Assembly (NCBI GenBank): GCA_944355255.1
Contig: CALVQD010000021.1
Coordinates: forward strand, 1-48,096
DNA length: 48,096 bases
DNA from: an uncultured Bacilli bacterium
GTDB taxonomy: Bacteria > Bacillota_I > Bacilli_A > RF39 > UBA660
Reading direction: 5' to 3'
Under the pieces are notes generated by a model. It saw only the letters and a program-made list of their open reading frames with translations, made no database searches and had not been told where the DNA came from. Made by a program: the position numbers and the translations under genes. This document shows, piece after piece, positions 1-48,096 of the stretch; position 1 is the first letter of the stretch, and every line of letters starts with the position of its first letter.

Positions 1-150
1 CTTGACAGAGATAAAAGTGATACAATTTAAAACCAAATAAAGTTCAGTTTTATTTGTTATCAACATTAGATCATATTTAAAATTGCATTTAACTTTTCAA
101 AGTTGCGTTTACTTTTTCATCTCAGCATTACATAAAAATTAGACAAAATA

Positions 151-180
151 TTGCAAAAAAAGACACGATTGTGATATAGT
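151..180 (+). promoter_or_regulatory. sigmaA-type promoter of ezrA
   Basis: TTGCAA (151-156), 18 nt, TATAGT (175-180) with TG extended -10. Confidence 0.5.
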
Positions 181-192
181 TATACTAACGAG

Positions 193-1920
193 GTGGTACA
201 AGTGAATAGTCTTACTTTAATGATTTTGACAATATATGTAATAACTATTATACTTGTTGTTTTCGTACTGAATTTCATTCAAAATAAGAAAAACAAAAAG
301 TTTAAACACCAATTAGAATTGTTAGAAATAGAAAAAAATGAGATCGATTCAACACCAATTGCTCCAGAACTATCAAAAGTAGAAACTTTTTTAAAAAATG
401 AAAGTGTTGAAGCGATGTATGAAAAATGGAAAGAACGTTTAGATGATATTAAGAAACATCAAATTCCTAAAATTACGGACATGCTATTAGAAGCTGATTA
501 TTCACTTTCTAAAATGGATTATAAAAGTACACTTTATAAAATTGCAAAGTTAGAGATGGAGTTATATAAAGTAAAAGCCAATTCTGAGTTCTTATTAGGA
601 GAGATTCGCTCTATTACGACAAGTGAAGAAAAAAATCGTGGTATTATCACAAAATTAAAGACAAAATATCGTGAATTATATGAAAAATTTGTCGCAACGC
701 GTAGTGAATTTGGAGAAGCAGAAGCCGTTGTACAAAATCAATTTGCGACGATTGCTAAAATGTTTGAAAAATTTGAATTAGTGATGGATAAAAATCAATA
801 TACGGAAGTAACACAGGTTATGAAAGTAATTGATAATTCTTTAAAGCATATGGAAATTGTAGTGGAAGAAGTACCTAGTATTGAATTACTTGCAACGAGT
901 ATTTTGCCAAAGAAGATGGCAGAATCTATGGAGATATATAAGAATATGGTAAGTATGGGATATCCACTTGATTATTTAAATGTAGAATACAATATCGAAG
1001 AAGCCAATAAAAAAATTGCAGATATTAGAAAACGTGTTCAAAAATTAAACTTAGAGGATAGTCTATTTGAATTAAAAATTTTATTAGAGTATTTTGAACA
1101 ATTATATCAAGATTTCGAAAAAGAAAAACAAGAGCGTAGTATTTTTGAAAATGCAAGTAATACTTTCAAAAATAAATTAAACCGTATGAATCGTTTGGTA
1201 GAAGATATTTTCGCAAAGTTTGATGATATTAAAAGCACATATCATTTATCGAATGATGATATCATGGTACTAAATGAAGTAAGAGAAAAATTAGGTGTTT
1301 TGAATCATGATTTTGAAGTATTTCAAGAACATACTGGAAATCATACATTTGCTTATTCAAAGTTAACACATGAAGTAGAATTGTTGACTAATCGTTTGGT
1401 CGCACTACAAGAACGTTTAGATGAAACACTAGAAGTAATTGGTGGCATGAAAGCAGATGAAGTGAGAGCACGTGAACAATTAGATGAAGTTAGAAGTATT
1501 TTAAAGGAATCAAAATTAAAAATTCGCGATTATAATTTACCAGTGATTCCAAATACGTATTTTGTAGAATTGAAAGAAGCAGGAGCTGCTATTAAAGAAA
1601 TTGTAAAAGAATTAGATAAAAAGCCAATTACCATTACTACATTAAATACGAGAGTAGATACGGCACGCGATCTAGTTTTAAAACTATATATGACAACCAA
1701 AGAATTATTAAAAACAGCTATGTTTGCAGAAATGGCAATTGTCTATGGAAATCGCTATCGTAGTTCAGTAGAAGGCTTGGATAAGAAGTTAACATATTCA
1801 GAAGTTCTATTTTATAAGGGAGAATACCATAAATCATTAGAATTAACAATTAACTGTTTGAACCGTGTAGAGCCAGGAATTTACGATAAGTTATTAAAAC
1901 TATATGGAGATGAGAAGTAG
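193..1920 (+). CDS. ezrA: Septation ring formation regulator EzrA (start may be GTG at 202)
   Basis: Single N-terminal TM helix, long coiled coil, C-terminal YGNRYR (QNR-like patch), ~570 aa; lies upstream of thiI-sspA as in Bacilli. Confidence 0.85.
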   Translation: MVQVNSLTLMILTIYVITIILVVFVLNFIQNKKNKKFKHQLELLEIEKNEIDSTPIAPELSKVETFLKNESVEAMYEKWKERLDDIKKHQIPKITDMLLEADYSLSKMDYKSTLYKIAKLEMELYKVKANSEFLLGEIRSITTSEEKNRGIITKLKTKYRELYEKFVATRSEFGEAEAVVQNQFATIAKMFEKFELVMDKNQYTEVTQVMKVIDNSLKHMEIVVEEVPSIELLATSILPKKMAESMEIYKNMVSMGYPLDYLNVEYNIEEANKKIADIRKRVQKLNLEDSLFELKILLEYFEQLYQDFEKEKQERSIFENASNTFKNKLNRMNRLVEDIFAKFDDIKSTYHLSNDDIMVLNEVREKLGVLNHDFEVFQEHTGNHTFAYSKLTHEVELLTNRLVALQERLDETLEVIGGMKADEVRAREQLDEVRSILKESKLKIRDYNLPVIPNTYFVELKEAGAAIKEIVKELDKKPITITTLNTRVDTARDLVLKLYMTTKELLKTAMFAEMAIVYGNRYRSSVEGLDKKLTYSEVLFYKGEYHKSLELTINCLNRVEPGIYDKLLKLYGDEK

Positions 1921-1960
1921 TGAAAACGCTACTTTTTTTAAAAGAATAGAGGGATATATT

Positions 1961-2173
1961 ATGAATGATTCATATGATAAAACAATAGAAGAAGCATCTG
2001 ATAGAAATATATTAAATGATATTGAAACACCAGAAAATAAATTGTTATTAGAAACATTAGAACAATTAGAAGAAAAAGACTATTTAGAACGTTTTGTGGA
2101 AGAAACTGATTATGATAATTTTCAAAACAAATGCGATCATTATGTTGACAGTGATTTCGGTGATAGGAAGTAA
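1961..2173 (+). CDS. Small acidic hypothetical protein (~70 aa)
   Basis: ATG at 1961 preceded by GAGGG; followed by a terminator hairpin. Confidence 0.5.
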   Translation: MNDSYDKTIEEASDRNILNDIETPENKLLLETLEQLEEKDYLERFVEETDYDNFQNKCDHYVDSDFGDRK

Positions 2174-2190
2174 TGTACTTCCTATTTCTT
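2163..2190 (+). terminator. Intrinsic terminator
   Basis: ATAGGAAGTA-atg-TACTTCCTAT followed by TTCTT. Confidence 0.55.
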
Positions 2191-2226
2191 ATCAATTCCG
2201 GTATACTATAAAGTAGGTGATTCTAA

Positions 2227-3099
2227 GTGTCAAAGAAAAGAAAAGTTGATACAAAACGACTATCACGTGTTGAACGTATGAAAAAGAAAAAGAGAAAAAA
2301 GATGTTATCTATGGGAATTTTCTGTCTTTCTGTAGTTGTTTTTTCTGTTTCTATATTTTTGCTATGGAATTGGTTTCAAGATAATCAAAAAATTGATAAA
2401 TTAGCAAAAGAAACTTCAGAAACAGTCGAAAAGAAAGAGAAGGAAGATAATCAGAATACAGAATTAATTAATCCTCCTGAAGCAAGTTTAAAAGACGATT
2501 ACTGGGATTATATTAAAATGAATTTATTAGAAGTAGATTTTAATGAATTATTGAGTAAAAATTCTGATACAGTTGGTTGGATTGAAGTAAAAGGAACAAA
2601 TATCAATTATCCAATTGTACAGACAACAAATAACGAATACTATTTAAATCATGCGTTTGATAAAACAAAGAATGATGCAGGATGGGTATTTATGGATTAC
2701 CGTAATGATGCTAAAAATTTTGATCAAAATACGATTATTTATGCTCATAGTCGTTATAATCAAACAATGTTTGGAAGTCTGAAAAATATTTTATCTAGTT
2801 CTTGGTATAACAACAAAAATAATCATATTATACGTATGTCAACACCAACAGAAAATACGATGTGGCAAGTGTTTAGTGTTTACACAATTGCTGCTGAAAG
2901 TTATTATATTACACCTAGTTTTTCTGATACAAATAGTTATCAAACCTTTTTAAGTACGTTGAAAGGTAGAAGTGAAGTAGAGTTTTCTGCAAATTTAAAT
3001 GTAAATGATAAAATTTTAACACTTTCTACATGTCAAGATAATTTTGGACATCGCGTTGTAATGCATGCGAAATTAATCAAAAGAGAGGTAAGAACTTGA
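2227..3099 (+). CDS. srtB: Class B sortase
   Basis: Basic N-terminus plus TM; GWI..GTNINYP, NTIIYAH (catalytic His), TLSTC (catalytic Cys) and downstream Arg. Confidence 0.9.
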   Translation: MSKKRKVDTKRLSRVERMKKKKRKKMLSMGIFCLSVVVFSVSIFLLWNWFQDNQKIDKLAKETSETVEKKEKEDNQNTELINPPEASLKDDYWDYIKMNLLEVDFNELLSKNSDTVGWIEVKGTNINYPIVQTTNNEYYLNHAFDKTKNDAGWVFMDYRNDAKNFDQNTIIYAHSRYNQTMFGSLKNILSSSWYNNKNNHIIRMSTPTENTMWQVFSVYTIAAESYYITPSFSDTNSYQTFLSTLKGRSEVEFSANLNVNDKILTLSTCQDNFGHRVVMHAKLIKREVRT

Positions 3100-3199
3100 C
3101 AGTTAATGAGAAAATATGATTAACTTTTTCCAAAACCTCTAGTATGCTTAAAGTAGGTAAACAATAGGGTTTATCTTGGAAAGGTAAAGGAGGAAAAAA

Positions 3200-4153
3200 A
3201 TGGGAAAGATGAAGTATATTGTATCATTTTGTGCTGTAGGATTATGTGCATTACTTCCAATGGTACATGCAGATGCCAAAGAAGTAAAAGTAAGTGATGG
3301 AGCTGCTTTACAAAATGCCATTGCAACTGCAGAAAATGGAGACGTGATTACACTAGAACAAAGTATTACATTGGATGGTAAAGTAGAACTTACAAGTGGT
3401 GTAGAAGTTACAATTGATGGTGCAAACCATACAATTACTGGTAATCGTGCTGCTACAGGTAGTGTAACAGATAACATTACTTTAATTACTGCATCATTAA
3501 ATGGTTCTAAAATCAAATTAAAAAATGTTACTTTAAAAGATAGTCCAAAATATGGTGTACAAGCTTATAATGGTGGATATGTTAGTCTTCAAAATGTAAC
3601 AATTGACAATTGTAAATATGGAGCTGTATTAGTAAATGGTGGAACAGTAGAAGTTATTTCATTAAACTTAGGTTACAATGGTGAAAATTCAAATAATGGA
3701 ATTGAACTTTCTAAATCAAAAAATATCGTAAGTTCACCAAATCAACCAACAGTAGTAATGAATGGAACTTTAACTTCTACAGAAACTGAAAATGTAATTC
3801 GTTTCGCAGAAGATGAAAATGATGCTACAACAGAAGTTGTTATTGAAAATGCTGAAACTACTACAGATAAAGTATTTGTAAATGATAGCAAACTTGTTGT
3901 AACAGATAATGCTGGAGAAGTAAAATACGAAAGTAATGAAGCTCCTGACATTACTGTAGATGGTGATGAATATGTTGAACCATCAGAACCAACTACACCT
4001 ACAACTCCAGAAGAAACACCATCAACAGGTGATACAACTGAAGAAGTAACAAACCCAGAAACTTCTGATTCTGTATTATTAATTGTTGCTGGATTAATTA
4101 TTTCTGCAGCTGCAGGAACATTTGCTATGAAACAATTAAAAAATCATGCTTAA
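3200..4153 (+). CDS. Cell-wall-anchored surface protein with probable right-handed beta-helix, SrtB substrate
   Basis: Signal peptide (VHA-DA), beta-helix-like repeats (LKNVTL, LQNVTI), P/T/E-rich linker, NPETSD motif, TM helix, basic tail. Confidence 0.75.
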   Translation: MGKMKYIVSFCAVGLCALLPMVHADAKEVKVSDGAALQNAIATAENGDVITLEQSITLDGKVELTSGVEVTIDGANHTITGNRAATGSVTDNITLITASLNGSKIKLKNVTLKDSPKYGVQAYNGGYVSLQNVTIDNCKYGAVLVNGGTVEVISLNLGYNGENSNNGIELSKSKNIVSSPNQPTVVMNGTLTSTETENVIRFAEDENDATTEVVIENAETTTDKVFVNDSKLVVTDNAGEVKYESNEAPDITVDGDEYVEPSEPTTPTTPEETPSTGDTTEEVTNPETSDSVLLIVAGLIISAAAGTFAMKQLKNHA

Positions 4154-4156
4154 TTG

Positions 4157-4184
4157 AAAGACAAGGTTGAAACCTTGTCTTTTT
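4157..4184 (+). terminator. Intrinsic terminator
   Basis: AAAGACAAGGTT-ga-AACCTTGTCTTT followed by T-run. Confidence 0.75.
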
Positions 4185-4215
4185 GTTTGCTATAATATAC
4201 GTCGGAGGAAGAACT

Positions 4216-5397
4216 ATGGAGAAATTAATATTAATTAAGTATGGAGAACTTACTACAAAAAAAGGAAATCGAAATTTGTTTATTAAAATTTTGACGAAAA
4301 ATATAGAAGAGATGTTACAAAATTACGATGTCAATATTATAAAAAATAGAGTACGTATGTTTATTGAAGTAAAAGATCAAAAATTTGATGAAGTCGTAAA
4401 ACAGCTTCAAAAAGTATTTGGATTACATAGTATAGTCATTTGTGAAAAAGTAAATACTAAAGATATAGAAGAATTAAAAAAGATTGCTTTTAAAATGTTA
4501 GAACAAGGAACATTTGATACATTTAAAGTAGTAACAGATCGTGCTGATAAAACTTATCCAATTAAGAGTATGGAAGTCAGTAGACAAGTTGGTGGTTATT
4601 TATTAAAGTATTTACAAAATAAAAAAGTAGATATCCATCATCCACAACTTACACTACATATTGAAATTAGAACAGATGGTACGTATTTTTATACAAAAGA
4701 AGTAGAAGGCATTGGTGGTTATCCAGTTGGTATTCAAGGAAAAGGAATGCTTATGCTAAGTGGGGGAATCGATAGTCCAGTAGCTGGATATCTTGCTTTA
4801 AAGCGTGGTGTTCAAATCGAATGTATTTATTTTGATTCACCACCTCATACAAGTATAGAGGCAAAAAATAAAGTTCTAACATTAGCTTCTATTTTAAATG
4901 AATATTCAGGTCATATTAAAGTACATGTTATTCCATTTACAAAATTACAGGAAGCAATCTTTAAAAATTGTGATCCTACTTATATGATAACCATTATGCG
5001 TAGAATGATGTATCGTATTACAGAACGACTTGCCAAAAAAAGAAATTGTAAAATCATCGTTAATGGTGAAAGCATTGGCCAAGTAGCAAGTCAAACATTA
5101 ACGAGTATGAATGTTATTAACGAAGTAACAAACATGCCTGTAATACGTCCTGTTGCATGTATGGATAAATTAGAAATCATTCGTATGAGTGAAAAAATTG
5201 GTACTTATGAAACAAGTATTTTACCATTTGAGGATTGTTGTACTATCTTTGTACCAAAACATCCAGTCATTCATCCAGATTTAAAAAAAGCAAGAGAAAT
5301 GGAAACTACGTTTGATTATGAGTCATTGATTCAAGAATGTTTAAAAAATGTCGTAACAATTTCCAACTTTGAAGAAGAAACAAGTGATCTATTATAA
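4216..5397 (+). CDS. thiI: tRNA 4-thiouridine synthase ThiI
   Basis: IKYGEL..KKGNR start, THUMP domain, PP-loop SGGIDS, GESIGQVASQT, EDCC; ATG at 4216 after GGAGG. Confidence 0.95.
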   Translation: MEKLILIKYGELTTKKGNRNLFIKILTKNIEEMLQNYDVNIIKNRVRMFIEVKDQKFDEVVKQLQKVFGLHSIVICEKVNTKDIEELKKIAFKMLEQGTFDTFKVVTDRADKTYPIKSMEVSRQVGGYLLKYLQNKKVDIHHPQLTLHIEIRTDGTYFYTKEVEGIGGYPVGIQGKGMLMLSGGIDSPVAGYLALKRGVQIECIYFDSPPHTSIEAKNKVLTLASILNEYSGHIKVHVIPFTKLQEAIFKNCDPTYMITIMRRMMYRITERLAKKRNCKIIVNGESIGQVASQTLTSMNVINEVTNMPVIRPVACMDKLEIIRMSEKIGTYETSILPFEDCCTIFVPKHPVIHPDLKKAREMETTFDYESLIQECLKNVVTISNFEEETSDLL

Positions 5398-5422
5398 CCC
5401 AAAAATTACCATAACATTTTTT

Positions 5423-5451
5423 GTATGAAACCTCAAAATGTACACATTCTA
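5423..5451 (+). promoter_or_regulatory. sigmaG-type forespore promoter of the SASP gene
   Basis: GTATG (5423-27), 17 nt, CATTCTA (5445-51); matches the B. subtilis sigmaG consensus, in front of a sigmaG-regulated gene family. Confidence 0.65.
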
Positions 5452-5476
5452 TTAGTGTACAGGAGGTGAAACTGAT

Positions 5477-5689
5477 ATGAAAAACAGTACAACAAGTAAA
5501 TTAGTTGTTCCTGGAGCTAAACAAGCAATTGAACAAATGAAATACGAAATTGCTAACGAATTAGGTGTTAATTTAGGTCCAGATGCTACTTCACGTGCTA
5601 ATGGTTCAGTTGGTGGAGAAATCACTAAGAGATTAGTACAAATGGGTGAACAACACCTAGGAAGTACATCTACTTACCAAGGAAAATAG
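5477..5689 (+). CDS. sspA: Alpha/beta-type small acid-soluble spore protein
   Basis: [10 protein letters not shown] and [16 protein letters not shown] signatures; strong AGGAGGTG RBS. Confidence 0.92.
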
Positions 5690-5694
5690 TTTTT

Positions 5695-5721
5695 AAAAGC
5701 GCACCATAGGTGCGTTTTTTT
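5695..5721 (+). terminator. Intrinsic terminator
   Basis: AAAAGCGCACC-ata-GGTGCGTTTTT with T-run. Confidence 0.75.
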
Positions 5722-5735
5722 AAGAGGTGAGAAAG

Positions 5736-5825
5736 ATGAAAGAGAAAATAGAAAGAGAATATCACATGGGAGTTCCATATTTTAAAAAAGTAGAGGAACA
5801 AATAGAACAAAAAAAGAAGAGTTAG
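5736..5825 (+). CDS. Unannotated 29-aa small protein MKEKIEREYHMGVPYFKKVEEQIEQKKKS
   Basis: Strong RBS AAGAGGTGA 5 nt before the ATG; hairpin AAAGAAGAG/CTCTTCTTT across the stop codon. Confidence 0.4.
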   Translation: MKEKIEREYHMGVPYFKKVEEQIEQKKKS

Positions 5826-5833
5826 TCTCTTCT

Positions 5834-6130
5834 TTATTCTGTTAAATCACTTGGATTTGGATCAGCACTACATTTTACAAACTTAAAATATTGTTCTTTT
5901 GTACATAGATAATAAGTACAAGTATTATCTGGACAATCAGGAGCAGGTTCTAATTTATATCTTCCGCCTCCTAAGTCTTTTACTTTAGAAAACAATGCTT
6001 CTTTTGGATGAGAAAACAATATTTCTCTTCTAATTGCTCCACTAGGGAACCAAATCGCATAAATAAATATAATAATGATAATTGTTACAAATACAATTGG
6101 AACTTTTGATGATACTTTTCTTGGCATCAT
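5834..6130 (-). CDS. Small membrane-anchored protein with four Cys in the C-terminal domain
   Basis: RBS AGGAGTGA; one TM helix; CPDNTC..LC..KC. Confidence 0.6.
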   Translation of the reverse strand: MMPRKVSSKVPIVFVTIIIIIFIYAIWFPSGAIRREILFSHPKEALFSKVKDLGGGRYKLEPAPDCPDNTCTYYLCTKEQYFKFVKCSADPNPSDLTE

Positions 6131-6172
6131 ATATAATCACTCCTAGTATTAATATAACATAGAAATAGAAAA

Positions 6173-6739
6173 TTACAAAATTTTATCGACAATGCCATAA
6201 TCAAGTGCTTCTTTAGCACTTAAGAAGTGATCTCTTTCAGTATCTTGTTCAACTTTTTCTAGCTTTTGTCCTGTATTTTTCGCTAAAATTTTATTTAATT
6301 TATCTTTTAGTTTTAAAATTCTTTCAGCGACAATTTTAATTTCTGTAGCTTGCCCTTCAGCACCTCCTAATGGTTGATGAATCATCACTTCGCTATTGGG
6401 TAAGCAACATCTTTTTCCTTTCGTGCCACTAGAAAGTAAGAAAGCTCCCATACTTGCAGCCATACCGACACAAATTGTAGAAACGTCACTTTTAATAAAG
6501 TTCATCGTATCAAAAATTGCCATCCCTGCAGTAATACTTCCTCCTGGAGAATTAATATATAAACTAATATCATCGTGATTTAAACTATCTAAATAGAGTA
6601 GTTCTCCAACTACAATATTAGCACTGGCATCTGTTATTTCTCCACTTAAAATAATGATACGATCTTTCAATAATCTAGAATAAATATCATATGCTCTTTC
6701 TCCATTACTACTTTTTTCAATCACTGTTGGTATTAACAA
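6173..6739 (-). CDS. clpP: ATP-dependent Clp protease proteolytic subunit
   Basis: [26 protein letters not shown] (Ser), MIHQPLGG (His). Confidence 0.97.
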
Positions 6740-6855
6740 AATATCACCCTCTCATTTATATATAGTTCAAAATAAATAAACTTATACACAGAATAGTGTG
6801 ACAAAATGTATGTTTTTTGATAAAATGATTATGAATAGAATATGAGGGAAAAATT

Positions 6856-8532
6856 ATGAGAATGATAAAAGTGAATTATAGAAATATTGAAACCAAAGAA
6901 TTTTTAGAAGATTCATCACTTTTGGAAATAAGTGATAGTTTTAAGAAGTACTATAATTATCCTATCTTAGTTGCAAAGGTGGATAATGATATCATGCCTC
7001 TTTCTGAAAAAATAACAAAGAAGTGTGATATTGACTTTTATGATCGTTCGAGTGATGTTGGAAATGAAATATATGGTCGTAGTTTACAATTTGTTCTTAT
7101 TTTAGCTGTGAAACGATTGTTTGGACGTGATGCAGATATTGTAGTGGAACATTCTATTGATAAAGGTGTTTACTGTGAATTACATGGTGCTTCCCTAGAT
7201 AAACCAATTGTTAGAAAACTTGCATCTGAAATGAAGAAAATTGTGGATGAGAATTTGATTTTTACGAAAGTAAGTGTATCGCGCATCGATGCAATTAAGT
7301 ATTTTAAAGCAAAAAAGAAAATGGATAAAGTACATGTCTTAAAATATATCAGTAATACTTATATTAACTTGTATCGATTAGATGATCTATACGATTATTT
7401 CTATGGTGATCTAGTATATAATACCCAAGTATTAGATGATTTTAAACTAACGTATATCAAAGGAAATGGGTTTGTATTAAGCTATCCAGATGTTTATAAT
7501 CCAGAATGTACACTAGACTATAAACATCATCCAAAATTATTTGATGCTTTCCTAGACTATACCAATTGGGGTAGAACATTAGGAATTAATAATGCCGCAG
7601 ATTTGAACGAACAAGTTTCAACTGGTCGTTATGGTGATCTAATTCGTGTTGCCGAAGCATATTACGATGGACAATTATCTAATATTGCTGAAGAAATATA
7701 CAACAAGAAAAATAATATTCGTTTAATCTTACTTGCTGGACCATCTTCAAGTGGTAAGACAACAACAAGTAAAAAATTACAGATATATTTACAAAGTAAA
7801 GGAATTAAAACTCACCAAATATCGATTGATGATTATTACTTAAACCGTGATAAAACACCATTAGATAAAGATGGAAATCCTGATTTTGAAAGTATTCGTG
7901 CCGTTGATTTAGAACTGTTCAATAAACATCTGATGAAATTATTAGAAGGAGAAAAAGTATTACTTCCGGAATTTAATTTTATCACTGGAAAAAGAGAATT
8001 TAAAAAGAAATGGTTACAACTAGGAGAAGACGATATGATTGTGATAGAAGGATTACATGCCTTAAATGATGAACTTACTATGAGTATTGAAAGAAAGCGT
8101 AAATATCGTATTTATATGAGTCCATTAACACAATTAAATATCGATAATCATAATCGTATTCATACGAGTGATACCAGAAAATTAAGAAGAATCATTCGCG
8201 ATAATAAATACCGTGGTTACTCGGCAGCAGATACACTAGCTATGTGGCCAAAAATTCGTGCTGGAGAAGAAAAAAATATTTTTCCATATCAAGAAGATGT
8301 AGATAAAATAATTAATTCTGCACTCCTTTATGAACTCGGTGTATTAAAAACATATGCAGAGCCACTTCTATTTAGTGTGAAAGAAAGCGATCCAATTTAT
8401 CCCGAAGCGTTGCGTTTAATTAACTTCTTAAGAAACTTTTTACCAATTCCTTCAGAGGAAGTACCAAAAGACAGTGTACTTCGTGAATTTATAGGAAATA
8501 GTTGTTTTGGGGAAAATAATCATTTGTCATGA
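6856..8532 (+). CDS. Nucleoside (uridine) kinase with ThrRS-like N-terminal domains
   Basis: N-terminal TGS/ThrRS-editing-like region; P-loop AGPSSSGKTT, IDDYY, IEGLHALN, RRIIRD. Confidence 0.85.
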   Translation: MRMIKVNYRNIETKEFLEDSSLLEISDSFKKYYNYPILVAKVDNDIMPLSEKITKKCDIDFYDRSSDVGNEIYGRSLQFVLILAVKRLFGRDADIVVEHSIDKGVYCELHGASLDKPIVRKLASEMKKIVDENLIFTKVSVSRIDAIKYFKAKKKMDKVHVLKYISNTYINLYRLDDLYDYFYGDLVYNTQVLDDFKLTYIKGNGFVLSYPDVYNPECTLDYKHHPKLFDAFLDYTNWGRTLGINNAADLNEQVSTGRYGDLIRVAEAYYDGQLSNIAEEIYNKKNNIRLILLAGPSSSGKTTTSKKLQIYLQSKGIKTHQISIDDYYLNRDKTPLDKDGNPDFESIRAVDLELFNKHLMKLLEGEKVLLPEFNFITGKREFKKKWLQLGEDDMIVIEGLHALNDELTMSIERKRKYRIYMSPLTQLNIDNHNRIHTSDTRKLRRIIRDNKYRGYSAADTLAMWPKIRAGEEKNIFPYQEDVDKIINSALLYELGVLKTYAEPLLFSVKESDPIYPEALRLINFLRNFLPIPSEEVPKDSVLREFIGNSCFGENNHLS

Positions 8533-8933
8533 TTAAAGTTGCAATCAACGGTTTTGGAAGAATAGGAAAGTTTGCTTATGATCAACTTCATAATGCTGAA
8601 GGTTATCAAATAGTCGCAATCAATGATTTAAGTAGAATATATCATTTAAAAGATGATTCTGCTGTAATTCTTCATGATAAAGAATTTACATCTCCACTAT
8701 GGAGTGAACTTTCAATTGACGTTTTAATCGATACAACTGGAATCACTACAGAAGAAAAAAAACACAAATATTTAGATATAGGAATCAAACATACTGTATT
8801 TGTACCAGATAAAATGGAGCCAACTTTCATTTGGCAGTCAGTTCCTATAATGAATGAAAAAAACTATGCATCAATAGGAAAAGATAGTATTAAAAAATTA
8901 GAAAAAGTCAAAAAAATAGAAAGAGGAAGATAA
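8529..8933 (+). CDS. Truncated GAPDH paralogue (NAD-binding domain only)
   Basis: MIKVAINGFGRIG, IVAINDL, LWSELSIDVLIDTTG; no ASCTTNC catalytic motif; ATGA overlap with the upstream gene. Confidence 0.7.
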   Translation: MIKVAINGFGRIGKFAYDQLHNAEGYQIVAINDLSRIYHLKDDSAVILHDKEFTSPLWSELSIDVLIDTTGITTEEKKHKYLDIGIKHTVFVPDKMEPTFIWQSVPIMNEKNYASIGKDSIKKLEKVKKIERGR

Positions 8934-8934
8934 A

Positions 8935-9942
8935 ATGATAAAAGTAGCAATTAATGGATTTGGAAGAATAGGAAGATTAGTATTTCGTTTAATGGAAGAC
9001 GATGCAAACTTTGAAGTAGTCGCAATCAATGATATTACAGAACCAGAACAACTTGCATATTTATTAAAATACGATACTTCTCATAAGAATTATCGTGTTG
9101 ATGAAATTACATATGGAGAAGATTATATCCAAGTAGGAGATCATAAAATTAAAATCTGTAAAGAATTAGATCCTATCAATTTACCATGGAAAGAATTAGA
9201 AATAGATGAAGTATTTGAATGTACTGGTAAATTTGTAAAATACGAAGATGCTCATAAACATATCGAAGCAGGAGCAAAAAAAGTAATTATCTCTGCTCCA
9301 GGTAAAGGAGATATGAAAACAATTGTATACAATGTCAATAGTGATATATTAGATGGTAGTGAAGAAATCATCAGTGCTGCAAGTTGTACAACAAACTGTT
9401 TAGCACCTGTTGCCAAAGTATTAGATGAAGTATTTGGTATTGAAAAAGGATTCATGACAACTGTTCATGCTTATACCAATGATCAAACTATCTTAGATGT
9501 TGCTCATAAAAAAGGAATCAAAGCACGTCGTGGTAGAGCAGGAGCTGCAAACATTATTCCTGCTAGTACAGGAGCAGCAGTAGCTGTTGGAAAAGTACTT
9601 CCAAACTTACTTGGTAAATTAGATGGAATGGCATTCCGTGTACCAGTAACAGATGGATCTGTTGTCGATCTTACAGTAGAATTAAAAAGAGATGTAACTG
9701 TAGAAGAAGTTAATAATGCATTAAAGAATGCTAGCAATGAAACATTAGGATTCACCATGGATCCAATTGTATCAAGTGATATTATCGGTTCTCACTACGG
9801 AAGTTTAGTAGATGGACTTTGTACTACATTAATTGAAGTAGATGGAAAACAAATGGTAAAAGTAGTTGCTTGGTATGACAACGAAATGAGTTACTCAACA
9901 CAAATGGTTAGAACAGCTAAATTATTAGGAACAATGCTATAA
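8935..9942 (+). CDS. gap: Type I glyceraldehyde-3-phosphate dehydrogenase
   Basis: GFGRIG, ASCTTNC, WYDNE motifs. Confidence 0.98.
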   Translation: MIKVAINGFGRIGRLVFRLMEDDANFEVVAINDITEPEQLAYLLKYDTSHKNYRVDEITYGEDYIQVGDHKIKICKELDPINLPWKELEIDEVFECTGKFVKYEDAHKHIEAGAKKVIISAPGKGDMKTIVYNVNSDILDGSEEIISAASCTTNCLAPVAKVLDEVFGIEKGFMTTVHAYTNDQTILDVAHKKGIKARRGRAGAANIIPASTGAAVAVGKVLPNLLGKLDGMAFRVPVTDGSVVDLTVELKRDVTVEEVNNALKNASNETLGFTMDPIVSSDIIGSHYGSLVDGLCTTLIEVDGKQMVKVVAWYDNEMSYSTQMVRTAKLLGTML

Positions 9943-9954
9943 GCATTGTTTTTT
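9930..9954 (+). terminator. Intrinsic terminator after gap
   Basis: AACAATGCT-ata-AGCATTGTT followed by TTTT. Confidence 0.7.
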
Positions 9955-9967
9955 GATATATAAATAC

Positions 9968-9996
9968 TTGTGAAAGAGGAAACAATATGTTATACT
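9968..9996 (+). promoter_or_regulatory. sigmaA-type promoter at the start of the island
   Basis: TTGTGA, 17 nt, TATACT with TG extended -10. Confidence 0.55.
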
Positions 9997-10009
9997 TTCA
10001 GTAAAGAAG

Positions 10010-11665
10010 GTGAGTAATGTGACTATTTCTGAATTTAAAAAATTTTCAGATAAACTATCACAGTTTTGTACAGCTCCGACCGATACTTGGAAAAAAAGAA
10101 TTTTATTGAAATCTATTTATGACAATCAATTTATGAATATGGTAAATGATATATTAAATCACATTGATAAAATGACAGGTTTAGAGCTTGATCAATTATT
10201 TGAAAAACTAAGAAATTTATCCAATGATGCATTTAAAAAATTTGACGACTCAAAAGACCCGATACAAAAATATAAAAATTATTTGGAAATTGAAGTATAT
10301 TTTGGAGTCATTGAACAGATAGACGAATTATCTAGCTTTTCCGATCGTATTGGTAAAGAAATGTATGAAAAATATGGAAATGAAACAGTTGCGATGATTG
10401 ATAAAGAAAATCCATCCGTATTGACGAGTTTCCAATTTGAAAAATCAAACATGAATTTTGATGATGAATTAATAAAAAAATATTTAGTATTAAAAAAGTG
10501 GCAGGATTTACAGTATATCTATTGTAATGAAGTCTTAGATGGAATTTGCCATTCAGAGCAATTAGAAGAAGAAGTAATTGATTTACTATCTAAAAAATTG
10601 GAAGTGAAAGATAACGCAATTAATTTGTTAGCATTAGATAATCTTCTTTCAGAGTCAATATTAGATATTGATTTAGTTAGTAAATACTATTTAGCGGGAA
10701 TTCAAAAACAATTGGTTCCTATAATTGGAGGGAAAGGCTACGGCCTTGCCATTTTAAATATTTATAGTTCCATACCTAAGACTTATGTAATACCTATTAA
10801 TCATGAATTTCCAACGGATTTTATTTATAATCTTCCTTCTAATATTAAATATTCTGTACGTAGTTCTGCCGATGTAGAAGATGGAAGAGAAAATTCTTTT
10901 GCTGGAATGTTTTCATCATATTTAGATGTCAATCATAAAGACTTAAAAAAATATTACGATAAAGTGAAAGATTCAGTAAACTCAGATAGGGTTCAATCTT
11001 ATATCCAAAGAAAAAAAGCACAACTACCTAAAATGGCAGTAATTATAGAAGAATTTGTAGAACCACAATATTCAGGTGTTTGGCTAGGCCATGATTTAAA
11101 TGACGGTGTTTATGAAATGGTTTTAGGAAATGGCGAGAAATTAGTAAGTGGAGAAGCTACACCATTTCATTTGAGTGGAGATGATGGTAAAAAAATCAAG
11201 AATTATTTCATTGAACTACAAAATACTTTAGAAAAGGTTGCTGATTTTGAATGGTGTGTAATAGATAATAAGATCGTTATGTTACAGTACCGACCTGTCA
11301 CTTCTAAAATTAAATTAAATCCCTCAAAGATGGATGGATATGGTGTAAGTAGTGGTATTGTAAGTGGAGAAATATGTTTTTTGGAATCTTTAGATGATGT
11401 ACAAAATTTTGAAGAAGATAAAATTTTATTAACTTATTTAACTGATCCTGATTGGACTCCCTATATTATGAAATCAAAGGGAGTAGTCACTGCAATAGGT
11501 GGTTATTTATGTCATACTGCTATTATTACACGAGAACTTGGTATTCCATGTGTGACAAATATTGGAATAGAAAAATTGAACCAGTTAAGAAAAGAAAAAG
11601 AAATTACGATAGATGGTGATTTAGGTACAGTGGAATCAAAAAAAAAAGTAAAAGTATTCAAATAA
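10010..11665 (+). CDS. PEP-utilising-enzyme family kinase (PPDK-N ATP-grasp plus His-swivel domain, RPH-like); start may be GTG at 10019
   Basis: IGGKG, VRSSA.VED...SFAG, G.GEKLVSGE, DFEW..LQYRPVT, GGYLCHTAIITRELGIPCV (phospho-His); no C-terminal PEP/pyruvate TIM barrel; ~230 aa unknown N-terminal region. Confidence 0.85.
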   Translation: MSNVTISEFKKFSDKLSQFCTAPTDTWKKRILLKSIYDNQFMNMVNDILNHIDKMTGLELDQLFEKLRNLSNDAFKKFDDSKDPIQKYKNYLEIEVYFGVIEQIDELSSFSDRIGKEMYEKYGNETVAMIDKENPSVLTSFQFEKSNMNFDDELIKKYLVLKKWQDLQYIYCNEVLDGICHSEQLEEEVIDLLSKKLEVKDNAINLLALDNLLSESILDIDLVSKYYLAGIQKQLVPIIGGKGYGLAILNIYSSIPKTYVIPINHEFPTDFIYNLPSNIKYSVRSSADVEDGRENSFAGMFSSYLDVNHKDLKKYYDKVKDSVNSDRVQSYIQRKKAQLPKMAVIIEEFVEPQYSGVWLGHDLNDGVYEMVLGNGEKLVSGEATPFHLSGDDGKKIKNYFIELQNTLEKVADFEWCVIDNKIVMLQYRPVTSKIKLNPSKMDGYGVSSGIVSGEICFLESLDDVQNFEEDKILLTYLTDPDWTPYIMKSKGVVTAIGGYLCHTAIITRELGIPCVTNIGIEKLNQLRKEKEITIDGDLGTVESKKKVKVFK

Positions 11666-11844
11666 GAACTGCTAAAAATAAAGGTTACTATGAGGTGTGG
11701 AATTCGGAAAACGGATTACTTTTGGGGATTACAAAAAAAGTGAAGGATATTTTAGATAAGTGGTTGAATGATGAAAAATTAAACGATAGCGAATTTCTGA
11801 TATTGAATGAGTTTATGAGAATATATATGGAGGAAACAAAATGA
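11620..11844 (+). other. Cryptic 74-codon open frame with an RRE-like pattern and no good start codon
   Basis: -1 frame relative to the kinase, open from 11620: ...IRTAKNKGYYEVWNSENGLLLGITKKVKDILDKWLNDEKLNDSEFLILNEFMRIYMEETK*; its TGA overlaps the ATG of the PqqD gene. Confidence 0.4.
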
Positions 11845-12101
11845 TATATTATATAATAAATCCGCAAATTGTATTTATGAAAAAAAATGATACATATATT
11901 GTTGATTTGAAAGACGAATATTATTACATTAATGAAATTAGTTATTATATTTTACAGTTTTGCAAACAAAAACATACACTTCAAGAAATTATAGAATATA
12001 TTGTTAATAGCTATGACGCTGATGTCAATCTTGTTGCCAAAGATATGAAAAAAATAGTACAAGAGTTTGCAAATTGTGGTATACTTATCTATAAGAGGTG
12101 A
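11841..12101 (+). CDS. PqqD-family RiPP recognition element (RRE)
   Basis: 86 aa; YYYINEISYYILQFC....TLQEIIEYIVNSYDA...VAKDM..IVQEFANCGIL fits the PqqD winged-helix pattern; RBS GGAGG. Confidence 0.85.
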   Translation: MIYYIINPQIVFMKKNDTYIVDLKDEYYYINEISYYILQFCKQKHTLQEIIEYIVNSYDADVNLVAKDMKKIVQEFANCGILIYKR

Positions 12102-12103
12102 TA

Positions 12104-12211
12104 ATGATGAAAAAATATGAAAAACCACTCTTATTTAAATTAGATAAGTCCTTGGGTGGTATGGCTTCTTCTTTCAGTAAATCATACTGTTATGGTGGAG
12201 AGAGTAAATAA
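12104..12211 (+). CDS. Putative RiPP precursor peptide, 35 aa: MMKKYEKPLLFKLDKSLGGMASSFSKSYCYGGESK
   Basis: RBS AAGAGGTG; YxxPxL motif (YEKPLL); sits between the RRE and radical SAM genes; followed by a hairpin. Confidence 0.8.
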   Translation: MMKKYEKPLLFKLDKSLGGMASSFSKSYCYGGESK

Positions 12212-12236
12212 AAATTCCATTTGATGGAATTTTTAT
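12208..12236 (+). terminator. Stem-loop immediately after the precursor gene (partial terminator or mRNA stabiliser)
   Basis: ATAAAAATTCCAT-ttg-ATGGAATTTTTAT, perfect 13-bp inverted repeat. Confidence 0.6.
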
Positions 12237-12253
12237 ATTATAAAGGTGAATTT

Positions 12254-13198
12254 ATGAAAGAAATTTTTGTTTTAAATAGGAATGTAGCGATGGATAATAT
12301 TATATGGGGAAATGTTAGTGGACCAACTTATTGTTATTTAGAAATCACAAGAAGATGCAATTGTCGTTGTCAGTATTGTCAAGTGGGTGACCAAGTTGCT
12401 AAAGATATAGATATACATTTATTTAGAAATATTATTGATAAATTGCATTTAAGCAATACATTTGAAATTCGTTTAGGTGGAGGAGAACCACTATTGTGTC
12501 CAAATATTTCAAGTTTATTAAAGTATATTTATAGTAAAAAAATGTCTGTATGGATATGTACAAATGGTACATTGCTTACAAGGACAATGTGCGAAATGTT
12601 ATTGGCTAATCATGTGGTGGGGGTTCGTATTAGTATTGATTCTTTAGATCATAAAATTCATAACAAAGTTAGAGGGATGCATAATTGTTTGGAACTGGCT
12701 TTAAAAGGTGCTAGCATTGCCACAAAAACCGGATTGCAAGTTGCTATATGTATGACTATAGGAACCCATAATATTGATGAAGTTAAACAAGTGAAAAAAT
12801 ATGCTCATGATAATGGATATCAATTTTATTCACATTATATTATGCCGGTGGGAAAAGGTAAAACATATTTGCAAAATAATAGTTTACCTTCAAACAGTAT
12901 CGTTCAGCAGTTAAATGATATATATGGTGAAAAGAATTGTGTGGCAGTCAATCAATCAATTTCTATTGATATAGACGGATATGTAAGCCCATGTACTTTT
13001 ATAAAGCCAATTATTCATATTAGTAATATTAAAACAAAAAATATACTAATGGATAAATCGTTACAAAAATATACTTATCCAGTCCCTGAAAATCATTGCT
13101 TTGATTGCCAATTTAATAGTACAAAGAGAAATCATAAATGCATTCTGTCATCGATTTGCAAAGGGGGTTGCTGGGCAATTTATGAACAAGATAAATAA
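12254..13198 (+). CDS. Radical SAM/SPASM peptide maturase
   Basis: CNCRCQYC (CxxxCxxC), GGEPL, TNGTL, RISIDS; SPASM CVA..ISIDIDGYVSPC..CFDC..C..ICKGGC; ATG at 12254 after AAAGGTGA. Confidence 0.9.
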   Translation: MKEIFVLNRNVAMDNIIWGNVSGPTYCYLEITRRCNCRCQYCQVGDQVAKDIDIHLFRNIIDKLHLSNTFEIRLGGGEPLLCPNISSLLKYIYSKKMSVWICTNGTLLTRTMCEMLLANHVVGVRISIDSLDHKIHNKVRGMHNCLELALKGASIATKTGLQVAICMTIGTHNIDEVKQVKKYAHDNGYQFYSHYIMPVGKGKTYLQNNSLPSNSIVQQLNDIYGEKNCVAVNQSISIDIDGYVSPCTFIKPIIHISNIKTKNILMDKSLQKYTYPVPENHCFDCQFNSTKRNHKCILSSICKGGCWAIYEQDK

Positions 13199-14633
13199 AA
13201 TATTATTAGTTTATGCAATTAATCATAATCATAATGATTATAGAAAAATCCAAATGCTGGGTATTTCATATTTACAAAGTGCTTTGCATAAAGAAGGGTT
13301 TGATTGTGATTGTTATGACGGAAATATTGGTACTTTGACAGAAGATGAATTAGTAAAATATATAATAGATAAAGCATATGATTTTATAGGTTTTAGTATT
13401 TTGTTTTCTAATACAAAATTATCCTTAAGAATCGCTGAAAGTATAAAAAACATTAATCCTAAAGTAGTTGTTGCGTTTGGCGGAACAAATGCTACTGTCA
13501 TACATAAAGAATTGATTGATAATTATCCATTCATTGATGTTGTTATGAGAGGTGCGGGTGAGGAGATGATAGTTTCTCTTATAAAGGATTATAATAAGCA
13601 CGGGAAGTTTTTGGCGCTATTAAAAAGTTGTAGTTATCAAAATATTAATAACAAAAGAATATATGCGACAGAGATTGCGGAAATAGAAAATTTAGATTCT
13701 TTAGTATATCCTAATAGAGAGCATGCGTTTGAATACTCATATACTATCATTGGAAATGAAAAATATCATAATATTGATATTTCAACAAGTAGAGGATGTC
13801 CATATCAATGTGTGTTTTGTTCTGTTCCCATGTTTCGTTTGAAATGGAAATCACGAAGTGCAAAAAATGTTTTATCCGAAATACAACAGATTTATAATAA
13901 GAAACACAATATATACATTATTTTTATCGATGATAATTTTTTGATTAATGTTGATCGTGCTTTAGAAATAACTAAAGGTATATATTATATGGGTTTAAAA
14001 GATCGTGTAAGGATTCCATTTGTATTTGCAACACGTGCTGATCAATTGTTAAGGTTGTCTAAAGAAACACTACTAAAGTTTAAACAGTATGGATGTTATT
14101 CTATTGAAATTGGAATTGAAAATGGTTCTAATACTGTGTTAAAAAGAATGAAAAAAAATATAACAGTTGAACAAAATGAGCAAATCATAAGTAATTTAGC
14201 GGAAATAGGAATGAATATTGGGATTGACTTTATTTTATTTGATAACAAAACAACTATAAATGAATTGAAAGAAAATTATGATTTTTTTAAAAGAAATGGT
14301 TTGATTGGATATTATCCAGCATTAATTTATAATCAAATGTATCCTTATCCTGGAACAGAATATGCAGAAAAGAATATTGATATGAACCATTATTTCGAAA
14401 ATAAAGATGTAGAATTTGTATATAAGCAGATTGAATTATTTTCAATAGAAATTCAACCGTTTATTGATAAACTTTTGATAAGTCAGAAATTAGATATAAT
14501 AGATGAGATCTGGTTAAAGACATTACCTTATTTTGCATTTGAAAAGTTTTTATTTCATCATTATAGTTTTGAACAATATGAAAAAGAAAATAATATAAAA
14601 GAAAAAATTAGGATAATGGAGGAGAGTGTATGA
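13182..14633 (+). CDS. Cobalamin-dependent (class B) radical SAM enzyme, probable methyltransferase
   Basis: B12-binding domain (LGISYL, IGFS, VAFGGTNAT, VMRGAGEE), TSRGCPYQCVFC, FIDDNF, IGIENGS, YPYPGT; ATG at 13182 overlaps the SPASM gene. Confidence 0.88.
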   Translation: MNKINKILLVYAINHNHNDYRKIQMLGISYLQSALHKEGFDCDCYDGNIGTLTEDELVKYIIDKAYDFIGFSILFSNTKLSLRIAESIKNINPKVVVAFGGTNATVIHKELIDNYPFIDVVMRGAGEEMIVSLIKDYNKHGKFLALLKSCSYQNINNKRIYATEIAEIENLDSLVYPNREHAFEYSYTIIGNEKYHNIDISTSRGCPYQCVFCSVPMFRLKWKSRSAKNVLSEIQQIYNKKHNIYIIFIDDNFLINVDRALEITKGIYYMGLKDRVRIPFVFATRADQLLRLSKETLLKFKQYGCYSIEIGIENGSNTVLKRMKKNITVEQNEQIISNLAEIGMNIGIDFILFDNKTTINELKENYDFFKRNGLIGYYPALIYNQMYPYPGTEYAEKNIDMNHYFENKDVEFVYKQIELFSIEIQPFIDKLLISQKLDIIDEIWLKTLPYFAFEKFLFHHYSFEQYEKENNIKEKIRIMEESV

Positions 14634-15604
14634 CACAATTAGGACAGTGTATTGCGGTGCATAGAGATTGTTGGGAAATTTTATCATCTGGTAAAAAATA
14701 TCGAGCAATTATAAATAATAAGTATGAAAATATAGTATATCCTGTAGTAGGGGATGTTGTTTCTATTAATATTGATTTAAAGAATCAGTCCTGTATTATT
14801 TTGGATATACAACCTCGTACAACAGAATTGTATAGAAATAAAGATGGACATAAAAAAACAATCGCTGCAAATATAGATATTGTTTTTATTACAACCAGTA
14901 TGAATAAAGAATTCAATGTTGGAAAGCTAGAACGACTTTTAATAATGGTAAATCAAAGTGGTGCAAAACCTTGCTTTGTTTTAACAAAAGCGGATATCTG
15001 TACAAATCCAAATATTTATATTGAACAAATAAAAAGACATTTTTCGACAGTTCCATATGTTGTTACATCTTCTTTAAATGAACAAAGTATTGAGTTATTA
15101 AAAACAATGTGGAATCCTGGAGAAACTGCAATTTTTGTGGGAAGTTCTGGAGTAGGAAAAACGACATTAATTAATACTTTGTTGGGATATCAAGTTGGAA
15201 AAGTATATGAAGTTAGGGAAAAGGATGATAAGGGGCGTCACACGACTACTAGTTCTATATATTTAGAATTACCAGATGGACGAAAATTGATAGATTCTCC
15301 TGGAATAAGAAGTGTAGGTCTTCTCAATCTTGATTTTAAAGATATTAATGAAGTTTTTTCATTCATTAGTGAAAATGAAAAAATGTGTCAATATAAAAAT
15401 TGTACGCATACAAATGAAAATGGTTGTAGAATTATCGAGTTATTAAATGAAGGAATAATTGACGAGAATGATTATCGTCGTTACTTAAAAATGAAACGAC
15501 AAATATTATATGATGCACAAAAAAGTGGAATTGATAATCGTGCAGATTGGGAAAAGAGGAGAGATTTACTACAAAAGAAAAAAAAGTATCGCAAAAGAAG
15601 ATAA
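14630..15604 (+). CDS. rsgA: Ribosome small subunit-dependent GTPase RsgA (paralogue inside the RiPP operon)
   Basis: OB-fold VVGD; circularly permuted G4 TKAD, G1 GSSGVGKTT, G2 GRHTTT, G3 DSPG; Zn finger CQYKNCTHTNENGC. Confidence 0.92.
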   Translation: MTQLGQCIAVHRDCWEILSSGKKYRAIINNKYENIVYPVVGDVVSINIDLKNQSCIILDIQPRTTELYRNKDGHKKTIAANIDIVFITTSMNKEFNVGKLERLLIMVNQSGAKPCFVLTKADICTNPNIYIEQIKRHFSTVPYVVTSSLNEQSIELLKTMWNPGETAIFVGSSGVGKTTLINTLLGYQVGKVYEVREKDDKGRHTTTSSIYLELPDGRKLIDSPGIRSVGLLNLDFKDINEVFSFISENEKMCQYKNCTHTNENGCRIIELLNEGIIDENDYRRYLKMKRQILYDAQKSGIDNRADWEKRRDLLQKKKKYRKRR

Positions 15605-15656
15605 CAGTATCGACATAGTATATGTTCTGTTGTTGTAAATAGTCTATACATTTTAG

Positions 15657-15842
15657 CCTTTTGAATTTCTAGTAAAAGATCATACTGTTATTATTGTTGC
15701 ACATCGTCTATCTACCATTGTAGATGCTGACGAAATTCATGTTATTCAACAGGGAAATGATGTTGCATGTGGCACTCATGAAGAACTTTTGAAAACAAGT
15801 GATGTATATCAAAAGTTATATGAAACAGAATCTTCAAACTAA
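15657..15842 (+). pseudogene. C-terminal remnant of an ABC exporter ATP-binding domain
   Basis: Frame reads ..LVKDHTVIIVAHRLSTIVDADEIHVIQQGNDVACGTHEELLKTSDVYQKLYETESSN* (H-loop); in-frame stop at 15654 and no start codon. Confidence 0.85.
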
Positions 15843-15864
15843 GGAAAGTTTTCTTTCCTTTTTT
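15841..15864 (+). terminator. Intrinsic terminator closing the island
   Basis: AAGGAAAG-tttt-CTTTCCTT followed by TTTT. Confidence 0.65.
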
Positions 15865-15964
15865 CTTACAATTTTGTCATCTGAATCGATTTTCTTTGTA
15901 AAAAGATAGAAACATGGTAAAATAGTAATGTATGAATATGGAAATATAGAATTGGAGTGATACA

Positions 15965-17143
15965 ATGAAAAAGACGATTCGAGATTATGACTTATTTGAG
16001 AAAAGAGTGTTAATTCGTTGTGATTTTAATGTGCCAATGAAAGATGGTGTGATTACTGATGATTATCGTATTCAATCTAGTTTAGATACAATTCGATATG
16101 CATTAGATCATCATGCGAAAGTAATATTACTTTCACATTTAGGAAGAATAAAAGAAGAAAGTGATAAAAAGAAGAATGATTTAAAACCAGTAGCAGTTCG
16201 TCTTAGCGAATTGTTAGGTAAAACAGTAACATTTATACCAGAAACAAGAGGACAACAGTTGGAACAAGCTGTTATGGAAATGAATTCAGGAGATGTTATT
16301 TTAATTCAAAATACAAGATATGAAGATTTAGATGGTAAAAAAGAAAGTAAGAATGATCCTGAATTAGGACGTTATTGGGCCTCTTTGGGAGATATTTATA
16401 TTAATGATGCCTTTGGTACTTGTCATCGTGAACATGCTTCTAATGTTGGAATTGCGACTCATTTACCAAGTGGAATTGGCTTTTTAGTAGAAAAAGAAAT
16501 AGAAAATATAGAAAATGTGGTAGCTCATCCAGAAAGACCATTTACAGTGATTTTAGGGGGAGCAAAAGTTAGTGATAAAATAAAAGTCATAGAAAACTTA
16601 GTGACAAAAGCAGATCATATTTTGATTGGTGGTGGAATGGCTTATACATTTTTAAAAGCCCAAGGCTTTGAAATTGGAAAGTCATTGTTAGATGAAGAGT
16701 CTATTGCATTTTGTCAATCCATGTTATCTAAGTATCCAGATAAGATTGTATTACCAAAAGATCATTATGTATCTGAGTCAACAGATGGACAAGGATTATT
16801 AAAAACAGTTTCAGAAACAGACGCAAAAGATATGGGATTAGATATTGGAGATGAAACGATTCAAATGTTTTCAGAAATATTAAAACAAAGTCATACTGTG
16901 ATTTGGAATGGACCGGTTGGTTTATTTGAAAATCCATCATTTCAAAAAGGAACAGTTGCACTTTGTGAAGCAATGAAAGAAGTTTCTGGTAAGACAATTG
17001 TCGGTGGTGGAGATACTGCTAGTGCAGTAAAAAAACTAGGATATGAAGATGTTTTTACTCATATTTCAACTGGAGGAGGAGCCTCTTTAGAATTATTGGA
17101 AGGAAAGATATTACCAGGAATTGCTTGTATTTCAGATAAATAG
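15965..17143 (+). CDS. pgk: Phosphoglycerate kinase
   Basis: RCDFNVP, SHLGR, NDAFG, GGAKVSDK, WNGPVG, STGGGASLE. Confidence 0.98.
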   Translation: MKKTIRDYDLFEKRVLIRCDFNVPMKDGVITDDYRIQSSLDTIRYALDHHAKVILLSHLGRIKEESDKKKNDLKPVAVRLSELLGKTVTFIPETRGQQLEQAVMEMNSGDVILIQNTRYEDLDGKKESKNDPELGRYWASLGDIYINDAFGTCHREHASNVGIATHLPSGIGFLVEKEIENIENVVAHPERPFTVILGGAKVSDKIKVIENLVTKADHILIGGGMAYTFLKAQGFEIGKSLLDEESIAFCQSMLSKYPDKIVLPKDHYVSESTDGQGLLKTVSETDAKDMGLDIGDETIQMFSEILKQSHTVIWNGPVGLFENPSFQKGTVALCEAMKEVSGKTIVGGGDTASAVKKLGYEDVFTHISTGGGASLELLEGKILPGIACISDK

Positions 17144-17150
17144 AAAGTAG

Positions 17151-18185
17151 GTGTCACATAAATTGAAAACAGAAAAGAAAAAGGTCAGTAGTGCACTTAA
17201 CATTATTCTATTAGTACTTGTTACAGGAATTGTTCTTTATTTTTCACTAAAAGATGACTATCAAATGATTTTACATGAAATATTTACAATGAATCTTTGG
17301 TGGTTACTAATTGGTGTTTTATTAGTACTTGGGTGTTATTATTTAAGAAGTATATCACTTCATATACTAATTCGTAAATTTACTGATAAATACAGTTTTA
17401 AAAAAGCATTTAAATTAACTCTTACTACACAGTTTTTAAATGGTGTAACTCCCTTTGCAACTGGTGGACAACCATTTCAAGTTTATATTTTAAAAAAAGA
17501 TGGAATTCGTATTGGAGATGGGACCAATATTATTATGCAGAATTTCATCGTATATCAAATTGCTTTAGTACTACTTGGTGTACTTGCTATTAGTTACAAT
17601 TTTTTCTTTCACATATTTGAAGAATCAGGAATTCTTCGTGATTTAACAACAGTTGGATTTATTATTAATACGCTCGTAACGGTCGGGTTATTTGTTATCG
17701 CATTTGCAAAAAACTTTAATCGTTTTATCATTCGTAAGACTGTATCTTTGATGTATCGTTTACATATTATTAAAAATAAAGAGACAGTAATGGATAAGAT
17801 GAGTGATTCGATTGAAAATTTTCACGATGGAGCAAAATTACTCATGAAAGATAAAAAAAGTTTTATCTATAATATTTTCTTAAATTTCTTATCCCTTGTT
17901 TGTCTTTATTTAGTACCACTTACTATTATTTATGGAATGGGGGTCACAGATGCCTTTACTGGGGTAGAATCTGTTGTCGCAAGTGCCTATGTAATGTTAA
18001 TTGGTGCTTTCGTTCCAATTCCTGGTGGTACGGGGGGATTAGAATATAGTTATATGGCTTTCTATGGTAATTTTATCAAAGGAAGTGTATTGAATGCCAG
18101 TATGATTATGTGGAGATTTTTAACTTATTATCTCGGTATGATTGTTGGTGGTATTACATTAAATTTAAAAGGAAGGAAGAAGTAA
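17151..18185 (+). CDS. Lysylphosphatidylglycerol synthase TM-domain / flippase-like membrane protein
   Basis: Multiple TM helices; TPFATGGQP, PIPGGTGGLE, WRFLTYY. Confidence 0.8.
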   Translation: MSHKLKTEKKKVSSALNIILLVLVTGIVLYFSLKDDYQMILHEIFTMNLWWLLIGVLLVLGCYYLRSISLHILIRKFTDKYSFKKAFKLTLTTQFLNGVTPFATGGQPFQVYILKKDGIRIGDGTNIIMQNFIVYQIALVLLGVLAISYNFFFHIFEESGILRDLTTVGFIINTLVTVGLFVIAFAKNFNRFIIRKTVSLMYRLHIIKNKETVMDKMSDSIENFHDGAKLLMKDKKSFIYNIFLNFLSLVCLYLVPLTIIYGMGVTDAFTGVESVVASAYVMLIGAFVPIPGGTGGLEYSYMAFYGNFIKGSVLNASMIMWRFLTYYLGMIVGGITLNLKGRKK

Positions 18186-18186
18186 T

Positions 18187-19428
18187 ATGAGAATCGGAAT
18201 TTTTACAGATACTTATCCACCATATATTAATGGAGTATCTACAAGTATTGTCATGTTACAACATGCATTAGAAAAATTAGGACACGAAGTATTTGTCGTT
18301 ACTGTAAATCCTGAAAATATGAAATATCAATTTGATAATGACAACAAAATTATTCGTATTCCTGGTGTACCAATTGGTATTTATGATTATCGTTTAACTG
18401 GAATTTATCCATTAAGAGCAATTGAAACTATAAAAAAATGGAATTTGGATATTATTCATTCTCATACAGAATTTGGAATTGGAACATTTGCTAGAATTAT
18501 GGCAAAACAATTAGATATTCCTTTAGTTCATACTTATCATACGATGTATGAAGATTATGTTCATTATATAACTAAAGGTTATTTCCAACGTTCTAGTAAG
18601 AAGATTGTAGAATATTTGACAAAATTTTACTGTGATAAAACTGCAACGGAATTAATTGTTCCAACCAAAAAAACTTATGATTTATTTAAACAAAAATATA
18701 AGTATGATCGTAATGTACATATTGTTCCAACAGGAATTGAAGTAGAACGTTTTTATGCTGAACAATTTAAAGAAAAAGAAATTCAGGATTTAAGAAAGAA
18801 ATTAGGAATTCGCTCGAATGAAGATGTGATATTGTTTGTAGGAAGATTAGGTGAAGAGAAAAGTGTAAATACTTTGATTGAAGCCCATGTTAGTATCACA
18901 AGAACGCATCCCCATACAAAATTATTAATTGTTGGAACTGGACCCGATTTAGATAAGTTCAAAGAATTAGCGCGTAAATATGGTGTTACCAAAGATGTCA
19001 TCTTTGCAGGACGTGTTCCTTGGGAAGAAGTTCCAAAATATTATCAAGTTGCAACATTGTTTGCTACTGCTTCTAAAACAGAAACACAAGGTCTTACTGT
19101 TATTGAAGCAATGGCAGCAAGTTTACCAGTTGTCGCATATGATGATGAAGCATTTCGTGATGTCGTTGTAGATGGATTAAATGGTCATTTATTTCAAACA
19201 AAGAAAGCATATAAAGATGCAGTTAGAGATATTCTGGATCATCCAGAAACTTATGAGAAAATGTGTAGACAAGCTAGAATTACAGCAGATCAACACTCTT
19301 CAAAATATTTTGCTGAACAAGTTTTAGATGTATATAATACAGCACTGAAAGGAAATCCAGTACCAAAAGATCGAACATTTTTAGGAAAAATGAAAGATGT
19401 TGCCAAGAAGGGATTTTATGGGAAATAA
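18187..19428 (+). CDS. GT4 glycosyltransferase (diacylglycerol glucosyltransferase-like)
   Basis: FTDTYPPYINGV, HTYHTMYEDY, VGRL..EK, ETQGLTVIEAMA. Confidence 0.88.
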   Translation: MRIGIFTDTYPPYINGVSTSIVMLQHALEKLGHEVFVVTVNPENMKYQFDNDNKIIRIPGVPIGIYDYRLTGIYPLRAIETIKKWNLDIIHSHTEFGIGTFARIMAKQLDIPLVHTYHTMYEDYVHYITKGYFQRSSKKIVEYLTKFYCDKTATELIVPTKKTYDLFKQKYKYDRNVHIVPTGIEVERFYAEQFKEKEIQDLRKKLGIRSNEDVILFVGRLGEEKSVNTLIEAHVSITRTHPHTKLLIVGTGPDLDKFKELARKYGVTKDVIFAGRVPWEEVPKYYQVATLFATASKTETQGLTVIEAMAASLPVVAYDDEAFRDVVVDGLNGHLFQTKKAYKDAVRDILDHPETYEKMCRQARITADQHSSKYFAEQVLDVYNTALKGNPVPKDRTFLGKMKDVAKKGFYGK

Positions 19429-20140
19429 AAAAATCTTTGCAAATCAAAAAATGTATATGACCAAACAAGATGTAGAAACATTTATAAAAGCATCTGAAGA
19501 AAAAGAATATGAACAACTTGTAATTTGTCCATCTATTCTTTATTTACCACTTTTTCAAGATAGTAAATTTCATCTTGGTGTACAAAATATATTTTATGAG
19601 AAAAAGGGTGCTTATACGGGAGAAATCTCTCCTTTACAAGTAAAAGAATATGGGGTAGAATATGCGATCATAGGACACTCTGAAAGAAGAACAATTCTCC
19701 ATGAGACAAATGAAATGTTTCAAAAGAAAATAGATGCTTGTAAAGATCAAGATATCATACCAATCTTTTGTATTGGAGAAACAAAAGAACAATATGAAAT
19801 GCATAAAACGAATCAAGTATTAAAAAGACAATTATTTGATGTTCTGAAGAACGTGAAAAAAGAAGCATTAGAACATATTATCATTGCTTATGAACCACTT
19901 TGGGCAATTGGAACAGGAATGATTCCTACTAATGAAGAAATAGAACGTATTACACAGTATATAAAGAGTATAATAAATCAAGTATTTCACGTATCTGTTC
20001 CAGTATTATATGGTGGTAGTGTCAATGAGAGAAATATTTCAAAACTAAATCAAATTTCTAACATTGATGGTTTCTTAGTTGGTGGTGCTTCTAAAAGTAT
20101 CAGTGAGCTTTTAAAGATGTATGAAGTCGTTGTATCCTAG
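19418..20140 (+). CDS. tpiA: Triosephosphate isomerase
   Basis: NQKM, GAYTGE, IGHSERR, AYEPLWAIGTG, YGGSV, LVGGAS. Confidence 0.95.
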   Translation: MGNKKIFANQKMYMTKQDVETFIKASEEKEYEQLVICPSILYLPLFQDSKFHLGVQNIFYEKKGAYTGEISPLQVKEYGVEYAIIGHSERRTILHETNEMFQKKIDACKDQDIIPIFCIGETKEQYEMHKTNQVLKRQLFDVLKNVKKEALEHIIIAYEPLWAIGTGMIPTNEEIERITQYIKSIINQVFHVSVPVLYGGSVNERNISKLNQISNIDGFLVGGASKSISELLKMYEVVVS

Positions 20141-20175
20141 CGACTTTTTTCGTTATTTTTCGACATAGTACGACA
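20139..20175 (-). promoter_or_regulatory. Array of helically phased Spo0A (0A) boxes upstream of spo0A
   Basis: TTCGACA (20159-65) is a perfect TGTCGAA on the - strand; TACGACA, TTCGTTA and AGCGACT sit at exact 10-bp offsets. Confidence 0.6.
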
Positions 20176-20274
20176 AAACTAGAATATTCTCGCTCTAGCG
20201 TTAAAATTGCTGTCTGGTGTATAATAAAATCATGAAAATAAGCAGTACGAAAAAGAGTAGAAAGAGGGATTATA

Positions 20275-21048
20275 ATGAAAGAAATAAAAATATTAATGAT
20301 TGATGATAATAAAAATTTAGTAGAAATGATTCGAGAATATTTTAAGGAGCATGAAACAATTCATTTAGTAGATGTTGCTTATGACGGAAAAGAAGGATTT
20401 GACAAAATTAAAAACAACAAGGATGCCTATGATGTTATTTTACTTGATTTAATTATGCCAAATAAAGATGGAATGTATGTATTAGAAGAGATGAAAAAGC
20501 ATGATATTCATAAAAATGTGATTGTAGAAACAAGTTATAATGCAAGTGAAACAATTCGCCAGGTATCTGAATATGGTGTGAATTATTTTTTACTAAAACC
20601 ATTTGATTTAAAGGATTTAGAAAAAAGAATTATGAACTTCTGTACAGATAAATCATTAGAAAGTAAAAACATTGATTTTTATCACAATAACTTACAAATA
20701 TCAATTACCAAAATATTACATGAGTTAGGGATTCCATCTCATATTAAAGGATATCAATATATTCGTGAAGCAATTGGAATCATCTATGAACATCCAGAAG
20801 TAATTGGTGGAATTACAAAAGAACTATATCCAGAACTAGCAAGTAAATTTGATACAACTGTTTCACGTGTCGAAAGAGCCATTCGTCATGCGATTGAAGT
20901 GAGTTGGAATCGTGCAAATTGGTCGCTGATGGAAGAAATATTTGGAAATAGTGTAGACATTGATAAAGCAAAACCAACGAACAGTGAATTTATTGTAACG
21001 GTTGCTGATAAATTAAGATTAGAGTCAAAAAAGATAGGGATTGCGTAA
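20275..21048 (+). CDS. spo0A: Sporulation master regulator Spo0A
   Basis: Receiver domain (DD, LDLIMP, KPF) plus [42 protein letters not shown]. Confidence 0.97.
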
Positions 21049-21063
21049 TCTCTATTTTTTTTT
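21034..21063 (+). terminator. Intrinsic terminator after spo0A
   Basis: ATAGGGATT/AATCTCTAT stem followed by T-run. Confidence 0.55.
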
Positions 21064-21084
21064 ATAATAAAATGGGTGGGATAA

Positions 21085-21729
21085 ATGAAGAAAGAACTAA
21101 CAGATATTACTATTCATTATCACGAATGTGATTTGACTTATATAGATAATATTATAAGAAAATTAGATGAAAAAGGAAACGAGATCATTCAATTTTTTAA
21201 TCTGGAGCATTTAGAAAATCATTTAAATATTTATCTTTGGAATGATGTAAAACAGTTTGAAGAAAATGTTCATCCACAACATTCATATACTATTGGAAAA
21301 ACAAATTTCAAAAATCATAGAATAGATATTCTCTCCTATCAAGAAATTTTAAAACGAGAAGGACATGACCATGATTCGATTGATTCTATTCCATATTTAA
21401 TATTACATGAATTTGTTCATATTTGCCATCTACAATATGCGGGCCTAGAGTATGGATGCTGGGTGAGTGAGGCTTTAGCAACTACAATTTCTGGACAATA
21501 TGATCAGGAGCCACTTAATATGAATTGTAACTTAGAACATCTTTTGAATGGAACATGGTATATTTGTTATGCAACAATTGGAAAATATATTTTAGAACAG
21601 TATGGTAGAGAATATTTTTTGAAACTTGCTAAAGATCAATTGTTTGCTATCCAAGAGACAGAACATTTATATGAAGAAACAAAATCTTGGGTTATGGAAA
21701 AGAATATCCAGTTAGATAAAAATATATAA
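21085..21729 (+). CDS. Putative gluzincin (peptidase MA-like) zinc metalloprotease
   Basis: LHEFVH (HExxH) plus downstream WVSEALA glutamate. Confidence 0.65.
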   Translation: MKKELTDITIHYHECDLTYIDNIIRKLDEKGNEIIQFFNLEHLENHLNIYLWNDVKQFEENVHPQHSYTIGKTNFKNHRIDILSYQEILKREGHDHDSIDSIPYLILHEFVHICHLQYAGLEYGCWVSEALATTISGQYDQEPLNMNCNLEHLLNGTWYICYATIGKYILEQYGREYFLKLAKDQLFAIQETEHLYEETKSWVMEKNIQLDKNI

Positions 21730-21930
21730 CTTTTATTTATTTGGTTCTGCTATAAATTAGTAATAAACATATTTTTGATTAGAGTACTTGTTTAATGACT
21801 TTTTCGGTTTTTACTGATTCCAAAATTTATTTATTCAGATTCTCTTTTTTTATGTCATTTAAATTTTGTCGAAAAAATGCGTCAATGTATGGTATAATGA
21901 TTAAGATTATACAGTATTAGGATGTGAAGT

Positions 21931-23307
21931 ATGAAAGATAAAAGGGTTAGAAATAAAAAAATCATTTATAATTCAATTATTATTTTTAATATATTATTTA
22001 TCGTTGTGTTGATTGCATATTATGGGTATCGTTTGGTTTATTATTATCAGTTAGAGCATCAACCAGCAAAAGAAATTAAATATTTATCAGAAAAGATTAC
22101 ATCTCAAAATGAATTAGTAAATGAAGGTGATGGACTTTATTTTGATGAAGATGAAGAGATGTTTTATTTCAAAGGAAATGTAACAAACAATTATTTATCT
22201 TATTCTAATCAGTTATGGAGAATTATGAAGATCAATAAAGATGGTAGCATTGTACTTATTTTAGATGAGCCAATTACTGCCATGACTTATGGAACAACGA
22301 ATGAGTATCAGACTTCGTTTGTACGTAATTATTTAAATCAAATAGAAAGCGAAATATATACTGGAATATTTGAGCGAGTTTTAATTCAACCAGAAATATA
22401 TTTAACAAATACATCTATTTGTACGGACACAATTACAAATATTGGGGATATTCATTGTAATCAAAAAGCCAATGAAAATTTGATTGGTTTGTTAAATTTA
22501 AGTGATTATGATTTATCTGGTGGTAAGAATGGTTATTTAAATAGTAATATTTCTTATTATACTGCGACAAAAGGAAATAACAATCAGCTCTATTATGTTC
22601 ATGCACAGGGTGGTGTTACATTGACTTCTGATTTTAGTGAACATAATTATGGAATAAGACCTACGATTACTTTAAAATCAGAAATAGATTATTTATCTGG
22701 AGATGGTAGTGAATCTAATCCGTATGTGATCGAACCATCTTCTGATACAAAGACGATTCAAGTTGGAAATTATGTAAGCTATAGTGGATATACATGGAAA
22801 GTAATTTCTAAAGATACAAATACTTATAAGTTAGCAACTACATCGCTACTAACAGATACGACGGGACAGACATACACACGTAATTATAGTTCTAGGACAA
22901 ATATTTTTACTCCAACTAGTTATGGTTCATTAGCATATTATTTAAATCGTACTTGGTATCGTACTTTAGATACAAGTCTTATTGTTGATGGTACTTGGTA
23001 TATTGGAAATTATCAACAAAATGGTGTGACAAATTATCAAAATATTTATACAGATTCAGTCACTGCCAAAGTTGGTTTATTATCGGTTGGAGAATTTTAT
23101 TCATTAGAGGTTCCTAATACTTGGTTGATGACATCATTAAATGAGGACGATGATATGATTTATACTGTCCAAGAGGGTAGTAAATATTATTCTGATGTAA
23201 TTGATGGAACTCATGGTATTCGTCCTGCAATTTATATTACAAGTCAAATTCAAGTTGTCTCTGGTACAGGTACTGTAAATGATCCATATGTAATAGGAGG
23301 AATGTAG
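21931..23307 (+). CDS. Membrane-anchored extracellular protein with two tandem DUF6273-like domains
   Basis: N-terminal TM; repeated NY.SYS..W[RK][IV] ... GIRP.I.....SG.G...PYVI units. Confidence 0.6.
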   Translation: MKDKRVRNKKIIYNSIIIFNILFIVVLIAYYGYRLVYYYQLEHQPAKEIKYLSEKITSQNELVNEGDGLYFDEDEEMFYFKGNVTNNYLSYSNQLWRIMKINKDGSIVLILDEPITAMTYGTTNEYQTSFVRNYLNQIESEIYTGIFERVLIQPEIYLTNTSICTDTITNIGDIHCNQKANENLIGLLNLSDYDLSGGKNGYLNSNISYYTATKGNNNQLYYVHAQGGVTLTSDFSEHNYGIRPTITLKSEIDYLSGDGSESNPYVIEPSSDTKTIQVGNYVSYSGYTWKVISKDTNTYKLATTSLLTDTTGQTYTRNYSSRTNIFTPTSYGSLAYYLNRTWYRTLDTSLIVDGTWYIGNYQQNGVTNYQNIYTDSVTAKVGLLSVGEFYSLEVPNTWLMTSLNEDDDMIYTVQEGSKYYSDVIDGTHGIRPAIYITSQIQVVSGTGTVNDPYVIGGM

Positions 23308-24321
23308 ATGAAGAAGAAAAAGAAAACAGCAATTGTTTTACTCATTATAGATGTATGTATTGTCATTTGTTTCTTTCTTGCATATGGTCCCTTTTCATAC
23401 TTGAGAGAACTTTATATTACAACTGCAATGACAACAATGAATCATAAGTATTTAGCACGTACTATCTATACAGAGGACATTATTAACGATGTATTAGATT
23501 CCAATTATGTAAAAGAATCTGGAGAAAGTACAGATGTTAGTGATATTGTTATTGGAAATATCGATGATAGTGGTGATTATGATTCTATCTATGAAGAACA
23601 AATTCTAACTAGAGATCCTGAACATCCTGACTATAAATTAATCCCATTAAAGGGAAGTAATTATCAAGGATATATGGTTGCAGTTTATGATCCAAGTCGT
23701 ATCGAACTTGTCATGACAAATAAACTAGGAACAGTAGGACAATTTTTAAGAGAATTAGTTGTAGATAATAATGCTGTATTAGGAATTAATGCCAGTGGAT
23801 TTGTCGATACCAATGAAATGGGTAACGGAGGCGATCCGACAGGAATTGTGATTCAAGATGGAAAAGTCATTTGGGATTCTACAAAAACTGGATATTCTGG
23901 AGGAATTGCAGGGTTCACAAAAGATAATAAGTTAGTACTTACTAAGGGTACAGCTGAGGAAGCAATTCAAGCTGGTGTGGAAGATGCAGTAGAGTTTGGA
24001 CCATTTTTAATTGTGAATGGTGAAGCTGCTGAAATAAAAGGAAATGGTGGTTGGGGTATTGCTCCAAGAACTGTGTTAGCACAACGTAAAGATGGTATTG
24101 TATTGTTTGTCGTGATAGATGGTAGACAGCCTGGATATAGTTTAGGAATTAGTATGACAGAGCTTACGAAGTTGTTGCAAAGATATAAAGCACATAATGC
24201 AGTAAATTTAGATGGTGGAGCTTCTAGTAGTCTAGCAATTGGTAATGAAACAATTACAAAACCATGTGGATATAGTGCTACCGGAGAAAGAAGAATACCA
24301 AATGCTTGGGTATTCAAATAA
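23308..24321 (+). CDS. Phosphodiester glycosidase (NAGPA/DUF2233) family protein
   Basis: GINASGF, GPFLI.NG, PRTVLAQ, DGRQ, NLDGGASS, R.IPNA. Confidence 0.85.
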   Translation: MKKKKKTAIVLLIIDVCIVICFFLAYGPFSYLRELYITTAMTTMNHKYLARTIYTEDIINDVLDSNYVKESGESTDVSDIVIGNIDDSGDYDSIYEEQILTRDPEHPDYKLIPLKGSNYQGYMVAVYDPSRIELVMTNKLGTVGQFLRELVVDNNAVLGINASGFVDTNEMGNGGDPTGIVIQDGKVIWDSTKTGYSGGIAGFTKDNKLVLTKGTAEEAIQAGVEDAVEFGPFLIVNGEAAEIKGNGGWGIAPRTVLAQRKDGIVLFVVIDGRQPGYSLGISMTELTKLLQRYKAHNAVNLDGGASSSLAIGNETITKPCGYSATGERRIPNAWVFK

Positions 24322-24346
24322 AAACGAGTTTTACACTCGTTTTTTT
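24320..24346. terminator. Bidirectional terminator between convergent genes
   Basis: AAAAACGAGT-tttac-ACTCGTTTTT. Confidence 0.65.
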
Positions 24347-25125
24347 ACTTTTTCTTCTCTTTTATATTGTTTACTAATATCTCTTGTGATATTAAGAATT
24401 GGTTGAAAACGTTCTCTGTTATATATTGCATCCGCAATTGGTTTTACATAGAACAATTGATCATCTAATAAATTATTTTCTTGAAGAGAACGATAGATAG
24501 TTTGGTAAAAATTTCTGTACTCTAAATCAGAATGTCGATTTGGAATACGTAGCTCTTTTTTACGACGAGCTAATCTTTTTTCTAACTCCGTTTCTGAACA
24601 TGAAAGAATGAAAAAATATTCATCTTCATTTTGATGGATTCTTTCTCCACATATTTTTGTTTGTATAGAATGTGGTAAATCTAAGATAAAGTCATTTGAA
24701 AAGACATCTTGATCTCTATCTTTTGCAGATATTCCTTTTTGAATTAAATAACGAACGGCAGTTGATTTACCAACTCCTTTAGGACCTTCTATTACAACAC
24801 GATATGGTAAGATGTGTCTCATAATAGATTCTGTATCTTGATAGTATTCGTGATTTGTTACATCTACTAATCCTTTTTTGTTATGATTTCTTCCTTTTTT
24901 AGGAATAAAATTTTTTAAATCATTGGTTTCACTTTCTACATTTAATATAATTAATTTATGTCCTACTTTATAAAAATCAACTGTAATGTATTTATCTTCA
25001 TCTACAAAATAATAACGAAGTAGATTGTCATCTTCTTCCATTCCTAAATATGGTAGATTTTTTAAATACTGTTCAATTCCTCCACGTTCTCCAGTTCTGG
25101 TTGCAACGAATTTTTTTTGATACAT
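24331..25125 (-). CDS. Hypothetical protein with CYTH-like N-terminus and P-loop NMP-kinase-like C-terminus
   Basis: VIEGPKGVGKST Walker A, ELEKRLARR lid; N-terminal RYYF..VDFY..LIILNVE..FIP..DVT...YY; ATG at 25125 after AAGGGGG. Confidence 0.55.
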   Translation of the reverse strand: MYQKKFVATRTGERGGIEQYLKNLPYLGMEEDDNLLRYYFVDEDKYITVDFYKVGHKLIILNVESETNDLKNFIPKKGRNHNKKGLVDVTNHEYYQDTESIMRHILPYRVVIEGPKGVGKSTAVRYLIQKGISAKDRDQDVFSNDFILDLPHSIQTKICGERIHQNEDEYFFILSCSETELEKRLARRKKELRIPNRHSDLEYRNFYQTIYRSLQENNLLDDQLFYVKPIADAIYNRERFQPILNITRDISKQYKREEKVKKRV

Positions 25126-25211
25126 GTGCAATTCCCCCTTTTTGTACATAGTATTCTAATAAAAAGTGTCTTTTTTGTCAAATTGAGATATAATGAGTTT
25201 GAGGTGATTGT

Positions 25212-25769
25212 GTGAAAAAGATTGTATTTGCAACTACGAATCAGTTAAAATTGGATATGGCAAGATATGTATTAGAGCCACTTGGTTTTGAAGTAATCGG
25301 ACAGAAGATGAAGAACTTACCAGAAATTCAAGCAGAATCAATTGAAGAAGTAGCGATTTATTCATCTCAATATGCGCATCGTGAATTAAAGTGTGCGGTT
25401 TTAAAGAATGATTCTGGATTGGTCATTCCAGCTTTGAATGGATTTCCATCTCTTTATAGTAATTATGTGGAAAAAACTTTAGGAGAAGATGGTATTTTAA
25501 GATTAATGGAAGGAATAGATGATCGAAGAGCTTATTTTTTAGATGTATTAGCTTATACAGATGAAGAAGGTAATACAAAAACATTTGAATCAAAGTCATG
25601 GGGAACGATATCTAAAAATAAAGAAGGTAATATGGGAATAGGTTATGATTTTATTTTTATTCCTGATGGACAAGAACATACTTTAGCTTGTTTTACAGAT
25701 GAGGAGAAATTACCACTCTTTAATTGTGATGCATATTCTAAATTAGGAGAATGGTTAAAAGAGAAATAA
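25212..25769 (+). CDS. Ham1/RdgB-family non-canonical purine NTP pyrophosphatase (divergent)
   Basis: FATTN..K, PEIQ, DSGL.IPALNGFP, GYDFIFIP. Confidence 0.82.
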   Translation: MKKIVFATTNQLKLDMARYVLEPLGFEVIGQKMKNLPEIQAESIEEVAIYSSQYAHRELKCAVLKNDSGLVIPALNGFPSLYSNYVEKTLGEDGILRLMEGIDDRRAYFLDVLAYTDEEGNTKTFESKSWGTISKNKEGNMGIGYDFIFIPDGQEHTLACFTDEEKLPLFNCDAYSKLGEWLKEK

Positions 25770-25778
25770 CAATGTCTG

Positions 25779-26120
25779 TTATTTCTCTTTTTGTATCCAT
25801 GTCATAATGATATTTATAATATATTCTTGTTCTTGTGGTGTTAATAAATGTCCTTTTTTGATATGATGCCATTTTTCTAAACACCCTCTACAACATGTTG
25901 CAGTAGCATGCTGGGCAATAAATACAGGATGTCCTTTCATGGGTGTTTGTTTGCCATCGTTTGGAATGATGGCTGGAGCAAGTCTTTTTTTAATAAAGTC
26001 TCTGGCATGACTTTCAATGGTATCCAATCCTTTTTCTTGGATATATATTTTTTCTTTCTCATGGAGATGCCATTTACTACGAAATTTTGATTTTCCTAAT
26101 CGATACCAAATATCGTTCAT
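25779..26120 (-). CDS. DUF4186 family protein
   Basis: SKFRS, NDGKQTPMKGHPVFIAQHATATCCRGCL.KWH. Confidence 0.88.
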   Translation of the reverse strand: MNDIWYRLGKSKFRSKWHLHEKEKIYIQEKGLDTIESHARDFIKKRLAPAIIPNDGKQTPMKGHPVFIAQHATATCCRGCLEKWHHIKKGHLLTPQEQEYIINIIMTWIQKEK

Positions 26121-26237
26121 ATTACCCCTTTTTTATTATAACATTTTCTTGGTAATTTTCCCCAATTTATGGTATGATATAACGTACTTTTATTGATATC
26201 CAATGGAATTTATATTATAATGAAAAGAGGTGGTTTT

Positions 26238-27210
26238 ATGTGGCAGATTGGTGATGTGAAGATACAAAATCAAGTTGTACTTGCTCCTATGGCAGGAGTA
26301 TGTAATAGTGCTTATCGGAAAATTGTCAAAGAAATGGGTTGTGGATTAATCTATGCGGAAATGGTTAGCGATAAAGCCATTACTTATGGAAGTAAAAAGA
26401 CCCGTGAGATGCTATTTATGGAAGAAGTAGAAAGACCAATTACCCAACAGATTTTTGGAAGTGATAAAGAATCTTTTGTTACTGCTGCCAAGTATATTTA
26501 TGAAACCATGAAACCAGATATTATCGATATTAATATGGGATGTCCTGTTCCTAAAGTTGCGGTAAAAGCACAAGCAGGAAGTGCTCTTTTGAAACACCCT
26601 GAAAAAGTAAAAGAGATTGTTAAAGCAGTAGTGGATAGTGTACCAATTCCAGTAACGGTAAAAATACGTAGTGGTTGGGATAGTGAACATATCAATGCAG
26701 TAGAAATTGCAAAAATATGTGAAGAAGCTGGTGCTAAAGCAATTGCTGTACATGGTAGAACAAGAAGCCAAGGATATTCGGGATTGGCTGATTGGAATAT
26801 TATTAAACAGGTAAAAGAAGCTGTTTCTATTCCTGTGATTGGGAATGGAGATATTAAAACTTGTTATGATGCGAAAAAGATGTTAGAAGAAACTGGTTGT
26901 GATGCAGTAATGATTGGTCGTGGTTGTCTTGGTAATCCATGGTTGATGAGAGACTGTGTGAATTATTTAGAACATGGTACAGAACCAATACCAGTTACGA
27001 TAGAAGAACGTTTTCAAATGATTGAAAAACATATGAATTATTTACTGCAAATAAAACCGGAAAATGTTGCAATCTTAGAACTTCGTACCCATGCTGCATG
27101 GTATTTAAAATATGTACCACACAGTAATCAATTAAAACAGGCATTGTTTGGGGCGAAAACAAAAGAAGAAGTATTAACATTATTAAAAGAATTTAAAAAG
27201 GAGAATGGCT

Positions 27211-27227
<17 letters not shown>
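26238..27227 (+). CDS. dusB: tRNA dihydrouridine synthase B
   Basis: [36 protein letters not shown]; ATG at 26238 after GAGGTGG. Confidence 0.93.
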
Positions 27228-29297
<2,070 letters not shown>

Positions 29298-29311
29298 AAA
29301 GAAGGAAAATT

Positions 29312-30490
29312 ATGAAAATATTATCAGTAAACTGTGGTAGTTCATCTTTAAAGTTTCAAGCTTATGAAATGCCTGAAGAAAAAGTATTAATTCAAGGTAC
29401 ATTTGAACGTATTGGAATTGACGGAGGATTTTATACATTAAAATTAAATGGTGAAAAGATTAAAAAAGAAGTAGATTTACCAAATCATGAAGTAGCTGTA
29501 CAAATTTTAGTACAAGAATTATTAGATCGTCATATTGTAGAATCTCTAGATGAGATTAAAGGAATTGGACATCGTACAGTACATGGTGGAGATAAATTTA
29601 ATTCAAGTGTATTAATCGATGAAGAAGTGATGGAAAAATTACAAGAATTAATTCCACTTGCACCACTTCATAACCCGGCTGGAATTACAGGAATTCGTGC
29701 TTTTGAAAAAATGATTCCAAATGCAAAGGCAGTAGCTGTATTTGATACGGCATTCCATCAAACAATGCCAAAAGAAAATTATTTATATTCAGTACCAGTG
29801 GAATGGTATGAGAAATACGGAGTACGTAAATATGGATTCCATGGAACAAGTCATAAGTATGTATCACAACGTATGAATGAAATTTTAGGTAGAACAGATA
29901 CAAAGATTATTACTTGTCATATTGGTAGTGGAGGAAGTATTAGTGCTGTATTAAATGGAAAATGTATTGATACTTCTATGGGATTTACACCAAATGCTGG
30001 TATTATGATGGGAACACGTTCTGGAGATATTGATTATTCAATGATTCCATATGTTATGGAAAAATCTGGAATGTCTTTACAAGAAGTAGATAATATTTTA
30101 AATAAACAAAGTGGACTTTGTGGAATTAGTAAAGGAAAAAGCGATGCAAGAGATATTGAAGCTGGTATGGAAGCTGGAGATGAATTATGTCTTCTTGCGC
30201 AAAAAATGTATGTAAAACGTGTTGTTGAATATATCGCAAAATACTATGTATTATTAGATGGATGTGATGCGATTGTATTTACTGCAGGACTTGGTGAAAA
30301 CTCTAGTTTAACAAGAAAACAAATTATGGATTCTCTACATGCACTTGGTGTAAAAGTAGATGAAAAAGAAAATGATATGCGTGGAGAAGAAAAGATGGTA
30401 AGTGCACCTGATTCTAGTATTCCATGTTATGTGATTCCAACTGATGAAGAAGTTATGATTGCTAGAGATACTTATGAATTAATTAAATAA
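29312..30490 (+). CDS. ackA: Acetate kinase
   Basis: VNCGSSSLK, HRTVHGG, APLHNP, FDTAFH, YGFHGTSH, PTDEE. Confidence 0.97.
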   Translation: MKILSVNCGSSSLKFQAYEMPEEKVLIQGTFERIGIDGGFYTLKLNGEKIKKEVDLPNHEVAVQILVQELLDRHIVESLDEIKGIGHRTVHGGDKFNSSVLIDEEVMEKLQELIPLAPLHNPAGITGIRAFEKMIPNAKAVAVFDTAFHQTMPKENYLYSVPVEWYEKYGVRKYGFHGTSHKYVSQRMNEILGRTDTKIITCHIGSGGSISAVLNGKCIDTSMGFTPNAGIMMGTRSGDIDYSMIPYVMEKSGMSLQEVDNILNKQSGLCGISKGKSDARDIEAGMEAGDELCLLAQKMYVKRVVEYIAKYYVLLDGCDAIVFTAGLGENSSLTRKQIMDSLHALGVKVDEKENDMRGEEKMVSAPDSSIPCYVIPTDEEVMIARDTYELIK

Positions 30491-30512
30491 AGACTTGTAA
30501 TACAAGTCTTTT
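30489..30512 (+). terminator. Intrinsic terminator after ackA
   Basis: AAAGACTTGTA/TACAAGTCTTT inverted repeat. Confidence 0.6.
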
Positions 30513-30513
30513 C

Positions 30514-30542
30514 TTGACACTAAAAATAATATCATTTAAAAT
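30514..30542 (+). promoter_or_regulatory. sigmaA promoter of nrnA
   Basis: TTGACA, 17 nt, TAAAAT. Confidence 0.6.
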
Positions 30543-30565
30543 GGGATATAGAGAAGAGTGAAATT

Positions 30566-31534
30566 ATGTTTAAGAGGTCTATTTATCAAAAAATATATAA
30601 GAAAATTAAGAAATATCAAACGATTGTAATTGCTAGACATGTAGGACCAGACCCTGATGCATTAGGTTCTTCTTTGGGCTTAAAACAAGCAATATTAAAT
30701 ACATTTCCTAATAAAAACGTATATACAGTTGGATGCCCTGCAAGTAAATTTCGTTATCTAGGAACATTAGATAATTTTTCTGAAGAAATGTATCAAAATA
30801 GTTTACTGATAGTATTAGATACTCCTGATGCGAAACGAGTAGATGGAGTAAATCCACATAAGTTTCAAGATAGTATTAAAATCGATCATCATCCATATGT
30901 CGAAACATTTTGTCAGTTAGAATGGATAGATGAGAATTATAGTAGTGCATCAGAAATGATTATGGAACTTATATTTTACTCTAAATTAAAAATGAGTTTA
31001 GATGTTGCAGAAAAGTTATATGTTGGACTTGTTGCTGATACAGATCGTTTTATGTTTAAAACTTCAACAGCACGTACTTTTCAAAATGTATCTAAACTAT
31101 TAACAGAAACTCATTTAGATATAACAAAATTATATCCATATTTATATACAAGACCATTAAAGGAGATTCAATTTCAAGGATATTTGGCAAGGCATTTAAC
31201 AGTTACTGAAAATGGTTTTGGATATGTAAAATTGCCACAAGAAATATTAGATGAAGAACATGTCGATGCTGCAACTGCTGGTAATGCAATTAATAATTTC
31301 AATTTTATTGATGAGATTGTAGCTTGGGGATTTTTCTCTTTTGATAAGACAACTGGGTTAATACGTGGAAGTCTACGTTCAAGGGGACCTGTGATTAACG
31401 AAGTTGCCCAAGAATTCGGTGGTGGTGGACATGCTATGGCGAGTGGATGTCGATTACAGAGTTTTGAAGAAGTAGATGATATGGTTCAAAAATTAGATGC
31501 TGTGTGTAAAGAATATAAAGAAACTGGTAAATAG
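30566..31534 (+). CDS. nrnA: DHH/DHHA1 nanoRNase / pAp phosphatase
   Basis: H..PDPDA.GS, IDHH, DT.RF, SLRS, GGGGH..ASG. Confidence 0.88.
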   Translation: MFKRSIYQKIYKKIKKYQTIVIARHVGPDPDALGSSLGLKQAILNTFPNKNVYTVGCPASKFRYLGTLDNFSEEMYQNSLLIVLDTPDAKRVDGVNPHKFQDSIKIDHHPYVETFCQLEWIDENYSSASEMIMELIFYSKLKMSLDVAEKLYVGLVADTDRFMFKTSTARTFQNVSKLLTETHLDITKLYPYLYTRPLKEIQFQGYLARHLTVTENGFGYVKLPQEILDEEHVDAATAGNAINNFNFIDEIVAWGFFSFDKTTGLIRGSLRSRGPVINEVAQEFGGGGHAMASGCRLQSFEEVDDMVQKLDAVCKEYKETGK

Positions 31535-31591
31535 TTTCTTTTTTAATACTTTGTTTTATAGATCTAAAATGTTATAAATAACGATTATGAC

Positions 31592-31620
31592 TTGCAAAAC
31601 AATGATAAATCCGTTATAAT
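31592..31620 (+). promoter_or_regulatory. sigmaA promoter of a solitary hypothetical gene
   Basis: TTGCAA, 17 nt, TATAAT. Confidence 0.6.
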
Positions 31621-31642
31621 AACCTGTTAAGAGGTGGCTTAT

Positions 31643-32116
31643 ATGAACGAGAAAGAAAAGAAAGCAATGATTCGTGAACCAAAAGTTGTTGTAGAGAAGG
31701 TATCTGAAAGTGCAATCCGAGAAAAAGTAACATCTCCTGTTATGGCGGAGCAGGCTCTTTCTTATATGACAAAAATCACACAACAACAATTACAAGATTT
31801 TGGGTATTATTTTGTAAAAAAATATGAAAAAAAAGATGGTTATACGAAAGTTGTGTCAAAAATCGAGTTAAAGCAATATCATCCAGAAACAATTCAATAT
31901 GGAAAAAATGGGAGAAAATATATTCCTCTTCCTGATGAATTTTTATTAACGGAAGAGGAAGCAGTGAGAGGAGAAGGGAACCCAAGATTATATCAAAGTG
32001 ATTCTTTTCAAAAAGCTGCTACTTATATTTTATATCAAATTTACTACGGAAATATTACTCCATATGGATATACTTATGATAAAGCAAAACAACGTGTAAA
32101 AAAATTAGAAATGTAA
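31643..32116 (+). CDS. Hypothetical protein
   Basis: ATG after GAGGTGG; own promoter and terminator; no recognisable motif. Confidence 0.6.
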   Translation: MNEKEKKAMIREPKVVVEKVSESAIREKVTSPVMAEQALSYMTKITQQQLQDFGYYFVKKYEKKDGYTKVVSKIELKQYHPETIQYGKNGRKYIPLPDEFLLTEEEAVRGEGNPRLYQSDSFQKAATYILYQIYYGNITPYGYTYDKAKQRVKKLEM

Positions 32117-32119
32117 AAG

Positions 32120-32154
32120 AAAACTAGGAAATTATTTTTCGTTTCCTAGTTTTT
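32120..32154. terminator. Bidirectional terminator
   Basis: AAAACTAGGAAA / TTTCCTAGTTTT between convergent genes. Confidence 0.6.
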
Positions 32155-33012
32155 ATATGCACTTACATGTAATGTGTCCAAATCTACAATGATTGTTTCT
32201 TTTTCTGTAGAATAGATTTTCGCATCATTTTTGAATTTTTTGATTCGACTTAAATATGTAGAGGTATTTCTAATATAATCTTCGGAATTGGTAGTGATTG
32301 TAATTTGTGGTAGTAGTTCTTTTAGTGTTTGATCTGTATTACAATTATCTAATCCATGATGTGCTGATTTATAAATATCAACATTTTGAATTTGTTTCGC
32401 TATCTCATAATTACAACACACTAAATCTTTCTCTTCTATTTCATAATCCGTTAGATCACTTGCTAGATATATTTTTTTATCTTGATAAGTGAGTAAGATT
32501 CCACAACTATTATAATTTTCGCTAATTTTATATTGGTGATAATAGGGGTGGGTCGCATCATCAAAAATTGTTTTTAATTTATTATCAGTATTATATAAAT
32601 GAAGTTCTATTTGATTCCAAGAAATAGTTTTGAATGTCTTAGTAATCTCTACGAGGTTACTTTTTTCTTGTATTTTTTTACAAATTTTATGATAGTAATT
32701 CATCTCATTGGCACGATAATTCTCATCTGAAATTTGTCCGGTTGCGGTTTTACCGTCCAAACCACTATATGGTTTTATATATACAGTTTGAATTGGAATA
32801 AAATTTAATAATTCTTCTAAACTTCCATAGTGATCACGATGAAAATGAGTAATGACAATGAAATCTAATGATGAGATACTCCTTTCTTTTAAGTATGTTT
32901 TAATTTCTTCTTTTTGGTTTTCATATCCAGTATCAATGAGTGCGAATGATTGGTCTTGTTCTAATAAAATGATGTCACTCCATACTGTTTTTAAAAAATG
33001 GATTCGTTTCAT
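32146..33012 (-). CDS. Metallo-beta-lactamase-fold hydrolase (ComEC-MBL/Pce-like)
   Basis: LIDTG, THFHRDH (HxHxDH), EN.NS, ASD, KSAHHG. Confidence 0.82.
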   Translation of the reverse strand: MKRIHFLKTVWSDIILLEQDQSFALIDTGYENQKEEIKTYLKERSISSLDFIVITHFHRDHYGSLEELLNFIPIQTVYIKPYSGLDGKTATGQISDENYRANEMNYYHKICKKIQEKSNLVEITKTFKTISWNQIELHLYNTDNKLKTIFDDATHPYYHQYKISENYNSCGILLTYQDKKIYLASDLTDYEIEEKDLVCCNYEIAKQIQNVDIYKSAHHGLDNCNTDQTLKELLPQITITTNSEDYIRNTSTYLSRIKKFKNDAKIYSTEKETIIVDLDTLHVSAYKN

Positions 33013-33199
33013 ATCTTTATTCTAACATGTTTTTTTGAACTAATATTGCTTACTTTAAAAAATTTACTTTTTATTGACAATAACTAAAAGAAATATTTGG
33101 TAACAGAGAGTGATTCATTCGCTTTATAATGACGAAATTGGTGCTTTTTCTTTTCATAAAAACATGTTATAATGATATATGAATGATAGGAGCGATGTT

Positions 33200-34301
33200 A
33201 TGGAAATTTATGAAATCACAAATTACTATCAGGATTTTAAAAAGAGAATATTAGATTTATGGAGGTCGCTTTGAAGCAAATCATACGATTGATAGAATAA
33301 AAGCATTAGAAGAAAAAACAATGGAACCTCATTTTTGGGATGACCGAAAGAAGAGCCAAGCTGTTTTTGATGAATTGAATACTTTGAAAAAAAATGATCA
33401 AGCAGTATCTCAACTAAAAAAAGAAATCGAAGATAATATAGAAATGATTCAATTATTAAAAGAGAATCCGGATACTGAGTTGCAAGAAATGTTAAGTACT
33501 TCTGTATTAGAGATGAAAGAACAACTTGAATCATTAGAAATTACTTTATTATTAGATGGAAAATATGATAGTTTGGGGGCAATTTTAGAAATTCATTCAG
33601 GTGCAGGTGGAACAGAAGCCTGTGATTGGGCGAATATGCTTTACCGCATGTATACAAGATGGTGTGAACAACATGGCTTTCATTTGGAAGAAGTGGACTT
33701 GGAACACGGAGATGAAGCTGGTATTAAAAGTGTAACTGCTTTGATTACGGGAATGAATGTCTTTGGATATTTAAAAAGCGAACGTGGTGTTCATCGTTTG
33801 GTCCGTATTTCTCCTTTTGATTCTAATAGTAGGCGTCATACGTCTTTTGCTTCTGTAGAAGTTACTCCGTTATTCGATGGAAATGATGTAGATATTGAAA
33901 TCAAAGATTCTGATTTAAAAATTGATGTGTATCGTTCTAGTGGTGCAGGTGGACAACATGTTAATAAAACAGAAAGTGCAGTTAGAATTACACATCTTCC
34001 AACTGGAATCGTTGTTACTTGTCAAAACGAAAGAAGTCAGATACAAAATCGTGAACGGGCAATGGAAGTATTAAAGAATAAACTATATCAATTAGAACTT
34101 GCAAAAAGGGAAGAACAAATGCAAGAGATGAAGGGTGATATGAAAAAGATTGATTTTGGTAGTCAAATCCGAAGTTATGTCATGCATCCATATAGTTTAG
34201 TAAAAGATCATCGAACGAATGTAGAAAATACAAATGTAGAAGCAGTATTAGATGGAAGTTTAGATTTATTTATTAATGCTTACTTGAAGAAAGGGGAATA
34301 A
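33200..34301 (+). CDS. prfB: Peptide chain release factor 2, translated via programmed +1 frameshift at 33269-33275
   Basis: ATG at 33200, 24 codons to CTT TGA with internal SD GGAGGT; the +1 frame continues into the ORF carrying SPF and GGQ. Confidence 0.95.
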
Positions 34302-34304
34302 ATT

Positions 34305-35186
34305 ATGTTGTTTCACAAAAAGAAATTATTTGATGAAAACATTATTAAAAATATTTATAAGAAAGACCGATTTGTACGATATGTACAATTTCTAGTTGGT
34401 TCCCTTTTGGTAGCACTGGCATTTAATCTTTTCATTTTACCAAATCAAATTACTTATGGAATGAGTGGAATTGGAGTTATTTTAAATTCCTTATTTGGAT
34501 TAGATCCATCTATGGTAATTTTGATTGGATCTGGTATCTTATTAGTTATGAGTTATTTCTTGTTGGGAAAAGAAAAGACAATGAATTCTATATTAGGTTC
34601 TATTGTGGTTCCTATTTTAATGAAGATAACAGAGTTTGTTCCAGAGTATATTGTAATAGAAACGACAGATCCTTTTGTATTAGTGTTATTTGGTGCTGTA
34701 ATTACTGGATTTGGTATGGGGCTTGTTTTTAAAGCTGGATATACTACTGGTGGAACAGATATATTAAATCAGATCGTTGCTAAATATGCACATATGTCTG
34801 TTGGAAATGCAATGTATTTTACAGATGGATTAATTGTTTGTAGTTCGTTCTTCTTCTTTGGAGCGAGTACGATGCTTTATTCAATGATTTCTCTTTATAT
34901 TATTAGTATTATGACAGATAAAGTTGTTCTTGGTATTTCTAATGCCAAAGCATTTTATATTATTACCGAGCATGAAACTGCTGTGAAGAAGTTTATTATG
35001 GAGCATTTATCTCATGGTGTAACTGTTTTAGATGGTAGAGGTGGTTTTACTGGAAATCATCAAAAAGTAATTATGTGTATTATTCCTACCAAAGAATATT
35101 TTGTAGCGAAAGAAGGAATTCGTGAAATTGATAGTAATGCTTTTTTCCTTGTAACAGATGCTTATGAAGTAAATGGAGGAGAATAG
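34305..35186 (+). CDS. YitT family membrane protein
   Basis: Multiple TMs, TTGGTDI, C-terminal GVT...GGFT..D..AF (DUF2179). Confidence 0.88.
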   Translation: MLFHKKKLFDENIIKNIYKKDRFVRYVQFLVGSLLVALAFNLFILPNQITYGMSGIGVILNSLFGLDPSMVILIGSGILLVMSYFLLGKEKTMNSILGSIVVPILMKITEFVPEYIVIETTDPFVLVLFGAVITGFGMGLVFKAGYTTGGTDILNQIVAKYAHMSVGNAMYFTDGLIVCSSFFFFGASTMLYSMISLYIISIMTDKVVLGISNAKAFYIITEHETAVKKFIMEHLSHGVTVLDGRGGFTGNHQKVIMCIIPTKEYFVAKEGIREIDSNAFFLVTDAYEVNGGE

Positions 35187-35242
35187 AAAATTTTGGAAGT
35201 AAGAAATTTCCAAAAGGATAGTATAATGAAAGATGGGTGGTT

Positions 35243-35941
35243 ATGATGGATTTAATTCGTATGAAGAATGTAAAAAAGAAGTATCGTAATGGTGTGACTG
35301 CTATCTATGACTTGAATCTAAAAATTAAAAAGGGTGAATTTGTCTTTGTAATTGGATCTACAGGTTGTGGAAAGTCAACACTAATTAAAATGCTTTATCG
35401 TGAAGAAAAACCAACAAGTGGACAAATTATTGTTGGAGGATTGGATGTAGGAAAGTTAAGAAATAGTAAGGTATATAAATTACGTCGTAAACTGGGAGTT
35501 GTATTCCAAGACTTTAAATTATTACCAAAGAAAACAGTATATGAAAATGTTGCTTTCTCTTTAGAAATATTTGGACTTCCAAAAGATGAGATTTATTCGA
35601 AAGTAGTAAAAGTACTTGATTTAGTTGGATTAAAGAATAAAGCAAAGAATTATCCAAATCAATTATCAGGTGGAGAACAACAACGTGTAGCTATTGCTAG
35701 AGCAATTGTAAATGGCCCTAAGCTATTGATCTGTGATGAGCCAACAGGTAACTTAGATGAGGCAACAAGTATGGAAATTATGAATGTATTAGATGCGATT
35801 AATAAAATGGGAACAACGATTATTATGGTAACACATGATACAGAAATCGTAAATAAAATGAAGAAAAGAGTCATTTTATTGGATGCAGGTCGTGTTTTGA
35901 AAGACTATAAGGAGGGAACATATACACATGAAGGCGTTTAG
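35243..35941 (+). CDS. ftsE: Cell division ATP-binding protein FtsE
   Basis: GSTGCGKST, VFQDFKLL, LSGGEQQRV, DEPTGNLD; upstream of ftsX and downstream of prfB. Confidence 0.93.
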   Translation: MMDLIRMKNVKKKYRNGVTAIYDLNLKIKKGEFVFVIGSTGCGKSTLIKMLYREEKPTSGQIIVGGLDVGKLRNSKVYKLRRKLGVVFQDFKLLPKKTVYENVAFSLEIFGLPKDEIYSKVVKVLDLVGLKNKAKNYPNQLSGGEQQRVAIARAIVNGPKLLICDEPTGNLDEATSMEIMNVLDAINKMGTTIIMVTHDTEIVNKMKKRVILLDAGRVLKDYKEGTYTHEGV

Positions 35942-36827
35942 AATATTAAGTAGAAATATTAGAGATTCATTTCAAAGTGTATTCCGTAATTTCTCTCTAT
36001 CCCTTGCTAGTATTTCTTGTATTACTATTACATTATTAGTCGTTTCTATTTCTATGATTTTATCTGTTAATGTAAATAATTTCGCAACTCTTGTTGAAAA
36101 AGATGTAACAATTGTTACATTCTTAGATGCAGATATCACAGAAGAAGATATTAAAATTGTAGAGCAAGAAATAAAAAGATTAGATAATATTGAAAGTATT
36201 ACATTTCAATCAAAAGGTGAAATTACTGAAGAAATGAAAGAATCTTCTGATACATTTAAAGCAATTATGGAACAGTGGACAGATGATGAAAATCCACTTC
36301 AAGATACATATTTAGTAAAAGTAGAAGATATTAATAAGATTGCAAGTACTGCAAAACAAATTAGAGCGATTGATGGCGTTGATGTTATTAAATATGGAGA
36401 AGGTATGGTTGAACAATTAGTTGCTGTATTTGATGTTGTTCGCAAAATTTGTCTAGGAATGGTAGTTGCACTTATTATCGTAACAGCATTCTTGATTTCT
36501 AACACGATTAAAATTACAATTTTCTCGCGTAAACGTGAAATTGAAATTATGCGTCTTGTTGGTGCAAGTAACTTAAATATTAAAATACCATTTATTTTCG
36601 AAGGATTATTCCTTGGAGTAATTGGTTCTATTATTCCAATTATCGCAACAGTCTATGGTTATACAGTATTATATGATAACTTTAATGGACAACTATTTTC
36701 ACCATTTATTAAATTAGTAGAACCACAACCATTTATTTTCTTATTATCTGGTATCTTAGTTGTAATTGGTATTTTAGTTGGTATGTTTGGTAGTTGGCGT
36801 GCTGTTAGAAAATATTTGAAAATTTAG
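35928..36827 (+). CDS. ftsX: Cell division permease FtsX
   Basis: Four TMs with a large extracellular loop; ISNTIKITIFSRKREIEIMRLVGA. Confidence 0.93.
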   Translation: MKAFRILSRNIRDSFQSVFRNFSLSLASISCITITLLVVSISMILSVNVNNFATLVEKDVTIVTFLDADITEEDIKIVEQEIKRLDNIESITFQSKGEITEEMKESSDTFKAIMEQWTDDENPLQDTYLVKVEDINKIASTAKQIRAIDGVDVIKYGEGMVEQLVAVFDVVRKICLGMVVALIIVTAFLISNTIKITIFSRKREIEIMRLVGASNLNIKIPFIFEGLFLGVIGSIIPIIATVYGYTVLYDNFNGQLFSPFIKLVEPQPFIFLLSGILVVIGILVGMFGSWRAVRKYLKI

Positions 36828-36847
36828 AAGCTTCGGCTTCTTTTTTT
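36826..36847 (+). terminator. Intrinsic terminator with UUCG tetraloop
   Basis: AGAAGC-TTCG-GCTTCT followed by T-run. Confidence 0.85.
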
Positions 36848-36892
36848 GTTCTAAAATTTTTTTTCTTTCATATTTTGAAATGGGGGTATGTT

Positions 36893-37681
36893 ATGGAACT
36901 TTCAGTAAATGATTTAGTGACGAGAATTTCATATAATCACGATATGGTATTTCGTATTATACGAATTACAGAAGATGGAAATTATATTTTAAAAGGGGTT
37001 AATATTCGTTTAATTGCAGATAGTCCAAGAGAAGATTTAGTATTATATGATCGGGAAGAAGATATTGAAGAAGAAAGAGAATTCTTAAATCGAGTAAAGC
37101 CAGAATTCCATTTAAATCGCAATGATTATTTTTATTTGCCTGGCAAAATATTACACATAGATGCTGATCAGGACTATTTACAGAGATGTATAGACTACTA
37201 TCATGATGCTTCTTTAAAAGTAGTAGGAGTACATATGGATGAAGAGGAAGTGCCACATCAAATTAGAACATTATTAGAGGAGACTAATCCTAGTATTGTC
37301 ATTATTACTGGTCATGATGCTTATTATAAGAGAAAAGGAAATAAAAATGAGATTGCTTCTTATAAGAATAGTAAATATTTTGTAGAGGCTGTAAAAGAAG
37401 CGAGAAAATATGAGAAAAGCCATGATAAATTAGTGATTATTGCTGGTGCATGTCAATCGGATTATGAAGATTTAATTCAAGCGGGTGCTAATTTCGCATC
37501 AAGTCCAAAACGAGTAAATATTCATGCTTTAGATCCAGCAATTATTGCAACGAGAGTTAGTTTAACAGAGTCTAGTGAAGATATTGACTTAAAGGGAATT
37601 TTAGAAAAAACAAAATATGGTTCTTCGGGGATAGGGGGAATTAAAACAAAAGGTATGATGTACTTAGGATATCCTAGATAG
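36893..37681 (+). CDS. yabG: Sporulation-specific protease YabG
   Basis: RISYNHDMVF, RLIADSP, PGKILHID, ITGHD, AGACQS, GANFASSP.RVNIHALDP. Confidence 0.93.
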   Translation: MELSVNDLVTRISYNHDMVFRIIRITEDGNYILKGVNIRLIADSPREDLVLYDREEDIEEEREFLNRVKPEFHLNRNDYFYLPGKILHIDADQDYLQRCIDYYHDASLKVVGVHMDEEEVPHQIRTLLEETNPSIVIITGHDAYYKRKGNKNEIASYKNSKYFVEAVKEARKYEKSHDKLVIIAGACQSDYEDLIQAGANFASSPKRVNIHALDPAIIATRVSLTESSEDIDLKGILEKTKYGSSGIGGIKTKGMMYLGYPR

Positions 37682-37689
37682 GAGAAAAA

Positions 37690-37908
37690 ATGATTGGAAA
37701 AGTAAAAGAAGAATTAGAAAAACATATTGGGGAAGAGGTTTTTATTCAGTATCATTTAGGTCGTAATAAATATGAGTCATATCAATGTGTAATACGAGAA
37801 CTTTATAACAATGTGTTTTTAGTAGAGATGAAAGAAAATGAAGGATTACCAGTCAAATCTTTTTCTTATACAGATATTATTACAAAAAATATTCGAATTC
37901 ATTTTTAA
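37690..37908 (+). CDS. veg: Veg family protein
   Basis: GRNK, LY.NVF.V, SFSYTDIIT; follows yabG. Confidence 0.85.
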   Translation: MIGKVKEELEKHIGEEVFIQYHLGRNKYESYQCVIRELYNNVFLVEMKENEGLPVKSFSYTDIITKNIRIHF

Positions 37909-37910
37909 AC

Positions 37911-37939
37911 TTGCAAAAAGAAAATCTTTATTATATAAT
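37911..37939 (+). promoter_or_regulatory. sigmaA-like promoter of spoVG
   Basis: TTGCAA, 17 nt, TATAAT. Confidence 0.55.
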
Positions 37940-37976
37940 GTAAGTGTATCAGAGTATACCGAAGGGAGAGATTTAC

Positions 37977-38309
37977 GTGGAAGTAACATCTGTTAGAGTA
38001 AAACTTGCTCATAACAAAAATGGAAAGGTTAATCCAAAAGCTTTTGTAACGATCGTGATTGATAATTGGTTAGCAATTCGCGATATGAGAATTATTCAAG
38101 GAAAAGAAAGATTATTTGTAGCTATGCCAAACCGTAAAAAAGGTGGGGATGCGAAAGTAGTTACAGAAGAGGTTGCTACAGCACCAGAAACTGTAGAAGA
38201 AGAAAGATTAGACATTGTATATCCAATCAATAAAGAAGGAAGAAAAATGATTGAAGATGCAGTGTTAGCTGAATATGAAAAAGTATTAGAAGAAGGTTCT
38301 GAAGAATAG
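37977..38309 (+). CDS. spoVG: Septation regulator SpoVG
   Basis: MEVTSVRV, LFVAMPNRK, DIVYPIN...R..I..AVL..Y; contains an acidic insertion. Confidence 0.88.
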   Translation: MEVTSVRVKLAHNKNGKVNPKAFVTIVIDNWLAIRDMRIIQGKERLFVAMPNRKKGGDAKVVTEEVATAPETVEEERLDIVYPINKEGRKMIEDAVLAEYEKVLEEGSEE

Positions 38310-38319
38310 GACCTTTTTT

Positions 38320-38348
38320 TCATATTTTTTTAACTTTGTTCATATAAT
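38320..38348 (+). promoter_or_regulatory. sigmaE-type mother-cell promoter of yabPQ
   Basis: TCATATT, 14 nt, CATATAAT; matches the sigmaE consensus, and yabPQ is sigmaE-controlled in B. subtilis. Confidence 0.7.
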
Positions 38349-38360
38349 TTAACAGGAGGC

Positions 38361-38666
38361 ATGAATATGGACAAGGATCATTCAAATATTATAGGAACAG
38401 TGGTAGGAAATCATAATGTAACAATTAGTGATAGAAAAACATTAGTAATTACAGGAGTAAAGAAAATAGAGAGTTTTGACAATGAAGAGTTTTTAATGGA
38501 AACAACCATGGGATATATTATGATTAAAGGGGAAGGGTTAGAAATTATTAAATTAGATACATATCAGGGAAATGTATCGATTAAAGGAAAAGTGAATAGT
38601 TTAAATTATATGGAAACAGCGAAAAAGGAAAAAGAAGATAGTATGTTTAGTAAGTTATTTAAATAA
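38361..38666 (+). CDS. yabP: Sporulation protein YabP
   Basis: H.VTISDRK.LVITGVKKIESFDNEEFLMET.MG, ends FSKLFK. Confidence 0.92.
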   Translation: MNMDKDHSNIIGTVVGNHNVTISDRKTLVITGVKKIESFDNEEFLMETTMGYIMIKGEGLEIIKLDTYQGNVSIKGKVNSLNYMETAKKEKEDSMFSKLFK

Positions 38667-38968
38667 TGACTCTAAGAATTCAAATTATTACTTTGCTATT
38701 TTCTTTTTTCTATGGAGCACTTTTTTCCTTTGTATTAACAATTCAATATCGTTTTTTATATGCTAAAGAAAAATGGTTTCAATACAGTTTTACAATTCTT
38801 TTTGTATTAGTTATGACTTTTTTATATTTTTTAATATTGAGAAAAATTAATTATGGAATTCTTCATCCTTACTCTTTTCTTAGTATGATGGTAGGATATT
38901 CGATAGAACATCTAATTCATTTACATTTATTATCTGTAAAGAATATTGTCAAGAAAAAAGAAACATGA
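38666..38968 (+). CDS. yabQ: Spore cortex biosynthesis protein YabQ (short form)
   Basis: MTL.IQ start, three TMs, INYG; lies between yabP and divIC. Confidence 0.75.
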   Translation: MTLRIQIITLLFSFFYGALFSFVLTIQYRFLYAKEKWFQYSFTILFVLVMTFLYFLILRKINYGILHPYSFLSMMVGYSIEHLIHLHLLSVKNIVKKKET

Positions 38969-38995
38969 TACACTATAAAATAGTAGGTGATAAAG

Positions 38996-39415
38996 ATGGC
39001 AAAGAAGAAAAAAGTAAGTAAAAGTGCGAAAAAAAGACTTTTAGTGTTTGGAACATTATCTTTTGCTATGATTATTTATTTCTTTATTACACTTACTACT
39101 TATACGTTAAATATTATTGATTTAAATCATGAAAAGAAGGAATTAAACAATCAATTGTTAGTTTTAAAAGAAGATGAAGAAAATTTAAATATCGAGTTAA
39201 AGAAATTACAAGATCCTGATTATATTGCTCGTTTTGCGCGTGAGAACTATTTGTATTCAAAAAATGGGGAATATATTATTAAAATTCAAGGAAATGATAA
39301 AACAACAGAGACAACGGATATTGATCATGAAAAGAGTATTCGTTATATTGTCATCGGTGTTGGCTCTTTTCTGACTATTTTAGGAATTTATGTATTACGT
39401 CATATGACAAAATAA
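38996..39415 (+). CDS. divIC: Septum formation initiator DivIC/FtsB
   Basis: TM, coiled coil, DPDYIARFARENYLYSKNGE; extra C-terminal hydrophobic segment. Confidence 0.85.
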   Translation: MAKKKKVSKSAKKRLLVFGTLSFAMIIYFFITLTTYTLNIIDLNHEKKELNNQLLVLKEDEENLNIELKKLQDPDYIARFARENYLYSKNGEYIIKIQGNDKTTETTDIDHEKSIRYIVIGVGSFLTILGIYVLRHMTK

Positions 39416-39489
39416 GTCTACATGTTTGTAGGCTTGCTTTTGTATCATCAAGTTGTTTTCGTTGTTTGTATTAGAAAGTAGGGAAAATC

Positions 39490-40335
39490 ATGATGAAAGA
39501 AATTCAAGTAGAAGATGTAAAACCATATTTTCAAGAAAGAGAAGCAGAAGTAAATAAAGGTAATTTTGGAAAAGTGGGAATGCTTGGTGGTTCTAAAAAC
39601 TATATAGGTGCATTAAAGTTAGCAACTTTTAGCTATTCTGCACTAAGAAGTGGTTGTGGAATTGCTAGAGTGATTATTCCTGAAGATTTAGCAATCTTTT
39701 TAACTCCACATATTATGGAACCAACGATGTTTTTCTATCATAATTTAGCGGAACTTAGAATCGCGATTCGTGATTTAAAGTCTTTAGTCATTGGAATTGG
39801 ATGGGGAATCGATGGAAGTCATTTGGAAATATTACAAGAAGTATTTCGCACCTTTTCTGGGAGTATTGTGCTTGATGCAGACGGATTAAATATATTGGCT
39901 GGTCATTTAGATATACTTCCTAAAAATCAGGTTGTTTTAACTCCACATTTAAAAGAATTTTCAAGATTAACAAAGATTTCGGTAGAGAAACTTAAAAAGA
40001 ATAAAATTGAAATTGCGAAAGAGTTTGCTAAAAAATATCAAGTTATATTATTACTAAAAGGACATACAACAATTATTACTGATGGAAATGATGTATATTT
40101 CATAAAACGCGGAGGTCCAGGAATGGCTACAGCTGGTAGTGGGGATGTGTTGTCTGGTATTTTAGCTGGTTTATTGGGATATCAGGAATATAGTTTATTG
40201 ACAGTTGCTGCTGGTGCTTATTTAGCCGGACTTGCTGGAGAACTTGCTGAAAAAGATAAAACAGATATCGCTATGATTGCAAGTGATACGGTAGAACATA
40301 TTCCAGATGCAATTCAGTTGATTAGAGAGCAATAG
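39490..40335 (+). CDS. nnrD: ADP-dependent NAD(P)H-hydrate dehydratase
   Basis: NKGNFG, GGS..Y.GA, VLDADGL, LTPH.KEF.RL, LKG, MATAGSGDVL.G. Confidence 0.9.
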   Translation: MMKEIQVEDVKPYFQEREAEVNKGNFGKVGMLGGSKNYIGALKLATFSYSALRSGCGIARVIIPEDLAIFLTPHIMEPTMFFYHNLAELRIAIRDLKSLVIGIGWGIDGSHLEILQEVFRTFSGSIVLDADGLNILAGHLDILPKNQVVLTPHLKEFSRLTKISVEKLKKNKIEIAKEFAKKYQVILLLKGHTTIITDGNDVYFIKRGGPGMATAGSGDVLSGILAGLLGYQEYSLLTVAAGAYLAGLAGELAEKDKTDIAMIASDTVEHIPDAIQLIREQ

Positions 40336-40368
40336 AAAAGTTCATATCACATGATATGAACTTTTTTT
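40336..40368. terminator. Bidirectional terminator between nnrD and ponA
   Basis: AAAAGTTCATATCA-ca-TGATATGAACTTTT. Confidence 0.75.
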
Positions 40369-43300
40369 TATTCTGTTGGTTGTTCTGTAGATGAATCTAC
40401 AACGGTTACTTTACGTGTAATTGTTTTACTATAATCTTCATAAGTGATGGTATATGTAATAGTGTATACACCAGCAGTAGAAGTAAAGTTATCTAAGGAA
40501 GCAGGAATTCCAGCAGCATTAGTAATACTTATTTCTACTTCTGCATCAGAAGTAACATCTTTACCATCTTCTTTAACAACAACACCTTGATCACGGTAAG
40601 TACTGTTTAAATTAACTGTCATATTTGCACTTCCAACTAAGCTTACTGACATTTCTCCTTGAACGTTAGAAACATTTACAGTTGTTTCAACACCCGGAGC
40701 CTCTGCTGCAGTAAAGTTAGAATAACATGATTTTACAACATAAGTACCACTATCTGTAGATCTTGCAGTAAAGGTAATACTTGTATTATTTGTAAATTGG
40801 ATCAGTCTTAAAGTACCATCTTTTTGTTTTGCATAAATATTATAACCAACACTACCAAGCATACTTTGATTCTGTCCTAATCTAGATTGTAAATAACTGT
40901 TTTTATAACCACTATCTGTAAATACTTTTCCAATCCAGCTTGATAAACTATTAGAGTCTAACTCTTCTGGAGTTTTAATTCCAGTCCATGAAATAGATAC
41001 TGAGTTTCCACTAATACTACTTTTTACATTAGAAACATCACTTAGTTGTGCAAATCTACTTGATACTTCAGTTGGTTCCGTTCCTTTTTTAAATAGTTCT
41101 GTAATACGCATATTAGATGGTGTATTTGCACTAGGTAATTTGACTGGATAAGTTTCTTTTTCTACTTCAACAGCTACAACACCATCCGGTTTTGTAAATT
41201 CTGCTTTATCAGTAAAGAAATTTCCAGCAATTGCTTTAAATAGATTTCTATGTCCACCAGTATTTGTTGTACTTACATATTTATCATCTTGTTTGTCATA
41301 TCCATACCATACAGAAATCGCATATTGTGTATTAATACCATCTACCCATAAATCGTTAACTGCATTTGATGGATAACCTTTTTTCTTAATTAAGTCTTCA
41401 GTAAAGTTAGAAGTACCTGTCTTAGCTCCAAAATGAACACCGTTTAAATAAGATGTACCAATTCCATAATCAGCAGCATTATATAATACATTACTAATCA
41501 TATAAGCTGTTTCTGGACTCATTACTTTTGTTCTTTCAGTTTCTATCTCTTCTGTTTTATCATCTTCACGATATACAATTTTTGTATATGTATATGGTTT
41601 TGTGTAGTAACCTCCATTCGCAAATGCAGCATAGGCACCAGCCATAGTAAGTGGAGATTCTCCATCATAACCACCTAAAGCGTGTGATTCATATACAACG
41701 CCATTTTCAACTTGTGGATTTAATCCTAAACTTTCTGCAAAGTTTTTAATATTTTCGTTATCATTTTGTTGGAATGCTTTTAATGCTGGAATATTTCTAG
41801 ACTCTGCTAAAGCTGTACGTAATGTCATCCATCCTTGATAAGTTCTATTCCAGTTTTCAATACCACCATCATCATCGTCTGTTCCAGAATATGAGTGTGG
41901 TTCGTCGGCAAATGGAGTTGCAGTAGACCATCCTAGATATTCAAAACCTGGACCGTAATCATAAATTGGTTTCGCAGTAGATCCAATTTGTCGTTTTACT
42001 TTTGTAGCACGACCTAATTGGTTAGCTCCACTTATATTTCTACCATTACTAATTGCTGTTAGTGCTCCAGTATTGACATCGACTACAGCAACTGCACCTT
42101 GTACAACATCATTTTCCCAGTTAAATGTTTTTCCATTCATAATATCTTCTACAGCTTCTTGTTTATCTTTATCCATTGTTGTATATATCTGCATAGAAAC
42201 ATTATATGGGTTATTTCCTGTTCTTTCTGTTACATCTGCAACGACTGCATCAATAAATGATTGATACTTGAAACGGTCTGTATCACCACCATCTTCTGTA
42301 GATACAGATTTTACGATTTTATCAACACTTAAATTGAGAGCAGTTTCATATTCTTTTTTATCGATATAATTATGACGTCTCATAAGATATAAAACAGTTT
42401 GACGACGTTTTTCTGTTAAATCTGGATTAATGTTTGGATCATATGTATTTGGTGCTTGGAACATACCTGCAATCATAGCTGCTTCAGCGAGATTGATATC
42501 TTTGGCACTTTTTCCAAAGTAAGTAAGACAAGCTTGTTCTACACCCCATGCACCACTACCTAGATATGGGGCATTTACATAGAATTCCATAATTTCTTCT
42601 TTGGTATAATGTTTTTCAATTTGGAAAATCGACATATAAATATCGGTAAACTTACGTGTTATACTACGATTTGTCGATGTGAAGTGGTTTTTTGCAATTT
42701 GCATAGTAAGGGTAGAAGCACCACCTGCGTTCTGTCCAAGTAAAGTACCGATTCCAGCACGTATGAAACGTGGTAAGTCAAATCCGTTATGTTGGAAGAA
42801 CCTAGAGTCTTCTGTTGCAACAATCGCATCTACTAACACTTCAGGCAATTGATCATAAGAAATTGTCTCACGGTTTTCACTACCGAGTTTTTTGATGATT
42901 GTACCATCAGAACTATACAAAATAGAAGCTTCCTGATGATACAATTTGTCAGGACTAAATTCTGGAGCATCTTTAATAATAAAGAACATAAAGATACCAA
43001 AAGCCACTAAACAAACAATTCCTAAAATAAGACATACCATCAAGATTTTTTTCCCTATTTTTTTCTTCTTTGTTTTATCTTTTACCTTTCCTTTTTTATT
43101 TTTTGACATGCGAGTAGTACGTGCAGAACGTGTACTTGCAACATTTGCTCCTTTTGTATAATCTGTTTTTTGAGCATGACCAGTACGTGCATGTCTTGCT
43201 TCTGTTCTTTTCTTTTCCATCGTAACCTCCATATTCTTTTTACTTATATTGTTAATGAAATTTAATAAATTTGGACTAAATAAGATTCCATCTAAAATTA

Positions 43301-43442
43301 AAATAATTAGAAATGCTTTTAAGAATCCTATTGCAAATATTCCTACAATCAGTGCTAGAATACTGACGAGCCCAATTGCAATTTCATATTGATGTTCATT
43401 GATATATTGAATGATTTTATGATACTTTTTCAGAAGCTTCAC
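40368..43442 (-). CDS. ponA: Class A penicillin-binding protein 1A with C-terminal FN3-like and Ig-like domains (second in-frame start at 43220)
   Basis: Transglycosylase EDSRFFQHNG and GASTLTMQ; transpeptidase STAK, SRN, KTG; downstream of recU. Confidence 0.92.
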   Translation of the reverse strand: MKLLKKYHKIIQYINEHQYEIAIGLVSILALIVGIFAIGFLKAFLIILILDGILFSPNLLNFINNISKKNMEVTMEKKRTEARHARTGHAQKTDYTKGANVASTRSARTTRMSKNKKGKVKDKTKKKKIGKKILMVCLILGIVCLVAFGIFMFFIIKDAPEFSPDKLYHQEASILYSSDGTIIKKLGSENRETISYDQLPEVLVDAIVATEDSRFFQHNGFDLPRFIRAGIGTLLGQNAGGASTLTMQIAKNHFTSTNRSITRKFTDIYMSIFQIEKHYTKEEIMEFYVNAPYLGSGAWGVEQACLTYFGKSAKDINLAEAAMIAGMFQAPNTYDPNINPDLTEKRRQTVLYLMRRHNYIDKKEYETALNLSVDKIVKSVSTEDGGDTDRFKYQSFIDAVVADVTERTGNNPYNVSMQIYTTMDKDKQEAVEDIMNGKTFNWENDVVQGAVAVVDVNTGALTAISNGRNISGANQLGRATKVKRQIGSTAKPIYDYGPGFEYLGWSTATPFADEPHSYSGTDDDDGGIENWNRTYQGWMTLRTALAESRNIPALKAFQQNDNENIKNFAESLGLNPQVENGVVYESHALGGYDGESPLTMAGAYAAFANGGYYTKPYTYTKIVYREDDKTEEIETERTKVMSPETAYMISNVLYNAADYGIGTSYLNGVHFGAKTGTSNFTEDLIKKKGYPSNAVNDLWVDGINTQYAISVWYGYDKQDDKYVSTTNTGGHRNLFKAIAGNFFTDKAEFTKPDGVVAVEVEKETYPVKLPSANTPSNMRITELFKKGTEPTEVSSRFAQLSDVSNVKSSISGNSVSISWTGIKTPEELDSNSLSSWIGKVFTDSGYKNSYLQSRLGQNQSMLGSVGYNIYAKQKDGTLRLIQFTNNTSITFTARSTDSGTYVVKSCYSNFTAAEAPGVETTVNVSNVQGEMSVSLVGSANMTVNLNSTYRDQGVVVKEDGKDVTSDAEVEISITNAAGIPASLDNFTSTAGVYTITYTITYEDYSKTITRKVTVVDSSTEQPTE

Positions 43443-44007
43443 CTTCTTTCTCCATATCGTCTATCATTTTTAAATAGTCGAGTCGTGGTGCATACTTTGT
43501 TTCAATTAATTTCCCTTCTTTTTGAAAATAAGAAATGGGAATCGACTTCCTTTTGTTGCTTTCAATGAATGATATCAATTTACTACCATCTAAAAAATAT
43601 GTCAAATTATAGTGGGTAAAACGAATAATTAAAAATCCGATTCCACCATGTTCTATAATCTTCTTAATATGTTCAATTTGATGGCTATGAATGTTTGCGA
43701 GTGGGAAAAAACTTTTATTTCTCGTTTCTTTTGCTTCAAAATCAATATATTTTCCCTTGTATACACCATTGTAGTCTGTAGTAGATGGTGTTTTATAATA
43801 TGCTTCTTTAATCACAGCATCCATACGTGACTTAAAATCTACTTTAACTACTGTAATTGGCGTTGGTTTTTTGTAAATGACTGCAATATTATGTACTAGA
43901 TAATAAGTATTTGTCTCATTAATATCATGTTCTAAACTCATCCCACGGTTACCGTGTAATACGTAAGATTGTTTTACTTTTGTTCCGTTTGGATAATTCA
44001 CAAGCAT
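43417..44007 (-). CDS. recU: Holliday junction resolvase RecU
   Basis: NRGMSLE, KKPTP, STTDYNG.YKG.YIDFEAKET, HQ. Confidence 0.96.
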   Translation of the reverse strand: MLVNYPNGTKVKQSYVLHGNRGMSLEHDINETNTYYLVHNIAVIYKKPTPITVVKVDFKSRMDAVIKEAYYKTPSTTDYNGVYKGKYIDFEAKETRNKSFFPLANIHSHQIEHIKKIIEHGGIGFLIIRFTHYNLTYFLDGSKLISFIESNKRKSIPISYFQKEGKLIETKYAPRLDYLKMIDDMEKEGEASEKVS

Positions 44008-44113
44008 TCACCATTAATATTATACTATAAAGTATTCAATTTTTCTACTAGATTTTCTTATCTTTGCCATCATTGACAAAGAAGTGTGATACAATAAGAG
44101 AAGGTGATTATTT

Positions 44114-44962
44114 ATGGAGATTTTAAATGGAAAAGAATTAAAGAAAAAGAAATTATTAGAATTAAAAGAACAAGTCTTAAAATTATCTCAACCATTAGGT
44201 TTTGCAGTGGTACAAGTTGGACATAATGAGGCAAGTAATGTTTATATTAGACAAAAAGAAAAAATGGCAGAACAATTAGGGTATGAATTTTATCACATTT
44301 CTTTAGAAGAAGATATTTTAGAAGATGAGTTAATTCAGACGATTCAAGAATTAAACGAAGATGAAAAAGTTCATGGAATTTTAGTTCAAATGCCATTACC
44401 ATCACATATTGATGCGAAAAAAGTACAAGATGCAGTAAACCCTGAAAAGGATGTAGATGGGTTAAATGCTCTTAATAGTGGAAAACTCTTAAAACAAGAA
44501 GAGGGGTTACTACCATGTACTCCATCTGGGATTATTACGTTATTACATGCATATCAAATTCCTCTTTGTGGACGCCATGCAGTCGTTGTAGGACGTAGTG
44601 AATTGGTTGGAAAACCACTTGCTTTACTTTTATTAAATGAAGATGCTACCGTTACAATTTGTCATTCTAAAACAGAACACTTAGAACAATATACAAAAAT
44701 GGCAGATATTTTAATTAGTGCTGTTGGAAAAAAAGATTTCATTCGTGCTGATATGGTAAAAGAAGGAGCTGTTGTAATCGATGTTGGTATGAATCGTGTG
44801 GATGGAAAATTATATGGAGATGTAAAATATGATGAAGTTGCTCCATATTGTAGTTATATTACTCCAGTTCCAGGAGGAGTAGGTCCAATGACTGTTTTAG
44901 AATTAGGGGAAAATGTATACCGTGCTCATCAAAAGCAATTAAAGAAGACTTTTGACAGATAA
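44114..44962 (+). CDS. folD: Bifunctional methylenetetrahydrofolate dehydrogenase/cyclohydrolase
   Basis: YIRQK, LVQMPLP, KDVDG, PCTP, GRS..VGKP, TPVPGGVGPMT. Confidence 0.96.
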   Translation: MEILNGKELKKKKLLELKEQVLKLSQPLGFAVVQVGHNEASNVYIRQKEKMAEQLGYEFYHISLEEDILEDELIQTIQELNEDEKVHGILVQMPLPSHIDAKKVQDAVNPEKDVDGLNALNSGKLLKQEEGLLPCTPSGIITLLHAYQIPLCGRHAVVVGRSELVGKPLALLLLNEDATVTICHSKTEHLEQYTKMADILISAVGKKDFIRADMVKEGAVVIDVGMNRVDGKLYGDVKYDEVAPYCSYITPVPGGVGPMTVLELGENVYRAHQKQLKKTFDR

Positions 44963-44981
44963 AAGCGATACGTGTTATAAT
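44952..44981 (+). promoter_or_regulatory. Consensus sigmaA promoter of engB
   Basis: TTGACA, 18 nt, TATAAT with TG extended -10. Confidence 0.7.
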
Positions 44982-45006
44982 GAGTCTATGAAATTTAGGT
45001 GATATC

Positions 45007-45594
45007 ATGAAAATTAATCGTGTTAACTTAGAAATATCAGCAGTAAGACGCAGTCAATATCCAACCGATAATAAACCGGAATTTTTATTGGTAGGACGTT
45101 CTAATGTCGGTAAAAGTAGTTTTATTAATACTTTAATCCATCGTAAAAACTATGCTAGAACATCCTCACAACCTGGAAAAACACAAACGATTAATTTTTA
45201 TCTAGTAAATGATGAGTTTTATTTAGTAGATGCTCCAGGATATGGGTTTGCTAATGTCAGTAAACCAATGCGTAAAAAGTTTGGTTTAATGATGGAAGAC
45301 TACTTAATCAATCGTCCGAATTTAAAAAATGTATTTATGTTAATTGATTTTCGTCATAAACCAACAAGTGATGATCTGATGATGTATCAATTTTTAAAAT
45401 ACTATGATATTCCAGTTACCATTGTCGCAACGAAAGTGGACAAAGTAGGAATTACCAATCGTCAAAAACAGCGTAATTTAATTTTAGATCAATTAGATCT
45501 TGTCGTAGGAGATGATTTTGTAATGTTTTCTAGTGTAACAAAACTAGGAAAAGAAGAAATCTATGATCGAATTGAACGAACAACAGAAATATAA
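45007..45594 (+). CDS. engB: Ribosome biogenesis GTPase YihA/YsxC (EngB)
   Basis: GRSNVGKSS, PGKT, DAPGYG, TKVDK. Confidence 0.95.
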   Translation: MKINRVNLEISAVRRSQYPTDNKPEFLLVGRSNVGKSSFINTLIHRKNYARTSSQPGKTQTINFYLVNDEFYLVDAPGYGFANVSKPMRKKFGLMMEDYLINRPNLKNVFMLIDFRHKPTSDDLMMYQFLKYYDIPVTIVATKVDKVGITNRQKQRNLILDQLDLVVGDDFVMFSSVTKLGKEEIYDRIERTTEI

Positions 45595-45641
45595 GGAACA
45601 AAAGCATATTCTTAAAATAGACTAATACTAGGTGATCTATT

Positions 45642-46139
45642 TTGAAACTAGTATTTCTAGATAAGGAGAATATGCTTCTTTTTTTAAATCGGGTACAAAG
45701 CCATCAATTGTCATTTGAACAAAGAGAAAAGCTAGAACCACAACTCAAATCATTGTTATTAAAGTTAAAACAGATTTATCACATTTCCTTTTTTGGATAT
45801 TATACAATTCACGTATATCAAGATAAACTGTATGGAACAATTTTAAAAATACATCGAGAAGATCTTGATGATTTTGATTGTTTTCATGATGAAATTGAAT
45901 TATGTTTACATATTGAAAAAGAAAGTGAGATATTGTATCAAGTAAATGATCCACTATATCTTTCCAAAAGAAAATGGCGTAAAAAAACGAAGTTGTATTA
46001 TTATGATCATCAATTTTATTTTCGCATTATAGAAGATATATCCCAACAAGAGCTGGGGCAATTTTTAGAATTTACAGAACCTTGTTTTCAACAAAGTCAT
46101 GAAGTATTAACTTATGGAAAAGAATTAGAGTGTTGGTAG
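45642..46139 (+). CDS. Hypothetical protein
   Basis: 165-aa ORF, TTG start after AGGTGA; no motif I can name confidently. Confidence 0.6.
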   Translation: MKLVFLDKENMLLFLNRVQSHQLSFEQREKLEPQLKSLLLKLKQIYHISFFGYYTIHVYQDKLYGTILKIHREDLDDFDCFHDEIELCLHIEKESEILYQVNDPLYLSKRKWRKKTKLYYYDHQFYFRIIEDISQQELGQFLEFTEPCFQQSHEVLTYGKELECW

Positions 46140-46186
46140 AATATTAAAAATATGTTATAATACCGGAAGAAAACGAGGGGATAATT

Positions 46187-47500
46187 ATGAGAAAACCAGT
46201 TGTCGCATTACTTGGAAGACCAAACGTTGGAAAAAGTACATTGTTTAATCGTATGGTTGGAAAGAAAATTTCAATTATAGAAGATACGCCTGGTGTTACA
46301 AGAGATCGTATCTATGGAAATGTAAAATTTAAAGATTATACTTTTCATTTGATTGATACTGGAGGAATCGACCTTGCGGATGAACACTTCAATGACTCTA
46401 TTAAAATGCAAGCTGAACTTGCCATTGATGAAGCAGATTTAATTTTATTTGTAGTAGATGGGAAAGAAGGACTTACTTCTAATGACTATGCGGTAAGAGA
46501 TATGTTGTTAAAATCACAAAAGAAAGTGATTGTAGTCATCAATAAAATGGATTCTAAATTTGCAAAAGAAAATATGTATGATTTCTACGAACTTGGATTA
46601 GATACTTATATGCCAGTTAGTGGGGAACAAAATGAAGGAATTTATGATCTATTAGAAGAAATTACCAAAGATTTTCCAGAAATAGAAGAAGAATATGAAG
46701 ACGGTATTGTAAAGTTTTGTGTGATTGGAAGACCAAACGTGGGGAAGAGTAGTTTAGTAAATGCAATCGTAGGAGAAGATCGTGTGATTGTATCAGATGT
46801 TGCTGGAACAACAAGAGATGCGATTGATACCACATTCCGCTATCATGATCATGATTACGTTGTTATTGATACTGCCGGAATGAGAAAACGTGGAAAAGTA
46901 TATGAAGCAGTTGAAAAATATAGTTTACTTCGCTCTTTAAAGGCAATTGATCGTAGTGATGTATGTTTGATTGTAATCAATGCCGAAGAAGGAATTGTTG
47001 AACACGACAAACATATTGCAGGATATGCTTTAGATGCTGGAAAAGCAGTAATTCTAGTTGTTAATAAATGGGATACAATTGAGGATAAAGATACCAAAAT
47101 GAAAGAATTTAAAGAGTTGTTAAAATATGAATTTCAATTTATGACATTCGCACCGATTGTGTTTTTAAGTGCCAAAACAAAAAAAAGAATTCACACTTTA
47201 ATGCCAGAAATTTTGAAAGTATATGAAAATAGTAGAAGAGAAGTAAAAACAAGTGTATTGAATGATGTTATTCGTGATGCTTATGCATTAAATTTACCAC
47301 CAAGTTATAAAGGAAAGAGACTAAAAATATATTTTTCTAATCAAGCATCAACGCAACCACCAACATTTAATATTCAAGTAAATAGTAAGGGATTAATTCA
47401 TTTTTCCTATGAAAGATATTTAGAAAATAAATTACGTGAAGCTTTTGATTTTGAAGGAACACCAATTATTTTACAATTCAAAAACAAAGGAGAGCAGTAA
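46187..47500 (+). CDS. der: Ribosome biogenesis GTPase Der (EngA)
   Basis: Two GRPNVGKS G-domains, DTGG/DTAG, NKMD/NKWD, KH-like C-terminus. Confidence 0.98.
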   Translation: MRKPVVALLGRPNVGKSTLFNRMVGKKISIIEDTPGVTRDRIYGNVKFKDYTFHLIDTGGIDLADEHFNDSIKMQAELAIDEADLILFVVDGKEGLTSNDYAVRDMLLKSQKKVIVVINKMDSKFAKENMYDFYELGLDTYMPVSGEQNEGIYDLLEEITKDFPEIEEEYEDGIVKFCVIGRPNVGKSSLVNAIVGEDRVIVSDVAGTTRDAIDTTFRYHDHDYVVIDTAGMRKRGKVYEAVEKYSLLRSLKAIDRSDVCLIVINAEEGIVEHDKHIAGYALDAGKAVILVVNKWDTIEDKDTKMKEFKELLKYEFQFMTFAPIVFLSAKTKKRIHTLMPEILKVYENSRREVKTSVLNDVIRDAYALNLPPSYKGKRLKIYFSNQASTQPPTFNIQVNSKGLIHFSYERYLENKLREAFDFEGTPIILQFKNKGEQ

Positions 47501-47628
47501 ATCTATTTACAAAATAAAATAATTTACATATTGTAAGAAGGATACTTACTAAGTGTCCATCTATATGTGGTGCACTTAGCTTATGCTAGATGTTTTTAAT
47601 TTCATAAACTATCAACTGAAATAGAATG

Positions 47629-48096
47629 TGTAGTTGTCAATGATGTGAGACCAAAAAGTCGTAAAAAATATTAATTAGGAAGCTGTGCATTAGCACAAGC
47701 TTCTTTTAAAATATTTCTTTTTTCAATAGGAGAAATCCAACCTAATACTTGCATTGGAATGTTATTAGAACGGTTTAAATAACTTTTCATTTGTTTTAAT
47801 AAATCATCATAAGAATAAAACTTTAAATAATTATAAAATCTATTTTGATCATTTCTATGACTTCGCTCAACCTTACCATTATGTCTTGGAGTTCTTGGTC
47901 TAATTAATTGATGCTTAATATTTAACTCATTGAGTAATACATCAAGTGGGTGAATTCTATCTGTCTTTTGAGTATGAGTAAACTCCTGACCATTGTCAGT
48001 TTGAATAGTTAATGGCTTATACCCAAAATAAAGTATGGCACGTTTTACAAAATCTACAGTTGAATATGAAGATTGTTCTTTATAAGGATAAATAAA
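47629..48096 (-). mobile_element. IS481-family insertion sequence (3' end; continues beyond the window)
   Basis: Probable terminal IR starting TGTAGTTGTCAATGATGT at 47629, just past the transposase stop codon. Confidence 0.7.
47671..48096 (-). CDS. DDE integrase-core transposase, C-terminal part (missing from the ORF track)
   Basis: Minus-strand frame reads ..IQTDNGQEF..IRPRTPRHNGKVERSHR..NNIPMQVLGWISP..LPN*. Confidence 0.88.
   Translation of the reverse strand, partial: FIYPYKEQSSYSTVDFVKRAILYFGYKPLTIQTDNGQEFTHTQKTDRIHPLDVLLNELNIKHQLIRPRTPRHNGKVERSHRNDQNRFYNYLKFYSYDDLLKQMKSYLNRSNNIPMQVLGWISPIEKRNILKEACANAQLPN

Follow-up and report, generated by a model that had tools for sequence, protein, structure and literature searches.

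In the 48,096-nt stretch of DNA from an uncultured Bacilli bacterium analyzed here (the window), seven ORFs on the + strand lie between gap (8935-9942) and pgk (15965-17143), and they raise the question of what a set with a PqqD-family protein, a short peptide, two radical SAM enzymes, a kinase and a second RsgA GTPase would make, and on what its product would act. We find that these genes are very likely the RiPP operon of a new family. The fuller reading, in which 9954-15667 is the operon of a small, unnamed radical-SAM RiPP family with the pathway and the role at the 30S subunit proposed below, is the one we consider probable.

The seven ORFs occupy an inserted island of 5.7 kb. In blastn comparisons of window positions 8000-17200, homology to the congeners G003 and G004, which do not carry the cluster, breaks off at 9953 and restarts at 15668; the DNA in between has no counterpart in them and stands where, in a resident gene for an ABC exporter, they have ~1.77 kb of sequence. 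The island took the place of the 5’ ~533 codons of that gene, and the last 61 codons persist without a start codon at 15657-15842 (+ strand) as an insertion scar, not as an exporter of the cluster. A preliminary description of this locus placed the cluster at 9968-15864, with its own promoter and terminator, as an interruption of the normally linked gap and pgk genes. The genes do lie at that place, but the right end takes in resident DNA, and a check of related genomes for an empty site showed gap and pgk already apart in both cluster-free congeners, with the full layout seen in G003, where a 594-aa ABC exporter gene and a 111-aa ORF separate them. The terminator-like hairpin found by the sequence scan at 15841-15860 (+ strand) belongs to the resident ABC gene, as it comes after the exporter remnant. 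The promoter-like site at 9968-9996 (+ strand, TTGTGA-17-TATACT, TG-extended) carries no weight, since 65 such sites were found against 65.1 expected from shuffles. The island ends showed no direct or inverted repeats and no integrase, and an Rfam search of the window gave no match.

The RiPP-type layout itself, a PqqD/RRE protein, a short peptide and a SPASM enzyme, was borne out. The stand-alone PqqD-family RRE (86 aa, 11841-12101, + strand) scores 40.7 bits on PF05402 (cut-off 23.4), and it is followed by a 35-aa precursor peptide, MMKKYEKPLLFKLDKSLGGMASSFSKSYCYGGESK, encoded at 12104-12211 (+ strand, ATG at 12104); an alternative GTG start at 12098 would give 37 aa. When the precursor is aligned with six homologues, P8, S27, C29 and Y30 are invariant, and all seven loci have Y-x-K-P-x-L in the leader and S-[YW]-C-Y-x-[GS]-x-[SG]-[KR] as the core at the C-terminus. 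The lack of a conserved small peptide in homologous loci had been set beforehand as the outcome that would speak against a RiPP cluster; a small peptide beside PqqD and the SPASM gene is kept in all seven family loci that cover this position. In a search of public data with the precursor alignment, in which the 46-aa L021 peptide was the first row, 13 unnamed called peptides carried the same core, one of them (P0131) near-identical to the window precursor. A 13-bp hairpin at 12208-12236 (+ strand; -11.5 kcal/mol, z -2.8) spans the precursor stop codon (12209-12211) and beyond, and similar hairpins occur at the precursor stop in four of the six loci folded. Upstream of the precursor, the ORF call yields a candidate gene of 49 aa (11695-11844, + strand) that overlaps pqqD by ATGA; its status as a real gene is uncertain. 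BLASTP shows a likeness between its N-terminus and the beginning of the C-terminal domain in the L018 P-loop kinase (10/21 identical, E 5e-6 for this one pair), and it gave no match to the L024 kinase.

We inspected eight loci of the family: the window, G002, L018 and L021-L025. The G002 locus ends inside the B12 gene, and the peptide counts therefore rest on seven loci. L018 was the one true locus in a scan of genome contigs and L021-L025 were the five in a metagenome scan, the remaining matches being distant radical SAM genes. The SPASM family comprises 31 protein clusters at E<=5e-57, followed by a gap to 1e-21. A search for the B12 enzyme among 60 relatives returned only G002, and the kinase profile found nothing in 400 other genomes beyond one weak partial match. 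PqqD is also present in L023, L024 and L025; L018 matched lasso-type PqqD models only, below their cut-offs. No NCBIfam model reaches its cut-off as a RiPP class for the cluster enzymes, in agreement with the earlier remark that no named class fits. Our literature searches found no description of the gene set, though the supplementary tables of radical-SAM RiPP surveys may list the family.

The radical SAM/SPASM enzyme (314 aa, 12254-13198, + strand) scores above the gathering thresholds of both Pfam Radical_SAM and SPASM and has no RRE of its own. Its CX3CX2C motif (C35, C39, C42) and seven C-terminal SPASM cysteines are kept without exception across 29 family members. The best matches of its model among solved structures are the RiPP maturases SkfB, SuiB and CteB, with SkfB the best solved match by sequence and fold. 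Its top NCBIfam matches are the cofactor enzymes NirJ2 (95.6 bits) and MoaA (90.4 bits), both far under the cut-offs, and the named maturase models score far lower than required as well (AlbA 70.2 against 850, PapB 69.6 against 340, SkfB 61.6 against 300, and StsB, on the L018 enzyme, 66.8 against 625). The cluster resembles the sactipeptide and ranthipeptide systems (SkfB, CteB, PapB, AlbA) in its leader-bearing short peptide, core cysteine, RRE-dependent recognition and full SPASM domain. In contrast to those systems, the RRE is a separate protein, the core has one cysteine only, and the cluster further includes a B12 radical SAM enzyme, a kinase and a paralogue of RsgA. The stand-alone PqqD would bind the precursor leader through Y-x-K-P-x-L and hand the peptide to the enzymes. 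The SPASM enzyme would have the invariant S-[YW]-C-Y core as its substrate, where it would most likely form a thioether between the single cysteine and a residue close by; we regard the case for and against a cysteine cross-link in the core as evenly balanced. A cross-linked or spliced product, as proposed in the preliminary description, is still putative.

The SPASM gene overlaps the gene of a class B (B12-binding) radical SAM enzyme (483 aa, 13182-14633, + strand), as described before, and with homology-matched starts (SPASM ATG 12254, B12 ATG 13182, the latter picked by homology to L018 and L024) the overlap is 17 nt. The enzyme contains an N-terminal B12-binding domain (PF02310, 65 bits) and a radical SAM core (PF04055, 66.2 bits), both above the Pfam cut-offs. 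It scores best on BchE (138.9 bits) and, among solved structures, on OxsB (86 bits), compared with 26.8 bits on the methyltransferase TokK, and it stays below the RiPP C-methyltransferase model TIGR03975 (115.9 against a cut-off of 281.85). The accessible part of a review of B12 radical SAM enzymes (PMC12931638) names no system of this kind. The preliminary description was right about the enzyme class and too firm about a methylated product: methylation is uncertain because the nearest characterized relatives, BchE and OxsB, are not methyltransferases. The enzyme would introduce a second radical modification, either C-methylation or another rearrangement, and C-methylation has roughly a one-in-two chance.

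The first gene of the island encodes a dikinase-type phosphotransferase (551 aa, 10010-11665, + strand; PPDK_N 90.4 bits and PEP-utilizers 67.9 bits, both above the Pfam gathering thresholds), in which a helical N-domain (residues 1-250) is followed by an ATP-grasp domain and a swivel-His domain. Its AF2 model (pLDDT 89.5) was matched by Foldseek to PPDK and RPH, and His502 aligns with the His of the PEP-synthase mobile domain. Like RPH and PPDK/PEP synthase, the protein combines an ATP-grasp domain with a swiveling phospho-histidine domain and keeps the catalytic His, but it has 551 residues compared with about 865, a different domain order, and the helical N-domain in place of the rifampin- or PEP-binding domain. 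It scores 99.9 on the RPH equivalog model (cut-off 999), and no rifampin-binding domain is present in the model. The kinase and RsgA had been regarded as oddities in this gene combination; both prove to be conserved parts of it. A kinase is present in all seven loci able to show one, in two unrelated forms: the PEP type in the window, L021 and L022, and a P-loop type in L018, L023, L024 and L025. For the L024 kinase, the sole one queried, the nearest named Atlas clusters carry PqqD, which would fit action on a leader-bearing precursor. We think it probable that the kinase acts on the peptide, in which case phosphate may pass from ATP via His502 to a peptide hydroxyl.

Paeninodin-type lasso peptides of Firmicutes are phosphorylated, and an HPr-kinase-related kinase acts on their precursor. 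These systems resemble L018 and L024, where a PqqD, an HPr-kinase-related kinase, a PF14907 nucleotidyltransferase and ABC exporters co-occur. In contrast to them, the maturases here are radical SAM enzymes, and the window carries a kinase of the unrelated PEP/dikinase type. Neither a lasso cyclase nor a leader protease was seen among the ORFs examined.

The last gene of the island encodes RsgA2, a divergent second RsgA GTPase (324 aa, 14630-15604, + strand; TIGR00157 157 bits, cut-off 100), and Pfam RsgA_GTPase is matched above its gathering threshold. The ATGA that it was said to share with the B12 gene is present at 14630-14633, with GGAGGAG upstream, and in the family rsgA2 shows translational coupling to the genes next to it. 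The G1, G3 and G4 motifs and the zinc finger (C-x4-C-x-H-x5-C) are intact, the permuted GTPase motifs are kept, and a basic tail of ~35 aa forms the C-terminus. RsgA2 is not the genome’s housekeeping orthologue, which lies on contig C2 (242.6 bits); both genomes that could be checked encode a housekeeping RsgA in addition to RsgA2 (243 versus 158 bits in G000 and 252 versus 161 bits in G433). In a phylogenetic tree, the five copies from the clusters group together (support 94/89) and are separated from the 26 housekeeping copies (99/98). These five come from all the loci that reach far enough (five of the eight in total), the other three contigs ending in or soon after the radical-SAM genes. 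A complex prediction for RsgA2 with the precursor gave a score of 0.00 and no interpretable model, which carries no weight either way.

The presence of an RsgA copy in the cluster hints that the product acts on the small ribosomal subunit. RsgA2 would then act on the producer’s 30S, most likely keeping the subunit working despite product bound near the decoding centre; we put forward protection of the producer’s 30S by RsgA2 as a tentative role that falls short of an even chance. The most specific form of this proposal, rather unlikely as a whole, is that the modified, possibly phosphorylated peptide binds the 30S at or near the decoding centre and that RsgA2 is the first self-immunity GTPase of the RsgA family, clearing or excluding the peptide through the normal RsgA site and GTP hydrolysis. 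Self-resistance by target copies or ribosome protection is known from EF-Tu copies in producer clusters, TetM/TetO, HflXr and ABC-F. The likeness is that a biosynthetic operon includes a divergent second translation-linked GTPase in addition to the intact housekeeping copy. The difference is that our literature searches found no precedent for an RsgA-family immunity protein, the role of RsgA2 being putative. If this reading holds, the cluster represents a new radical-SAM RiPP family with the unusual set of a SPASM enzyme, a B12 radical SAM enzyme and a kinase in two unrelated forms. The target could be guessed from the conserved paralogue of a ribosome factor within the cluster, which would allow a resistance-guided search for a 30S-directed peptide, and RsgA would be one more of the few translation GTPases that have been recruited to protect against antibiotics.

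An unlikely alternative, though one worth weighing, is that the peptide works inside the producer as a modified ribosome-binding factor on the 30S, which RsgA2 loads or removes, or that RsgA2 takes part directly in maturation. The window’s island has no exporter and no leader peptidase, yet its ORFs are all intact and under purifying selection. The coupling of rsgA2 to the B12 gene, by ATGA in the window and by an overlap in L021, would also fit, and RsgA releases RbfA from 30S subunits (PMC9032327). Against this, the L018 and L024 operons each carry two ABC exporter genes and an S8 peptidase, which point to secretion, and in the window a Gly-Gly precedes the precursor core and the genome encodes one C39-peptidase ABC transporter outside the cluster. 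The S8 peptidase of L018 recalls the maturation of quinohemoprotein amine dehydrogenase by QhpD/QhpE, where the thioether-forming SPASM enzyme has a small subtilisin-like protease as its partner for leader removal. A difference is that the L018 peptidase stays under the QhpE cut-off (80.6 bits against 165), and the window has neither such a peptidase nor dehydrogenase subunits.

The missing exporter and peptidase could instead mean that the window copy is a decaying remnant that makes nothing useful, which we judge to be quite improbable. The family is rare, as the SPASM profile found no copy in 398 other genomes of the window’s class or in 398 others of the class of G433, and some copies are damaged: pqqD is frameshifted in L022, and in L024 an IS110 transposase separates the precursor from the SPASM gene. 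In the window, however, the seven ORFs are all intact, and the B12 gene shows a pN/pS of 0.15 between G000 and G002, with a pS of 0.058 compared with 0.38 for pgk. The island is a horizontally acquired operon, recently transferred, in a chicken-gut bacterium: two species whose pgk genes share 87% identity have copies of it that are 98.3% identical, so it spread recently. The island is present in 19 DNA runs belonging to 10 studies, and one of these may be the source; contigs from three other DNA runs cross its junctions, those of X7 and X12 covering both and those of X5 the right one. In an RNA library, two clean contigs fall within the genes for the kinase and the B12 enzyme, a weak hint of expression at most; the lack of contigs over most of the island carries no weight in this respect. 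The recent spread among gut species with reduced genomes (~1.2 Mb) suggests that the island gives an advantage in the gut habitat.

In place of the bioactive peptide that we prefer, the precursor could give rise to a small redox cofactor or metabolite, as in the PQQ (PqqA/D/E) and mycofactocin (MftA/B/C) pathways, although this is more improbable still. Those pathways likewise combine a small peptide with a PqqD-family chaperone and a SPASM enzyme and depend on an essential core tyrosine; here the very short, strongly conserved core contains an invariant tyrosine, and the SPASM enzyme scores 81.5 bits on MftC and 54.6 bits on PqqE. These scores are far under the cut-offs of 265 and 381, however, and the other pathway genes are missing. 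None of the loci contains a dehydrogenase partner, the ABC exporters of the related loci, the kinase and RsgA2 play no part in the PQQ or mycofactocin pathways, and the closest structures are the peptide cross-linkers named above.

That RsgA2 and the kinase are mere passengers without a functional tie to the peptide is highly improbable: RsgA2-like genes do occur alone elsewhere, but RsgA2 is retained in the five informative loci despite differing gene order, its tree mirrors SPASM similarity (the window with L021, L018 with L024), and the kinase is just as constant. Neither G041 nor G008 has RiPP genes beside its second RsgA copy. RsgA2-like paralogues standing alone, with no conserved neighbors, were found in 19 of the 398 other genomes of the phylum sample, which gives the subfamily a role beyond RiPP clusters as well. 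One of these lone paralogues adjoins miaB and cotE.

The SPASM enzyme of the island belongs to a family that is, judged by sequence similarity, sharply bounded: 31 protein clusters match at E <= 5e-57, in addition to one fragment, and the next match lies at 1e-21. The CX3CX2C motif and seven SPASM cysteines are invariant in a 29-member alignment. Pattern scans of 185,579 species genomes yielded a single true locus, L018, from a Lachnoclostridium MAG; five more, L021-L025, came from metagenomes. The preliminary description had held that homologous loci lacking a conserved small peptide would speak against a RiPP cluster. We found such a peptide 5' of the SPASM gene in all seven loci that cover this position, a count that leaves out the copy in the same-genus genome G002, whose contig stops within the B12 gene; the RiPP reading therefore stands. 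The peptides have in common Y-x-K-P-x-[LIV] in the leader and, towards the C-terminus, the core [FYL]-[SN]-x-S-[YW]-C-Y-x-[GS]-x-[SG]-[KR]. Invariant in all seven are a Pro, a Ser, the only Cys of the core and the Tyr directly after it. The same pattern occurs in 13 unnamed called peptides in public data, one of which has Phe for Tyr/Trp. The closest structures to the AF2 model of the SPASM enzyme (pLDDT 82) are the RiPP maturases SkfB, SuiB and CteB, and SkfB is also its best solved match by sequence; its top NCBIfam matches are the cofactor enzymes NirJ2 and MoaA, with scores at or below one third of the cut-offs.

In L023, the PqqD domain and the precursor lie in a single 141-aa open frame with no stop between them (508-933), which is either a fused RRE-precursor or a case of in-frame internal start; this locus also contains two tandem B12 radical-SAM genes and an S24/S26-like peptidase. 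In L024, from a fermentation metagenome, an IS110-family transposase fragment (7145-7732, - strand; PF02371, 78 bits) is located between the precursor and SPASM genes. The PqqD gene of L022 (1000-1300), on a low-coverage contig, can be read through only with a frame shift, which may be an assembly error or decay.

In the window, the interval between gap (8935-9942) and pgk (15965-17143) contains seven ORFs, all on the + strand. They encode a 551-aa kinase with PPDK_N and PEP-utilizers domains (Pfam), a 49-aa protein, an 86-aa PqqD, a precursor of 35-37 aa, the Radical_SAM and SPASM enzyme (start ATG at 12254), an enzyme with B12-binding and Radical_SAM domains (start ATG at 13182) and RsgA2, a second, divergent RsgA with an RsgA_GTPase domain. 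Every named domain exceeds its Pfam gathering score, and both radical-SAM starts agree with those of homologues. With these starts the SPASM and B12 genes overlap by 17 nt, and an ATGA at 14630-14633, preceded by a GGAGGAG ribosome-binding site, is common to the B12 gene and rsgA2, bearing out the tight coupling described earlier. A 13-bp hairpin (-11.5 kcal/mol, z -2.8) extends across the precursor stop codon and beyond, and comparable hairpins were found 3' of the precursor in four of the six loci folded. The cluster would have the same working principle as RRE-dependent radical-SAM RiPP pathways. Apart from TIGR00157 (RsgA), no named peptide-maturation, cofactor or resistance family model of NCBIfam reached its cut-off, in agreement with the earlier view that no named RiPP class fits. 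Full-text literature searches turned up no description of the gene set, and it may be listed unnamed in the supplementary tables of radical-SAM RiPP surveys.

In the cluster-free congeners G003 and G004, tblastn matches first a short gap-like ORF, then gap, the end of an ABC exporter gene and, last, pgk; among the ORFs of G003 this exporter gene has its full length of 594 aa, with a 111-aa ORF after it. Since window homology to both genomes ends at 9953 and restarts at 15668, the alignments indicate that 9954-15667 is an insert in place of the first ~533 codons of the resident ABC gene. Thus, contrary to the earlier proposal, the cluster does not split an adjacent gap-pgk pair. The resident gene is left as a 61-codon open frame (15657-15842), and the terminator at 15841-15860, previously assigned to the cluster, is part of this remnant. 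The supposed promoter of the cluster (9968-9996) is indistinguishable from chance, as the scan found 65 sites with 65.1 expected. Neither terminal repeats nor an integrase were seen. Immediately 5' of gap, a 134-aa ORF (8529-8933) overlaps the 3' end of the preceding 558-aa gene; its start resembles that of GAPDH (PF00044, NAD-binding N-terminus, 48.8 bits). This gap-derived stub is conserved: at the same position, G003 has a 110-aa counterpart and G004 a weaker tblastn match.

Among 60 relatives of the window's genome (1.19 Mb, 102 contigs, 90.8% complete), the only other carrier of the island is G002. The two copies share 98.3% identity over 2.7 kb, against 87% for the adjoining pgk; synonymous divergence is 0.058 for the B12 gene, 0.010 for rsgA2 and 0.38 for pgk, and pN/pS of the B12 gene is 0.15. 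These values indicate a recent transfer between species and purifying selection. The stretch is present in 19 DNA runs from 10 studies (one possibly the source), labelled chicken gut, dust or plain metagenome. A single contig of run X7 (9852-16042) spans both island junctions, separate contigs of X12 span the left and the right one, and a contig of X5 spans the right one. Two clean contigs of an RNA library within the island (11354-11605 and 13217-13558) hint only weakly at transcription.

The conserved RsgA paralogue is a feature likely to surprise specialists. RsgA2 scores 157.6 bits against TIGR00157 (cut-off 100), compared with 242.6 bits for the housekeeping RsgA on another contig, and a pair of this kind is also seen in the Lachnoclostridium MAG, at 252 and 161 bits. 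RsgA2 occurs in the window, G002, L018, L021 and L024; the contigs of the loci without it (L022, L023 and L025) end at or soon past the radical-SAM genes. In the window and L021 its gene overlaps the B12 gene, in L018 and L024 the second ABC gene, and in L024 also the S8 peptidase gene. A 34-row tree places the five cluster copies together (94/89) and separates them from 26 housekeeping copies (99/98), with branching that mirrors SPASM similarity. The alignment shows that RsgA2 retains G1, G3, G4 and the zinc finger, and differs by ~10 residues inserted behind the OB domain and, at the C-terminus, by a basic tail of ~35 residues. Immunity genes are usually located beside exporters, and RsgA2 adjoins exporters in the fuller loci. 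RsgA is described as binding at the decoding centre (PMC9032327), and among the papers searched a single table row (PMC9290621) places it in a self-resistance context. As an extra, co-inherited and intact copy of a decoding-centre-binding factor, RsgA2 might protect the producer's 30S subunit, a role that we favour only tentatively.

Of the 398 other genomes in the phylum sample, 19 have stand-alone RsgA2-like copies, whose neighbours are not conserved, so the subfamily is wider than the RiPP loci. One adjoins miaB, cotE and mutS. Of the copies outside the clusters, the stand-alone RsgA2-like gene of L071 (8382-10237; G041:C58) comes closest to those within them; it abuts a GNAT gene (PF18015) by one base, between mutS/mutL and cotE/miaB. 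A PF14907 nucleotidyltransferase follows RsgA2 in L018 (11231-12157) and the S8 peptidase in L024 (15703-16617), both cluster variants with a P-loop kinase, and two small ORFs of L024 look acyl-carrier-protein-like by eye.

The kinase gene differs among loci. The window, L021 and L022 encode the PEP/dikinase type, while L018, L023, L024 and L025 encode an unrelated P-loop protein of ~380 aa with a weak likeness, under cut-offs, to HPr kinase. In the confident model of the window kinase (pLDDT 89.5), a helical N-domain is followed by ATP-grasp and swivel domains, the last of which carries the conserved histidine, and its nearest folds are PPDK and rifampin phosphotransferase. The presence of two unrelated kinases within one cluster family argues that phosphorylation would be part of the pathway. 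The 49-aa ORF of the window resembles the start of the P-loop protein region in L018. The named Atlas clusters nearest to the L024 P-loop protein carry PqqD, a lead that this protein may recognise the leader.

The analysis shows which parts make up the cluster, that they are conserved and that they are mobile; for the mechanism, we infer the following steps. PqqD would present the precursor leader, and the SPASM enzyme would act at the invariant S-[YW]-C-Y; given its likeness to SkfB and CteB, the most economical guess is a thioether from the single cysteine. The B12 enzyme would then make a second radical change. Its best scores are to BchE (138.9 bits), HpnJ and OxsB (86 bits), its match to TokK is poor (26.8 bits), and it does not reach the RiPP C-methyltransferase model (115.9, cut-off 281.85); the methylated product proposed before is accordingly kept as an evenly balanced prospect. 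The kinase would add phosphate to a hydroxyl, for which the invariant Ser and Tyr are candidates. The window's copy of the cluster contains neither an exporter nor a peptidase. Gly-Gly precedes the core in the window's precursor alone, and the genome's only C39-peptidase ABC transporter (L077, C41:4135-4539, 99 bits) is on another contig, making it possible that this precursor is processed in trans.

Follow-up and report, generated by a model that had tools for sequence, protein, structure and literature searches.

Comparison with related loci indicates that the small open reading frame at positions 12104-12211 of the window (the whole 48,096-nt stretch of DNA that was analysed) is no chance ORF and encodes a conserved, putative precursor peptide. 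The peptide probably belongs to a rare family of ribosomally made peptides that radical-SAM enzymes modify (RiPP), a family that has no name as yet. Neither the peptide family nor the gene combination is described in the literature found, subscription journals and supplementary files lying outside that literature.

The frame is part of a co-directional, tightly packed cluster between gap (8935-9942) and pgk (15965-17143). The gene order is kinase-like enzyme, PqqD protein, peptide, SPASM radical SAM enzyme, B12 radical SAM enzyme and RsgA-like GTPase. The small ORF adjoins the SPASM maturase gene and the PqqD gene, and their domains (PF05402, PF04055 and PF13186) all score above the cut-offs. 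The features of the cluster are as follows.

10010..11665, forward strand: kinase-like enzyme, 551 aa, with an unknown N-terminal part, a PPDK_N ATP-binding domain (PF01326, 1.7e-25) and a PEP-utilizers mobile (phospho-His) domain (PF00391, 6e-19)
11841..12101, forward strand: discrete PqqD-type RiPP recognition element (RRE), 86 aa (PF05402, 3.1e-10, 40.7 bits against a cut-off of 23.4)
12092..12099, forward strand: Shine-Dalgarno-like AAGAGGTG inside the last codons of the PqqD gene, read directly from the sequence
12104..12211, forward strand: precursor peptide gene, stop included, coding for 35 aa when started at 12104 and for 34 aa when started at 12107, the second ATG (from sequence, translation and conserved homologues)
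12208..12236, forward strand: 13-bp stem-loop followed by a U-rich stretch, overlapping the peptide stop codon (-14.1 kcal/mol, z -3.9, none of 200 shuffles as good)
12254..13198, forward strand: radical-SAM/SPASM peptide maturase, 314 aa, without an N-terminal recognition domain (PF04055, PF13186)
13182..14633, forward strand: B12-binding radical-SAM enzyme (PF02310, 7.4e-18; PF04055, 5.4e-18), its start taken as the ATG at 13182, so that it shares the last 17 nt of the SPASM gene
14630..15604, forward strand: cluster-specific RsgA-like GTPase paralogue, 324 aa (PF03193, 1.9e-45)

The precursor peptide and its relatives

On the forward strand the frame reads ATGATG...TAA, and its translation is MMKKYEKPLLFKLDKSLGGMASSFSKSYCYGGESK. 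The first-pass annotation had pointed to a hidden ORF with a ribosome-binding site; it is present as described, and the last 16 residues have the composition given there (one Cys, two Tyr, one Phe and five Ser). Between the Shine-Dalgarno-like element and the two ATGs there are 4 nt (first ATG, 12104) and 7 nt (second, 12107). Since relatives start MKKY, the second ATG is the likelier putative start, which gives a peptide of 34 residues. The peptide occurs as a single copy in its own genome.

Public genomes and metagenomes were scanned with the SPASM alignment (29 sequences), and 12 loci were returned. A small ORF of the same build is found in seven of the 12 (L002, L003 and L005-L009), that is, in every related locus, and the enzymes of these seven are 26-46% identical to those of the window. 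In all seven the peptide gene and the radical-SAM gene share a strand, with the peptide gene upstream and, in six, immediately so; in L008 about 1.16 kb separates the two genes. A strict pattern of the build, [YF]..P.{17,24}C[YF].{4}[KR]-stop, was applied in six frames to 62 sources (308,724 nt). Matches were confined to the window with its two copies, L001 and L014, and to the seven related loci; the other 52 sources have none in any frame. A profile of eight peptides, searched against 1.84 billion representatives, gave 20 matches at E<=1e-3, 16 with the same build and four that are repeat proteins. The 16 same-build representatives are of 33-48 aa, one of them found as a 141-aa PqqD-peptide fusion. 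For ten peptides that were looked up no source gives a family name, and one is annotated as 'hypothetical protein'. Against curated peptide models one of 22 gave a weak match, to the SSH-motif RaS-RiPP peptide (E 8e-4), and the window's own peptide had no match in NCBIfam or Pfam.

Conserved positions are found at both ends of the peptide. The search for a conserved peptide beside homologous PqqD/rSAM genes, which had been suggested as a check, yielded an alignment of 22 peptides in which Pro8 and Cys29 are invariant. Position 5 is always aromatic (Tyr in 18, Phe in four), and the leader [Y/F]-x-x-P-x-hydrophobic is kept in 22 of 22, so the YxxPxL-type leader that had been claimed for one peptide holds across the family. 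The C-terminal motif S-[Y/W]-C-[Y/F]-x4-[K/R]-stop is conserved across the same alignment. In 21 of the 22 peptides Ser27 precedes the Cys by two positions; the residue preceding the Cys is Tyr (13), Trp (8) or Val (1) and the one following it Tyr (19) or Phe (3). The peptide ends exactly six residues past the Cys in every case, with Lys (18) or Arg (4), and the Pro-to-Cys spacing varies by about one residue. In a genome of the same genus (G374) the first 20 codons of the peptide are present with one change, D14N.

The same-build peptides in the seven related loci and the 16 database representatives bear out the claim of a genuine precursor. The alternative, an ORF that is open by chance or serves as a small regulatory leader, in either case without a peptide product of importance, would be in keeping with a short ORF that lies outside curated peptide families (0 NCBIfam and 0 Pfam matches) and for which one RNA-library run holds no sign of expression. 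However, motif, position, strand and exact C-terminal length are kept in 7/7 loci with enzymes only 26-46% identical, and the same build recurs in the 16 representatives. The comparative data already disfavour such a reading, which is extremely improbable.

Leader recognition and the Gly-Gly stretch

The PqqD-type protein resembles the recognition proteins of lasso peptide systems. When a profile of six family PqqD proteins (A3) was compared with solved proteins, TbiB1 (1.6e-9) and TfuB1 (3e-9) were the best matches, with a lasso PqqD chaperone at 5.4e-7 and PqqD itself at 3.8e-4. In the lasso PqqD NCBIfam models the window's protein is below cut-off (24.2 bits against 70). A word-based search with this protein returned only seven near-identical proteins.

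A model of the PqqD-peptide complex gave an ipSAE of 0.76 against 0.02 for the best control, a pass that may be partly memory because solved lasso B1 proteins are the nearest sequence matches. Of 80 solved complexes 58 reached this mark, and of 110 mismatched pairs two did; these counts are only rough because custom alignments were used. Runs of the model had at least 76% of contacts in common and a partner pLDDT of at least 54. The modelled interface is formed by peptide residues 2-13, 15 and 17 and PqqD residues 25-34 and 54-81. In it the leader (2-13) lies against the PqqD beta-strand 25-34 and the helix 68-79. The tightest modelled pairs, peptide 8-12 with PqqD 27-34, have the geometry of an added strand, as had been expected in the first-pass annotation for a structure prediction with the 86-aa RRE, again with possible memory of solved lasso B1 proteins. 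The model thus supports a leader that would be held by the PqqD protein as an added strand.

The earlier statement that no lasso cyclase is present agrees with the absence of PF00733 matches from the 90.8%-complete own genome; the B2 leader peptidase, PF13471, also has no match there. Because the leader motif is conserved, the recognition profile is nearest to lasso B1 proteins and neither the cyclase nor B2 is found, the locus does hold, in line with the earlier proposal, a lasso-type recognition pair within a radical-SAM cluster. A lasso-like YxxP leader in a non-lasso RiPP with a discrete recognition protein is not new in principle, the precedent being the LPP family (PMC13381572), which has that combination. 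In the main text of the LPP paper (PMC13381572) the words 'radical', 'rSAM' and 'SPASM' do not occur.

The first-pass annotation had also divided the peptide into a 19-aa double-glycine leader, cut after Gly19 by a peptidase-containing ABC exporter, and a 16-aa core. The window's peptide does have LGG at residues 17-19, as does its nearest relative (P0129), and contig C41, outside the window, carries the genome's one gene for a C39-peptidase ABC exporter. However, these are the only two of 22 peptides with GG at that position (residues 18-19), where other family members have AS, AQ, TQ, SN, AL and similar pairs. A scan of six cluster proteins of the window gave no C39 peptidase domain, and none was found in the L002 ABC exporters (the exporters of L008 were matched by tblastn only). 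The related clusters carry peptidases of other types, S8 and S24/S26-like, and the region upstream of the C41 exporter, the side that was searched, contains no double-glycine leader peptide. The Gly-Gly of the window is thus not a family cleavage signal and would be a local variant of a small-residue stretch. With GG in only two of 22 peptides the 19/16 division has no comparative basis, and processing after Gly19 is distinctly unlikely.

Predicted modifications and expression

The SPASM enzyme belongs to a family of 32 database proteins at E<=3e-32, with the next drop to 1e-21. The CxxxCxxC motif and seven C-terminal Cys are invariant in 29 SPASM homologues. An AlphaFold2 model (pLDDT 82) has SkfB (E 1e-15, TM 0.67), SuiB and CteB as top Foldseek matches, and the sequence profile likewise has SkfB as best match (8e-25). 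NCBIfam scores are low: SkfB 61.6 bits (cut-off 300), AlbA 70.2 (850), PapB 69.6 (340), TIGR02109 (PqqE) 54.6 (381.35) and TIGR03962 (MftC) 81.5 (265). For the B12 enzyme every NCBIfam match is also below cut-off, e.g., BchE with 138.9 bits and the TIGR03975 RiPP C-methyltransferase with 115.9 against 281.85; its nearest solved relative is OxsB. All loci long enough to show it have a B12 homologue after the SPASM gene (L002, L003, L005, L007 with two copies, and L008). Since all NCBIfam scores are far below the cut-offs, the reactions of the two enzymes cannot be assigned by homology.

SkfB and CteB make Cys thioethers, for which Cys is the obligatory donor; SuiB makes a Lys-Trp (C-C) link. 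The only invariant core residue is Cys, so the best guess by analogy is that the SPASM enzyme would form one Cys-based crosslink, likeliest a thioether to a neighbouring residue. The fold does not fix the bond type because SuiB matches about as well. The B12 enzyme might methylate or crosslink, two activities that cannot be told apart from the present data; in the biphenomycin study a B12 enzyme reportedly crosslinks Tyr residues.

The third candidate modification comes from the kinase-like enzyme. Its nearest solved chains were deposited as phosphoenolpyruvate synthases, and homologues of this PPDK_N/PEP-mobile type occur in L006 (42% identity to the window's) and L005 (40%). All seven loci that can be read have a kinase-like gene, which is of one of two unrelated types: PPDK_N in the window, L005 and L006, and HprK-like in L002, L007, L008 and L009. 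(The neighbours in L003 have many frameshifts and were left out of the tallies.) One kinase function supplied by two unrelated enzyme families is a replacement that argues for an essential function. Kinases of the HprK type act on a precursor Ser in LPP systems and in those of paeninodin-type lasso peptides, adding phosphate or polyphosphate (PMC9266682; PMC13381572). The NTP_transf_5 class belongs to the paeninodin/LPP toolkit (PMC13381572), and a gene of this class is present on the contig of L002. From the conserved kinase function, the HprK precedent and this NTP_transf_5 gene, it can reasonably be inferred that a peptide hydroxyl may be phosphorylated, with Ser27 as the best candidate.

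The gene products would then work together as follows. The leader, [Y/F]-x-K-P-x-L, would be held by the PqqD-type protein as an extra strand beside the modelled beta-strand 25-34. The 314-aa SPASM enzyme lacks a recognition domain; the PqqD-type protein would offer it the S-[Y/W]-C-[Y/F]-x4-[K/R] end of the peptide, and the enzyme would there form one crosslink from the invariant Cys, most probably a thioether to a neighbouring residue. The B12 radical-SAM enzyme would add a C-methyl group or a second crosslink, and the kinase-like enzyme may phosphorylate a hydroxyl, preferably that of the Ser two residues before the Cys (21/22).

The stem-loop is likely to be a partial terminator or attenuator between the predicted precursor and enzyme genes. 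Hairpins are found at the same place in L005 (z -5.8), L006 (-3.0) and L002 (-2.9), with a weaker one in L008 (-1.3); L007, L009 and L003 have no significant hairpin there. The window's hairpin is too poor in G-C pairs to be listed by the consensus terminator scan. An excess of precursor message over enzyme message is the usual arrangement, and a stem-loop past the stop codon would raise that ratio. The expression data comprise four runs, one of them an RNA library. This run gave a 242-nt contig (12384-12625) within the SPASM gene, for which DNA carry-over is possible; a 34-nt piece of an otherwise unlike contig also matched. No contig of the RNA library lies on the peptide, which speaks neither for nor against its transcription.

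Distribution, known systems and the RsgA-like GTPase

The cluster is, to judge from its genomic settings, accessory and sporadic across Bacillota. It occurs at 97-98% identity in G374, of the same genus, where an assembly break falls over the SPASM gene. Another genome of the genus (G132) has an ABC exporter gene in place of the cluster between gap and pgk, the L009 copy adjoins a gene for a TraG/VirD4 conjugative coupling protein, and L002 comes from a Lachnoclostridium MAG. No close orthologue came up when the order was searched with the SPASM profile (best match 8.6e-40, against 3.3e-138 for the window, the SPASM gene being broken in G374), and a plasmid collection gave no match at 1e-20. 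The GC content of the cluster (27-30%) hardly differs from that of the flanks (30-32%), so composition bears no sign of recent transfer. Paired ABC exporters accompany the cluster in L002 and L008, an S8 protease in L002 and an S24/S26-like peptidase in L007. Among the six window cluster proteins scanned there is no exporter or peptidase, and a cluster of this kind would fit an intracellular product equally well.

Such a product could be a small-molecule cofactor or metabolite of the PQQ or mycofactocin kind: the SPASM enzyme would crosslink a conserved aromatic close to the C-terminus, and the product would afterwards be excised from the peptide. PqqE links Glu and Tyr of PqqA strictly via PqqD (PMC9389541), and the architecture here matches in having a discrete PqqD protein and a SPASM enzyme without a recognition domain. 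The window's lack of an exporter or peptidase would also be in keeping with this, as would the strong conservation of the core and its fixed distance to the C-terminus across distant hosts. The core in fact appears unusually conserved for an antimicrobial peptide, which counts against the explanation preferred here. However, relatives do carry paired ABC exporters (L002, L008) and S8 (L002) or S24/S26-like (L007) peptidases. The distribution is sporadic, with the RsgA-like gene in two of 401 genomes and another gene at the site in one genome of the same genus, and the L009 copy has the TraG/VirD4 coupling protein gene as its neighbour. Scores for PqqE (54.6 bits against 381) and MftC (81.5 against 265) are far under the cut-offs, and the cluster includes no partner dehydrogenase. 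An intracellular cofactor precursor is on balance unlikely, and the modified peptide of an unnamed RiPP family is preferred.

As far as sequence comparison goes, this putative RiPP family appears to work like recognition-protein-dependent radical-SAM RiPPs; it has the defining features of none of the lasso peptides, LPPs, double-glycine/PCAT peptides, sactipeptide/ranthipeptide equivalogs, PQQ or mycofactocin. [quoted passage not shown] Other shared traits are the HprK-like kinase of L002, L007, L008 and L009, the paired ABC exporters of L002 and L008, and, in single loci, NTP_transf_5 (L002 contig) and the S24/S26-like peptidase (L007). The recognition-protein profile is closest to lasso B1 proteins. 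In contrast to lasso systems, no PF00733 cyclase or PF13471 B2 peptidase was found, and the enzymes of the conserved core are two radical-SAM proteins. The extended LPP leader YxxPxVLxHQxIxFETxxS is absent, only its YxxPx-hydrophobic part being common to both, and the core is short and highly conserved whereas LPP C-termini are variable (PMC13381572). The window also has the PPDK_N/PEP-mobile enzyme in place of the HprK-like kinase, and an RsgA-like GTPase, whereas 'GTPase' and 'RsgA' appear nowhere in the main text of the LPP paper (PMC13381572). The set described for LPPs (SpI-like peptidase, HprK-like kinase, NTP transferase and MsbA-like exporter; PMC13381572) has no member in the window and some in the relatives.

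The sactipeptide and ranthipeptide enzymes SkfB and CteB are the best sequence and fold matches, and one invariant core Cys is a further likeness; the scores, however, are far below the family cut-offs and the recognition domain is here a separate protein. The PqqA/PqqD/PqqE and MftA/MftB/MftC systems have in common with this one a small peptide, a PqqD-family chaperone, a SPASM enzyme and a conserved aromatic near the C-terminus (PMC9389541). They differ in that their equivalog models score too low here, in the additional B12 enzyme, kinase-like enzyme and RsgA-like GTPase, and in the exporters and peptidases of the relatives. B12 radical-SAM RiPP tailoring enzymes (TIGR03975; biphenomycin-like) likewise combine B12 and radical-SAM domains beside a RiPP precursor, although the TIGR03975 C-methyltransferase model gives only 115.9 bits, under its cut-off of 281.85.

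What sets the family apart is a very short, strongly conserved core, with a single Cys between two aromatics, and the combination of two radical-SAM enzymes of different types. From the radical-SAM-modified peptides of gut bacteria come both new peptide chemistry and narrow-spectrum antimicrobials or signals. Because the recognition module is common to lasso peptides and LPPs, the family is also relevant to the reuse of recognition proteins by different RiPP classes and to the means by which cross-talk is prevented.

The last gene of the cluster is an RsgA-like GTPase paralogue. The canonical rsgA of the genome is flanked by a PASTA kinase gene and rpe on contig C2, and the cluster copy is only 28% identical to it. 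Identity is higher to the copies in L005 (42%), L008 (38%) and on the contig of L002 (39%); the gene is placed between the B12 gene and the PPDK-type gene in L005 and after the exporters in L008 and L002. An RsgA-like gene is thus present in all four clusters with downstream DNA available (window, L005, L008 and L002). None is found on the 6.2-kb contig of L007, and L006 and L009 are cut short. At E<=1e-35 the cluster type of RsgA occurs in two of 401 genomes of the order (G000 and G374), both known cluster carriers. From this co-occurrence, in 4/4 clusters and 2/401 genomes, it follows that the paralogue belongs to the cluster. Its function may be protection, supply of a resistant target copy, or another one, all deduced purely from co-occurrence. 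The simplest reading would be a protection or target-copy gene, which would point to the small ribosomal subunit. A more far-reaching proposal is a new RiPP class in which a lasso/LPP recognition-and-kinase toolkit is used with two radical-SAM enzymes replacing the cyclase. Its product would hit the small ribosomal subunit or RsgA, and the RsgA paralogue across distant Bacillota would be the protection factor or resistant copy. Taken as a whole this proposal is tentative and rather doubtful. The cluster-specific RsgA paralogue is in any case an unusual member of such a cluster and gives a lead to the target.

Shared and exchanged genes of the cluster

An RsgA-like GTPase paralogue lies within the peptide cluster in all four loci that have downstream DNA. 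Of 401 genomes of the order, just the two known to carry the cluster have a cluster-type paralogue. The housekeeping rsgA is a separate gene, found on contig C2 of the window's own genome. The kinase-like gene of the cluster occurs in two unrelated forms, a PPDK_N/PEP-mobile type and an HprK-like type, and this looks like non-orthologous replacement for one function.

RsgA-like and kinase-like genes in the window and related loci
Window 14630-15604: RsgA-like GTPase paralogue
L005 2872-3900: RsgA-like GTPase paralogue
L008 about 11990-12952: RsgA-like GTPase paralogue
L052 (on the L002 contig) 1495-2454, minus strand: RsgA-like GTPase paralogue
Window 10010-11665: kinase-like, PPDK_N/PEP-mobile type
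L002 1773-2981: kinase-like, HprK-like type
L008 3233-4387: kinase-like, HprK-like type
L009 1693-2829: kinase-like, HprK-like type
L007 about 5331-5861: kinase-like, HprK-like type

The whole of L005 reads peptide, SPASM radical-SAM, B12 radical-SAM, RsgA-like, PPDK-type, a cyclic permutation of the order in the window at 10010-15604 (PPDK-type, PqqD, peptide, SPASM, B12, RsgA-like), and the 317 nt that precede the L005 peptide contain no PqqD gene. In L008 (about 4840-6000) the peptide and SPASM genes are separated by ~1.16 kb with no long open frame between them; in the near-identical L009 the same gap is only about 100 nt, and the L008 spacer is possibly an insertion remnant. In L007 a single open frame of 141 aa (508-933) runs through the PqqD protein into the precursor peptide without an intervening stop. 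The identical protein is also represented in the database (P0124). It may be a natural fusion of the recognition protein with its substrate, and the peptide could also have a separate start at a TTG at position 829.

The gap-pgk site and mobility

In the window the cluster is flanked by gap and pgk. A 134-aa ORF at 8529-8933 has its first 13 residues in common with the full gap gene next downstream (8935-9942), and of the GAPDH NAD-binding domain it matches no more than the first 37 positions. The ORF looks like a partial copy of gap, duplicated from the 5' end of that gene. In G132, a genome of the same genus that lacks the cluster, the gap-pgk interval holds other genes, and the site is therefore variable.

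Gap-pgk interval of G132
G132:C1 about 49495-51891 (pieces L056, L060): ABC exporter gene of ~550 aa and a 121-aa ORF

In L009 the cluster directly follows genes for a TraG/VirD4-type coupling protein and an HTH protein (11-1094), which suggests that this copy is carried by a conjugative element.

Peptidase and exporter genes

The sole C39-peptidase ABC exporter of the window's own genome is located away from the cluster contig.

C39-peptidase ABC exporter
G000:C41 about 4126-6039 (L061 1492-3405)

No double-glycine peptide was seen among the genes read on its upstream side. The L002 cluster includes a short S8 protease of 243 aa (5941-6672), whose best match, below the cut-off, is QhpE (1e-22). 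QhpE acts as the protease in the maturation of quinohemoprotein amine dehydrogenase, in whose small subunit a radical-SAM enzyme forms thioether crosslinks.
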